Source of the DNA: Paramoeba atlantica | Taxonomy: Eukaryota > Protista > Discosea | Direction: 5' to 3' | DNA: 64,000 bases | Assembly: GCA_977017575.1 (NCBI GenBank) | Contig: CDRNVI010000092.1 | Coordinates: forward strand, 37,643-101,642 | Shown: positions 1 through 64,000 of the stretch, one piece after another | How the letters are laid out: each line of letters begins with the position of its first letter | How positions within the stretch are numbered: the stretch's first letter is position 1 | Notes under the pieces: generated by a model | Database searches by the model: none | What the model saw: only the letters and a program-made list of their open reading frames with translations | What the model was told of the DNA's origin: nothing | Program-made: the position numbers and the translations under genes

Positions 1-5
1 ATGAT

Positions 6-1868
6 TTGCTCTATACAACACCGATCCCTACCAACATTCCGGACGGATGGCATAAAAATGCGGCCCTGATTTCAGCCGAGAAACAAACACCCGACACAGG
101 ACAAGAAAATATCGGCGACGAGGAAACAATCCATTCACGAGTCCTCGGATCAGGCCAAGAGACACAGTCCGACGGAGACTCCGTTACAAAAAAGTTTGCC
201 CGACGCAAATCATGCATGACACCTTCAAACGCTAAGGGGCACACTCGAGGAATCGCGAAATCTCATCAAAAAGTGCGAGAGAAGGCTACGCCAAGAAAAG
301 AGGAAACGATAGAACCTACAACCCCACATCGATCACACCACAGCGAAGCACCGCCCTCCCAAGATCACCCTGGACAACGAGAATGCCCTGCAGAAAACTG
401 CTCCTGGACAACCCAAGCTCACGGCGGCCAATGGCAGTCTTACTACAACCATGTAGCTTACCGACACGGGAACAGCGTATCCAACGAATGGTGGGAGAAA
501 GAGGGACGATTCCTCTGCAACGCATGCGGCCGACATTACGACGTCAACAAGTTAACATCACATCCGAAGCACTGCAAAGGACGAGCCGTGCAAACCACTT
601 CACCCTCACAAACATCAGAGTGCCTAGGCGAGGCTATTTACGATGTTCAGGGCACAGACAACCTACCACCGCTGGAGACAGTTTGTACAACCCCAATAAG
701 CACGTGCAAGGACGTTCCGCATCGATGTCGACACTTATGGTCTAAGATACTGACAGCAGCCCTTTCCTCCGCGGTAGATGAAAATTCGGTCAGGGCGTGG
801 ACGCTCCTTGCCATGCTCCCGAAGTGTGTACTTCCAGCTCCACACCGAGGAGGACGCAAAGCCCACATTTCATATGCCTCTTACGTCCTGAAGCGAATGG
901 AACTCTGGATTGCAGGACAACACGCCACCCTATGGGACGAGGCTGTCTCTGATCACGAAAGAAAGCCTTCCAAAGGGAACACTCTCAGCAATGAGAACGA
1001 AGCGGAGAAGGCTGCCATACGAGCAGAAATTCTAACCCGTCAAGGTGAATACTCCCGGGGAATGGCTGCACTTACCGCCGCGCCACTAGCCCCCTACAAC
1101 GCCGAAACATTTCAAAAGCTAGAGGAAAAACACCCTAGTCCTCACGGGAATCCCATCACCTGCCCGCTTCCACCATTGGAAGAAAACATTTTGCAACTAG
1201 ACGAATCGGAGGTAAAGAAAGTTGTTAACGGTTTTCGCCGCGGATCTTCAGCTGGAACCATGGGGCTACGACCAGAACATCTGCAAGCAGCGATCCTAGA
1301 ACATGTGGACCATAATTTAAACTCCCTCTCAGCACTCACTTCCTTCGCGAATCATCTCCTGGCGGGTAAAGCTCCTGACGAAGGACACCCTTTCTTCGCA
1401 GGAGCCAGACTTTGCGCACTAGAAAAGGGAGAGGACGACGTGAGACCTATTGCAGCAGGAGAAACCCTTCGACGGATGGTGAGCAAAGCAGCCTGCGTCT
1501 CCGCAAAAGAAAAGGCGGGATCCTTCTTCGGTCGCAGGCAGTACGGGGTTGCAGCGGCTGCCGGATCAGAGCGAGTCATTCATCTCTGCCGCCGACTAAT
1601 GTTCAACAATCTGGAAAACGACAATATAACTTTCTGCAAAGTAGACCTCCGAAACGCATTCAATAACGTGAGCAGACCAGCTTTTATTTTCCTTACACGT
1701 AAGCATTTTCCCGAGCTGTCACCATGGGTGGAGTGGTGTTACGCAAACCCCAGCTGCCTTACCTTTGATAATTCCTTTATCCCCTCAGCGGAGGGAGTAC
1801 AGCAAGGAGATCCCCTGGGCCCCCTATTATTTTCGTTGGTATTGGCAGAGGTAACGGAGGACATAGCA
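6..1868 (+). CDS. CRE1-type non-LTR retrotransposon ORF, 5' part (open at the window edge): zinc-finger region and N-terminal RT, interrupted by a YR-retrotransposon insertion
   Basis: CPAENC...HVAYRH and CNACGRH...HPKHC fingers; RT motifs VRPIAAGE, KVDLRNAFN, GVQQGDPLGPLLFSL. Homology stops at EDIA, where the inserted repeat begins. Confidence 0.9.
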
Positions 1869-3169
1869 GAATTGTTCATCATCGTATTTGTAATCAATAG
1901 AAAGATACTGCCCAATAACATATTCGTTTCACCAGCGCATATTTCCTTCTGCACATATTACTAATAACACTTTGAACTCGTGTAATCCAATCCAAAGATA
2001 AAATAGTTTTTTCACTGGGACGTCCCTTCATATAAATCATAACTTCCAACCAATCACTGTCCTATACCTTGCGATCGGGTAGTACCACGCGGGGACCACC
2101 CACTCGCCAGTTCCTATATACCCAAACGCGAGTCGAAAACACCATAAGAGTCGCCTACTACCCTCATGGATTATTCGATTTCACCTGCCAGTAAACTAAA
2201 ACATTATTTTTTTTTTTTTTTTTTTTTTTTTTGATGATTCTATCTATATAAATCTATATAAATATATCTATATAAATAAGTTTTTTTCTTTTTTTTTTTT
2301 TTGGTGTGATATCTAATTCCCTGTGTTTACAGTACTGTATATCCGACTATATAAAATCATAATCTGCTATACGGATCCGCTGGATTGTCCTTTGAAGTTA
2401 TATAACGCGCCTGCACTGCTATGCCGTTACGTTGGAGGAATTTTAATAACCCGCACAATTCCGCTGTGATCCCATTTTCCGCTGTGATCCCAACTTTCCT
2501 TACGCGAATAGGGAGTGAAAAACAAACTACAAGGTAACAATTGTAATTTTTCTATACACATATTTATCACATATTAATAGATCATAATAAAATATTATTA
2601 TGTGCCCCGTAGGGCCACACATACCCTCTATAATATAGAAAACCTGCAAATCCTCTTCAAACAATTCTTTTCGTAAACTATAAGAATTGTTCATCATCGT
2701 ATTTGTAATCAATAGAAAGATACTGCCCAATAACATATTCGTTTCACCAGCGCATATTTCCTTCTGCACATATTACTAATAACACTTTGAACTCGTGTAA
2801 TCCAATCCAAAGATAAAATAGTTTTTTTTCACTGGGACGTCCCTTCATATAAATCATAACTTCCAACCAATCACTGTCCTATACCTTGCGATCGGGTAGT
2901 ACCACGCGGGGACCACCCACTCGCCAGTTCCTATATACCCAAACGCGAGTCGAAAACACCATAAGAGTCGCCTACTACCCTCATGGATTATTCGATTTCA
3001 CCTGCCAGTAAACTAAAACATTATTTTTTTTTTTTTTTTTTTGATGATTCTATCTATATAAATGTATATAACTATATCTATATAAATAAGTTTTTTTTTT
3101 TTTTTTTTTTTTTTTGGTGTGATATCTAATTCCCTGTGTTTACAGTACTGTATATCCGACTATATAAAA

Positions 3170-5953
3170 TCATAATCTGCTATACGGATCCGCTGGATTG
3201 TCCTTTGAAGTTATATAACGCGCCTGCACTGCTATGCCGTTACGTTGGAGGAATTTTAATAACCCGCACAATTCCGCTGTGATCCCATCTGAACGGGACA
3301 TTCTCCTATTTATGGCAGCCAGGCAGGAAGTATTGTCCACAAACAAATCCACACATGTGTCCCTATTAAAAAAGTGTCCATACTTTTGAAATGCTAATCT
3401 CACCGCTCGTGTTTCCGCTCGATTTACCTCGTAATCAAATCCAACAGGCCATGAAGCTCCCGTGCAACACACTTGCCCGTAGTCCAAATATAGAACTGCC
3501 CCCCAGCCTGTAGAAGACGCATCGGTGCACAGGATATGGCAATGAGGGACGGTATCTGGATGCCGCACGGGTTCAACGGGGGAACGGTGGATCAAAGCAT
3601 CCCGCCACTCACAAAGGGTTCTTCGGACCCCAAAAGGAAGTGGAACGAGTTTGTCCCCTAACGTCGGGTCTCGATTTAAATTATTTATCCGTCGGCGTAC
3701 TATTTTCAATTGCATGTGGTACTGCGGGATCCCGATTCCCATCACGGCCGAACCAAAAATAAGCCTCCCAACCCCTGCCTCCAATCCGGAATAAGTTCCA
3801 TTCATATAGTCATCCAATTGCAACCTTTTCGTAATTTTTGGTCCAAGAGCGACCTTCCCCAATCGATGATGATAATTCACCCCATTAAACGTATAATTTT
3901 GTAACGGAGGGGTACCAACGTCCTTAAAAAGGGCATTCACCTTCAACGCACGCGCATCAATAAACTCGGCATATTTCTTTGTTACTTGATCGTCTGCGGC
4001 ATAACGAATTCCGTCTATATAGACATCAAGACCAGGATGTACAAAAGCGGATTTCCTAGTGCAGTAATTTGGGTCCCCAGCAATGGTCGATGTGATCGTG
4101 TGCATCAGTTCTGGTGCACAGCGATGCCCCATAGGCATTACATTCATTTGATATAGGACCCCGTCCTGATTTGTAAAGCGAAACTTTGCTCGGCTCGCTG
4201 CAGGAATGTTTACTTGAAAGAAGCCGCATGCCAAATCCCTCTTCACCGCCGACTGCTGGCGAGCTCGATGGAGGTAAAAGGCTGCATGCTTAACCGGAAC
4301 ATGGGGTTTGTACGTCTCTTTCACACGCACATTATCAGATTGGGTCCAGGCGATAAATCGACGACGTTCGGCGCCATTTTCGGCCGGTTCTACTACAGTA
4401 AACGGTACTACATATTCCATCGTGGGACTTTTCGCTTCTTGTTCGCGTGATACCTCCGAAATAAAACTTGCGTCCACCAGCTCTGTAATATCTCTTGTAT
4501 TCAAAAACGATTTGCTTTTTGGTGCCGGACTCGGACTTTCCGGCAATGCTGTCAATTTTGACCACGTGTCCTCGAAGCGCTGACGAGTCTGATTATTCAT
4601 CATCTCCTTAACATCTCCTAACTCTATGTTAGGAATACCTTTCTTCACGTGTAACGGAAGCTTTAGCTCCTCCCCTTGTGCGACTCTCGAAGTTCTTCTC
4701 GATCTCGTAATCGTGTGTCTTACCTTTTCATGTGGCACATCTTCCAAAAACTTGCAAAATAGCACTTCGGGATCTAAATAATTCTTAATTTCTTTGTCGC
4801 ATTTTGTGTCCCCAATGCTAATGCCGTCGTCACGGGATCTGCGTTGTAGCGTAGCAGGGATTCCAGGGCCTGGTGTTTGGCTAGGTGTTGTACCTCGTCT
4901 AGACGGAGAGTCCCTTTTACCACTTCGGCGAACAGTTGTGTTATTGCCCCCCTTTTCGCCGAGTGCGTTCCGTACCCCTTTCCTAGAATATCTCGAATTC
5001 TGCTGTCGACCTGGGATACTGGGGTCCGAGACATGGGTTCCCACTGCCCCAATCGGTTGATATACTCGTATAGTTGCCTGGTTCCCTGTCCCTCTATCAC
5101 CGTGTACATGGAAGGGCGGAAAGGATTTAATCGAGACGTTTTCGTGTTCCTGCCCCACGAGATAACTATTCGGTGGGGTGTTACCTCGTGAAATTGCGCT
5201 TTTGTCAAACTTGCTGTTTCGGTCCACCGACTTGCTGCTTTCCAGGAGAGCAGTAAGGTATGTTTTTCGCTCCTTGGGAGATGTCGCCAAAGTCGATGGA
5301 GTAACTCGGGGGTCAACGGTTTCATTTGCCGCACTGGCTCGGTCGCCCCCTCCGCTAGGAGCGACTTTATATAGAATTTCAGCGGATTCGTTTCCGTGCC
5401 CGCGAGGTTTAACAACGTAGCGAGACTTCGCGCGTATGTAATCTTTCCCTGCGCTCTGATGTTCATACTCGCCAGAAACGTTACTGCGTGTATCGCGTTG
5501 AGCGTTATTCCCTTCCCCTTGCAAAATGCGTTCAGTCGCTCCCATAGCCTCGCGCGGCTCTGCCATGTCGCATTGCTCCACATTTCGGACATGGCATCCA
5601 TAGCAGTCCGTATTTCGTCGGTCATATGTGTGACCCCCATCAATAGTCGCAATAATTCCATTCTTTCCGGTGTTGTTTGAACGCTTAGCGTTCCCCCGTA
5701 AACGTGCCCGGAGCGTAATATTCTCCCTTTCAAGTTTACAACACTGTGGACCTTCCCAGCTTGGCTGTTTGAATCTTCGGTTTGTAGTTTCCTCCTCTTT
5801 GATACTGGCATTATTGTTATACTGCCTCTTTTGAAACTGATTGTACTGGCCGTTTGGGTGGGACTTTGTCAGAAGTTCTTGCCGCTGTGCGCAGGGCCAG
5901 CCACCCTTGAACGAAAATCCGGCTGTTGGAAGCGTTTTGGGCAGTTCCGCCAC
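3170..5953 (-). CDS. YR1 RT/RNase H ORF; its 5' third overlaps the YR ORF in the -1 frame
   Basis: KRDLACGFFQV, MPMGH, YIDG; RNase H motifs TDAS, RAET, VDN, NPAD. Confidence 0.9.
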   Translation of the reverse strand: MAELPKTLPTAGFSFKGGWPCAQRQELLTKSHPNGQYNQFQKRQYNNNASIKEEETTNRRFKQPSWEGPQCCKLERENITLRARLRGNAKRSNNTGKNGIIATIDGGHTYDRRNTDCYGCHVRNVEQCDMAEPREAMGATERILQGEGNNAQRDTRSNVSGEYEHQSAGKDYIRAKSRYVVKPRGHGNESAEILYKVAPSGGGDRASAANETVDPRVTPSTLATSPKERKTYLTALLESSKSVDRNSKFDKSAISRGNTPPNSYLVGQEHENVSIKSFPPFHVHGDRGTGNQATIRVYQPIGAVGTHVSDPSIPGRQQNSRYSRKGVRNALGEKGGNNTTVRRSGKRDSPSRRGTTPSQTPGPGIPATLQRRSRDDGISIGDTKCDKEIKNYLDPEVLFCKFLEDVPHEKVRHTITRSRRTSRVAQGEELKLPLHVKKGIPNIELGDVKEMMNNQTRQRFEDTWSKLTALPESPSPAPKSKSFLNTRDITELVDASFISEVSREQEAKSPTMEYVVPFTVVEPAENGAERRRFIAWTQSDNVRVKETYKPHVPVKHAAFYLHRARQQSAVKRDLACGFFQVNIPAASRAKFRFTNQDGVLYQMNVMPMGHRCAPELMHTITSTIAGDPNYCTRKSAFVHPGLDVYIDGIRYAADDQVTKKYAEFIDARALKVNALFKDVGTPPLQNYTFNGVNYHHRLGKVALGPKITKRLQLDDYMNGTYSGLEAGVGRLIFGSAVMGIGIPQYHMQLKIVRRRINNLNRDPTLGDKLVPLPFGVRRTLCEWRDALIHRSPVEPVRHPDTVPHCHILCTDASSTGWGAVLYLDYGQVCCTGASWPVGFDYEVNRAETRAVRLAFQKYGHFFNRDTCVDLFVDNTSCLAAINRRMSRSDGITAELCGLLKFLQRNGIAVQARYITSKDNPADPYSRL
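4774..5811 (-). CDS. YR1 tyrosine recombinase (345 aa)
   Basis: ASRW (R), KT (K), HSAKRG (HxxR), HQALESLLRY (H...Y) catalytic pattern. Confidence 0.9.
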   Translation of the reverse strand: MPVSKRRKLQTEDSNSQAGKVHSVVNLKGRILRSGHVYGGTLSVQTTPERMELLRLLMGVTHMTDEIRTAMDAMSEMWSNATWQSRARLWERLNAFCKGKGITLNAIHAVTFLASMNIRAQGKITYARSLATLLNLAGTETNPLKFYIKSLLAEGATEPVRQMKPLTPELLHRLWRHLPRSEKHTLLLSWKAASRWTETASLTKAQFHEVTPHRIVISWGRNTKTSRLNPFRPSMYTVIEGQGTRQLYEYINRLGQWEPMSRTPVSQVDSRIRDILGKGYGTHSAKRGAITQLFAEVVKGTLRLDEVQHLAKHQALESLLRYNADPVTTALALGTQNATKKLRII

Positions 5954-7008
5954 ATGTGGTCAGGCGAGCGACATCCGAAGCAAAGCCCTCCTCTGCGAAA
6001 TGTTGTAGGTGGTCGGGTAAACCCCGAATCTTGAGGATACGAACGAGCTGCCGTAGATTGCGCCGTGTAGGTCGTGTACGCGCGAGCATAGTGCTTCTGT
6101 CGTTCAGCAAGCTGATCGCTTACGTGATGGTAAAATTTATCGTTCGGCCGAACCTCCTTCTGTAATTTTTCGTGGACCAACTCTACATCAACACGACGTG
6201 CACGCCAGTATGCATCCCGAAGCATCTGAACAATGGCTCTTCCCATTTCTATAAAAGCCCCCTGATTCCATCCGGGCGTCTGACGGGCCAATACGATCCA
6301 CTTGCAAAAGATCCCCGTAAAATTCCGCTCCTGTTGTTTCACAAAAGAACGATCCTGGAAGAACTGATTGACCCTTAATCCAAACTCGGGAGCGTCACGC
6401 AACTCGCGCATTAAGTCTCGGGTACGAAAGCCACCCTCATCCAATGTTAGAAGCCATGGTTCGTAAGTGATTGGTTCGTACGGGTCCAGTGCATTGGGAT
6501 CAAGAATGGGGGGCGTCGTTTCACTAGCAGAAAGGTCTCCTGGCAATCCCTGTTCTCCATGGTCAGTAGTAGTCACCGGACGTGGAACTCGAGATGTCAT
6601 AGTCTGTGTTCGCGGTAATACCGCAGTCGGATCATTAGAAGTACGCAAGTTTTCGGATTCCGTAATACGCATTTCGTCCTGAATGTCAACTCGATAATAG
6701 TTCAACTCGCTGTAGGGAAAGGGATACTCCTTATTTGGCTCGTCGGACCATACCCCCCACAACTCCAATCCTTCCTTTCGTATCTTCCCCTCCAGCATCT
6801 GTGTGGGCTCGTTCGGTTCATCCTTCCTGCGAAATACCGCACGAACTCTTACACTTGGTCTTTCACCTTGAGCAACAAGTAACTTTTCTCTCACAACCGT
6901 ACATAGTTGATTCAAAGCCTGTGCAGGCAGCGGCTCGGTAGGCGCGAGCTCGTCTGCACCGGGTGACACACTCCGTAAATTCCGTAAAGAACGCGTCGAT
7001 GAAGTCAT
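5869..7008 (-). CDS. YR1 Gag-like protein (379 aa) with C-terminal zinc knuckle
   Basis: CFGCRSPDHMWRNC = CX2CX4HX4C; first ORF of the unit. Confidence 0.85.
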   Translation of the reverse strand: MTSSTRSLRNLRSVSPGADELAPTEPLPAQALNQLCTVVREKLLVAQGERPSVRVRAVFRRKDEPNEPTQMLEGKIRKEGLELWGVWSDEPNKEYPFPYSELNYYRVDIQDEMRITESENLRTSNDPTAVLPRTQTMTSRVPRPVTTTDHGEQGLPGDLSASETTPPILDPNALDPYEPITYEPWLLTLDEGGFRTRDLMRELRDAPEFGLRVNQFFQDRSFVKQQERNFTGIFCKWIVLARQTPGWNQGAFIEMGRAIVQMLRDAYWRARRVDVELVHEKLQKEVRPNDKFYHHVSDQLAERQKHYARAYTTYTAQSTAARSYPQDSGFTRPPTTFRRGGLCFGCRSPDHMWRNCPKRFQQPDFRSRVAGPAHSGKNF

Positions 7009-7539
7009 AGCAACTTTCCTTACGCGAATAGGGAGTGAAAAACAAACTACAAGGTAACAATTGTAATTTTTCTATACACATATTTATCACATATTAATAG
7101 ATCATAATAAAATATTATTATGTGCCCCGTAGGGCCACACATACCCTCTATAATATAGAAAACCTGCAAATCCTCTTCAAACAATTCTTTTCGTAAACTA
7201 TAAGAATTGTTCATCATCGTATTTGTAATCAATAGAAAGATACTGCCCAATAACATATTCGTTTCACCAGCGCATATTTCCTTCTGCACATATTACTAAT
7301 AACACTTTGAACTCGTGTAATCCAATCCAAAGATAAAATAGTTTTTTCACTGGGACGTCCCTTCATATAAATCATAACTTCCAACCAATCACTGTCCTAT
7401 ACCTTGCGATCGGGTAGTACCACGCGGGGACCACCCACTCGCCAGTTCCTATATACCCAAACGCGAGTCGAAAACACCATAAGAGTCGCCTACTACCCTC
7501 ATGGATTATTCGATTTCACCTGCCAGTAAACTAAAACAT

Positions 7540-7570
<31 letters not shown>

Positions 7571-7693
7571 GATGATTCTATCTATATAAATCTATATAAA
7601 TATATCTATATAAATAAGTTTTTTTCTTTTTTTTTTTTTGGTGTGATATCTAATTCCCTGTGTTTACAGTACTGTATATCCGACTATATAAAA

Positions 7694-10477
7694 TCATAAT
7701 CTGCTATACGGATCCGCTGGATTGTCCTTTGAAGTTATATAACGCGCCTGCACTGCTATGCCGTTACGTTGGAGGAATTTTAATAACCCGCACAATTCCG
7801 CTGTGATCCCATCTGAACGGGACATTCTCCTATTTATGGCAGCCAGGCAGGAAGTATTGTCCACAAACAAATCCACACATGTGTCCCTATTAAAAAAGTG
7901 TCCATACTTTTGAAATGCTAATCTCACCGCTCGTGTTTCCGCTCGATTTACCTCGTAATCAAATCCAACAGGCCATGAAGCTCCCGTGCAACACACTTGC
8001 CCGTAGTCCAAATATAGAACTGCCCCCCAGCCTGTAGAAGACGCATCGGTGCACAGGATATGGCAATGAGGGACGGTATCTGGATGCCGCACGGGTTCAA
8101 CGGGGGAACGGTGGATCAAAGCATCCCGCCACTCACAAAGGGTTCTTCGGACCCCAAAAGGAAGTGGAACGAGTTTGTCCCCTAACGTCGGGTCTCGATT
8201 TAAATTATTTATCCGTCGGCGTACTATTTTCAATTGCATGTGGTACTGCGGGATCCCGATTCCCATCACGGCCGAACCAAAAATAAGCCTCCCAACCCCT
8301 GCCTCCAATCCGGAATAAGTTCCATTCATATAGTCATCCAATTGCAACCTTTTCGTAATTTTTGGTCCAAGAGCGACCTTCCCCAATCGATGATGATAAT
8401 TCACCCCATTAAACGTATAATTTTGTAACGGAGGGGTACCAACGTCCTTAAAAAGGGCATTCACCTTCAACGCACGCGCATCAATAAACTCGGCATATTT
8501 CTTTGTTACTTGATCGTCTGCGGCATAACGAATTCCGTCTATATAGACATCAAGACCAGGATGTACAAAAGCGGATTTCCTAGTGCAGTAATTTGGGTCC
8601 CCAGCAATGGTCGATGTGATCGTGTGCATCAGTTCTGGTGCACAGCGATGCCCCATAGGCATTACATTCATTTGATATAGGACCCCGTCCTGATTTGTAA
8701 AGCGAAACTTTGCTCGGCTCGCTGCAGGAATGTTTACTTGAAAGAAGCCGCATGCCAAATCCCTCTTCACCGCCGACTGCTGGCGAGCTCGATGGAGGTA
8801 AAAGGCTGCATGCTTAACCGGAACATGGGGTTTGTACGTCTCTTTCACACGCACATTATCAGATTGGGTCCAGGCGATAAATCGACGACGTTCGGCGCCA
8901 TTTTCGGCCGGTTCTACTACAGTAAACGGTACTACATATTCCATCGTGGGACTTTTCGCTTCTTGTTCGCGTGATACCTCCGAAATAAAACTTGCGTCCA
9001 CCAGCTCTGTAATATCTCTTGTATTCAAAAACGATTTGCTTTTTGGTGCCGGACTCGGACTTTCCGGCAATGCTGTCAATTTTGACCACGTGTCCTCGAA
9101 GCGCTGACGAGTCTGATTATTCATCATCTCCTTAACATCTCCTAACTCTATGTTAGGAATACCTTTCTTCACGTGTAACGGAAGCTTTAGCTCCTCCCCT
9201 TGTGCGACTCTCGAAGTTCTTCTCGATCTCGTAATCGTGTGTCTTACCTTTTCATGTGGCACATCTTCCAAAAACTTGCAAAATAGCACTTCGGGATCTA
9301 AATAATTCTTAATTTCTTTGTCGCATTTTGTGTCCCCAATGCTAATGCCGTCGTCACGGGATCTGCGTTGTAGCGTAGCAGGGATTCCAGGGCCTGGTGT
9401 TTGGCTAGGTGTTGTACCTCGTCTAGACGGAGAGTCCCTTTTACCACTTCGGCGAACAGTTGTGTTATTGCCCCCCTTTTCGCCGAGTGCGTTCCGTACC
9501 CCTTTCCTAGAATATCTCGAATTCTGCTGTCGACCTGGGATACTGGGGTCCGAGACATGGGTTCCCACTGCCCCAATCGGTTGATATACTCGTATAGTTG
9601 CCTGGTTCCCTGTCCCTCTATCACCGTGTACATGGAAGGGCGGAAAGGATTTAATCGAGACGTTTTCGTGTTCCTGCCCCACGAGATAACTATTCGGTGG
9701 GGTGTTACCTCGTGAAATTGCGCTTTTGTCAAACTTGCTGTTTCGGTCCACCGACTTGCTGCTTTCCAGGAGAGCAGTAAGGTATGTTTTTCGCTCCTTG
9801 GGAGATTTCGCCAAAGTCGATGGAGTAACTCGGGGGTCAACGGTTTCATTTGCCGCACTGGCTCGGTCGCCCCCTCCGCTAGGAGCGACTTTATATAGAA
9901 TTTCAGCGGATTCGTTTCCGTGCCCGCGAGGTTTAACAACGTAGCGAGACTTCGCGCGTATGTAATCTTTCCCTGCGCTCTGATGTTCATACTCGCCAGA
10001 AACGTTACTGCGTGTATCGCGTTGAGCGTTATTCCCTTCCCCTTGCAAAATGCGTTCAGTCGCTCCCATAGCCTCGCGCGGCTCTGCCATGTCGCATTGC
10101 TCCACATTTCGGACATGGCATCCATAGCAGTCCGTATTTCGTCGGTCATATGTGTGACCCCCATCAATAGTCGCAATAATTCCATTCTTTCCGGTGTTGT
10201 TTGAACGCTTAGCGTTCCCCCGTAAACGTGCCCGGAGCGTAATATTCTCCCTTTCAAGTTTACAACACTGTGGACCTTCCCAGCTTGGCTGTTTGAATCT
10301 TCGGTTTGTAGTTTCCTCCTCTTTGATACTGGCATTATTGTTATACTGCCTCTTTTGAAACTGATTGTACTGGCCGTTTGGGTGGGACTTTGTCAGAAGT
10401 TCTTGCCGCTGTGCGCAGGGCCAGCCACCCTTGAACGAAAATCCGGCTGTTGGAAGCGTTTTGGGCAGTTCCGCCAC
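7694..10477 (-). CDS. YR1 RT/RNase H ORF, second copy
   Basis: Differs from the first copy at one residue (LAKSP vs LATSP), caused by the same nucleotide change as in the YR frame. Confidence 0.9.
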   Translation of the reverse strand: MAELPKTLPTAGFSFKGGWPCAQRQELLTKSHPNGQYNQFQKRQYNNNASIKEEETTNRRFKQPSWEGPQCCKLERENITLRARLRGNAKRSNNTGKNGIIATIDGGHTYDRRNTDCYGCHVRNVEQCDMAEPREAMGATERILQGEGNNAQRDTRSNVSGEYEHQSAGKDYIRAKSRYVVKPRGHGNESAEILYKVAPSGGGDRASAANETVDPRVTPSTLAKSPKERKTYLTALLESSKSVDRNSKFDKSAISRGNTPPNSYLVGQEHENVSIKSFPPFHVHGDRGTGNQATIRVYQPIGAVGTHVSDPSIPGRQQNSRYSRKGVRNALGEKGGNNTTVRRSGKRDSPSRRGTTPSQTPGPGIPATLQRRSRDDGISIGDTKCDKEIKNYLDPEVLFCKFLEDVPHEKVRHTITRSRRTSRVAQGEELKLPLHVKKGIPNIELGDVKEMMNNQTRQRFEDTWSKLTALPESPSPAPKSKSFLNTRDITELVDASFISEVSREQEAKSPTMEYVVPFTVVEPAENGAERRRFIAWTQSDNVRVKETYKPHVPVKHAAFYLHRARQQSAVKRDLACGFFQVNIPAASRAKFRFTNQDGVLYQMNVMPMGHRCAPELMHTITSTIAGDPNYCTRKSAFVHPGLDVYIDGIRYAADDQVTKKYAEFIDARALKVNALFKDVGTPPLQNYTFNGVNYHHRLGKVALGPKITKRLQLDDYMNGTYSGLEAGVGRLIFGSAVMGIGIPQYHMQLKIVRRRINNLNRDPTLGDKLVPLPFGVRRTLCEWRDALIHRSPVEPVRHPDTVPHCHILCTDASSTGWGAVLYLDYGQVCCTGASWPVGFDYEVNRAETRAVRLAFQKYGHFFNRDTCVDLFVDNTSCLAAINRRMSRSDGITAELCGLLKFLQRNGIAVQARYITSKDNPADPYSRL
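9298..10335 (-). CDS. YR1 tyrosine recombinase, second copy
   Basis: Differs from the first copy at one residue (WRNLP vs WRHLP). Confidence 0.9.
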   Translation of the reverse strand: MPVSKRRKLQTEDSNSQAGKVHSVVNLKGRILRSGHVYGGTLSVQTTPERMELLRLLMGVTHMTDEIRTAMDAMSEMWSNATWQSRARLWERLNAFCKGKGITLNAIHAVTFLASMNIRAQGKITYARSLATLLNLAGTETNPLKFYIKSLLAEGATEPVRQMKPLTPELLHRLWRNLPRSEKHTLLLSWKAASRWTETASLTKAQFHEVTPHRIVISWGRNTKTSRLNPFRPSMYTVIEGQGTRQLYEYINRLGQWEPMSRTPVSQVDSRIRDILGKGYGTHSAKRGAITQLFAEVVKGTLRLDEVQHLAKHQALESLLRYNADPVTTALALGTQNATKKLRII

Positions 10478-11532
10478 ATGTGGTCAGGCGAGCGACATCC
10501 GAAGCAAAGCCCTCCTCTGCGAAATGTTGTAGGTGGTCGGGTAAACCCCGAATCTTGAGGATACGAACGAGCTGCCGTAGATTGCGCCGTGTAGGTCGTG
10601 TACGCGCGAGCATAGTGCTTCTGTCGTTCAGCAAGCTGATCGCTTACGTGATGGTAAAATTTATCGTTCGGCCGAACCTCCTTCTGTAATTTTTCGTGGA
10701 CCAACTCTACATCAACACGACGTGCACGCCAGTATGCATCCCGAAGCATCTGAACAATGGCTCTTCCCATTTCTATAAAAGCCCCCTGATTCCATCCGGG
10801 CGTCTGACGGGCCAATACGATCCACTTGCAAAAGATCCCCGTAAAATTCCGCTCCTGTTGTTTCACAAAAGAACGATCCTGGAAGAACTGATTGACCCTT
10901 AATCCAAACTCGGGAGCGTCACGCAACTCGCGCATTAAGTCTCGGGTACGAAAGCCACCCTCATCCAATGTTAGAAGCCATGGTTCGTAAGTGATTGGTT
11001 CGTACGGGTCCAGTGCATTGGGATCAAGAATGGGGGGCGTCGTTTCACTAGCAGAAAGGTCTCCTGGCAATCCCTGTTCTCCATGGTCAGTAGTAGTCAC
11101 CGGACGTGGAACTCGAGATGTCATAGTCTGTGTTCGCGGTAATACCGCAGTCGGATCATTAGAAGTACGCAAGTTTTCGGATTCCGTAATACGCATTTCG
11201 TCCTGAATGTCAACTCGATAATAGTTCAACTCGCTGTAGGGAAAGGGATACTCCTTATTTGGCTCGTCGGACCATACCCCCCACAACTCCAATCCTTCCT
11301 TTCGTATCTTCCCCTCCAGCATCTGTGTGGGCTCGTTCGGTTCATCCTTCCTGCGAAATACCGCACGAACTCTTACACTTGGTCTTTCACCTTGAGCAAC
11401 AAGTAACTTTTCTCTCACAACCGTACATAGTTGATTCAAAGCCTGTGCAGGCAGCGGCTCGGTAGGCGCGAGCTCGTCTGCACCGGGTGACACACTCCGT
11501 AAATTCCGTAAAGAACGCGTCGATGAAGTCAT
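10393..11532 (-). CDS. YR1 Gag-like protein, second copy
   Basis: Translation identical to 5869-7008. Confidence 0.85.
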   Translation of the reverse strand: MTSSTRSLRNLRSVSPGADELAPTEPLPAQALNQLCTVVREKLLVAQGERPSVRVRAVFRRKDEPNEPTQMLEGKIRKEGLELWGVWSDEPNKEYPFPYSELNYYRVDIQDEMRITESENLRTSNDPTAVLPRTQTMTSRVPRPVTTTDHGEQGLPGDLSASETTPPILDPNALDPYEPITYEPWLLTLDEGGFRTRDLMRELRDAPEFGLRVNQFFQDRSFVKQQERNFTGIFCKWIVLARQTPGWNQGAFIEMGRAIVQMLRDAYWRARRVDVELVHEKLQKEVRPNDKFYHHVSDQLAERQKHYARAYTTYTAQSTAARSYPQDSGFTRPPTTFRRGGLCFGCRSPDHMWRNCPKRFQQPDFRSRVAGPAHSGKNF

Positions 11533-11576
11533 AGCAACTTTCCTTACGCGAATATATAGTTCCTATATAATTAAAG

Positions 11577-13298
11577 ATAGCATCCCGGTCCCATCTTCTA
11601 AATCAGCTTTGGTACCTCGACGACGGGGTGCTAATAGGGGAACCCCAGGAAGTCAGAAAAGCTTTGGACATTCTAGCAGAGGTCGGTCCAAAGTGGGGAC
11701 TTTTTCTAAACCTCTCCAAGTGCGAGATTATCACACCCCCAGCGTCAGCACATACGTCGACTTTATTTCCGGACATACCAAGCGAAAAGATACGGTACGA
11801 CGGCAATTTTGAGATCCTAGGTACCCCAGTTGGCTCGGCAGAACACTGTACGGACTTCCTTAGGACCCATGCCATCGATCCAGCCAGCGAAACCCTAGGG
11901 GCCACAACGCTGATAGAAGATCCCCAAGTCGCCCTCTCCTTAATACGACAATGTGCCGGCTTTTGCCAGATGGTTTACGCTCTAAGGACTACTCCCCCGC
12001 AAGCCCTCGGAGAACTGCCTCAAGAGCTCGACAAACACTTAACAGAGGCTGTCGAAATTGCACTCTTTCCCCTCGATGCTAATGCCAAGGACCAAATACA
12101 AAGACCCAAACGTCACGGGGGATTCGGCCTCCGATCTTCAGCCCTACATCAGTCGGCCGCCTACGTTTCCTCTGTCGCATTCGCCGCAGAAATAGACAAA
12201 TGGGACCCCACGGAAGCCCAAGGATTTGCCGCTGCTGTTCGCGACGTGAATAATAAGGCAGGGGTCGAGCTGGTCGATGAAAAGACGGGACGTATCCTTA
12301 AACCGCCCTCTCTCATACCGGAACGCCAAAACAACAAGCGAAGCCCCAGTTCCCGGCCCACAAAGCGCAAACTCGGCTCATCGCTGGTACCACCACTCCC
12401 CGCAGATGTTTCTGAACCGGAAACAATTGTCCCTCGTCAAAAACATCTGAGTGAAGCAATATCAGAGCAGGAGTTCACGGCAGCATACCGAAAAGCAGAG
12501 GCAAGAACCAGGGCCCGGTGGGTTTCACAATCGGGAAGAGGAGCAGGAAACTGGGCCTTCGTAGTACCCTCAAAGAGCAGAGGTTACGCTTTTACTAAAA
12601 CTGAGTTCAGGACTCTTTCGCGTTGGTGGCTTGGAATGGACGTCTTCCCGGAAGATCGAACATGCCCAGCAGAAGGCTGCACCCTCCCATTGCTAAAGAA
12701 TGGAGAGCACGCCATACTATGTAAAAACGGACACGGTTTGATATCCCGCCACAACGCCCTGGCACATCAGTTCACTTCTTTCTGCAGCAAGGCCTTTCTC
12801 CAACCACAGAGAGAAAAGAGTCTGGGAAACCGAGGCCCAGGTGGCGCTCTCACTAGACCCGCGGACGTTTTTCTTCCTACTGGCTCTCTGGAAAAGGGAG
12901 TTCTGGCGCAAGGAATGGTATTAGATTTTGCAGTCACACATGCGCAGCAAATGAAGTATTTGGACCTAGTCCGTACTGCTAGCTGGGTGACACCAGGATC
13001 TTTTGCCGGACAGTACGCCGAGACGAAGGCGAGGCAGCGACAAGAAGCGGATGATGCGGGACACCTTTTCGAAGCTATGGTCGTCGAATCCTTTGGCTCT
13101 TGGAGCGAAAGCGCGCTCTCGGTTCTCCGTAATATCGGAGCACAACGGGCTAATGCGTCAAAAGAGCTTCTCTCACGGAGCCAAGCGCGAAATGACCTCC
13201 TAACGGAGCTCAACATTGCCCTGATGCGTTCCCAAGCCAGAATGATGGTTTCACGCATCTGCGTGCCGGATCCCACGGAACCTATGGTAGTGACATAG
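11577..13298 (+). CDS. Same CRE1 ORF, 3' part: RT YLDD motif, thumb, CCHC knuckle, restriction-like endonuclease
   Basis: Reads IASRSHLLNQLWYLDDGVLIG, directly continuing EDIA from 1868; CPAEGC...HAILC...HN, RPADV, DFAVTH, ESFG motifs. Confidence 0.9.
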   Translation: MASRSHLLNQLWYLDDGVLIGEPQEVRKALDILAEVGPKWGLFLNLSKCEIITPPASAHTSTLFPDIPSEKIRYDGNFEILGTPVGSAEHCTDFLRTHAIDPASETLGATTLIEDPQVALSLIRQCAGFCQMVYALRTTPPQALGELPQELDKHLTEAVEIALFPLDANAKDQIQRPKRHGGFGLRSSALHQSAAYVSSVAFAAEIDKWDPTEAQGFAAAVRDVNNKAGVELVDEKTGRILKPPSLIPERQNNKRSPSSRPTKRKLGSSLVPPLPADVSEPETIVPRQKHLSEAISEQEFTAAYRKAEARTRARWVSQSGRGAGNWAFVVPSKSRGYAFTKTEFRTLSRWWLGMDVFPEDRTCPAEGCTLPLLKNGEHAILCKNGHGLISRHNALAHQFTSFCSKAFLQPQREKSLGNRGPGGALTRPADVFLPTGSLEKGVLAQGMVLDFAVTHAQQMKYLDLVRTASWVTPGSFAGQYAETKARQRQEADDAGHLFEAMVVESFGSWSESALSVLRNIGAQRANASKELLSRSQARNDLLTELNIALMRSQARMMVSRICVPDPTEPMVVT

Positions 13299-13324
13299 GT
13301 CGTGGGCACACAAACTGCCGGTCC

Positions 13325-13563
13325 GGATGCCGGTCGATGCCGACAGGGTCTACGCTCACGCCTAGTCCGCCAGGTCTAGGTACTCCAAGTGAGGTAGGAC
13401 AAGGGCTGGGAACTTTGTTCCCTCCCCGTCGGCCAGCATCATGCTCCGCGACCGTGCCGCTGTCGGCACAGGCCCATTGCTTGCGCCCTCTCGTACAACA
13501 AGAGAAGGGTTAACAAGGCAAGCTGGGAGAGGTCGAAAGACCCGGTCCGGAACGCGCGAATGG
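13325..13563 (+). ncRNA. Conserved structured 3'-UTR RNA of CRE1 elements, divergent variant A
   Basis: Multiple stems with compensatory changes relative to the other copies; followed by a purine-rich tail and poly(A) at 13800-13828. Confidence 0.75.
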
Positions 13564-13797
13564 TTAGGGGAAAGTCTGCCCCTCCTAGCCGAGGGAGACC
13601 TTACCCTCCCTGGAAAGCTGGTAAGATTGGTAAGGGGAAGTGGGTAAGATGGGAAAGCATGTATTTGCTAGTTATATATTTTGCTCGTTTTCAAAATGGG
13701 GGGAAGTGAGGGAAAGAAGTTGAGCAAGTAGGAAAGTAAGTGAGAAAGTCATACCGTACATACATATATAAAGTTAGAACTCGTACTCTTCCCCCCC

Positions 13798-13831
<34 letters not shown>

Positions 13832-13848
13832 CTTGCATCCTCTGGTCC

Positions 13849-14081
13849 GGATGTTGGTTGTGTCGACAGAGTCTATACTCACGCCTAGCCCGCGAGGGCT
13901 AGGTACCCCAAGTGAGGTAGTACACGGGCAGTGAATCTCCTCCCCGTCGGCCAGCATCCTGTTTCGCGACCGTGTCGCTGTCGACACAGGCCCGCGCCTG
14001 CGCCCTCCCGTATAGCAAGGGAAGGGTTCACAAGTCAGGCCGTGGAGAGGTCGAAAGACCCGGTCCGGAACGCGCGGATGG
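13849..14081 (+). ncRNA. Structured 3'-UTR RNA, variant B (5'-truncated insertion with no ORF)
   Basis: GGATG...CCAGCATCC, CCTAGCCC-GCGA-GGGCTAGG and GGTC-GAAA-GACC; poly(A) at 14213-14234. Confidence 0.75.
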
Positions 14082-14232
14082 ATTGGGCGTGGATTGCTTC
14101 CTTTTTTATTATTATTGTTATCAGAATCATAAATAACTTAAGGCAGGTTGAATTACTAGTTTTGGGCTACAACATGTGAAATTGCTAACTTGATTGCTTG
14201 TTTACAAATCATAAAAAAAAAAAAAAAAAAAA

Positions 14233-15354
14233 AAGGCCGGAATATCTTTACTTGACTCGCGAGGCCGTATCCTCACAGCGCCGAACGCCCCTTGCGAAAA
14301 AGCAGTTGGCAGCCCTTTCTCCCATAGAAAGAGGAAACGCCCCCTAGGTGTCATCGATCAGCCTCCCTCGGAGATCTGCCTACCCCTGCGCATAACTTCC
14401 CGCACCATGCATACACCTGAGGAAATACACTTTTCTACACCGCTGTACGCCTCGGAGGATTGTGCTGATACGACCCCCCCGCAATGGTTGAAAGGGAAGA
14501 TCCCTCGCCAGCGAGACATCAGCTACGCGATCGCGGCCCACGATTTCTCCCAATCATACGAAATGTCAGATGTGCGGACACGAGCACGATGGATATCTCA
14601 GTGCGGTAAAGGGGCAAGCAGCTGGGCTTTTGTAACCCCGTCTAAGGACATGGGGTATTCCTTTACCCCTACAGCATTTCGAACCTTGGCCCGTTGGTGG
14701 TTAGGGATCGATGTTTACCCTGAAGAAGGGAAGTGTCCTATGCCGAAATGCCCTCTTCCACTCGACACAAAAGGGGACCACGCATTGTCTTGCAAGCACG
14801 ACAACGGAATTATCGCGAGGCACAATGCCGTGGCAGATCACTTCACGGACCTTTGCAGCAGAGCCAAACTGGCCCCACAACGGGAGAAAAGTCTTGGCAA
14901 CAGAGGCCCAGGGGGGGGCCTCACCAGACCTGGCGACGTATACCTGCGCAGTCTTTTCTTGGGGAATCCCATCGTGCTTGACTTCGCGGTCACCCATGCT
15001 CAGCAACTAAAATATACGGACAAAGTCCGGAACGCTAGCTGGGTAACCGCGGGGTCGTTTGCCGAGCATTATTCCTCCATGGAGAAGGGTAGGCAGCGCC
15101 GGGAAGCCGTTGACGCCGGGTGTGACTTTACGGCCATGGTGGTCGAAAGCTATGGCGCCTGGAGCCCCAGTGCTTCAGCAGTGATCCGCAAAGTTGGGGA
15201 ACGTCTCTCACATGCCTCGTGTGGGTTATTGACAGAGGGGGAAGCCACGAGCAGAATCTTTACGGAGCTGAACGTCACCCTCATGCGCCTTCAGGCGCGC
15301 ATGATGGTTACTCGTTTACTTCCTGAGGATCCGCTCTCTCCTACGGAGGTGTAA
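14233..15354 (+). pseudogene. 5'-truncated CRE1 ORF (thumb end, CCHC, endonuclease)
   Basis: CPMPKC...HALSC...HN, RPGDV, DFAVTH; begins mid-ORF right after poly(A). Confidence 0.85.
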
Positions 15355-15422
15355 ACGTTCGTAAGCGTCGACCGCGCCCCTTTTGGCACGGGAACACGTT
15401 TGCGCCCATGAAGAGCTGGTCG

Positions 15423-15655
15423 GGATGCTGGTCGAGTCGACAGAGTCTATACTCACGCCTAGCCCGCGAGGGCTAGGTACCCCAAGTGAGGTAGTACACG
15501 GGTAGTGAATCTCCTCCCCGTCGGCCAGCATCCTGTTTCGTGACCGTGTCGCTGTCGACACAGGCCCGCGCCTGCGCCCTCCCGTATAGCAAGGGAAGGG
15601 TTCACAAGTCAGGCCGTGGAGTGGTCGAAAGACCCGGTCCGGAACGCGCGAATGG
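15423..15655 (+). ncRNA. Structured 3'-UTR RNA, variant B
   Basis: Near-identical to the 13849 copy; lies 69 nt after the ORF stop. Confidence 0.75.
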
Positions 15656-15907
15656 ATTGGGTCTGGATTGCTTGTTTTTATTTTTACTGTGTCTTATTTG
15701 TCGTATATACTTAGGGGAGATTGAATTGCTAGTTTTGGGCTGAGAAAAAAGAAAAAGAAAATATACTTCTGTGGAAATGAAAAGAATTGCTAATTTGATT
15801 GCTTGTTTTAAATTCATATACCCAAAAAAAAAAAAATTCAACTTGGCGAAAAAAATGACAAAAAAAATATTTTTCCAAAATCGTAAAAAAAAAAAAAAAA
15901 AAAAAAA

Positions 15908-16749
15908 GACGAGAGTTTGTGAGCAACTGCTTCTTTCCCGCGATCAGAATCCTTCGTTGCACATTAAGGCGGCATGTAATCGGAAGAACGCGGCGACTTC
16001 GGCGAAACAAATATCCCACGGGAAAGTACGTCGAGTCGGGATGGAAATGTGGGCGGTATGGGAAGAGGAGCCAGATCGAGATGATCAATTGGTTGAGCGA
16101 CAGAAGCAATATGCACGTGTTCAGTCTTTCTCTGCTCCACCATCTATGCAAGTTTCGCGTCCCAATCAGTTCCCACCGCGACATAATGCATATCCTCCAC
16201 GACGAAATTTATTATGCTTTGGATGTCGGTCGCCTGATCACATTTGGCGCAACTGCCCGAAGCGATTCCAGCAGGATTTTCGAGGACGGGTGGCTGGCCC
16301 TGCCCACAGCAGCAAGAGTTTCTGACAAAACCACACCCTAACGGCCAGTTCTATAGTAACATTCAAACGAAACAGAACGACACTTTTAATGCAAGTTCCC
16401 AAAAGGAGAAGAGTGGAAGAGAACATTGTACCAGTGGATGTTCGCAATGTGCAGAATTTATCAGGGAGATACGTGAGATGCGAGAATTTTTACGGCGGAA
16501 CTTTGAGTTTGCAAGTAGCGGATACGGCGCGCGGAAATCTAGTGAAATTACTAATGGGGGTCACAGCAATGACCCCGGAAATCAGGCAGGCATTGGATGC
16601 GATGGGAAATATGTGGAGCGCATCGACTTGGCAGGCGAGGGCAAGGTTGTGGGAAAGGTTGACGGCCTTTTGTCATTGGAAACAAATCGAAATCACCCCA
16701 ATTCATGCAGTAACTTTCATCGCAAGTTTACCAATCAAAATCCAAGGAA
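15908..16749 (+). pseudogene. Fragment of a YR1-related element: internally deleted gag 3' end plus YR 5' end
   Basis: CFGCRSPDHIWRNC; MQVPKRRR...STWQARARLWERL matches the N-terminus of the YR1 recombinase. Confidence 0.85.
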
Positions 16750-16900
16750 AGTTTCTGTACCTTGTTGATTTATTTTCTTATTATCTCAATCGTTATGACG
16801 CGCCCTTCCCGCTCAGTCGTGAGCAAAAATTCAGACCTGAAGACAAGTCGTACAACAGAGAAATCACGTGAAAAAGGAAAGCGTGGCAAAGAAAAGAAGG
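16750..16900 (+). mobile_element. 5' stub of a CRE3 element preceded by an 18-nt SL remnant
   Basis: AGTTTCTGTACCTTGTTG, then sequence nearly identical to the reverse complement of about 24905-25036 (MTRPSRSVVSKN). Confidence 0.8.
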
Positions 16901-16932
16901 AACGATAAAGATACAGTTTCTGTACCTTGTTG
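16901..16932 (+). other. Spliced-leader-exon-like 32-mer
   Basis: AACGATAAAGATACAGTTTCTGTACCTTGTTG contains the euglenozoan SL core CAGTTTCTGTAC; not followed by a GT donor. Confidence 0.8.
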
Positions 16933-16974
16933 AATTATTTTCTTTTTTCCTTTCCCCTTTTTGGTTCAACTAGT

Positions 16975-19900
16975 ATGTCCTGCCGCGAACGTCCATGTAC
17001 ACACTCCTCAGAAAATGAAGCGTCCTTCGCAAGAATGGTGAACACAGACGACGTTACATTGAACGAGGCGGAGAAATCACACCTTCTTGGTAGTTGGAAT
17101 CAATTTGAGGGCAACAGACATCTCATCTCAGCTCCCAGTACCTATGACGAAAGTCTGTACACAACGGAAATCCCGAGGAATATCCCTGCAGAATGGCTAC
17201 GCCTCGCTGAAAAAAAATCAGACGACCGCGAAACACCGGACACGGGACACCACCTAGCCGAGAATGAGGAAATACAACACTGCGCAGTACAACGAAAGGG
17301 TACGACAGCCAACCTTGCAGCTAGTATTTCTACTCTGAAATCAGGGCCAGCAATCAACGCTGCACTGAAGGATGCAATATCACGTCAACAGCGCAATGCG
17401 GATGGGATCAAAGGAGTTTCAAAGACGGATAACCGATCACCTAGGCGACCCTTGGAAACACGAAGGCAACACCAACAGACTATTAAGGACAGCACCCTCG
17501 GCGAACAAACGCCGACACGCTCTCAGCCAGCCCACCAGATCCAATCACCTCCAAAGCATTCCTCCGGCACAAAACCCATGACTAGCGAAACTGGTTGTTC
17601 CGAAGCACAATCGGACGGTAGGCGCGAAGACTTTGGCAACAGATATGCCCCACGAAACGGAAGCGACAAGCCCCCGCCACTTCCGCAGAGCGCTCCCAAA
17701 CACCGCATCTGTCCTGCTGAAGGATGCGCCTGGCGCACGATTGCACATGGAGGGTCTTGGCAAGCATATTATAACCACGTAGCGTACCACCACAGTACCG
17801 GCGTCCCGGCTGCATGGTGGGCAGCGGAAGGCAAGTTCCTTTGTGAAACGTGCGGCAAACACTACACGCTCAACCGTAAAACTACGCACCCGAAGACCTG
17901 CATCGGTCAATCAAGTCAAGCAGCACAAATGTCAGTAGATATTTTTTCGCAGCACTCCATCGTAACAGAAACCGCCGAATTACCTACTTTGGCAAGTGTC
18001 TGCACACTCGCGAAGAGCACATGTAAAGACGTGCCCCACCGATGCCGTCAGCTGTGGGCGGAGATCTTAACTAGCGCTTTGAAGGCAGCAGTACAAGAAA
18101 ACTCAGTAGCGACATGGACACTCCTTGCCATGCTCCCAAAGTGTGTGTTACCGGCCCCTCGACGCGGAGGGCGTAAAGGCTACATGGCGTACTCATCCCA
18201 CGTTCGAAAGTGCATGGAGCGATGGATGGCAAAGGACTACACTCAGTTGTGGAAAGAGGCAGCCGCTAATAGACGACAACGAAACCCTGACCCCATTTCG
18301 GAACAACATGAGGCCCAGAAAGCCGTCATCCGCGCAGAACTTCTAGTCAGACAAGGTGAATTCTCTAGAGGTATGGCTGCCTTAACCGCAGCGCCGATGG
18401 CAGATGAAAACGAAGAAACATATGCGAAGCTGTTGGAGAAGCATCCGGCACGTCAAACTACTACGGAAGCCCTCGCCGACCTTCCACCACACGTCAAACA
18501 TTTGAACCTCGAAGAATCCGATATTAAAGTAGCCATAAACAGTTTTCGTCGAGGATCTTCAGCAGGTACGATGGGTCTCCGCCCGGAACACTTACAATCC
18601 GCGCTTCTTTCCTACGAAGACAAGAATGTTCACCCGCTTCAGGAACTCACAAACCTAGCTAATCATCTTCTTTCTGGCAAAGCACCCATCGAAGTACAAG
18701 CATATTTCGCAGGTGCGCGACTATGTGCGCTCAAGAAGGGGGAAAACGACGTTCGCCCTATCGCAGCGGGGGAGACTATTCGTCGGTTAGTGAGCAAGGC
18801 CGCATGCAGTAGTGTCCGAATGAAAGCGGGGAAATACTTTGAAGCACAACAATATGGAGTGGCCACCCGAGCAGGGGCAGAACGTATCATTCACCTTTGT
18901 AGGCTTGCAATGGACACTGACACAACAAATTCCGATATAGTTTTATGCAAAGTTGATTTGTCCAACGCATTTAACAACGTTAGCCGTGACGCATTCATCA
19001 GTCTCACCAGAGAGCACTTCCCGGAATTGTCCAGATGGGTAGAATGGTGCTACGTCGAAACCAGTAGCTTAACTTACGGGCACCGTTTCGTACCGTCCGC
19101 GGAAGGGGTACAACAGGGCGATCCCCTCGGTCCTCTTCTCTTTTCCTTAGTCATGTTGGAGGTTACCAAACAAATTCAGTCGTACACGGAACTTCTTCTA
19201 AACCTGTGGTACTTAGACGATGGAGTTTTTATAGGGAAAGCAGAAGAAGTAAGAAAAGCCCTCGACATACTTGATCACCTCGGACCAGGTCAGGGACTAC
19301 ACCTCAATAGCAAGAAATGCGAGATCATCACACTACCCTCATCTGCACACCAAACATCTCTTTTCCCAGATATACCAAAAGACAAGCAAAACACAGAAGG
19401 AAATTTCGACATCCTAGGAAGCCCTATCGGATCCCACAAACACTGCGCCGAATACCTCATGACCAATGCGATCGAACCAGCAGAAGATACTTTAGTTGCT
19501 TCCAGTTTAATTGAGGACCCGCAGGTCGCCATGGCACTGATACGACAATGTGCTGGCTTTTGTCAACTGGTCTACGCCCTACGTACAACACCCCCACAAT
19601 GCATACAACGCGTTTGCGAACATCTAGACAATTCACTGTTGAGCACAGCTGAGGAAATACTTTGCCCACTGAACGCCCCTGCCCGCGCTCAGATCCAACG
19701 CCTGAAGAGACACGGAGGTTTCGGTCTGCGTTCATCGGAAATGTACTCGTCTTCAGCTTACGTAGCATCTGTGGTGTTCGCAGCAAGCAAGGACGGATGG
19801 AATCCACTGGACGCGGAAGGTTTTTCACCTGCCGTCAACGACGTGAACGCAAAAGCCGGAGGCACTCTCGTAGATCCCGAAACGGGTCGTTTCCTTTGCC

Positions 19901-20939
19901 CCACCACCCAACAGCGCGACCGATCACATCCCTCTTTTCCCCCAAAGCCACCCATTCACTCTTCCACACAGGTCGATACAGCCCGCGAGCCATCAGACAC
20001 CGGACCTTTTTTAGATGCTGACCCGCCGTTGGGCGCTGACCTTGACATAGATATTGACCCGCCAGAATGGGACGAAAGTATCATCCCACGTCAGAAAGAT
20101 ATCATCCGCGCTATAGGGGAAAGGGAGTTTAATATAGCATACTGTTCCGCTGATACACGAACGCGAACCAGATGGGTATCACAATCAGGGAAAGGGGCTA
20201 GCAGTTGGGCATTCGTCACCCCATCGAAGGACCTGGGCTATGCATTCAAACCCGCGGAGTTTCGAACCTTGTGTCGATGGTGGTTGGGGGTGGATGTATA
20301 CGGAGAAACTCGTCCATGTCCCTCGGATGAATGCAAACTCCCTCTGGGTCCTGAAGGGGATCACGCACTCGTGTGCAAACATGGACAAGGTATAATAAAC
20401 CGGCACAATTCCCTGGTTGAACATTTTTCCTCCTTCTGCGGGCATGCCTCTTTGGCACCCCAACGAGAGCACAGTCTTGGCAATCGAGGTCCCGGAGGGG
20501 GGCTCACCAGGCCAGGCGATGTGTTTCTCCCCACGTATTCCAAGGCTAAAGGCATGGTCCTTGATTTTGCAGTTACCCACGCTCAGCAAACTAAATACAC
20601 GGACAAAGTTCGTAACGCTAGCTGGGTAGCTGCAGGATCATTCGCCGAGCACTACGCCGCGGAAAAAAGGTGCACCAACGGTTGGAGGCTGAGGAAGCAG
20701 GCCATGAATTCACAGCCATGGTGGTAGAGAGCTATGGCTCCTGGAGCGTGAGCGCAACGTCCGTTCTAAAGGGAGTCGGAAAGAGGCGGGCACAGGCCTC
20801 AAATGGGACCCTTACGGAAGAGCAGGCTACAAATAAATTGTATGCCGAATTGAATGTGACCCTCATGCGAGCACAAGCTCGTATGATGGTTACACGCATG
20901 GCTGTGCCCGACCCGAACGAGCCCATCACGGAAGGATAG
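16975..20939 (+). CDS. Near-intact full-length CRE1 ORF with one frameshift near 20665 (A6 run)
   Basis: ATG after a polypyrimidine tract and AG; zinc fingers, QQGDPLGP, WYLDD, CCHC, RPGDV; ORF 20670-20939 supplies the ESYG...C-terminus. Confidence 0.9.
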
Positions 20940-20979
20940 TGTCGGACCCAACGGATCCTATGGTGGTGACATAGGCCAC

Positions 20980-21212
20980 GGGTGCTGGTCGGGTCGACAG
21001 AGTCTATGCTCACGCCTAGCCCGCGAGGGCTAGGTACCCCAAGTGAGGTAGTACACGGGTAGTGAATCTCCTCCCCGTCGGCCAGCATCCTGTTTCGCGA
21101 CCGTGTCGCTGTCGACACAGGCCCGCGCCTGCGCCCTCCCATATAGCAAGGGAAGGGTTCACAAGTCAGGCCGTGGAGTGGTCGAAAGACCCGGTCCGGA
21201 ACGCGCGAATGG
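20980..21212 (+). ncRNA. Structured 3'-UTR RNA, variant B
   Basis: Same motif; tail ends in poly(A) at 21344-21370. Confidence 0.75.
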
Positions 21213-21343
21213 ATTGGGTCTGTATTGCTTGTTTTAGTTTTTACTGTTTCTTGTTTGTAGTATATACTTAGGGGAGATTAAATTGCTAGTTTTGGGCTGA
21301 GAAAAAACAAAAGGTACATCTGTGGAAACAAAAACAAAAAAAC

Positions 21344-21370
<27 letters not shown>

Positions 21371-21374
<4 letters not shown>

Positions 21375-24300
21375 GAGCGTATATCGGAATAGGTATGGGT
21401 TAACGTAGTTGCTGGTGTTTTCGAGGTGGATATTAGCCTCTTTAGTGCGTTTTATGATGTTCGCTGCGGTGGAGTCTTTCTGTATTTCTGTCAATTGTTT
21501 TTCGTGAGCTTGACTCATGATCTTCTTAAGCGATTTGCGGGCCTTTTCTGCGCGGCTCTGAATTTTAGCTTTGCTCTTGTCATTGCCTTGCGAATCTACC
21601 GGAGCTTTATTGGGTTCCAAGTGCTCTTCAATAGATTCTCGGGCTGCTGCGAAGTAGTGCTGCTGTTTCAGAGTGCAAGAAGTCAGTCCTAATCCACCTA
21701 ATTTTTGCGGGAGAGCTGCGAGCTTAAGTGCCTGGGCGTCCGCGCCGCACCATTTCTGCAAGACTTCGTGTACGTGGCTTTCAAAAGAATGTGCCAGACG
21801 CCGAGTGGCCTCCGGGCGGTGAACTCTCAGATGATAGTCTTGACGTGGAATTGTACATCGGCGAAGAATCGCGAGAGAAAGGTTACTGGGGCCCATGAGA
21901 AGTAAACGGCGGAAAAGGCATTTATGCTTACTGAGTTTGCGCAGGAGAAGATCCTCTACCACATTATCTTTCCCGATATAGGCTCCCAGAATCTTGATCG
22001 AATCAGTGCAAAGCTTGACGCCTAGATTATGCAAAGAGAACGGTTCGTATGTGGTATTTTTCTGGAAAAATTCGCATTTCTGAAAGTTGACGCGTAGATT
22101 GAGCTCGCCTGTGATTTCACGTAAGTGCAGGAACGCAGCTTCGAGTGACGGTACGTTTGTAGAGCTGAGAGTCACATCGTCTTGATATGCTCGTATTTTG
22201 ACGTCGGGGTATAAGCTTGCGATCTCGCGAATGGGACCGTGTAAAAGTGCACAGAAGTACATGGAGGATAATGATGAGCCTTGTCGAATTCCTGACGAAC
22301 TTTCGATGGTCGCGAAAAGAGCGTTGTGTGCGAAAAACAAAAGTTCGGATGAGAGGCCGTATTCAAGGTAAAACAGTCGCATAAAAGGTTTGAACACAGG
22401 ATTCTCTAGTAGTGCTTGTGTTATGGCGTCGCGTCGTGGAGTGTTGTATGCGTTCGTGAAATCTACCGTAATCAATGCGCATCCATCCTCGTATTCTTGT
22501 AGTAGCTCATGCACTATTGATTCACATGCGCTCTTGTGGAGAACACCCCGCTGCATAGGCGAAAAGTATTTTCGTAGTGCACATTCATGTCGCTCGAGTA
22601 AAATGGATCCGCAGATTTTTAGGATCGTCTCCCCCATGGCGACTGGCCGTATACCGTTTTGTGGCTTCGGAAGAGCAATAATTCGGCAACGAGTGAGACG
22701 CTTCCGCACGCTTACAGGCACGTCGCCATTGATAACGTCGCGAATCATATGGCATAATGAAAGGCATGCTTCTTCATCTTCAACAAGCAAACGCATCATG
22801 CTCTCACTAAGCCCGCTTGGTCCCGGAGATGCCCCTCGCGCAAGTTTTTCGACTGCAAGGCGGAGTTCTGATTTATCTACAACGCCGATCCGTGGAAAGT
22901 CAGCTTCCGGAATTTCAATACTAGGCCCCTCGGGATGCAAATCGCGAAGTTTCTGTAATTTTTCATGCGCTGTAAGATTGGAGACCTTGTAAACGTTGTC
23001 GAGAATTCGAGTGGCTTTCCCGATGTTTCCAGCTCGAGCGGTCGTTAAAGCATTCTTGATCGAGCGACGGTCGACGCCAAGTTCTTCCCTTTGTTCTATG
23101 CTGAGTGTTTCGTTTTCCGATGGATCCGCTTGTTTGTTTATGTGTCCGACTCGTTGATTTTGCCGAGAAAGTTGACGAATAGTAGCGAGCGAGTCTCTTG
23201 GTGCGTTCAAAAATTTATGCCAGATAGCTGTTTTCTCAGAGTCAAGTTCTACCGATGGATACCCACGAAGTATGGCTCGGAAGATGGCGACTACATGGAT
23301 TGAAAAAGATGAATCAATGGGTACCATCGTGGGCAGCGGCTCGAGATCACTTTGACCATTTTCATCGCTAGACACGTTGTCGGCGTGTTCTTCTAAATTC
23401 CGCGTAATTGTTTCGACTTTGATCAGTTTCGTGGCTCGTATCGAACAGATTCTGATCCTGTTTGTGTGTGGAAGATAAAGAAAGCCACTGGGACCTTTGC
23501 TGCCTTGAGCTGGATTGTAAGAGATTTTGACTTTGACCATTCCTTTTCGTGAGGTCCTACCTACGACGATGCCTTTCGACGTGTAATTTACCGTGTCTTG
23601 TCGGAAGCCCCACTCGATAACACATTCCGTGCCTTTGCCCCACTTTGCTACCATGTTGTGCACATGATCCGGTGCTTTGGAAAGAGCACTTCTGTTTGCC
23701 AGATCTGCTATGACCTCGTTATCGCTGTCAAGAGACATATCTTCGCTCTCGTCTTCGTAATGTTCCTCTTCCGAGTCAATATCCGGTGTTGTCTCTTGTT
23801 GTGGTTCTTGACGTGGCTGTTCGTCGAAAGATGTCAATCGAAAGGTCTTAGGCGTGATTTTGAATTTGTCGCTGTGCGCACTGTTCTGTTCGCCGTGATC
23901 AGCCCAGTCTTTTGGCAGAGGTGTAGATCCGACGATTCGAATTCTTGGGGTTTTAATAGTTCACGTTTTGAAATTTAGCCGAGGGGCGGCTATATATTTG
24001 CCTGCTGGCCCTTCGGGGCACATAATTTTCTCAAATTATGATGTAGTATTCTCTAATTGCATGGAGGGGGGTGTTTACTCGTGGGGGGTGTTTACTCGGG
24101 CAGGTTGGCCGAGGGTTCCGGTGGGGGGGGAACCCCGTTAACAGAGTGACATTGATTGTGTTGTTTTATGCAGGCTTGTTTCTTTTCCATCTTTGTGCGT
24201 GTGAAATGAATGAATGATATGTTGTGTCATTTTGAATTACGATTGAGCTATTCATAGTTGTTCATTTATTCATATATGTTATCAGTGTATATGTTTCCAG

Positions 24301-25036
24301 GGAGCCCCTCGGCGTGGATTTCTAATAGTTCACGTTTTGAAATTTAGCCGAGGGGCGGCTATATATTTGCCTGCTGGCCCTTCGGGGCACATAATTTTCT
24401 CAAATTATGATGTAGTATTCTCTAATTGCATGGAGGGGGGTGTTTACTCGTTTGTTATATTCTTGTTAGGTTGTTATTTTGTTACGTTTAAAGTTTTGTG
24501 CCCACCCACCGAGCCCCCAGCCATTTGGCCGAGGGTTCCGGTGGGGGGGGAACCCCGTTAACAGAGTGACATTGATTGTGTTGTTTTATGCAGGCTTGTT
24601 TCTTTTCCATCTTTGTGCGTGTGAAATGAATGAATGATATGTTGTGTCATTTTGAATTACGATTGAGCTATTCATAGTTGTTCATTTATTCATATATGTT
24701 ATCAGTGTATATGTTTCCAGGGAGCCCCTCGGCGTGGATTTCTCTTTGGTTTGGACAGTTCATGCGTAATTCGGCCATCTCCTGTGGTGAGATCGGGTAA
24801 GTCTGACGCCGTGTGATTTCCGGAGCGTTCCTTCATTCCCTCTTTCCGCGAAACTTGTAGAATCTTGATCATTGAGCCGTCTGAGGAAAACGTTGTTGTG
24901 CTCTTCTTTTCTTTGCCACGCTTTCCTTTTTCACGTGATTTCTCTGTTGTACGACTTGTCTTCAGGTCTGAATTTTTGCTCACGACTGAGCGGGAAGGGC
25001 GTGTCATAACGATTGAGATAATAAGAAAATAAATCA
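21371..25036 (-). pseudogene. CRE3 non-LTR element, 3'-truncated and interrupted at 23955-24743 (ATG at 25007)
   Basis: GIRQGSSLSS, YQDD, LGGLG. Removing 23955-24743 restores SKPKKTPRIRIVGSTPLPKDWADH, homologous to KKTPRVRV...WADH at 43.1 kb. Confidence 0.85.
23955..24743 (+). mobile_element. Tandem dimer (369 + 420 bp) of a non-coding, probably YR-mobilised element
   Basis: Each unit starts AATAGTTCACG and ends GGATTTCT; shares GGCCCT(T/A)CGGGGCACATAAT with the YR1 A repeat; no target duplication. Confidence 0.65.
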
Positions 25037-25620
25037 AGAAATCAACGGACCCTTTCTTCTGCCATAAACTTCGTAAAATAAGGTAAACAAAGAAATCAAT
25101 ATTTCCCATGTATAAATAGAAGATTTATCCCGCTATACCCATTTCCTTTTCTATGTCAGGGCATCCGGCTTATGTCGGATGATGGGACTTAGCGATCCCA
25201 GCTTCCCGAGCTAACTCACCCGGCGTCGCATAACAAGACGCTAAAGAACTAGGGTGAATACGATGAATACAATATGGATGACACTACCCGGTGCCAGTAA
25301 AACGAGGCACTAAATAATTAGGGTGGATGTCATTCTGGCAACGTAGAATGGGTGGCACCGCCCGGTACCGAATATAACAAGGTACTAAGAAACTAGGGTG
25401 GGTGCCATTCGGGCTAATCTTTGGAATGTGTTTGTGTTTTTTTTATCCACCCTCAAAAGATAGAGTGGTTTTTTTTTTTTTGGTCAAGGGGCGCCTTTTT
25501 TTTTTTTGCTCAACTTTTTTTTTATGCAGGTGCAACAGAATACGGTGCCGAATTTTACCGGGCGACGCTTTGCCTATTACAAAATAAAGTCTCCTAAATT
25601 TCTTATCGTAAACTTATATA
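25037..25620 (-). mobile_element. Putative non-autonomous YR2-related element containing three bulged hairpins
   Basis: Starts with TAAGTTTACGATAAGAAATTTAGGAGACTTTATTTTGT, as in the YR2 left end at 34816-34853; shares ATACCCATTTCCTTT with 30444; ends GATTTCT. Confidence 0.45.
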
Positions 25621-25732
25621 CTTTTTTTTTTTTTACTTTCTCAAGTTTACATAAACTTTTAGTACTGATTTTTGTCTATCTCTTCGCAGACTTTATAATT
25701 CCAATTTGTATCTTTTCTGTACTTTTGATTTC

Positions 25733-28700
25733 TTAAAGAATAGTGCTTTTCTGATAGTCTTGAGGCTCCAAAAAATGTCGGAGCTGTGCGTATACTTCGG
25801 ATCCGTTCAGCTCTTGGAGTAGCAACTTGAATGCCTGTTCGGTTTTTTGGGTATCCAACAGGCAGACATCCGTCAGTGACTTAATCAGGCCCCGTGTGCT
25901 CTTATGTAAAGACCCGCAGGACAAGACAGGAAGGCACTCAAAAGCTTCCGCCGGAATCATGCCACTATTGACATATGTTTCATTTTTCCGCTGTATAGCT
26001 TCTCGCACGAGTTGGGAACACTTTTTATTCCGATGGGAAGGCGCGAGCTCGTGCACCACAGTTAGGTCGTAGAACACCACGCCACTGTTCCAGTAGATCG
26101 CAAGATCCGGGCCTGAGCGATGAAACTGCCGTCCTCCGCATGTTTTGTGGTGGAGATGCTGATTGTTGTAGTCGACTGTATTTCCGCATGTTAGACAACT
26201 CCACGTGCTAAAAGAACGCGGCTCTCTTTCGCATGGAATACCAGCTTTCATGCAAAGATCATACAGAAACTTGGTCAACATGTTGTGCTTCGCTGTGGCG
26301 TTGAAACCTGTACATTGCACGCATCCGGGGATGTGAGTTAGTGCAGTGTTTGCATCCATCAATGTTCGGCATCCAGGGCAAGTCATAGCATCAGGAAGTC
26401 TCGGGTGATGTACTCCAAGACGGGGCATGACTGCTAGCTCGAATAAGTGCGGTGGTACATATCTTACATTGGACAGTAGCCAGTCATAACTCCCCTTATT
26501 GGAGGTTGCTTTTAACGTCCCGGCCATTTGTGGATCGCTTACGAGTTTGTTCCATGCTTCCTCATGAAGTTTCGCTGCAGCGGTAATTTCGTCAGTAGGT
26601 GGTTTTTGACGAGCGAGTTCTTGTTCATTTGCTGTCCCAGCGTGTTCAGTGCTATGAAACTGTGACGGCACAACTCGAGCTGAAAAAGATTTTATATGCT
26701 CAAAAGCTGCGTGTCGGGAAGCTTCATAAGCTGCCGCGCGCGTTGGGTGACACGCCGTGAGACCAAGTCCTCCTTTCTTCAGGGGTAACCTTGCTATGTC
26801 AATTTGTCTAGTCTGCAATGGGCCCATCCATGTTTGAAGTACGTTCTCGATTTCGCTATCAAAACGTTTACATGTTTGATCCGTGGCCTTGGGGTTGTGT
26901 GTCCTCATGTAGTACTGTTGACGAACGTTCACACTTTTTGTCAAAAGGATGAGGGATACGTTACTCATGCCCATTAGCTTTAGCCTGCGGAATATTACTT
27001 CTTGTTTGCCGATCTTTTGGAGCAATTTTTGACTGATGGCGTCGTCTTCTCCAATAAAAGCCCCCAGTACTTTAGTGGCCTGGCTCTCGGTTTGTACTCC
27101 TTCGGCTTGAAGAGCTTCTGGAATGGACTTGCCGAGGATGCCACCAAACCAAACACATTTATGCGCCGATAGTGCAAGATTGCTAGATGCGACAAGTGCC
27201 TTCAGCCTTTTAAAAGCGTTCGTGAGCTGATTCGGATCTTCGGATGTCAAATTGATATCGTCGATGTACGCATGTATGTTGATGCCAGGAAATTCTTCTG
27301 CAAGGGTTTCCAATACAGGTTGTAGGTATGTGCAGAAATACAGCGTGGATAGTGGCGATCCCTGTTTTACTCCTGAGGAACTTGATACTGTGTCGACCAA
27401 TTTACCTTCGCTCCCGTAGAAGAGAAGCTGAGATTGCTCGGAATATTCAGCCGCAAAATACCTTTGGAAGGGTCGGAGCGTTGCGATACCGAAAACATGC
27501 TTTGCGACGTCATTCCTGGAGGGGGTGTTGAACGCATTTTTCAAGTCTACGGATAGGATGGAGTGGCCTGTCAAATATTTTTCGTGAAGGGTGTGTACTA
27601 TCCTCTCGCAGCCCGCTTTTGACATTATCCCCTGCTGCATTGGCGCAAAAAGTGGCTCCAGGGTATTTTCATAGCGTTGAAAAAGAATGATTCCCGCTAA
27701 CTTTCCAAAAACGTCTCCCATGGCAACTGGCCGAACGCCTCCATCTGGTTTCGGGATAGCGATCAACCTCGCTCTGTTTAGCCGCCGTAAAACTTGTCGC
27801 GAAAGAAAACCGTTCAGTAGATCGGCCATCATGTGACAAAGGCTCGTGCAGCACACTTCATCGTCCAGCAGAAGTCGTAGCACGTTGTCAGTCGTTCCCG
27901 TTGGGCCTGGGCTGACTCCCTTCGCTAGCCTTCGACCTGCTGCACGCAGCTCCTCTGGAGAGACCCCGGCGATGATTGGCGCGTCATCTGGCAGTTTGAA
28001 GTCACATGTTTGTGCAGGGTGAAGCATTCGCAATTTTTCCAGCGTTTCGGCGTCGGACAGCATGTTGCGGGTGAAGGTCTGACCCATGACCTTGGCCGCT
28101 TTAGTGGAGCACCCCTCAAGCACGAGTCTTGTCGCTTTCTTTACTGCTCGCACGTCATCGGCAGTTGTCTTTGCCTCTTCTGATGAGCCGTCCTGCGGGC
28201 TCGTGTGCCCCTTGTGTGGTTTCCGCCGTCGTTGTCGTCCGCTAGAGCTTCGAATTGTTGCCAGAGAGACTTTCATAGCTGAAAGTGTTTGATTCCAGAT
28301 TTTGTGGCGCCCAGCGTAGTCGCTTTTTTCATAGGCGAACATAATATCCCGGTACACCGCAACTACGCACGGCACAAACTCAGGGGAGAAGCTGCGCGCC
28401 GTTGGCACTGGTAGGTGGTCTACGTCTTCGTCAGGAGCTGTTTGTTGGGTGCTTCCCACCGGCGGTGTGTATTCAAGCACTTCCGGTGTCGTAAAATCTA
28501 TCGGAGGAGGGGCGCAGTGCCACAGAATTTGAAAGACACGAACGTTTTCTTGTGGTGGGATACATCCATCAAAATTCTCTCCTGCCTTATGTCCAACGAC
28601 TCCTGTATATTGAATAGTAAGTTTACCTTTGGATGCCCGTTTGTACGTTTTTACCACTTTTCCTAGCGAAATGTTGAGTGTCGTTTGTCGGTCCCACGTC

Positions 28701-30181
28701 CATGCTACTGTGCAGGTCGTTCCGTTTTTTATGGTTTTCGAGCGCGACCAGATTTCTTCCGAAGACAGGGGAAATTGAGAAATTGGTTTCGCCGACTGCA
28801 TCAGCTCCAGGGCTCGTTTCTCCAGTTCATCTTCGCTATGGCCTACGAATATTATGGCACTGTTCTGATTTTTTTTGGATTCGATTGTAGTGTTGCGTGC
28901 TTCGTGCGTAACAGCATCCCCCGTTTCTTCATCGTCCATTGCCGCAGCTCGTGTGTTGGGTGACCTGCACTTTTGGGATAGCTCCGGAGATGGCGATATG
29001 CAGTCGTGGAAGTTGTGTGTTACGGGTGTTTCCGGTGAGACTTGCAACACTGTTGGTGAAACTTGAACTGCTTTTGTCGAATCCATTGAACGGGTTTCTG
29101 GAGTACCTGGACTTGTTGTTTCCCGTGCGGGTGGGCGATTTATAATCATGGAATCAACGTTATTCGATCTACTAAGCTCGTCTACGACCTCCGTAGACTT
29201 TGAATTTGAAGCATCGTGGATCATTTGCAAGCCTTTCCACACAGTTTTTCCGACTATGCAGGCAACTTTTCCTACCGATCCGAGACTAGATTCTTGTGTT
29301 TCCGAAAAAAACACATCGGATTCTTGTGTTTCCGATGTGCTTTTTTGATTCAAGTGTGTTTTGTTTTTCACGTGTGGTGCGATTCCTGCTGGCGTGTCCG
29401 TTGGTGCATCCAGTGCGTGATGGCGTGTGTCTGCGGGGTATCGCGTCGTCTGCAACGAGTCATCCTGGATTGTTTGGGCTCTATTGGCGCTGATCTTTGA
29501 AAAAGAAATGTTGTTCGCTGTTTGAATTTTTGCCTCTTTGGCAGGCGTCTTCTTACCCATTATAACTTTTAGCCGGGGGCGTCGTACAAATGATTCAATT
29601 GCGTCGGATAAATCCTTTGCTTTGGGAGATTCTTCATTGATTTGCTTTTGCGCGGATGAGATATCTTCGGATGATTTACACTGACGGAACTTGAGTTGAT
29701 CATTGTTGACGGACAAGTTCTCGCGCCCCTCAGAAGTTTTTTTTGCAATCGCTTCGATCGAATCCGGCGATATCTTTGGATATTCTGCGGGGATTGATTC
29801 CGGTTGTTGATTAGGTCGCTGCTGACGTACTTTCTTCGCTCGCGCTCTCCGTGAAAGGGTGTGCATTGTGGGCTGTCCCTCCGCTTCTTCGGTTTGTTGC
29901 TCCCACTGCGGTGGCGATTGAGGCTGCGGCAGAGGCGTGGGCGCTGACAACGGCGGGTTGGAGGGGACGGAAGATGGCGGAGCAGAGGGAACAGACGACG
30001 GCGGAGGCAAGGGCGGAGGCAGATACTGGAAATTCGGTGTCGAGGAAGACGGTAGTGGCGAGGACGGCGATGTCGGAGGCCGCTCATCAGGAGGTTTTTT
30101 CTTTCGACGGGTCGGTGGCAGCGGTTGGATCACAGGAGCTACTCCAGTGTCCTTCGCCCGGCTGCGTGTGAACATACCCAT
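25733..30181 (-). CDS. Intact full-length CRE2 non-LTR ORF (about 1480 aa from the ATG at 30181)
   Basis: Pro-rich N-terminus, GVKQGSPLS, YIDD, CPGC...HIPGC..C...KHN, RSGPD, YDLTV; 13-nt SL remnant at 30222-30234; poly(A) at 25622-25634. Confidence 0.9.
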   Translation of the reverse strand: MGMFTRSRAKDTGVAPVIQPLPPTRRKKKPPDERPPTSPSSPLPSSSTPNFQYLPPPLPPPSSVPSAPPSSVPSNPPLSAPTPLPQPQSPPQWEQQTEEAEGQPTMHTLSRRARAKKVRQQRPNQQPESIPAEYPKISPDSIEAIAKKTSEGRENLSVNNDQLKFRQCKSSEDISSAQKQINEESPKAKDLSDAIESFVRRPRLKVIMGKKTPAKEAKIQTANNISFSKISANRAQTIQDDSLQTTRYPADTRHHALDAPTDTPAGIAPHVKNKTHLNQKSTSETQESDVFFSETQESSLGSVGKVACIVGKTVWKGLQMIHDASNSKSTEVVDELSRSNNVDSMIINRPPARETTSPGTPETRSMDSTKAVQVSPTVLQVSPETPVTHNFHDCISPSPELSQKCRSPNTRAAAMDDEETGDAVTHEARNTTIESKKNQNSAIIFVGHSEDELEKRALELMQSAKPISQFPLSSEEIWSRSKTIKNGTTCTVAWTWDRQTTLNISLGKVVKTYKRASKGKLTIQYTGVVGHKAGENFDGCIPPQENVRVFQILWHCAPPPIDFTTPEVLEYTPPVGSTQQTAPDEDVDHLPVPTARSFSPEFVPCVVAVYRDIMFAYEKSDYAGRHKIWNQTLSAMKVSLATIRSSSGRQRRRKPHKGHTSPQDGSSEEAKTTADDVRAVKKATRLVLEGCSTKAAKVMGQTFTRNMLSDAETLEKLRMLHPAQTCDFKLPDDAPIIAGVSPEELRAAGRRLAKGVSPGPTGTTDNVLRLLLDDEVCCTSLCHMMADLLNGFLSRQVLRRLNRARLIAIPKPDGGVRPVAMGDVFGKLAGIILFQRYENTLEPLFAPMQQGIMSKAGCERIVHTLHEKYLTGHSILSVDLKNAFNTPSRNDVAKHVFGIATLRPFQRYFAAEYSEQSQLLFYGSEGKLVDTVSSSSGVKQGSPLSTLYFCTYLQPVLETLAEEFPGINIHAYIDDINLTSEDPNQLTNAFKRLKALVASSNLALSAHKCVWFGGILGKSIPEALQAEGVQTESQATKVLGAFIGEDDAISQKLLQKIGKQEVIFRRLKLMGMSNVSLILLTKSVNVRQQYYMRTHNPKATDQTCKRFDSEIENVLQTWMGPLQTRQIDIARLPLKKGGLGLTACHPTRAAAYEASRHAAFEHIKSFSARVVPSQFHSTEHAGTANEQELARQKPPTDEITAAAKLHEEAWNKLVSDPQMAGTLKATSNKGSYDWLLSNVRYVPPHLFELAVMPRLGVHHPRLPDAMTCPGCRTLMDANTALTHIPGCVQCTGFNATAKHNMLTKFLYDLCMKAGIPCEREPRSFSTWSCLTCGNTVDYNNQHLHHKTCGGRQFHRSGPDLAIYWNSGVVFYDLTVVHELAPSHRNKKCSQLVREAIQRKNETYVNSGMIPAEAFECLPVLSCGSLHKSTRGLIKSLTDVCLLDTQKTEQAFKLLLQELNGSEVYAQLRHFLEPQDYQKSTIL

Positions 30182-30820
30182 AACGGGAAGAGTAAGAATA
30201 CAAAAATAAAGATAGAGAATACAACAAGGTACAGGCGCCTTATTTGCATTACCTAAGGCGCAGGGGTATAGCGCACCCCACCTCCCTAGCTGTAACCTAA
30301 CTCCTCTCCAAGCGGAGGTCAGCCGTAGCTTGCTATGGATGGCTCTCCGGATACGTCGCAAGACGTATTCGGACTGCCCGTTTGGGGAGTTGAGGGGCCA
30401 TAACTTTTCGGAGTCAAAAGGCCCAATACATCATCATCATCATACCCATTTCCTTTGTAATCAATAAAATATACTAAGTATCACAAGTATCACAAAATAG
30501 AGCTCTTTAACCTAGCAAACATTCCCTGTAACTTACGAACGGGCGTTATGCCCACCACGTCGCGAACCAACCCGTTCGCACGTCACCACGCACACCAAGT
30601 CTCGTTACACACCTCCACTCTCCTCGCACCCTTCACTCCCTCACTCTCCCTCCCATCCCCTCACGACAACCCAACGCAACTAACCACAGTACAGCACCCT
30701 TTCACTCGTCAAACACGTGTCCTCGTCGTACACGTGTGCATGAATAACTAAAGAACGTATATATATAGTTTTTTTTTTTTTTTTTTTTTTTTGGTAAAAA
30801 CTATTTTCGGCAACAATCAG

Positions 30821-33742
30821 TCAGTGGCGGCTGACCAATTGTTGTAGATTATGAAATTTTGTATGGCTATCTAAACGACTCACGGGATCTGCTGGGTTGT
30901 CTTCGGACCGTATGTATCGCGCTTTGATGCAAATCCCTTGATTCTGATTCATCAGTAAAACTTTCTTCAGTTCGCTAGCGATATTATCGGAATTCGCCAT
31001 ACGTTTATTAATGGCTCCCTGACATGACGTGTTATCTATGTATAAGTCAATACACGTCCCCTTCTCAAAGTGATGTTTGAAGTCCTTCAAAGCATTGGTT
31101 ACGGCCATGGCCTCGGCATGATTTACCTCATATTTAAATTCTTTGGGCCAAGAGTCACCTGTAATCTGTACCCCCCCGTCATCGAGATATAGCACTGCTC
31201 CCCACCCTTTGCTCGATGCGTCGGTATATAGGCGGTGCGTATGGGGCACGACGTCTGGGTGCGGAGGTGGTTCAATGGGTATATTCTTTAGCACTTCGTC
31301 CCGCCAATCGGCTAGGATGCATCTCGTGGGTTTAGGAAGAGGTACCGGCTTATCCGCTAGGTGAAGATTTCGGTTTAACATATTAATACGGCGCCTCGCA
31401 ATTTTGAGCGTAAAATGAAAACGCGGAATAACATACCCAAGGACTGCTGAGGCGTAGAGGAGACGCCCCACCGCCGTCTCCAATTGGGCGTACGTAATAG
31501 TGTTAAATCGATCACGACGTAACTTCAGTAGTACTCGAGGTCCCAGGCTGACCTTGTGCACTATATGATCGTAGTTTACGCCATTAAACACATACTCCAG
31601 TTCCGGGGGTGAGCCATGCTCCTTAAAGGCTCCATTAGCTTCTCTACAGCGGGAATCAATCCGCTTGGCATATCCAATGGCTTCCTCTTTGCTCGCTGTG
31701 TAGCGAATCCCGTCGATATATATATCAACACTGCTCTTTGCAAAACTCGCTTCCGGTTTACACATTCCCGGGTCACCGGCCAGCACGGACGTGATAGTAT
31801 GCATCACTTCCGGGGCACATCTATGCCCCATGGGCATAACTTTCATCTGATAGAGATTTCCTTGGGAATCACGAAACCGAAACTTCGCGCGCGCGCGCTC
31901 GGGGACCGGGACCTGATAGAAACCACATTTGAGATCTCTTTTCACCCCGACCTCCATTTCCACACGATGAAGGTATTTCGCCGGATGGAGCAGCGGCACG
32001 AGCGGATCATATTCCTTCAGGCGTTCATTGTCATCCTTAGTCCATGAAATAAAACGTCGTCTGGATTTCCCTGATTCGTCAGCTTCCACCACCGTAAAGG
32101 GTACGAGGTACTGTATAGTCGGAATGTCGCGGGCCATTTGATCCGAAACTCGTTGAATAACATTCGCTGTGATCAGTTCGTTGATGTCCTTCGTAAGAAG
32201 ATTCCCTTTAATGGATGGTTCAGGCTGTGGTGGTACTTTGGTGCAAAACATTTTATTCATAATGCGCTCTAGTCGGCTTCGCGTGTCATTCCTCATCCAA
32301 GATTTAACTTTATCCAGTTCCATAGTAGGAATTCCCGTCTTAACGTGTAAGGGGTGATGCATGTCCTGCGCCTTAGCTAAGCGCGAAGTTCTCCTTGCAC
32401 AAATAATGCTATACCGCTTAACATGTGGGACCTGCTCGAGGCACCTATCTACATCAGCTTGTGTTATTGGAGTTGCAGGAGAGCCGAAGCTCGCTGTGTA
32501 CCGAGCGCTCTCGCGGTGGTCACCAGGTTTGCGTTGTACCGTAATAGGGAGGTAATGTGCTGATGTTTTGCGAGATTTTGAACGTCTGATATTGTTAGTC
32601 TTCCTAGAGCAACCTCCTGAAACAGGTACGTTACCGCTCCGCGCTTGATGGAATGTGTTCCGAATTTCGGGCCCAGAATCTTGCGTATTCGGAGATCCAT
32701 CTCCCGTACTGTCGTGGCGCTTATGCGCTGCCCTGCAATCATATGCCTGACGTGTTGAGCTATCTCTGGAGTCCCTGGACCCACTATCGTTGTGCACATG
32801 GATAACCGATACGGGTTGAGCCGTGTGGTTTTCGTTTGCCGCCCCCAATACACAATTACTTCGTTGTCGTCCACCTTGACAAACCGGTCTTTGGTCAATT
32901 CGGCTACCTCGGTCCATCGGCCCGCGGCTTTCCAACAGATCAACACCGCTATCGAATCCCTTGGTATGAGTTTGGCGCGCAACTTTCTGATATGCCATGG
33001 GGTCGCGGGCTCCATTTGGCGGGTTGGTTCTAGCGCTCCCTTTGCTTGCAATGCTTTCGCGTATAGCTGTAGAGGTCCTGTGGGTTTGTGGGCGAGGTTG
33101 AATATCGATTGGAGGCTTCGTGCATATGCGAGAAGTGTTGCGGGTGCAAGATTCAGCTGATCGAGGAACACTACAGCGTGTAGGGGTTCGAGGGGGGCGT
33201 TTCCCGCGTTGCAAAAGCGGGCCAGTCGATCCCACAACCGACTTCGTGTCATCCAGGTGGCTGTCGTCCACATGGGGTCTATCGCGCGGCATATCGGTTC
33301 GACTACCGGCATTCTCGGTTCCAGTCCCAACAAAGTGCATGTCAGTCTGCGTTTTGCTTGCAGTTCGTTCATGTTTTCGCTTCCGACGATGTCGCGGGGA
33401 TCGGGATTTGGACGCTCCCGCTTCGGCGCGTGGACTACAGACCGTATAATGGTCGGAACACTTGCATCCGTATTCCCGGATGAAGGCCAAGAACTGTTTG
33501 AAAAGTTCACCCGCCGCGTTTTCGGCAGCTGGGCACGTGCAAAAAAGCCTGGTTTTTTCACCCTCCGTTTGACAAACGGTCGGGCACGAGCGAGATAAGG
33601 GGTGGGGGGCCTTCCCTATTGGCCCCTCTTTGCACCAGCGGTGCCGCTCGTCACCCCCGAGCGAAAACCCGTGGCGAAGCTGCGCTGCTGGGCTTGATTT
33701 AAGGTCGGACAGTACGCACGGATGTGGCCCGGCTTGTGGCAT
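30821..33742 (-). CDS. YR2 RT/RNase H ORF overlapping YR in the -1 frame
   Basis: KRDLKCGFYQ, MPMGH, YIDG, TDAS, HAEA, IDN, NPAD. Confidence 0.9.
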   Translation of the reverse strand: MPQAGPHPCVLSDLKSSPAAQLRHGFSLGGDERHRWCKEGPIGKAPHPLSRSCPTVCQTEGEKTRLFCTCPAAENAAGELFKQFLAFIREYGCKCSDHYTVCSPRAEAGASKSRSPRHRRKRKHERTASKTQTDMHFVGTGTENAGSRTDMPRDRPHVDDSHLDDTKSVVGSTGPLLQRGKRPPRTPTRCSVPRSAESCTRNTSRICTKPPIDIQPRPQTHRTSTAIRESIASKGSARTNPPNGARDPMAYQKVARQTHTKGFDSGVDLLESRGPMDRGSRIDQRPVCQGGRQRSNCVLGAANENHTAQPVSVIHVHNDSGSRDSRDSSTRQAYDCRAAHKRHDSTGDGSPNTQDSGPEIRNTFHQARSGNVPVSGGCSRKTNNIRRSKSRKTSAHYLPITVQRKPGDHRESARYTASFGSPATPITQADVDRCLEQVPHVKRYSIICARRTSRLAKAQDMHHPLHVKTGIPTMELDKVKSWMRNDTRSRLERIMNKMFCTKVPPQPEPSIKGNLLTKDINELITANVIQRVSDQMARDIPTIQYLVPFTVVEADESGKSRRRFISWTKDDNERLKEYDPLVPLLHPAKYLHRVEMEVGVKRDLKCGFYQVPVPERARAKFRFRDSQGNLYQMKVMPMGHRCAPEVMHTITSVLAGDPGMCKPEASFAKSSVDIYIDGIRYTASKEEAIGYAKRIDSRCREANGAFKEHGSPPELEYVFNGVNYDHIVHKVSLGPRVLLKLRRDRFNTITYAQLETAVGRLLYASAVLGYVIPRFHFTLKIARRRINMLNRNLHLADKPVPLPKPTRCILADWRDEVLKNIPIEPPPHPDVVPHTHRLYTDASSKGWGAVLYLDDGGVQITGDSWPKEFKYEVNHAEAMAVTNALKDFKHHFEKGTCIDLYIDNTSCQGAINKRMANSDNIASELKKVLLMNQNQGICIKARYIRSEDNPADPVSRLDSHTKFHNLQQLVSRH
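32464..33561 (-). CDS. YR2 tyrosine recombinase
   Basis: AGRW, KT, HSIKRG, HQHITSLLRY. Confidence 0.9.
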   Translation of the reverse strand: MKKPGFFARAQLPKTRRVNFSNSSWPSSGNTDASVPTIIRSVVHAPKRERPNPDPRDIVGSENMNELQAKRRLTCTLLGLEPRMPVVEPICRAIDPMWTTATWMTRSRLWDRLARFCNAGNAPLEPLHAVVFLDQLNLAPATLLAYARSLQSIFNLAHKPTGPLQLYAKALQAKGALEPTRQMEPATPWHIRKLRAKLIPRDSIAVLICWKAAGRWTEVAELTKDRFVKVDDNEVIVYWGRQTKTTRLNPYRLSMCTTIVGPGTPEIAQHVRHMIAGQRISATTVREMDLRIRKILGPKFGTHSIKRGAVTYLFQEVALGRLTISDVQNLAKHQHITSLLRYNANLVTTARALGTQRASALLQLQ

Positions 33743-34653
33743 TTGTAGCAGAGTAATGCAGGCTTGGCCGGCCCCTTGGGAGTACGCAACTGTCGAAGTT
33801 TCTCGTCTGCGACAGCCTTCGTATACGCGTCCTTAGCGTCGTCGTCCTTATGCAGCTTTAACTGGAGATTTTCAATCGGAATGCCTTGAGATGCCCAGTA
33901 ATGGTTCCGTAGTTCTTCGATTGCTGTTTGGACAATGCTCAGAAAATACTCCTCACGCCATATTGGGTACATACGAGCGGCATACACCCAATCCTGAATA
34001 ATCTTAAAGAGACGCTCGCGGATGGGCGGGGGGTGAAATAACAAGCCAAACTCCGGTGCCGCCCTAAGATCTCGGATGAGATCCCTCACGCGCAACTCAT
34101 CTTCGGATTCAAGCCAGGGCCCCCAGGTCAACGGTTCATAAGTCGTGAACTTGGCGGGGTCAGTCACAAGCTGCGGTGTTGCTTGCCCATCTTCAGTCTT
34201 CCGCCCCCCTGGCATGACTGCTCGGACACTGGAGATCTCTAGGGAATAGTAATTAATATCCGGGAAAGGGAAATCGTATGCCATACCTGGCTCGTCGGAC
34301 CACTTCGCCTCCAGGGACCCCGATCCATCGCCCTTAAGAGAAATGTTACCCACTACCGTTTGACGATGAGTTTCCCCTACGTGGCCCCACACGGCCTCAA
34401 CAGATACCTGGTACCCTCGAGCTACTAAAGATTTAACTTTAGCAGCAAACTCCATCTTCGATTCCTCTGACATGGCCTCCGCGCCATCCCCACCTCGAAG
34501 CAAAGCCGCCACTTGCTCGGGGTTCAGGGTGTTTCTCTGGTCCCGTCCTTGTCGGAGAGATGGGCTCACAGGGTCGTTAGGATCAACTGGTGGAGGACTG
34601 TCCTGTCTGCCCATAGAGAGTGTTCGGCGCACGGTATTCAAAATACCTGCCAT
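33616..34653 (-). CDS. YR2 Gag-like protein
   Basis: CYKCHKPGHIRAYC knuckle; WSDEP..Y.FP and LIRDLRAAPEFG shared with YR1 Gag. Confidence 0.85.
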   Translation of the reverse strand: MAGILNTVRRTLSMGRQDSPPPVDPNDPVSPSLRQGRDQRNTLNPEQVAALLRGGDGAEAMSEESKMEFAAKVKSLVARGYQVSVEAVWGHVGETHRQTVVGNISLKGDGSGSLEAKWSDEPGMAYDFPFPDINYYSLEISSVRAVMPGGRKTEDGQATPQLVTDPAKFTTYEPLTWGPWLESEDELRVRDLIRDLRAAPEFGLLFHPPPIRERLFKIIQDWVYAARMYPIWREEYFLSIVQTAIEELRNHYWASQGIPIENLQLKLHKDDDAKDAYTKAVADEKLRQLRTPKGPAKPALLCYKCHKPGHIRAYCPTLNQAQQRSFATGFRSGVTSGTAGAKRGQ

Positions 34654-34880
34654 GGAAAAACGTTTTTGTTGTTTATAGGAGGAAATGTCACTAATATACA
34701 GTATATTTATAATTACCTCAATCTATCCCTGGTACATAGATAAATAGTTTAGACCCATTTCGGGGTAGAATTTGAAAAACAGCTTAGACCCCTTTCGGGG
34801 CACCATCTGCATATCAACAAAATAAAGTCTCCTAAATTTCTTATCGTAAACTTACAAGGTCTGTATACAAGGTTCTGTAT

Positions 34881-34908
34881 ACAAGGTACAGAAACTGTAT
34901 CTTTATCG
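34881..34908 (-). other. SL-exon-like remnant (28 nt), followed by two internally deleted copies at 34854-34880
   Basis: CGATAAAGATACAGTTTCTGTACCTTGT-ATACAGAACCTTGT-ATACAGACCTTGT. Confidence 0.75.
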
Positions 34909-36002
34909 ATATTGATCATTCACGTGATGATAAAACTTGTCGTCCGGACGGATATCCTTCTCCTTTTTTTGATGGACCAAGTCCACATCTACGCGGCGTG
35001 CTCGCCAGTACGCGTCACGAAGTGTCTGCACAATCCCACGTCCCATTTCGAGGTACACACCTTCATTCCAGTTGGGTATCAAACGCGCAAAAATAATCCA
35101 CTTGCAAAATACAGAATTAAACAAACGCTCTTGCTGCTTAATAAACGTGCGATCATGATAAAACTGATTAACGCGTAAACCAAACTCAGGCGCATCCCGA
35201 AGCTCGCGAATCAGGTCCCTAGTGCGAAAACCATCGTCATCCGCCGCATTAATCCAAGGCTCGTAAGTCAAAGGTTCGTAGGCGTTCAATGCATTCGGGT
35301 CGAGTAATCTGCCTTCCCGTAAAGCCTCTGAAATTGGTGCGGCACCAGTTCTCCCCCCAATTACCTCTTGCATGCCGGCAGCCTCATTACGTGAGCCCAA
35401 CTGATGCGTTTCATCGGTGAGTAATTGCGAAGAGTTCTCAATAAGAGGGGGTGGTAGTTCTCGATCTTCGATAATGTTGAGCTCATAATAATCCAAATCC
35501 GGATGAGGAAACTGGTACTCCTTGGACGGTTTGTCCTCCCACACCGCCCATAAATCCAGGCCATCCTTTCGCAACTTTCCCATCACAGTCTGTCGACCAC
35601 CATTTAAATCATCTTTCCGTCGAAAGATCGCACGCGCTTGTACCGATTTTTTGAACAACAATTTCTCCCTTGCCACTGTACAAACCAAACTTAACTCCTG
35701 CTGACTAAGCGGCTCGGTAGGCACGAGCGGCTCAGAGGCCGGAGAAGCACTGCGTGATGACCGTCGGGCTGTCAAAGGAATGTCGATTACGGTCATTTTG
35801 TCGAGAAACTTTTGTCGAGAACAGTAAACCTGAGTAATTGAATTATCAATATTCGAATATCGTACTACGGGATATTTGTATATCAGTATTAACACAATTT
35901 TATTGTTTAAAACAAAAACAGGTACAATGCCCCCCGGCGGGGCATCCTATCCATATCACTTCGAAAATATATTTCTCGTCAAATTCTATCCGTAAACTTC
36001 AA
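34909..36002 (-). pseudogene. YR3 element fragment: left repeat plus gag (ATG at 35796), truncated before the knuckle
   Basis: EPLVPTEPL, RDLIRELRDAPEFGLRVNQF and DAYWRARRVDV match YR1 Gag; AAGTTTACG left-end motif at 35991-35999. Confidence 0.8.
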
Positions 36003-36022
36003 TAGCTTGGGATCGTGATCCT

Positions 36023-37099
36023 TTAAAGCCTCGTATGCTTTCTACCCGACTTTACAGATTCGTCTTCTCCAAGGTGTGCCCCAAGGATCTTTATAGAATC
36101 GTACGCAGCCTTGACCCCTTCATTTGCAAGCTGTTCTGGAATCGGGATTTTTTCCTGTCCACCGAACCACACGCATTTTCCAGGAGCAAGTTCAATGTTG
36201 TGAGCATTCACCATTTCTTGGAGCCTTACAAATGCTTTGGCCAATGATTGTGGGTTTTTCGAAGCCATGTTCACGTCATCAATAAACGCATATATTTCGA
36301 TGTCGGGAAACTCTTGTTTCAGAATCTTCAATAGTGGCTTCAGGAAGGCGCAGTAGTATAGAGATGCCAGCGGGGAACCTTGCCGCAAACCACATGTGCT
36401 GGGAATGACTCCGAATAGCGTTCCATCGGATCCGTAATACAGTAGCTCTGAGGGTTGGCCATATTCAGCGTGAAAGATCCGTTGAAACGGGCGTAGTGTA
36501 CCACAAGCAAATACGTGTTTGGCGATATCCGCCCTATTCGGGGAGTTGAAGGCGTTTTTGGCGTCAATGGAAAGAATGACGTGTCCAGACTTAAGACGCT
36601 CATGCAGTCTATGAACGATTTTTTCACATCCTGCCTTTGACGAAACGCCGTGTTGCAGTGGTGCAAAAAGAGGGCCCAAAGTGTGTTCGTAGCGCTGGAG
36701 CAATATAACGCCGGCAAGCTTCATAAATATCTCGCCCATTGCCACTGGTCTGACTCCTCCGTTGGATTTAGGAATGGCTACGAGCCGTGCTCGGTTTAAT
36801 CGAAACAAAACGCTGTGATCCACGAATCCGTTGATTAGATCCGATATCATATGGGCAAGATTAGTGCATGAGATCTCATCATCGAGCATGAGTTGCACAA
36901 TCCCGTCTGTCATTCCAGTTGGGCCAGGGTTTACGCCTTTTGCGAGTCGCTTCCCAGCTTTCCGTAGCTCCTCCGTCATTATTCCGCTAATTATCGGCGC
37001 ATCCTCCGGCAAAGAAACTTCGTATTGTCTTTGCGGATGTAATGCGGCAAGCTTGTCAAGGGTCTCTTCATCCGTTAGTTGCTTTGGTGTAAAGTTCAT
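36023..37099 (-). pseudogene. CRE2 RT fragment
   Basis: VRPVAMGE, IDAKNAFN, GLRQGSPL, FIDD. Confidence 0.85.
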
Positions 37100-37249
37100 C
37101 CGTTAGTTGCTTTGGTGTTTCAGAGGGGGTAGTAAACAAAAGAAGTTTAAGAAACATAGTTTAGACCCCTTTCGGGGCAATACCAATAATGATAGTCTCA
37201 CAATGATAGTCTCCTAAATTTCATCTCGTATACTTATAAAGAAATCAAC

Positions 37250-38985
37250 TTAATATGCACTTGCGTACACCCGAGTCTTGCCTTGCGAACTTCCCAGAAA
37301 CTGGCGTAACTGGGCGTAGACTTCGTTTCCATTTAAGTCTTGGAGTAATAACTTGAAGTCCATCTCCACTGTCTTCCTATCCAACATGGCTGCATCCGCA
37401 AGTGCATGTATCAGAAATCTTGTGTTCTGGTGGAGAGAACCGCAAGAAAAGATCGGAAGGCATTGAAACGCGAACTCTGGAATCATACCGGTTGTAACGT
37501 AGGTATCTTTCTTCCGTTTAATTACGTCTTGCATTAGTTTCACGCAAGTTTTAGATTGGTTCGATGGCGCAAGCTCGTGTATTATAGACACGTAGAAGAT
37601 TTCTCCGGTGCTCCAGAAAATGGCCAGATCCGGCCCCGATCGGTATAGCTGTCGACCGGTGCAACATTTTTCATGAGTCATTTTATTCTCGGGTTCGACC
37701 TTTCGGCTACACACACCACACCGCCACGTACTGAAGGCTCGCGGCTCTTTTTCACACGGTATCCCCGCCTTATTGGCTAAGTCGAACAGGTATTTCACCA
37801 ATCTATTATGTTTTGTTGTGGCATTAAAACCGTAGCACTGCACGCATCCAGGTATGTGGTGTAGAGCAGATTGACTGTTCAGTATTGTTTTGCACCCGGG
37901 GCATAACAGCTTCTCAGGTAGACGAGGATGGGCTATTCCTAACCGCGTCATAATGGCCATCTCGAAGTGTCGCGATGGGACGAATCTAGCGGCAGACGTT
38001 AACCAGTCGTAACTTCCCTTGCGAGTAGTGGCGCTCAGTATTTTGGAAATATTTGGATTCTGTCTCAGTCTCTCCAGTACTTCATCATGCTCTAAGGCTG
38101 CGATCGTTTTGTCATCTGTCGGGGGCTTTCGGTTTTGACCTTCGTTGGCAAGCGCTATATGATTTTCCACTGATCCACTCTGAGCAGAAAAGGATTTTTG
38201 TCGCTCATATGAGGAATACAATGAAGCTTCATACGCTGCTGCGCGAATTTTACTGCAGGACGTCAAACCTAAACCTCCCTTTTTCGCTGGTAACCGAGCC
38301 ATCTCGATCTGATTCGCCGTTAGGGATCCAAGCCATGTGCTCAAAACGTCTTCAACTTTCTCATCAAAACAGTCAGCGATCTGCTCAGTGATGTCAGGCG
38401 GATGTACACGCACTGCGTACTGCATCTTCACGTTTATGCTGTGGGATAATAAACTGAGCGACACATTGTTAAGCCCCATGATCTTCAGCCGACTGAAAGC
38501 TAAGTTATGTTGTTCAAGTTGGCCCTTCAGCCTCTCCGCCACCGTTGTATTCTTGCCAATGAATGCTCCCAACACCTTTGTGGCTTCATTTTCGTTGATG
38601 ACTCCCGCATTCTCGAGACATGGCGGAATCGCAATTTGGTTCCTCCCGCCGAACCATACACATTTCTTGGCAGCAAGCTCTATAGATTGTTCCTTGATTT
38701 CCCTCATTAGGGCCCCACTCCCTCGCCGCAAGTTCGACGGCGCCAATTCATGGATTACAGTGAGGTCGTAGAAGACTTCACCGGACGCCCAATATATGAC
38801 TATATCAGGTCCGGACCGGTGAAGACTAGCATTTCGGCAGATCTGTTGGTGCTCACGTTTGCGCCAATGCGGGAACGACTCCCCGCAAGTGGAGCATTTG
38901 TAGGTCGTAAATTGTCGTGGCTCCCGCTCGCATGGTACCCCAGCCTTCATGCACAGATCGTAAATTCTACGCACCAGCGCATCAT
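37250..38985 (-). pseudogene. In-frame chimera of two CRE2 3' fragments (endonuclease piece fused to thumb-CCHC-endonuclease)
   Basis: RSGPD occurs twice; the junction lies near LMREIKEQ/SIELAAKKCVWFGG. Confidence 0.8.
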
Positions 38986-39099
38986 GTTTTTTTTTTTTTT
39001 TTTTTTTTTTCTCAGCCCAAAACTAGCAATTCAATCTCCCCTAAGTATATACGACAAATAAGACACAGTAAAAATTAAAACAAGCAATCCAGACCCAAT

Positions 39100-39332
39100 C
39101 CATTCGCGCGTTCCGGACCGGGTCTTTCGACCACTCCACGGCCTGACTTGTGAACCCTTCCCTTGCTATACGGGAGGGCGCAGGCGCGGGCCTGTGTCGA
39201 CAACGACACGGTCACGAAACAGGATGCTGGCCGACGGGGAGGAGATTCACTACCCGTGTACTACCTCACTTGGGGTACCTAGCCCTGACGGACTAGGCGT
39301 GAGCATAGACTCTGTCGACCCGACCAGCATCC
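39100..39332 (-). ncRNA. Structured 3'-UTR RNA, variant B
   Basis: Reverse complement of the motif; its tail ends at the poly(T) at about 38987-39010. Confidence 0.75.
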
Positions 39333-39344
39333 GTACCGGGAGTT

Positions 39345-39545
39345 TCCCACGAAAGTCACCTGGCCATACAAGACGATCTCTGCTAATTTTAGAAAAATCT
39401 CCCCAAGAGCAACCGGGCGCACGTCCCTTCCATTTGCTTTCGGTATGGCGACTAACCTTGCCCTCTTCAACCTGTCCATCACGTCTTTCGAGATCGCTCC
39501 ATTTACAACATCCAGTAACATGTGACACAGAGCTGTGCAACAGAT
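39345..39545 (-). pseudogene. Short CRE2 RT fragment
   Basis: RLKRARLVAIPKANGRDVRPVALGEIFLKLAE. Confidence 0.8.
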
Positions 39546-39569
39546 TTGATTTTTTTATTCACATGTTAC

Positions 39570-39860
39570 TCAAAAAAGCAAAACAGTAATAGCCGAATGC
39601 TGAAAGCAGCGAAAAAGTGACGACTCAAAGCAGCGAAACGGTGATAACCCAAAGCAGCGAAACAGTAACAACCAAGCGCTGAAAGCTGCGGAACAATAAT
39701 CACCAAGCAGCAAAACAAAAATAACCAAAGGCTGAAACCTAACCAAGCAGCGAAACAGTAATCACCAAAGGCTGAAAGCAACGAAACATTATTAATCACC
39801 AAAGGCTGAAAGCAACGAAACATTATTAACGAAATGTTAAAAGCAGCGAAAATGTAATAT
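39570..39860. repeat. Degenerate tandem repeat downstream of a CRE3 stop codon
   Basis: Recurrent AAGCAGCGAAA, AAGGCTGAAAG and AATCACC units. Confidence 0.8.
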
Positions 39861-39872
39861 TCAGAGGAGTGT

Positions 39873-42800
39873 TTAAAGACGGAGTCCTCCTACCCATTTC
39901 TCGGTTTCTATATATTGGCGCAATTGAGAGACGACTGCATAGGCTGAATATTTTTCCAGTTCAAGTTGAAAAGCTTCTCGTACAATCTTGTAATCAACAT
40001 CATTTCTTTTCGCCAATGTTTTCAGCAAAACCTTTGTCTCTTCATGTAGTACTCCACAATCTGTCACAGCTATGCAGCGAAAGCATTCTGGATCAAGACC
40101 TTTTTCTTTGACATATTTTGCTATCTTCCGCTCTTCCGCACTCTGCAGCAGGGCATTGCTGCTCTGCTTTGCATAGCTGCTGCAGCACGTATGTACCACG
40201 GTAACGTCGTATAAAATTTCTCCAACATCTGGCCACATAATCGCTAGGTCTGGGCCAGATCTAATTCGACGCGCTCGGCAAGGATGGTATTCCGCCGCTT
40301 CTGGGGAAATTGAGCACTTGCATTTGGTGCAAAAAAAGGACGCATGAATACGAGGTTCGATCGCACATGGAAGACCAGCTTTGGAACACATTTCGGCAAT
40401 ATAGCGTACCAAATGAGAATGTTTTCTCGTGCAATTCATGCCAGCACATCGTGAACATCCCGCTACGTGAGGAATGATTTTGCTTGATGTTTCGATTGTT
40501 CCACATCCAGGGCATGTAATCTCGCCTGACACATTACTTAGAGCAATTCCTAGGCGCATCATTAGAGTGTAACGAAAAAGATATGGATTTACGTAGTTGC
40601 ACGTTGAATCTAAGTGATTGTTCGCCTCCTTCGTTCGCTTTATGATATTTTGGAATCTCGGTATTGCATTCAATTCTGCTGCTGTCTTCTCGTGTTCATT
40701 CTTCATGCTCTTTCTTAGCTGGGTGCGTGCAGCTTGTGAATTCGTTCGTGTGCTGTCGGCTTGTTTCTTGCCTCCCTTATCTACCGGAGCATTAATGGGT
40801 TTCGATCGCTCATCAATAGATTTTAGGGACGCTTCGAAAAAGTAGCGTTGCTTTAGAACGGTTGAGGTGATTCCTAGACCTCCCATTTTACATGGGAGGG
40901 CAGAGAGTTTAAGTGCTTCACTATCTGCACCACACCATTTCTTTAAGATCTCATGGATTTCCTCGTCGAACACCTGGGCAAGAAGAAACGAAGCTCCAGG
41001 TTTGTGGACTCGAAGGTGGTAATCATGACGGGGTATGGTACATCGCTTGAGAATCGCTAGTGACAAGTTGCTGGGACCCATAGCGCGAAGTCTTCGAAAT
41101 AAACATTTATGTTTCCCTAACTTCTCCAAGAGCTTTCGTTCAACGGCTTTATTATGCCCGATGTATGCTCCTAGGACCTTGATGGAATCCACACAGTCTT
41201 CCACCCCAAGTTCCTTGAGATCCATCCCTCGATTATTCGTTGAACTGTTGCCTTGGAATACTTCGCATTTACGGGAATTAATTTCAAGATTCAGACCACT
41301 TGCTAGTTCTTTGAGGTGAAGGAACGCAACTTCCAAAGACGACTCATTTTTGGAGCTCATCGTCACATCGTCCTGGTAGGCTCTGATAGTAACCTCTGGA
41401 TAGAGCTTCGCAATTTCTTTCAAAGGACCTTGTAGCAGTGCGCAAAAATAAACCGAAGAGAGTGCTGATCCTTGACGGACCCCAGACGAGCTTTCGATCA
41501 CGGAATGTAATGAGTCGTTGGCGAAAAATAAAAGTTCCGATGGTTGACCATATTCAAAATAGAACATTCGCATAAAGTGTTTGAATACCGGGTATTGAAG
41601 GAGCGCTTCTTCTATTGCCGTACGTTGTGGCGTATTGTATGCATTCTTGAAGTCAATCGTCAAAATTGTGGCTCCAGCTTCATGCTCTTCCAAAAGTTCA
41701 TGTACAATGGACTCACATGCATTCTTTTGTAATATGCCTCTTTGGATCGGTTGGAATATGTCTGACAAGGAGTTCGCATGGCGCTCAAGGAGGATACAAC
41801 CGCAAATTTTTAGCAGCGTTTCCCCCATTGCAACCGGTCGTATTCCATTGTTCGGTTTTGCAAGGGCTATCATTCTGCATCGTGTTTATCTTACTCGGAC
41901 ACTTTTCGCAACTTCCCCATTTATGACGTCTCTCAGCATGTGGCAGAGTGAAAGGCAGGATTCTTCGTCCTCCACTAAAATTCGCATCATGCTTTCACTC
42001 AGACCTGTCGGGCCAGGAGCTGCACCTTTTGACAATTTTTCAGTCGCTAGACGAAGTTCAGAAGGTTCCAATATCGCAATTCGCGGGAAGTCTCGATCAG
42101 AAGTTTGAGGTGTAGGGCCTTTGGGGTGTAGATCTCGAAGTTTGTCAACCTTTTCCCAGAGTGGAAGAGCAGAGTCCTTGTAAACATTGTCGAGTATGCG
42201 GGTAGCTTTTCCAAGATTTCCTGCCTTTGCTGCTTGCAATGCATTTCGAATTGATCGTTTGTCTACTTCTTGTACAAGTCGTTCTTCCTCGGTAATGTTC
42301 GTATCGATAGTTTCCCACTCACGTCTCCCTCGACGCTGTACGGAGCTCTGGCGCCGTAGGTAGTTTAGACGGATTGTGGCCAAAGAGTCCCGTGGTGTAT
42401 CGAGGAGTTTGTGCCAGATAACAGTTCTTTCTGCTTCTGTCTGAGCCTTCGGGTACGCTTTAATAATGGAACGAAAAATCGCGATTACATGGGCGGCAAA
42501 CGTTGGATCAATTTGTGCCATCTTTGGCAGCGGTTCCAAATCAGATGTTCCCTCAATGCCTCGCTCCTCCTTGTTCTCTGAATTTCCAGTGTTTTCCATT
42601 GACACATCGACGCTTTTTACTGTATTTAGACACAGTGCCTTAATGGACCAAATTTTCACTTTTGCAGATGGAGGAAGGTAGATAAAACCAGAGGGTCCAT
42701 TGTCTCCGTCGCTTGGCTTGTATTCCACCTTCAGCTTTACAATACCTTTTCGGACAGTCCTCTTCACCACTACTCCTTTTGAGGCATATTTCTGCTCTTT

Positions 42801-43232
42801 TTTGAATCCCCATCTCAGTTCGCACGTCGTTCCTTTGCCCCATTCATGGATAATGGTGTTGATGTGATCTGGAGCCTTCGGAAATTCTTCGTTTTTGCGT
42901 TGCCCCACTTCCCCATCCATCGACGTCACTTCCTCATCCACCGACATCACATCAGATTCTTCGCCTGTGGTATCATCGGAGGCGCCTTCGCAATCTTCAG
43001 GATGTTTGGATGAATCTCTCTCCTCATCGGAATCATTCTCGGACTCTTGTGAGGTCGGCCTTGCATCAGAAAATTTTATCCTTGGCCGTCGGTAGTTGCT
43101 ATGTACCTCGTGGTCGGCCCAGTTCGGCGATAATTCCTTTGCACTCATAATAACTCTCACACGGGGGGTTTTCTTTGTCTTATCGAGCGTTGATCCCCTC
43201 TTCATAATTTGTTCGGCGTTTTGCGTGTTCAT
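39873..43232 (-). pseudogene. Full-length CRE3 ORF broken by one frameshift/stop near 41880; 15-nt SL remnant at 43256-43270
   Basis: ORFs 41886-43232 and 39873-41873 are collinear: GVRQGSALSS, YQDD, CPGC...HVAGC..C...KH, RSGPD. Confidence 0.88.
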
Positions 43233-43381
43233 ACGAGTAAAAATAAAAATAAAAACAACAAGGTACAGAACATACCCCTGGCCATACACAACGAGAGCCG
43301 GGTCGGCGTTTGCCGCGGGAAAACGTTGTATAGCGGCCAGATTTCGCAGGCGAGGAAGTCTTTGGTGTGGCGAGTGATCCA

Positions 43382-45120
43382 CTACTCGTTCCCATAGCCT
43401 AGGAGCGCTGAATCAGGACCCACAGCAGGCCGGCGTAGGACGAGCATGCGGGCTTGGGATCTCATGAGGGTTACATTTAGGGATGTAAGCAACCGGTGTA
43501 GAGCATCCCCTTTCGGTAAAATATCCCCGGAATTGGCATTGCATGCCCTACCTGCAGCAACCACCCTAAGGATTGACATTGCGCTAGGGCTCCACGAGCC
43601 AAACGATTCTACCACCATGGCGGTAAACTTCATTCGCACCGCTTCAGCCTCTTCTCGTTGTTTAGCCTTGTTGGCGGTCGCGTATTGCTCCGCAAACGAC
43701 CCCGCCGTCACCCAGTTAGCGTCACGGACTGTGTCCGTATATTTTTGTTGCTGGACATGAGTGACAGCGAAGTCGAGTACGAGGGCCTGACCGCGACCGA
43801 AACTTCGGATGAATACGTCCCCAGGTCTGGTGAGTGCGCCACCCGGACCTATGTTCCCCAAACTCACTTCTCTTTGAGGGGCAAGCCCGGCCTTTGAACA
43901 TTCCGCAGAGAATTGGGATACCAAGGCACTGTGCCGAGCAGTGATCCCGTGCCCGCATTTGCATGCCAGTGCGTGTTCACCCCCTGGGCCTAAGGGCTGT
44001 TTGCACTTTTCCATGGGGCAGGGACGGAGGCCCGGGTAGATGGTTTCCCCCAGCCACCAACGGATTAACATGCGAAACTCCGTGGGGGCGTACGCAAAGC
44101 CGTTCTTTTTGGACGGCAACACGAAAGCCCACTCCGACGCCCCTTCTCCCGTTTCCGAGCTCCACCGAGCCCTCGTGCTTGGATCAGCGTGGGCGAGTGC
44201 GTGTTCGAACGCGTGGGATGAAATAGCATGGCTCAGGTCCCTTTGTCGAGGTATGACCAATTTATTGTCTATTTCTTGGATCGGATTGGTTTGAAAGGGT
44301 TGGTGCTCTGAAACGGCCGAGCTTTGTAGAATTTTGCCCGTTTCATTGTCAACGATATTCTTCCCTGCGCGTTTGTTCACGTCGATCACTGCCTCATCGA
44401 AATCTTTTGCGTCCGTTGGATCCCAAAAGTCTTTCTCCGCTGCGAAGGCGACTGAGGCCACATAAGCGGAGGCAGAATGCTCCTCAGCTGAACGGAGTCC
44501 CAAGCCACCAAACCGTTTGCATCTCTGTGCTTGGCGCCTTGCTGCGTCGCTGAATGGCCCGAAAAAGTGTGAGGTAGCGTCTTGCACTGCGTCGTCGAGA
44601 CGTCGGCAGAGATCCTGGAGCTCCGACGTTGGGGTAGTACGGAGTGAGTAGACCATCTGACAGAAGCCCGTGCAATGCCGAATAAGTGAAAGGGCTACCT
44701 GGGGGTTCTCGAGGTTGGTAATGGCTTCCAGCGAGTCCTCTGCGTGTTCAATGGCGTTGTCAAGGAGAAATTGACGGCGGAACTCGGTTGTCCCTACAGG
44801 GCTACCTAACATATGGAAATTACCCTCAGTGTTTTTATTCGATCCAGGTAGGTCGGGGAAGACAGAAGAACGATGAGACGATGCGGGGTGCGCAGCGAGT
44901 TCACATTTCGCAGCATTCAGATGTAAACCCCATCGCGGGCCGTTTAGTTCTAGCACATCAAATGCGTGTCGTACATCTCATGATGCGCCCGCCAGTATTC
45001 CGTCATCTAGATACCATAGATTCAGGTCTAGTTTCGGTGTTGCCGCGTGGATTTCCGAAGCAAGCTCCCTCATAACCAGTGAGAAGAGGAGGGGGCCAAG
45101 GGGGTCGCCTTGTTGTACCA
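43382..45120 (-). pseudogene. CRE1 fragment from the RT QQGDP motif to the C-terminus, with an in-frame TGA near 44990
   Basis: VQQGDPLGPLLFSL...WYLDDGILAGAS*DVRHAFDVLELNGPRWG, then the 524-aa ORF. Confidence 0.85.
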
Positions 45121-45361
45121 CATTTTTACATGTATTACTCAAAGAGTTCCTGCAATACTAAATATTATAAATAAATGTTATAAATAAAATAATACGGGCA
45201 TTTTCTAAAATTTTCATCATGGGCTGAAGAAGGACTACATGTTTTCGTACGTCCCACTTGGGGATTAGCATCCCACACGGGCATTCTAAACACGGATAAT
45301 CGTTGTGAATAATAATAAGAACTTTTAAGAGCTTTTCTAATGTGCGAACTTGTTGGTCGAC

Positions 45362-48342
45362 TCACTGACGCAGTCCACCAATCCAATGTGCTTCTGGAAT
45401 ATACTCGCGGAGCTGCGATACAATAGTATACGCTGCTAGCTTTTCTATCTCGAGTTGGAAGGCCTCACGTACGTCTTCGTACTTTTGTTTGGCTCGTTGG
45501 GATAATGCCTTGAGGAGGGTTTTGGTGTCGTTGTGCAGAAGACCGCAGTCAGAGGCGGCCAGGCAACGAAAAGAGTCGCTTTCTACGCCTTTCTCCGTAA
45601 CGTACTTCTTGAATTTCTTGTCGAGCACGTGCTGCATCAGCGCTGTACTTGTTTGTTTGGCATAGCTGCTGCAACAAGTGTGAACAACGGTAAAATCATA
45701 CAGGACCTCCCCCATGTGGGGCCACATAATAGCAAGATCAGGACCGGATCGGATTCTGCGGGCTTTGCAAGGATGATGTTCAGCTACTTCCGCTGAGATG
45801 GAACACTTGCACTTAGTACAGAAAAACGAAGAATGGATGCGCGGTTCGATAATACAAGGGAGACCAGCTTTGGAGCACAAATCTGCGAGGTACCTCACTA
45901 TGTGTGAGTGCTTTCTGGTGCAATTCATGCCCGAGCACCGGGAGCATCCTGCGACGTGTGGTATAATGCTGGTAGGAGATTCATGGCCACAGCATCCAGG
46001 GCATATAACATCGGCCGGTGCGTTATGTAATCCGATGCCCAAACGCATCATCAAAGTGTATCGGAAGAGGTACGGGTTTACATAATTGCTGGTGCTTTCT
46101 AAATGCATGTTTGATTCCTTTGTACGCTTCAATAAAAGTCCCATGTGAGAATCCTTCTGCAGCTCAGTTATCTGTTTATCGTGTTCTGCACTTAGCTTCT
46201 TTTTCAATAGCTTGCGCGCTGCCTCTCCTCGACTTTGCGGTTGTTTCACAGCTTTTTCGCTGCCTTTCTGATCTACCGGAGCGTTATTGGGTTTAAGGTG
46301 CTCATCAATAGATTTGCTGGCAGTTTCGAAGAAATGTTTTTGCTTCAGAGTCGAGGAAATTAAGCCTAGGCCACCGAGTTTCTGTGGTAGAGCGGCGAGT
46401 TTCAGGGCGTTTGCGTCTGCTCCACTCCACTTTTCTAGAACTTTGTTTACTTGGTTCTCGAAGGATTGTGCTAGTTGGAAAGTAGCGCCTGGCCGATGTA
46501 CTCGTAGATGGTAATCGTGCCGTGGAATCGTACAACGGCGGAGAATGGCAAGAGACAAGTTACTGGGACCCATAAGCAACAACCTGCGGAATAGGCACTT
46601 GTGTTTCTCCATTTTCTTGATCAGCAGATTTTCCACGACTTGGTCTGTACCTACGTATGCGCCTAAGACTTTTATCGCGTCACTGCAAAAGTTTACTCCA
46701 AGTTTTTCCAACGGAGGAGGCTGAGCTATGTTGGGAATGTTCTTCTGAAACCAATCGCATTTCTGGAAATTAATTCGGAGGTTCATCTCTGCGGCGATCT
46801 CACGCAGGTAAAAGAAAGCTGCCTCCAATGCTTGCACGTTTTTGGAGCTCAAAGTCACATCGTCTTGGTATGCTCGGATCTTCACGTCAGGATAGAGGTG
46901 CATGAGTTCTCGTAGCGGGCCTTGCAAAAGTGCGCAGAAGTACATTGATGAAAGTGCCGATCCTTGGCGAATTCCTGAAGAGCTTTCGATGGTAGCAAAC
47001 AGAGCATTGTGCGCAAAAAATAGCAGCTCAGAGGGAATCCCATATTCTAGGTAGAATAGGCGCATGAAAGGCTTGAAAATGGGATTACCAAGGAGTGCCT
47101 CAGCAATGGCGTTGCGTTGTGGTGTATTATACGCGTTGCTAAAATCGACGGTGAGGAGAGCATGTCCTTCTTCGTATTCATTTAAAAGTTCGTGAACGAT
47201 GGACTCGCATGCGTTTTTTTGCAAAATGCCTCGTTGAATTGGGGAGAAAAAAATTTGCAGAGCGTTTTCATGTCGTTGTAGAAGGATGGAACCGCAAATC
47301 TTCAGAATGGTATCCCCCATCGCAATAGGTCGAATTCCATTTTGAGGTTTCGCTAGCGCGATGATTCTGCATCGGGTTAGACGTTTTCGCACATTCAGAG
47401 GAACTTCGCCGTTGATGACATCCCGAAGCATGTGGCAAAGTGAAAGACATGACTCTTCGTCGTCTACGAGCAGTCGCATCATGCTTTCACTCAGGCCGGT
47501 TGGTCCTGGTGAAGCGCCTCTGGATAATTTTTCGGTCGCTAGGCGAACCTCTGATTTCTCAACAACGCCAGTCCGTGGGAAGTCTGCTTCCGGGATTCGT
47601 ATGGCGTCGCCTTCAGGATGAAGTTGTTGAAGCTTTCGCACTTTTTCTTCAGGAGTGAGAGCTGATTCCTTGTAGACATTGTCCAGGATCCGAGTTGCTT
47701 TGCCAAGGTTTCCTGCCCGCGCCGTCTGTAGGGCGTGCCTGATCGAACGCCTGTCAATTTCTAACTCCGCCCGTTGTTCCGCACTCAAGTTGCTAGCTTC
47801 CAAGTTTTCTCGGTCGTTGCGAACATGAGCTACTTTTTGGTTTCGTCGAATTGCTTGACGTACTGTCGCAAGTGAATCGCGAGGCGCATTCAAAAATTTG
47901 TGCCATATCGCCTCTTTTTCTGAGTCAAGCTCCGCCGCTGCATATCCCCGAATTATCGCACGGAAAATCGCCACAACATGAACCGCGAAAGATGGGTCTA
48001 TTTGAGCCATAGGCGGGAGCGGATCAAGGTCACTCTGACCGTCTTCGCATGAGATGTGCTCCGCTTGTTCCTCCAAATTTTGTGTCGGCATCTCGATTTT
48101 GAATAACTTAGTGGCTTGGAGGTTACAGATTCTGATTTTATTGGACGGTGGAAGATAAAGAAAACCGCATGGACCATCGTGACCTAGAGCCGGCTCGTAT
48201 GAAATCTTGACTTTCACGGTTGATTTTCGCACGGTCCTGCCTACAACGATGCCGTTTGACTTGTAGTTTGTAGTGTTCTGTCGGAAGCCCCATTCGATCA
48301 CACATTCTGTACCCTTGCCCCACTTGGAAACGATGTTGTACA

Positions 48343-48343
<1 letters not shown>
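45362..48343 (-). pseudogene. 5'-truncated CRE3 ORF with an open RT-endonuclease frame
   Basis: GIRQGSALSS, YQDD, CPGC, RSGPD; begins at a poly(A) run. Confidence 0.88.
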
Positions 48344-48374
<31 letters not shown>

Positions 48375-48697
48375 GTCGACAACATAAATATTGAATCCGA
48401 TGATGCCGTGGAAGAATTTTCCTTTGAGACCGACACTAAAGAAGAAGAAGGCGAACCAAGTGAAGAAGAGATTGCTGTAATAGAGCGAATACGAATTATT
48501 ATTATTTTTTTTTTTTTTTTTTTTCACGACTTCTTTCTTTCCTTTCACTTCCTTTCCCTCCCTTTCTTTACCTCCCTTTGCTTTTCCTTTTCGTTCCTTT
48601 CCTTTACTTCCCTTCGCTTTCCTCACTCGACTTCCAAACTCATTGGGGAGGTTGAGGACTCCCTGCGCTTTTGCTAGGAGTCGGCCCAGGGAAAACC

Positions 48698-48881
48698 TTC
48701 CTTACGTGTTCTGGACCGGGTCTTTTGGCCTCTCCCAGCTTGCCTTGGTAACCCTGCTCTTGTTGTACGAGAGGGCGCAAGCAATGGGCCTCCGCCGGCA
48801 GCGGAACAGTCACAGAACCAGGTGGTGGCCGACGAGGAGGGGCAGGGCCCCCTCCCCGGGCACTACCTCACTTGGGGTACC
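48698..48881 (-). ncRNA. Structured 3'-UTR RNA, divergent variant C (5'-truncated)
   Basis: GGTACCCCAAGTGAGGTAG...CCCTCTCGTACAACAAGAGCAGGG...CGGTCCAGAAC; purine-rich tail at 48525-48640. Confidence 0.7.
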
Positions 48882-49112
48882 TTTTTTTTTTTTTTTTTTG
48901 ATGATTCTATCTATATAAATAAGTTTTTTTTTTTTTTTTCACGACTTCTTTCTTTCCTTTTACTTCCTTTACCTCCCTTTCTTTACCTCCCTTTGCTTTT
49001 CCTTTTCGTTCCTTTCCTTTACTTCCCTTCGCTTTCCTCACTCGACTTCCAAACTCATTGGGGAGGTTGAGGACTCCCTGCGCTTTTGCTAGGAGTCGGC
49101 CCAGGGAAAACC

Positions 49113-49240
49113 TTCCTTACGTGTTCTGGACCGGGTCTTTCGACCTCTCCCAGCTTGCTTTGGTAACCCTGCTCTTGTTGTACGAGAGGGCGCAAGCAAT
49201 GGGCCTCCGCCGGCAGCGGAACAGTCACAGAACCAGGTGG
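49113..49240 (-). ncRNA. Second, shorter copy of variant C
   Basis: 48941-49240 duplicates 48525-48827 with a few substitutions. Confidence 0.65.
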
Positions 49241-49496
49241 TTTTTTTTTTTTTTTTTTTTTTTTAGAAATAATTTTTGCAATTAATAGGGGGGGAGAAGT
49301 ATGAATCGCGGCATTGCCTCTATATTTTGACCCATTAGACGAACCAAGTAGGTCCATTGGGGGGGGTATATGATTTTAAAACAAGCAATCAAATTAGTAA
49401 TTTCATATTTTGGAGCTCAAAACTAGCAATTCGACCTCCCGTAAGTATAAGAACAATAAAAACAATAACAATAAAAACAAGCAATCTATGCCCAAT

Positions 49497-49712
49497 CCAT
49501 TCGCGCGTTCCGGACCGGGTCTTTCGACCTCTCCACGTCCTGACTTGTGAACCCTTCCCTTGTTATACAGGAGGGCGCAGGCGCGGGCCTGTGTCGACAG
49601 CGACACGGTCGCGAAACAGGATGCTAGCCGACGGGGAGGAGATTCACTGCCCGTGTACTACCTCACTTGGGGTACCTAGCCCTCGCGAGCTAGGCGTGAG
49701 TATAGACTCTGT
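49497..49712 (-). ncRNA. Structured 3'-UTR RNA, variant B (lacks the 5' P1 strand)
   Basis: Motif present from ACAGAGTCTATAC onward. Confidence 0.7.
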
Positions 49713-49876
49713 ATAGAAATAATTTTTTTTTTGATTTTTTTTTTTTGGCTCGTTCCTTCTCGTTTTTCCTTCCCCCCTTCTCTCGCTTCTTTGAGAGAAA
49801 ACTACAACCGCACATCTCTAACTATATATTAAAAAACGAGTGTAAGAAATCCATTCTAAAGAAATTAAAGCTAAAT

Positions 49877-52800
49877 CTAGAAGCCATAAGTATCCTCCTC
49901 TGTACGGGGCTCCAAGAACCGACGCAACTGGCAGTTTAACACTGCCCCATTCAATTCTTGCAAATGCAGCGCAAAGTCTCGTTGCACCGCCTGCGGATTC
50001 ATGGACGATTTCTCGGCCAAAATGTGTAGTAGCTCTCTTGTGTTGGCGTGAAGTGATCCGCTTGCAAGGATGGGTAAGCACCGAAAGTTGTCCTCTCTTA
50101 ATATTTTGGTCGCCACGTACTTGGTGCGTTTCCTCGTGATCGCGTCTTGGAGTGCTTTTGCTGGCTTGGTACCGAGAATGGAAGGAGCGAGCTCGTGTAC
50201 GACTGTAAGGTCATAAAAGATCTCCCCTGTGGCCCAATATACTACCAAATCGGGGCCCGATCGATGCAACGCGCTGCCTTTGCACGCTGTTGCATGCTCC
50301 CTCTTTCGCTCTTCGGAAATTACCTCCGAGCACCCGAGGCACGTGTACGATGAAAACTGACGGGGCTCCCGCTCGCATGGGATACCGGCCTTCATGCAAA
50401 GGTCGTAGATGTAACGAATCAGACAATTGTGCTTCGTAGTCGAATTCGTTCCGGTGCACCTGACGCATCCCGGCACGTGGGTGAGAGCGGTCTCGCCGTT
50501 GATTTCCGTTTTGCAGCCCGGGCAGAGAAAGGATGAAGGGAGCTCCGGGTGACAGATACCGAGCCTCGGCATCACTGCTAGGGTGTATTGTCGCGTCGGT
50601 ATAAATCGTTCGGTCGCGTGCAGCCACGAGTAGCTTCCTTTCCGAGTAGTTGCCTGCATTATCTGCGCAGTTTTCTTGTTTTCACACAGACGCGTTTTTA
50701 TCGCCTTGTGTACTGCTTTCTCCGCAGACTCTTCTTCCGGTACAGCGGCCACTGTTGAGGCATCGCACGTCGCGACTTGAGCTGAAAACTTTTTTTGCTG
50801 CTCTAAAGCTGCGTGTTGCGAAGCCTCATATGCGGCCACTCGGATAGAGTCCGTTGAAGACAGGCCCAAACCACCCATCGACAGCGGCAAACGAGCCCAC
50901 TCGACTTGATCGGATGTCAAAGGACCAAGCCATGCTTTCAGAACGTCTTCTACCTCTGAGTCAAATTCCTTCGCCATCTCTCCAGATGCCTCCGGCGCAT
51001 GCGTTCGAATCTGGTATCTTTGTCTCACATTGACGCATTTCGACAGGATGAGGCACGAGACATTATTTGCTCCCATTCTCCGCAATCTTCTAAAAATTGT
51101 TTTATGCTTACGAAGGTTCCTTAAAAGAAGGTTGCTGACCCGTTCATTTTCTCCGATGTATGCCCCTAGTGCTTTCAGGGCATCTGACTCAGAATTCACC
51201 CCGGCCATCTTTAGAGTCTCTGGAATTTCTCTACCTTCTCTCCCGCCAAACCACACACATTTTCTGTTAGCGAGTTGTACATCTCTCTCGCCCAAAAGGT
51301 CCCACAGTCTGTAGAACGCTTTCGTCAAAAGATCCGCGTCGTCGGACACCAGATTTATGTCATCGATATAGGCAAAAATTTTCAGCGTTGGGTATTCAAG
51401 AGCCAATGTTGCGAGCATTGGCTGCATGAAGGTGCAGAAAAGAAAGCTGGAAAGCGGCGACCCCTGCCGCACGCCTCGAGAACTACTAACCGTGCCGTGT
51501 AGCGTACCATCTTTCCCGTAGAACAACAGTTCAGATGGTTTAGAATATTGCGCATGGAAGAGACGTTGGAAAGGACGAAGCGTAGCATAAGAGTACAGAG
51601 AGTCGGCGATGTGATCGCGATACGGTGAATTGAATGCATTGCACAGATCAATCGACAGAATTTTTTCACCCTTCATGTAGCTCTCCTGAAGTTGATGCAC
51701 GATGGACTCGCATCCTGATTTTTGCGAAACCCCGTATTGCCAAGGAGCAAACAAAGTGCCAAGGGATCGTTCGTATTTCTGTAGCATAACCACTTCCGCT
51801 AGCTTCAGAAACATTTCCCCAACCGCGACAGGGCGGATACCTCCGTCGGCTTTCGGAATAGCAACCAGCCGCGCTCTTTTAAGTCTTGTCATCACCTCGT
51901 CCGCTACCTTCCCGTTGATCACATCCAAGAGCATGTGACATAGGGCAGAGCAACATACTTCGTCATCCAGAAGGATGCGAACGATTCCATCCGTGGTTCC
52001 AGAAGGGCCAGGAGCTGCTCCCTTAGCAAGACGTCGTCCAGCCTCTCGAAGTTCTTGTGTCGATAAAATCGCCAAAGCTGGAGCATCTGCTGGAAGGTGG
52101 AATGTGCGTTCGGAATATGGATGAAGCGTTTTCAATTTCGCGATCGTCTCCTCGTCAGACAGCTTGCGCTCGATTACCTCCTGGTCCAACACTTTTGTGG
52201 CCTTAGATGCACATCCCTCAACGACCAACCGAATCGCTTTTTTGATCGCTCGGGCGTCCGAGGCTTCCTCATCCTCCATCGCATTCTCTGCCTTTTGGAG
52301 CTCGCGTTTCGATTTCATTGGCCTTCTGCGACGTCTACGCGTGTAGGCCTCACGAACAGCAGCTAAAGAGAACTTCATCGCCGACATCAGTCTATGCCAG
52401 ATTTTGTTTCTCTGATCGTACCCACAGTCCGCATAGTCCCTGATCAATTCCCGGTAAACCGCTATGACGCACGGGACGAATTCCGATCCTATCGATTTGA
52501 CAGTGGGAATTGGCTCCAAATCCAAATCACATTCCGTATTGGTCACGCTTGGAATTAATGGATCACTTTGATTTGTAGTGGGTGAGTCGCCAGGATTTCC
52601 TTGGGCTTCCGGTCCGACTTGTCCATCCATCCACACTATTCTGTATATCCTAACATTCGGTTGCGGTGGTAAGGTCCCCACGAAAGCTTCTTGTACTTGA
52701 TGACCCTTAATCCCCTGATAGTCGATAGCTATTTTGCGAATGCCCGCTCTTGTTTTAACTGAATCCACCACTCCAATCGAGATATTCAACAAGGGCTGTC

Positions 52801-54421
52801 GATCAAAACTCCATGCAACTACGCATTCATTCCCTAGTCGAGCGTCTTTCGTCTGCTGCGCTATTCGTTCTGGGCTCAGGGGGAAGTCAACACCAATCCG
52901 CACCGTAGCGTAAAGCGCTCGAACTATCCGGGTGACCGCATTTACATTTCCTGATGTATCTGTGATTCGCAAATCTTCCTTTTCGAATCTCTGCTGCTCA
53001 TGTGCTGTCGGCGGGCTATCGCAATCCAGAAATTCATTTAACACCTCATCAGGTGACATGATCCAAATCCAAAAAATCCAAATCATTCCGGATTGCTCCG
53101 GATGGTCACTGGCAAGCCAGACCCTTCACAGACAGATTTGGAAGTTCCGAGGCCGACGTCCTCTACCAGTTTCCGCTTGTCCAAGGCGGCACCAACGTGC
53201 TGTTGCCAACACGCTGCGTCGACGAACTGTACGTCAACACGGCTCACCCAAGAGGTTAAAGCCGGGTAAGGGAGCTGGTTCCCTGAGGGGAGGGTCCGGG
53301 ACGGTCCTCCGAGTACTGGGCCTAGTCGGTTATCAGCCCAGCCTCTTAGAGTGAGGCCGCCGGGAATATTGCGATGAGCGGGTTTGAACTCGCAGTCTGA
53401 GCACCATGTGCTTCAAACTTTGAGTTCTTGCCACTCCGCCACCTCCGCCCACTCCGCCACCTCCGCCTGGTGACATGATACCGGGTGTCAAGGGTCTAGG
53501 GGTGGCCTCTGTTACCAGAAAGGGTGGTGGAGAAGAATATTGTGGAGACATGAGTTCTGCAACGGAAATATTCGTAACCGGTAGCGGAGACGGCAACTTC
53601 TGAAATGGGGACGACGGATCTGTTGCCGTATTTTCCGTGGCTTGAGTACGATTCTGCGTGGCCGCCACCGGTCTCTGCGTGGCCGCCACCGGGCTTTGCG
53701 TAGTTCCTTCTTGTGCCTGTGGGGATACCGCTCGGGCGTAAGAAATTTGTTTCTGGCTCACGGTGTTGGGTGACGTGTCAATGTCCCCCCCAATAATTCG
53801 TATTCGCGGGCGGTTCCCGTTCTTCGCCTCTTTTGGTCCATCACAGTTCATGAGATTTAGCCTCTTGCCAAGGCGACGAAATATATTGGACGGCAGGTGT
53901 GCAGTTTTAATTTTAACCGTGGACCCGTTTCCTTCCGTGGACCCGTTTCCTTCTGTCATGCCACTGTTTTGCTGGTTCCCACGTTTGGGGTGTGCCTTCG
54001 GAGACGGAGGTGTTATTGAATTTGGAAGCGGAGGTGGCGGAGAGAGCGGCTCCCGAGGCAGGGGTAGGGTCGACTGCTGGGGCGGTTGCGGAGGCGACTG
54101 CGGAAGTGGTGACTGCGTAGGTCGCGATTGCGGGGGTTGAGGGGGGGGAGGGGCCTGCGGTGGAGGAGCGTTCGGCGATGAGTTCTGTGGGGGCGTGTCG
54201 CTCGGTGGCTTGTCGGGAAATTTCTTCTGTGATGACAAAGGCGGCAATTGCGTCGCTGGCGCGGCTCGAGGAGGTGGGGGATTCTGTGCGGGTGGAGCGC
54301 CACGTGGGGGAGAGTTCGGAGCGACCGGCGCCGATTTCTTTCTGCGGCGGGCTGGGGCTAGAGGCAAAATCTCGGGAGCTACTCCTGATTCTTTCGCCTT
54401 GGAGCGAGTTACCACTCCCAT
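49877..54421 (-). pseudogene. Full-length CRE2 element (ATG at 54421) with a disrupted frame between 53333 and 53086
   Basis: MGVVTRSKAK Pro-rich N-terminus resembles that at 30181; the 1069-aa ORF has GVRQGSPLS, YIDD, CPGC and RSGPD. Confidence 0.85.
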
Positions 54422-54460
54422 TGAAGAGTAAACGATTAGAAAATAATACAACAACAACAC

Positions 54461-54982
54461 TTGGTCGGGCGATTTGTTGCCGGCCTGTGTCATTAGCTCC
54501 TGTACTCGATCTTGCGTCGATCCATCGTCGTCCAGACACATTGTATCACTGGTCTCGCTTTCTGTTTCGGACATTTCTTTGGCTGGGTCCTCTTGGATAT
54601 GGTTTTCGTCATGGGCTATGTTCTCGTGTGATTGACTCGTAGATCCGATGCGGAAGTTCTTGGCTTTGATTTTGATTAGATTCCGCGATGTGATTTCACA
54701 CGGAGGCTCATGGTCCGCCCAATTCGGGGCTAGTGTTTTGGAACCTATTATCTTGATCTTTGGAGTCTTCTTCACCTTCACTGGTGTCTCCGTGTGCGAT
54801 CCTGATTCTTCTGCTACCTTTATTCCGTTCGTCTTGCTTTGATCTCGTTGAGTACGTTGTTTTTCAACTCTCCCGTGAGACTTCTCATTGTTCACTGTTG
54901 TTCTGCTGCCCTTTTTCCGCGTGTTTTCGGAATCTAAACGAGAAGACGTACGAGAAAGGCGTGTCATAAGCGTAGAAAAGAG
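54461..54982 (-). pseudogene. CRE3 N-terminal fragment
   Basis: MTRLSR...KKTPKIKIIGSKTLAPNWADHE. Confidence 0.75.
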
Positions 54983-55680
54983 TTGTACCCCTTCAGAAGA
55001 CTTTACCGTACGCGTACCGAATGTGAGTAAACTTTCTGTAGAATAACACCACTCTACATAATGACTGAGTTCGGGAAAGTGCATGCGCGTTAAATCAGTG
55101 AACCTGTCACGGGACACCTGGTTGAAGGCATTCCGGAGGTCTATTTTGCATAGAAGGAAGTCGTCATCGTCTACGTGGGCCGCGAATGTCTGACGGCAAA
55201 GATGGATAACACGTTCCGCCCCGGCCGGTGTAGCGACCCCGTATTGGTGTCCCTTAAAAAGTTTGCGGGCTCTGGTTTTGGCAGAGAAGCAAGCAACTTT
55301 GCTGGCCAAGCGGCGAAGGGTTTCACCAGCGGCGATCGGGCGTACGTCGTGTTCCCCCTTCTTCAAGGCACACAATCGACCTCCAGCGTAGTGGCTTTTG
55401 ACTTCTAATGGTGCTTTTCCGGCTAGCATGTGATTGGTGAACTTTGTGAGTATTTCCAAAGGACCGGTCTGACCATCGTGATGACCATGTATAGCAACTT
55501 GCACGTGTTCCGGCCGCAGACCAAAGGCACCCCCGGAGGAACCCCGATGAAAAGTCGAGAGTGCCGCCGATACTTCATCCTCCGTCACTTTAAGAGGTTC
55601 CACGTCCACTGATGGGCTGGGTGTATCTGATGCGGAGAGTCGGGGGGGATGCTTTGCCTGAAGCTTTGCGTAAGTCTCAT
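54983..55680 (-). pseudogene. CRE1 RT fragment
   Basis: YAKLQAKHP, GLRPEH, VRPIAAGE, KIDLRNAFN, SSEGVQ. Confidence 0.85.
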
Positions 55681-55682
55681 CA

Positions 55683-55898
55683 GAATACTTTCGCTGCATA
55701 CCAGTAACAGATTGTGGTCTTCTTCACAAGGAAACTAAGGAACTCCTCAAGACACTGGCAAATAGGGCAGGCCTAGACGTAGAAAACACTCGAGAAGCAT
55801 TCCAATTGGAAATTGAAAAATTCTCCGCATACACTATCTTCTCGCAACTGCGGCAATATATGGCCCAAGAACATTGGGTAGGAAGTCTGCAATGCTGA
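55683..55898 (+). pseudogene. CRE3 C-terminal fragment; its end and 3' UTR are partly duplicated at about 56116-56250
   Basis: FRCIPVTDCGLLHKETK...REAFQLEIEK...HWVGSL*. Confidence 0.85.
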
Positions 55899-56342
55899 AT
55901 CTTTGAAGTTACTCCGGAAATCGTGCCAAAAGCACACAAGATAACACACAAAAAAACAGTGATGACGGCACATAAGCTTAAATGCCAGATGATGATTTGG
56001 TTTTAATCTCAAGACGTTGCAACATCTTAGGACAGACATTGGTGATAAAGATAGATAAAAAGTGGAACTGAGTATGTGCAATGGTTATCAATTTTATCAA
56101 GTTCTAAAAGTTTATATATATGGCCCAAGAACATTGGGTAGGAAGTCTACAATGCTGAATCTTTGAAGTTACTCCGGAAATCGGGCCAAAAGCACACAAG
56201 ATAACACAAAAAAAAAACAGTAATGAGGGCACATAAGATAAAAATACCAGATGATGTTGGGTAGTGGGGACCTTCGATGAAGCTTCATCGAAGGTGTTTT
56301 TGACTGATTATCGTTTTCCTCGATCATAAGGAAAGGTCTTAC

Positions 56343-56618
56343 AAAAACATAAAAAAAAATGTACATGTCGTCAAGGTAAGGGCGCACTGCGAAAATGCAC
56401 GAAACGATTTGGCGGACAGAGTAGCCTACAAAGCAGCAGAAGGTATCGTATCCTTTCTACTAATACAAGAGATTGCCCCTCCACCTGCTTGTGAAAATGC
56501 ACAGAATAGTAACGAGGCAGTTAGGCATGAATCGAAGGAGTGTGCTCATCGGTGTAAAGACAAGGAAGCATGCGGACATAAATGCTGCAAAAGGCATTTG
56601 CGTCAGTCCAAAGAATAA
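56343..56618 (+). pseudogene. Remnant of an RNase H1-like C-terminus fused to a Cys/His zinc-finger-like motif
   Basis: NVHVVKVRAHCENARNDLADRVAYKAA resembles WVKAH...N..AD..A; followed by CAHRCKDKEACGHKCCK. Confidence 0.5.
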
Positions 56619-56861
56619 GAGAAAGAAAGTAGCATTCAAAGTCATGGCAGAAAGATTCCTAACCACTTTTAAGAACTAAGTGGTATATTATTATTATTAT
56701 TATTATTTCTCTCTAGATTCGTGGGAAGCAATTTGCGAAGCAAAAAAAAAAAAAAAAAAAAAAAAAATTCCAGGATAGTTGTCAGTGACCCTAACGCCCC
56801 CCTTGAAGGCGCTTAGGGGCATGGCGAAGACGCCATGCGCAGGGCCACATGCCTCTGGCCC

Positions 56862-57094
56862 GGATGCTGGTCGAGTCGACAGAGTCTATGCTCACGCCTA
56901 GTCCGTCAGGGCTAGGTACCCCAAGTGAGGTAGTACACGGGTAGTGAATCTCCTCCCCGTCGGCCAGCATCCTGTTTCGCGACCGTGTCGCTGTCGACAC
57001 AGGCCCGCGCCTGCGCCCTCCCGTATAACAAGGGAAGGGTCCACAAGTCAGGCCGTGGAGAGGTCGAAAGACCCGGTCCGGAACGCGCGAATGG
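56862..57094 (+). ncRNA. Structured 3'-UTR RNA on an extremely 5'-truncated CRE1 copy
   Basis: Preceded by the last ~15 codons (RIVVSDPNAPLEGA*); purine-rich tail; poly(A) at 57276-57300. Confidence 0.75.
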
Positions 57095-57304
57095 TTGAGG
57101 AGCCGCCTGCAGGCCGGGTGAGGCGAAGCTGAGGGAGACTTTACCCCCCCTGAAAAGTTGAAAAGTTGGGTAGGGGAAAGCAGGAAAGTAGGGAGAAAGG
57201 TGGGAAAAGTATGTCAAGAGGTGAGAAAGAGGAGAAAGAGAGAGAAAAATTTTCTTTATTTGCATAAAAACAATAATAAAAAAAAAAAAAAAAAAAAAAA
57301 GGGT

Positions 57305-57603
57305 CTTTTGCCGCGCACTATGCCGAGACCAAGGCGCGACAGCGACAAGAAGCAGACGAAGCCGGGCATCTCTTCACAGCAATGGTTGTAGAGTCCTTTG
57401 GGTCCTGGAGTGAAAGTGCCCTAGCGTTACTCCGGGATATCGGAACGCAACGGGCGAATGCGTCCAAGGGGTTTCTGTCACGGAGCCAAGCGCGAAATGA
57501 ACTCTTGACGGAGCTGAATGTTACGCTCATGCGTTCGCAGGCCAGGATGATGGTGTCACGCATCCCCGTGGCGGATCCAGCGGGGTCTTTGGTAGGGGCA
57601 TAA
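57305..57603 (+). pseudogene. CRE1 C-terminal fragment
   Basis: VVESFGSWSESALALLRDIG, highly similar to the 11577-13298 C-terminus. Confidence 0.85.
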
Positions 57604-57677
57604 GCCCCTACCCACTGTGTCTTACCCACCTATTCTCAAGCCTTGCTCTCATGAGTGAGGTTCTCTAATGTGATCCC

Positions 57678-57910
57678 GGATGCTGGTCGGGTCGACAGAG
57701 TCTATACTCACGCCTAGCCCGCGAGGGCTAGGTACCCCAAGTGAGGTAGTACACGGGCAGTGAATCTCCTCCCCGTCGGCCAGCATCCTGTTTCGTGACC
57801 GTGTCGCTGTCTACACAGGCCCGCGCCTGCGCCCTCCCATATAACAAGGGAAGGGTTCACAAGTCAGGCCGTGGAGAGGTCGAAAGACCCGGTCCGGAAC
57901 GCGCGAATGG
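57678..57910 (+). ncRNA. Structured 3'-UTR RNA, variant B
   Basis: Same motif. Confidence 0.75.
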
Positions 57911-58183
57911 ATTGGGCATGGATTGCTTGTTTTAATTTTTACTGTTTTTCTTGTTTGTAGTATATACTTAGGGGAGACTAAATTGCTAGTTTTGGGCTGA
58001 GAAAAAAGGTACATCTGTGGACAGAAAAAGAATTGCTAATTTGATTGTTTGTTTTCAATTCGTATACCCCCCCCCAATGGACCTACTTGGTTCGTCTACT
58101 GGGTCAAAATATAGAAGCAATGCCGCGATTCATACTTCTTCCAAAGATACAGTAAAACGGTAAAGATACAAAAAAAATAAAAT

Positions 58184-61100
58184 AACGATAAAGATACAGT
58201 TTCTGTACCTTGTTGAATTATTTTCTTTTCTTTATCTCACTCTTACGCACCATGGTTGTTTTAACTCGATCTAAGGCGAAGCAGGTCTCGAACTTCGAGC
58301 GCGAGGTGAAAGCACACACACTCGGCTGCTGGGACCAATTCGACGCAAACAAGGACCTTGTTGAAGGCAAGAGTACGTACCATGTAGACTTATACACTAC
58401 ACCCCTCCCACCTAATCCTTCAGCTGAATCTTTACGGCGAGCGGACGAGATTGCACTCAGCATTACGAACTCTGTGGAAGGTGAGACCCCAGATACAGGG
58501 CAACAGCAGACAAGCACGGAAGAGGAACTTTTCTCCAGCGTCCGTCCAACTGAGGACTTCGAATTCCAGTTTGCGGGAGCAGAATCTTCTTCACTCAGCC
58601 TATCAAAAACCACAAATAAGGCTGTGAAGGAGAGGTGCGAACGACATATCCGGAGGTCATATGACAACGAATATAATTACGAAAAAGATAAATTGCTCTT
58701 CCCCGATCTCACTCCTGAAGACCTTACTGTGTCTGTGAATGGATGCGGAAAAGGACGGAAAAAGAAGAAGCGACCCAAGAGCATCTCACTTTCCCAATTG
58801 TGTGCTGAGTCCGGGGCCGACAGCGACGACCGTGACACCGCACAATCAAGTTCCAACTCCCCTAGGCCATACACTCCTGAGGCTGAAAGTGACAGCAATC
58901 TGTCTGCGGCATCATCTCCGAAAAAACCGGACATAAAGCCCCATGCGGACACTTCAGTAAGTCTCAAGCGACACCGACGCCCATTAACCTCCCGAAACGC
59001 CGAGTCATCTAAAAGCACGCCCGCCCCCATTATTAGCACACCAAGTCGGCCCAGGAAATGCCCCTTGGATTCATGTACCTGGGAAACAGGGCCGCACGGC
59101 GATCAATGGCAAGCCTTTTACAACCACGTGGCTAACAGACATGGGGAAGAAGTGGCGGAATCATGGTGGACAGAGGAGGGAAGATTCCTATGCCCGGGTT
59201 GCAAAAAGCACTACTCCATGCGCAAGCAAGCAACACACAAGATGCACTGCAGGTTTCGCACGCCGTCACCCAAACCTTCGCATGGTTCCTCCGCTGGCTC
59301 CAAAGATTACCCCGTCCCGCCCCCAAATTCCGTTACTGAGCACCACCCTGAGCAGCAGCTTAGCGAGAACACTATGCAAGGCGCCCCAACAGTGGAAGAT
59401 CTGCCGTCCCTATCATCAGTATGCGCCTTGTCCGTCAATACCTGCAAAAATATCCCAAACAGCTGTAAGCCTGAATGGGCGAAAACACTTACCGAATGCA
59501 TGGCGGCGGCCGTACGTGACAACACCATCGAGGCTTGGACCCTGCTGGCTATGTTACCTAAATGTGTAATTCCAGCACCACGACGCGGCGGGGACAAGGG
59601 TAAAGCCTCATACGCCTCCCACGTCCGCAAATGCCTTTCCAGATGGAAGAACAAGGAATTTCTACCACTTTGGAACGAGGCCTTGTCAAGCCTGAAGCGT
59701 AAGCGGAAAAGTTCTCCACAGGCTCAGAGCATTGAAGAGGAGGATCAGAAAGCTGCGCTCCGAGCAGTACGCCTCGTGCGAGATGGTGAACTTTCCCGCG
59801 CAATGACTGCGTTGACATCCGAACCACTTGCCCCAAACGATGACACGACTTATCAAAAGCTCCAGGCGAAACACCCGTCTCGACTTCTGGGTCCAAGTCC
59901 GATTACCACGCCTTCTTTGGATATTTAACCGATCGCCGCAACCGAAGAGGACATCATTACGGCGCTTTCCAGCTTTCACCGAGGTTCCTCAGGGGGAGCT
60001 CTCGGACTTCGGCCTGAGCACCTACAAGTAGCAGTGCAATTCCATCACGACGCCAGGACAGATCCGCTCGGTACGCTCACGAAACTTATTAGTCATATGC
60101 TAGCGGGCAAAGTACCACTTGAAGTCCAACACTGCTTCGCCGGCGGACGCTTATGTGCTTTACACAAGGGTCAGGGTGATGTCCGCCCCATTGCCGCAGG
60201 GGAAACCTTCCGCCGACTAGCGAGCAAGATAGGATGTCTGTCTGCAAAGGCTAAATCCAGAACGCTCTTCAAAGATCAACAATATGGAGTGGCGACGCCC
60301 GCAGGAGCCGAACGTGTTATCCACATTTGCAGGCGCCTGGTTGCGCACCACATCAATAACGAGGATTTTGTGCTATGCAAGGTTGACCTTCGCAACGCTT
60401 TCAATCACATTTCAAGAAATAGCTTTATGGCCTTGACACGGCATCATTTCCCTGAGTTGAGCCCGTTCGTGGAATGGTGCTACAGTTCGGACAGTAACCT
60501 GACATTCGGCGCACGTGTAGTTCAATCCTCTGAAGGCGTACAACAAGGAGACCCGCTCGGACCCCTTTTGTTCTCGCTCGTCATGAGAGAAATGGCCGCA
60601 GAAATTAAGGCCGGAGCTCCTGATCTTCATCTCAATCTCTGGTACCTTGATGATGGCGTCCTTGCAGGCCAGGCTTCTGATGTACGTCACGCACTAGATA
60701 TCATCGAAATTGGAGGGCCAAAGTGGGGTCTGAACCTCAATCCGTCCAAGTGCGAAATAATCACACACCCTTCCTCATCTCATCAAACTACCCACTTTCC
60801 TGACATTCCCGGGCTCAACATCAACATGGAAGGTAATCTGAGCATCTTGGGAAGCCCCATCGGATCTACGACGTACAGCCGTCAGTTCCTCCTCGACAGC
60901 GCGATTTCCCAGGCGGAGGAATCCCTTGAAGCGATCGAGAAACTGGAGGACCCTCAGGTCGCTTTCTCTCTCATCCGACAGTGCACAGGGTTTTGCCAGA
61001 TGGTTTACTCCCTTCGCACGACGCCGACGGACGAACTACTGGACTTATGTCGCAGACTCGACAACGCCGTTCAGCGTACGGTTGAAACGTTTTGTCGCCC

Positions 61101-62692
61101 ACTGAGTGACATGGCTCGACGACAAGCACAAAGAAATAAACAGTTCGGCGGTCTCGGCCTTCGCTCAGCGGAAATGCATGCCACCTCAGCGTACGTAGCT
61201 TCAGTAGCTTTCGATTCCGACAAGGATCGATGGGATGCAAATGAGGCTGAGGGCTTTTCTTACGCCGTGGAGGACATTAACCGGCGTGTAGGGGGGTGTA
61301 TGGTGGACAAATCTACCGGGAAAATCCACAAGGACTCCGTCATAAAGAGATGCCCCTTCTCGCCCTCCCCCGATATTGACCTTTCTCAAGATTTGGCGAT
61401 TCCTCGACAACGCGATCTCAGTCATGCGATTTCAGCGAGAGACTTTGAGGAAGATTACGCAAGAGCGGATCCCCGCACTCGGGCTAGGTGGCTCTCACAA
61501 ACGGGCGACGGGGCATCCAACTGGGCCTTCACGGTTCCCTCAACTCTCTGCGGTCATGCCTACACCCCTACTGAATTTCGGACTCTGATTCGTTGGTGGC
61601 TCGGGGAGAGTATATACCCTCAAGGTCACAACTGCCCGATTCCGAATTGTCGCCTCCCACTCGGCCCTGGGGGGGACCATGCGCTAGCCTGCAAGTGCGG
61701 CCACGGAATCATTACAAGGCACAACGCCCTAGCGGAACAGTTCTCCGCTGAATGCAGCAAGGCCGGGTTGAGCCCACAGAGAGAAGTCTCTCTGGGAAAC
61801 AGGGGTCCGGGCGGCGCCCTCACGCGACCCGCAGATGTCTATGTCCGGAACGGTGGTCTCGGTCAGGCCCTCGTCCTTGATTTCGCTGTCACACATGTTC
61901 AGCAACAAAAGTATACGGACCTGGTCCGTGATGCTAACATGGTGGCAGCCGGGTCATTCGCCGAGAGGTACGCCGTCGAACACAAGCGGAAGCAACGGGA
62001 GGAAGCTGAAGAAGCGAAGACCAAGTTCACAGCTATGGCTGTCGAAACATACGGATGCTGGAGTCCGGCCGCTATGTCGGTCTTGCGGGAAGTCTCGAAA
62101 GGCCAAGCTGCGACCTCAGGTGGAATACTTTCGCAAGAAGGGGCGTTACAGCAAATACTAACAAGTATGAACGTCACCCTCATGCGCTCCCAGGCGCGTA
62201 TGCTCGTTCTTCGCCTCCCCTCGGCGAACACAGGCCCTGCACTTGTGGGGTATGGCAAAGAAGAGTAAGGAAAACTTCTGGCCTGGATGTTGGTCGAGTC
62301 GACAGAGTCTATGCTCACGCCTAGCCCGCGAGGGCTAGGTACCCCAAGTGAGGTAGTACACGGGAAGTGAATCTCCTCCCCGTCGACCAGCATCCTGTTT
62401 CGCGACCGTGTCGCTGTCGACACAGGCCCGCGCCTGCGCCCTCCCATATAGCAAGGGAAGGGTTCACAAGTCAGGCCGTGGAGAGGTCGAAAGACCAGGT
62501 CCGGAACGCGCGAATGGATTGGGCGTGGATTGCTTGTTTTTATTATTATTGTTATTATTGTTATTATACTTACGGGAGATCGAATTGCTAGTTTTGGGCT
62601 CCAAAATATGAAATTGCTAATTTTATTGCTTAAAAAGAAAAAAAAAAAAAAAAAATCTTTAACGATAAAGATACAGTTTCTGTACCTTGTTG
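58184..62692 (+). mobile_element. Full-length CRE1 element (ORF 58252-62268 with one in-frame TAA at 59926) flanked by identical 32-nt SL-like direct repeats
   Basis: SL 32-mers at 58184-58215 and 62661-62692; zinc fingers, QQGDPLGP, WYLDD, CCHC, RPADV; 3' RNA at 62285-62517; poly(A) at 62638-62655. Confidence 0.9.
62285..62517 (+). ncRNA. Structured 3'-UTR RNA, variant B
   Basis: Its P1 has the pair TGGTCGA/TCGACCA. Confidence 0.75.
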
Positions 62693-63550
62693 TTTTCTTT
62701 CCCTATTTCTTTTATCCGGAAAATGAGGGAGGCTGATTCATGCGGCTCGACGACGATACGAGAAGATGACCTTTTTGCCCAAGAGGAGAAAACACACACG
62801 CCAGGCTCCTGGGACCAGTTTGAGGGTAATCAGCATCTTATCGCTGCAACTAGTACATACGATGAATCCCTCTACACGACGCCCATACCAGAAAATATTA
62901 CACCGGCCTGGTAAGACAAAATGGAAACGGCACTACAATCTTTGCACCGAGAGAAGCAGACACCTGACACGGGGATGATTTTATCGGCAGACGAAGAGAG
63001 AAATCATTCCAGCGTATCAAGAGACTGTGCCCCCAATACGTCTGGCAAAGGTCAAGAAGTAACAAGCCAAACCCCAGAGCGGTACGAACCACATTCCATG
63101 GCCACAGCGAGGCTTCTCCCACGAAAAAGCCCTCTTTCTAGCCAAAAGTCGACGCCCAAAATTTTCGAGAGAGGGGTTAGTAAAGATTCCAAGACTCGCC
63201 AACCAGCTAGACGAGACAAAATGAGACGTCGCACCTGTCCAGTCGAAGTGTGCAACTGGAGCACCGCATCACACGGAGGGGAGTGGCAGGCCTACTACCA
63301 TCACGTCGCAAGCCAACATAGCGATACTGTGCCTTCGGAATGGTGGGAAAAAGAAGGACGTTTCTTATGCCCCTCATGCGGCAAGCACTATGATCACAAT
63401 AAAAAAGCTTCCCATGAGGAAAAATGTCAAGACTCCTTGGGCTCTTACACCTCGTCGCTAACCTGTGAGCCAGAAACCGAAGAGGCTTCCATTTCCCAAA
63501 TTTACAAGGATTCGCTCCCGTCTCTTGATTGTGTCTGCTCTTACGCCATC
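62693..63550 (+). pseudogene. Degraded 5' part of another CRE1 element
   Basis: GSWDQFEGNQHL...YDESLYTTPIP, CPVEVC...HHVASQH, WWEKEGRFLCPSCGKH; contains stops and a frameshift. Confidence 0.85.
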
Positions 63551-64000
63551 AGAGGAAGAAAGAGGAAGAAAGAGGAAGAAAGAGGAAGAAAGAGGAAGAA
63601 AGAGGAAGAAAGAGGAAGAAAGAGGAAGAAAGAGGAAGAAAGAGGAAGAAAGAGGAAGAAAGAGGAAGAAAGAGGAAGAAAGAGGAAGAAAGAGGAAGAA
63701 AGAGGAAGAAAGAGGAAGAAAGAGGAAGAAAGAGGAAGAAAGAGGAAGAAAGAGGAAGAAAGAGGAAGAAAGAGGAAGAAAGAGGAAGAAAGAGGAAGAA
63801 AGAGGAAGAAAGAGGAAGAAAGAGGAAGAAAGAGGAAGAAAGAGGAAGAAAGAGGAAGAAAGAGGAAGAAAGAGGAAGAAAGAGGAAGAAAGAGGAAGAA
63901 AGAGGAAGAAAGAGGAAAGAAAGAGGAGAAAGAGGAAGAAAGAGGAAGAAAGAGGAAGAAAGAGGAAGAAAGAGGAAGAAAGAGGAAGAAAGAGGAGAAA
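63551..64000. repeat. Tandem decamer (AGAGGAAGAA)n running to the window end
   Basis: About 45 near-perfect units. Confidence 0.95.

Follow-up and report, generated by a model that had tools for sequence, protein, structure and literature searches.

A block of about 235 nt recurs in the 3' untranslated regions (UTRs) of retrotransposons within the 64-kb stretch of DNA analysed here (the window). The locus raises two questions: whether this block, the module in what follows, is an RNA structure maintained by selection, and what it might do for the elements that carry it. An 18-nt core, GGTCGAAAGACCCGGTCC, was used as a query against the window with up to three mismatches tolerated. It matched at 11 places, for a chance expectation of 0.01. 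Alignments assign the copies to three variants, A, B and C; eight copies are full length and three are truncated at their 5' ends (Table 1). The initial annotation had already counted 11 copies of three kinds. All 11 are real, and the core falls on exactly these places.

Table 1. Positions of the module, its parts and associated features. Positions are those of the window unless a locus is named; CM, covariance model.
Feature	Position	Strand	Evidence	Setting or remark
Module, variant A, full length	13325..13563	+	CM match, 227 bits	begins 27 nt past stop of ORF 11628-13298
Module, variant B, full length	13849..14083	+	CM match	inside 5'-truncated element starting just past previous poly(A)
Module, variant B, full length	15423..15657	+	CM match	68 nt past stop of ORF 14407-15354
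Module, variant B, full length	20980..21214	+	CM match; depth step	252 nt past stop of 1266-aa RT ORF 16927-20727
Module, variant B, full length	39098..39332	-	CM match	~540 nt past stop of ORF 39873-41873
Module, variant C, 5'-truncated	48698..48881	-	CM match; alignment	begins in domain-1 bulge, directly 3' of poly(A) run
Module, variant C, 5'-truncated	49113..49240	-	CM match; alignment	begins at P1 end, directly 3' of poly(A) run
Module, variant B, 5'-truncated	49495..49712	-	CM match; alignment	begins inside S1, after poly(A)-rich run
Module, variant B, full length	56862..57096	+	CM match	carries second, unrelated tail class
Module, variant B, full length	57678..57912	+	CM match	
Module, variant B, full length	62285..62519	+	CM match	17 nt past stop of RT ORF 60034-62268; poly(A) of the element, then spliced-leader sequence at ~62660-62690
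Domain-1 P2'/P2a motif remnant, degenerate	57635..57674	+	motif model R2, 27.5 bits, E 1.4e-4	directly upstream of B module at 57678
Domain 1, A copy	13325..13441	+	mapped coordinates	
P1, A copy	13325-13337 / 13429-13441	+		
S1, A copy	13339-13346	+		5' pseudoknot strand
P2/P2', A copy	13348-13359 / 13389-13400	+		
Hairpin P2a, A copy	13360-13381	+		
Conserved 3' bulge ACUCCAA, A copy	13382-13388	+		
Variable hairpin P3, A copy	13402-13428	+		
Domain 2, A copy	13443..13553	+	mapped coordinates	
P4, A copy	13443-13453 / 13544-13553	+		
S2, A copy	13454-13459	+		
S3, A copy	13460-13469	+		partner S2 (hairpin) or S1 (pseudoknot)
P5-P6-P7, A copy	13473-13527	+		bulge UAACAA at 13511-13516
GAAA hairpin P8, A copy	13531-13542	+		
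Variable tail and poly(A) of A-bearing element	13566..13828	+	sequence	
Extra tail hairpin	13590-13612; 57125-57150	+	sequence	
Extra tail hairpin	~48640-48665	-	sequence	
Leader-started elements	16914, 58197, 62674	+		
Leader-started element	34886	-		
Leader-started elements	L007:2190-2230; L031:1480-1520			
Variant F	L067:13222			18 nt past RT ORF
Variant D1	L010, L055, L007			three copies
Variant D2	L070:7679			3' UTR of another RT family, after A-rich tract
Variant D3 and full-length C			genome-wide pattern matches	

Elements that carry the module

The ORFs upstream of the module carry the Pfam domain RVT_1. When the reverse transcriptase (RT) domain only was compared with proteins of solved structure, the best relatives were R2 proteins (E 1.5e-7); the C-terminal 275 amino acids gave no sequence match to solved structures. 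The C-terminus of the 1266-aa ORF contains a CCHC motif followed by RPGD..LDFAV, a PD..D-type arrangement that was read by eye as a restriction-like endonuclease. A protein search returned nine relatives, all from one ENA sample and with no named CRE relative among them, and the Atlas look-alike search returned generic RT clusters only. The label CRE1, which the initial annotation had given to these elements, thus goes beyond the RVT_1 assignment and the weak R2 matches. On the comparisons available the elements may be called CRE-like at most, with an R2-type RT and an association with the spliced leader.

Elements carry at their 5' ends a kinetoplastid-type spliced leader (ending CAGTTTCTGTACYTTGTTG), which immediately follows the poly(A) of the element before. 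About 37 nt of leader (..CTTTAACGATAAAGATACAGTTTCTGTACYTTGTTG) opens these elements and is followed by the 5' UTR, with no GT splice donor; the succession of poly(A) and leader produces head-to-tail nests of elements. Since the spliced leader occupies the 5' end, trans-splicing appears to generate the 5' ends of the elements. The placement of the leader suggests that copies derive from trans-spliced mRNA, or that elements insert into the leaders of older copies, or both. Poly(A) tails adjoin the 3' part of the spliced leader, and many other insertions adjoin poly(A) or A-rich tracts. At three loci, the poly(A) of B-type elements is fused to an A-rich tract of the form (CAAAGACAAGAAAAAAAG)n, an arrangement suggesting that A-rich or poly(A) DNA served as the insertion site. 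A-rich repeats of the same unit lie upstream of the module in copies of variant D (L055:1990-2085 and L070:7560-7625; see below). The set of mobile elements reported for Bodo saltans resembles that of this genome (PMC4728078).

The module was initially said to follow every CRE1 ORF whose 3' end survives. This proved too broad, as the elements ending at 49877 and 25733, both on the minus strand, differ. Their RT-encoding families have other 3' ends in place of the module (49728-49877 and 25216-25733, minus strand), one of them a short G/A-rich tail. ORF 39873-41873 is of a different C-terminal type, and its clade is otherwise without the module in the window; the spacer between this ORF and its B module is filled with tandem repeats of about 30 nt (TTTCGCTGCTTTCAGCCTTTGGTGATTA-like; 39400-39800, minus strand). 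ARAGORN reported a 'tRNA-Stop (tta)' at 12641-12728 (minus strand), antisense inside ORF 11628-13298, which is probably a false positive.

A cassette exchanged between lineages

Between elements, the module is 93-100% identical in the window alignments, whereas the 100 nt immediately upstream are only 10-60% identical. Further upstream, the ends of the ORFs are 35-66% identical over 300 nt, and the tails downstream sort into unrelated classes despite the near-identity of the modules that precede them. The observation that had first drawn attention to the module, its conservation far above that of the adjoining spacer, therefore holds. Genome-wide, the core has 491 exact matches in 45.7 Mb, compared with none for the reversed control, and a covariance model derived from the window copies gives scores above 279 bits to no fewer than 150 full-length copies. 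In contigs of the DNA runs, the word depth of the module is approximately 60-270 times that of the adjacent ORF. For the copy at 20980..21214 the edges of this step are sharp, at about 20955-20991 on one side and 21214-21250 on the other. None of the runs recorded as RNA was found to contain the stretch.

The relationships among ORFs do not match those among the modules. Of two ORFs with C-termini 91% identical, one is followed by a B module and the other by an F module; B is common to two ORFs whose C-termini are 54% identical, and the nearest relative (67%) of a D-bearing ORF is B-bearing. Just upstream, some B modules have older, degenerate remnants of the domain-1 motif (L065:6790-6915; window 57635-57674). 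One module (L069:3219) is a chimera, in which domain 1 is of type B and domain 2 of type A. From this mismatch between ORFs and modules, taken together with the identity contrast, the remnants, the chimeras and the sharp edges, it is concluded that the module is a sharply bounded cassette exchanged between retrotransposon lineages.

Module-bearing sequences also occur as tandem arrays. Each unit carries a module at C21:592-9952 and C22:144612-153968, where the period is about 2283; further module-bearing arrays were found at C16:20122-22545 and C83:389947-392424 (period about 1100-1120), at C1:11225-36843 (about 5093) and at L024. The L024 units, of about 1.1 kb, are identical 5'-truncated element ends with poly(A) between them, and they look like amplified units rather than independent insertions.

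Fold, covariation and a pseudoknot between domains

The module comprises two domains. Domain 1 is a three-way junction in which P1 closes S1, a stacked P2-P2'-P2a arm and a hairpin of free sequence, P3; the arm has a bulge of 7-8 nt on its 3' side only. In domain 2, P4 closes the P5-P6-P7 arm and the GAAA-capped P8. When variants A, B, F, D1 and D2 were folded singly, the same domain-1 junction was obtained each time as the minimum-energy fold. The helices that had been named by eye, along with the changes described for A and C, are each present in the alignments; in that list G124 had been counted twice, in P4 and in the hairpin.

The near-identity of B copies, clearly exchanged between lineages, invites the explanation that no RNA structure has been selected at all, the block being conserved by recent recombination or gene conversion and its helices being incidental. 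Related sequences, moreover, may beat shuffled controls without any structure. Evidence bearing on this point comes chiefly from diverged variants, which were collected from 64 loci and six contigs of the same genome and supplemented with short pattern counts genome-wide. D and B differ at roughly half of their positions and in G+C content (45% in D, 62% in B). With the window's three variants alone, the covariation obtained from RNAalifold is thin (6 double-changed pairs, covariation term +0.22). The main counts were made on a model-fitted alignment. On 40 distinct rows, 96.4% of the cells are paired (33-43% with slid partners) and 28 pairs are double-changed (3-6 with slid partners). Over all counts, which cover 2723-2769 cells, 96.4-97.0% of the cells are paired, compared with 31-43% when partners are slid by 1-3 columns, and 28-30 pairs are double-changed, compared with 2-8 in the slid controls, the rows representing about seven variant lineages of one organism and hence few independent events behind the covariation. 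None of 500 shuffles equalled the observed number of paired cells, the number of double-changed pairs or the covariation score, a test in which kinship alone can let sequences beat shuffles without structure. Given eight diverse copies aligned simply with MAFFT, RNAalifold found P1, P2a, P3, the hairpin and P5-P7 again; double changes occurred in 21 of its 58 pairs.

The changes also distinguish the two strands. On the sense strand 96.4% of the cells are paired, including 229 G-U cells, compared with 89.1% for the antisense equivalent, and most one-sided changes are transitions by which a sense-strand pair becomes G-U, in agreement with the bias noted at the outset. The retention of helices through double changes in D, where about half of the bases differ from B, the collapse of pairing in the slid controls, the bias of single changes toward sense-strand G-U and the success of a blind prediction (see below) largely refute the explanation by recombination without structure, which is hardly credible any longer. 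The module is a structured, covarying, sense-strand RNA of two domains, as had been proposed, with the diverged variants now providing the double changes.

Variant D retains the P5-P6-P7 arm and the GAAA-containing hairpin of domain 2. No convincing candidate for the closing helix P4 was found in this variant, RNAalifold pairing AACC with GGUU of P8. In both domains an outer helix is combined with an inner helix GCC/ACC...GGU and with a 3' bulge that follows the pattern U-A/U-C/A-C/A-C-A-A, a resemblance of architecture only. Duplication of one motif as the origin of the two domains has no statistical support: a domain-1 model matched domain 2 only in C (E 2.6 and 7.7), not in B. A scan of metagenome contigs with the domain-1 motif pattern gave no matches.

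The partner of S1 (GUCGACAG in B) is S3 (CUGUCGAC), the strand that constitutes the loop and the 3' arm of the S2/S3 hairpin. The resulting pseudoknot helix, of 8 bp, is 98.9% paired in the model-fitted alignment, with three pairs double-changed. Within the D family, S1 position 8 and S3 position 1 form A-U in 34 copies, G-C in 17, A.C in one and G.U in none; that is, the pair is Watson-Crick in 51 of 52 copies. Both C copies in the window, which are 5'-truncated, are without S1. The C-type S3 (CUGCCGGC) led to the blind prediction of a G at S1 position 5, which was borne out by GUCGGCAG in each of the nine full-length C copies of the genome (9/9). The S3 nucleotides involved in the D and C compensations would be unpaired loop bases if the hairpin formed. 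The inter-domain pseudoknot, put forward in the initial annotation, is thus well supported.

Other changes concern both partners of S3. An A/G difference in S3 (A and F) is matched by U/C at both S1 position 2 and S2 position 4, and a C/U difference (D2) is matched by G/A at both S1 position 4 and S2 position 6. The inner pairs of the hairpin covary via S2, which changes from U to C in A and F and from G to A in D. In C and D its three outermost pairs are broken, with no compensating change, and overall the hairpin is 92.3% paired, with a shortfall that comes partly from misaligned D. In B, the pseudoknot duplex has a computed stability of -11.7 kcal/mol and the hairpin one of -6.2 kcal/mol. 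The local S2/S3 hairpin is probably real but weaker than the pseudoknot. That the two would compete, as suggested originally, agrees with S3 being common to both and with the covariation of both pairings.

Switching between the two pairings is possible. It might take the form of a two-state RNA switch, in which S3 would engage either S2 in the hairpin or S1 in a pseudoknot that docks the domains, toggling the transcript, for example, between mRNA and RT template. Compensating changes in both pairings and stabilities of the same order speak in favor of such a device, whereas the uncompensated breaks in the outer hairpin pairs of C and D speak against it, and the hairpin may be a mere folding intermediate. 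A switch appears doubtful on this evidence; it would be compatible with the recognition role considered below.

Position in the 3' UTR and possible roles

In the window copies, the module is followed by a variable tail of 87-234 nt and then by poly(A); in the A-bearing element, a 29-nt poly(A) begins 234 nt past the covariance model match (13325-13565). The original placement in the 3' end of the element is therefore right as regards the 3' UTR and wrong as regards the very 3' end. Copies are continuous from ORF through module and tail to poly(A), and the 5'-truncated ones retain the 3' part. Truncated copies of this kind, with tail and poly(A), are the hallmark of target-primed reverse transcription in which the template was not cleaved.

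No match to the module or to any other part of the window was obtained with Rfam 15 covariance models at the gathering threshold, and searches of variants A/B, D and F at E values up to 10 gave chance-level fragments only, in line with the initial view that no known RNA family is represented. ARAGORN made no tRNA-like call in any of the modules, and a literal sequence search of the literature returned no description of the module RNA. These results bear on the hypothesis that the module processes the element transcript as a self-cleaving ribozyme, either HDV-like or belonging to a new class. A compact pseudoknotted fold with conserved unpaired nucleotides would suit a ribozyme, and HDV-like ribozymes are known from R2 and L1Tc elements (PMC4035085). 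Furthermore, one D copy (L007:2150-2190) is polyadenylated directly past the S2/S3 hairpin, the rest of domain 2 being absent; this single case could reflect either processing at this point or the use of an alternative poly(A) site. However, no ribozyme family, HDV included, scores at E up to 10 in A/B, D or F. Genomic copies, being unbroken from ORF to poly(A), point to uncleaved templates, and element 5' ends carry the spliced leader that appears to mark them as products of trans-splicing. Taken together, these observations render a ribozyme role very unlikely.

In R2 elements, recruitment of the reverse transcriptase by a structured 3' UTR is established. In the zebra finch element R2Tg, a pseudoknotted 3' UTR element is needed for target-primed reverse transcription to begin; R2 3' UTR RNA is bound by the protein of the element, and the minimal R2Tg element measures 67 nt (PMC12222951). 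The R2 3' UTR being the closest known system, and R2Tg needing a pseudoknotted element, the most favored interpretation is that the module serves as the recognition element in target-primed reverse transcription, by analogy with the R2 3' UTR. A probability of roughly 0.55 is assigned to this interpretation. The protein encoded by the element would bind the module fold and thereby select its own RNA as a template, and this selection would serve target-primed reverse transcription in the way that R2 proteins act with their own 3' UTR. The starting point of cDNA synthesis would be the poly(A) and tail, downstream of the module.

Like the elements of R2Bm and R2Tg, the module occupies the 3' UTR of a non-LTR retrotransposon and is structured on the sense strand. 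It lies 17-252 nt past the stops of RVT_1 ORFs, in elements that encode an RT and an R2-like protein, apparently with the restriction-like endonuclease that R2 also has; its conserved structure includes a pseudoknot kept by covariation, and a pseudoknot is likewise present in R2Tg. It has no sequence similarity, or similarity at the level of Rfam, to the R2 3' UTR, and it is larger, with about 225-235 nt in two domains compared with the 67-nt minimal R2Tg element. The module also includes a competing hairpin and stands 87-234 nt upstream of the poly(A), whereas the R2 element is next to the 3' end. With tail and poly(A) intervening, the module is neither at the priming 3' end nor leads directly into it, and this position counts against a recognition role, as does the existence of other RT families in the same window that do without the module. 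In addition, a module that passes freely between RT lineages could just as well have a function directed at the host.

In such a function, the module would act through a host protein and not through the reverse transcriptase, serving the element mRNA in the host (stability, export or translation) in the manner typical of kinetoplastid 3' UTR control. A location upstream of a long variable tail, away from the 3' end, would be natural for such a signal, and a common host partner would explain why one cassette is used across divergent RT lineages. A precedent exists in Leishmania, where SIDER2 is a retroposon-derived structured 3' UTR signal controlling mRNA decay (PMC5509151). SIDER2 shares with the module its retroposon derivation, its structured character and the setting of a kinetoplastid 3' UTR, but it is a degenerate ingi-type 79-nt signature that triggers mRNA decay from the UTRs of host genes, and it is unrelated to the module in sequence and fold. 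A fold so large and complex, with a conserved pseudoknot, is less readily expected of a host mRNA signal; every copy examined is associated with a retroelement, and the R2 analogy suits the type of enzyme encoded. A role in host mRNA control is accordingly considered rather unlikely, and recognition by the element's own protein is preferred.

Stringent-type LINEs, such as UnaL2 of the eel, have a conserved 3' stem-loop that functions as a recognition tag and can be shared with SINEs. This sharing between elements parallels the cassette exchange described above, but the LINE tails are single short stem-loops near the 3' repeat, whereas the module is multi-helix and pseudoknotted. The HDV-like ribozymes of R2 and of L1Tc/ingi elements (Pr77 hallmark) resemble the module in being pseudoknotted and retrotransposon-borne, including in kinetoplastids (PMC4035085). 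They differ from it in that they occupy the 5' end and cleave, whereas the module is in the 3' UTR, with no HDV match and no sign of cleavage in the copies. A survey of trypanosomatid mobile elements leaves UTR structure unmentioned (PMC12278014), and no report was found in the literature of a recruiting 3' UTR structure in CRE-like, spliced-leader-associated kinetoplastid elements.

The module provides a defined RNA of about 235 nt, with natural variants, chimeras and a testable alternative between pseudoknot and hairpin, and it opens the question of template choice in an early-branching retrotransposon of the restriction-like-endonuclease type. If it is a recognition element, the mismatch between ORFs and modules would mean that 3' recognition modules are swapped between lineages, which bears on the origin of non-autonomous elements. 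Exchange of the module likewise bears on R2-like systems for RNA-templated DNA insertion. It seems conceivable, as a tentative proposal, that the RNA is a bistable device, perhaps set by the element's protein, in which S3 would alternate between hairpin and pseudoknot and so choose between translation and reverse transcription, and that the cassette would act as a portable mobilisation tag stolen between lineages.

Two further observations concern the tail. A tertiary pairing between a CCCCAA bulge and a UUGGG sequence in the tail was considered and dropped, as the complement varies across tail classes. A small extra hairpin (GAGGGAG..CCCUCCCU, or CAGGGAG..CUCCCC in the C form) is found about 30-60 nt past the module and is common to the second tail class and to the tails of A and C.
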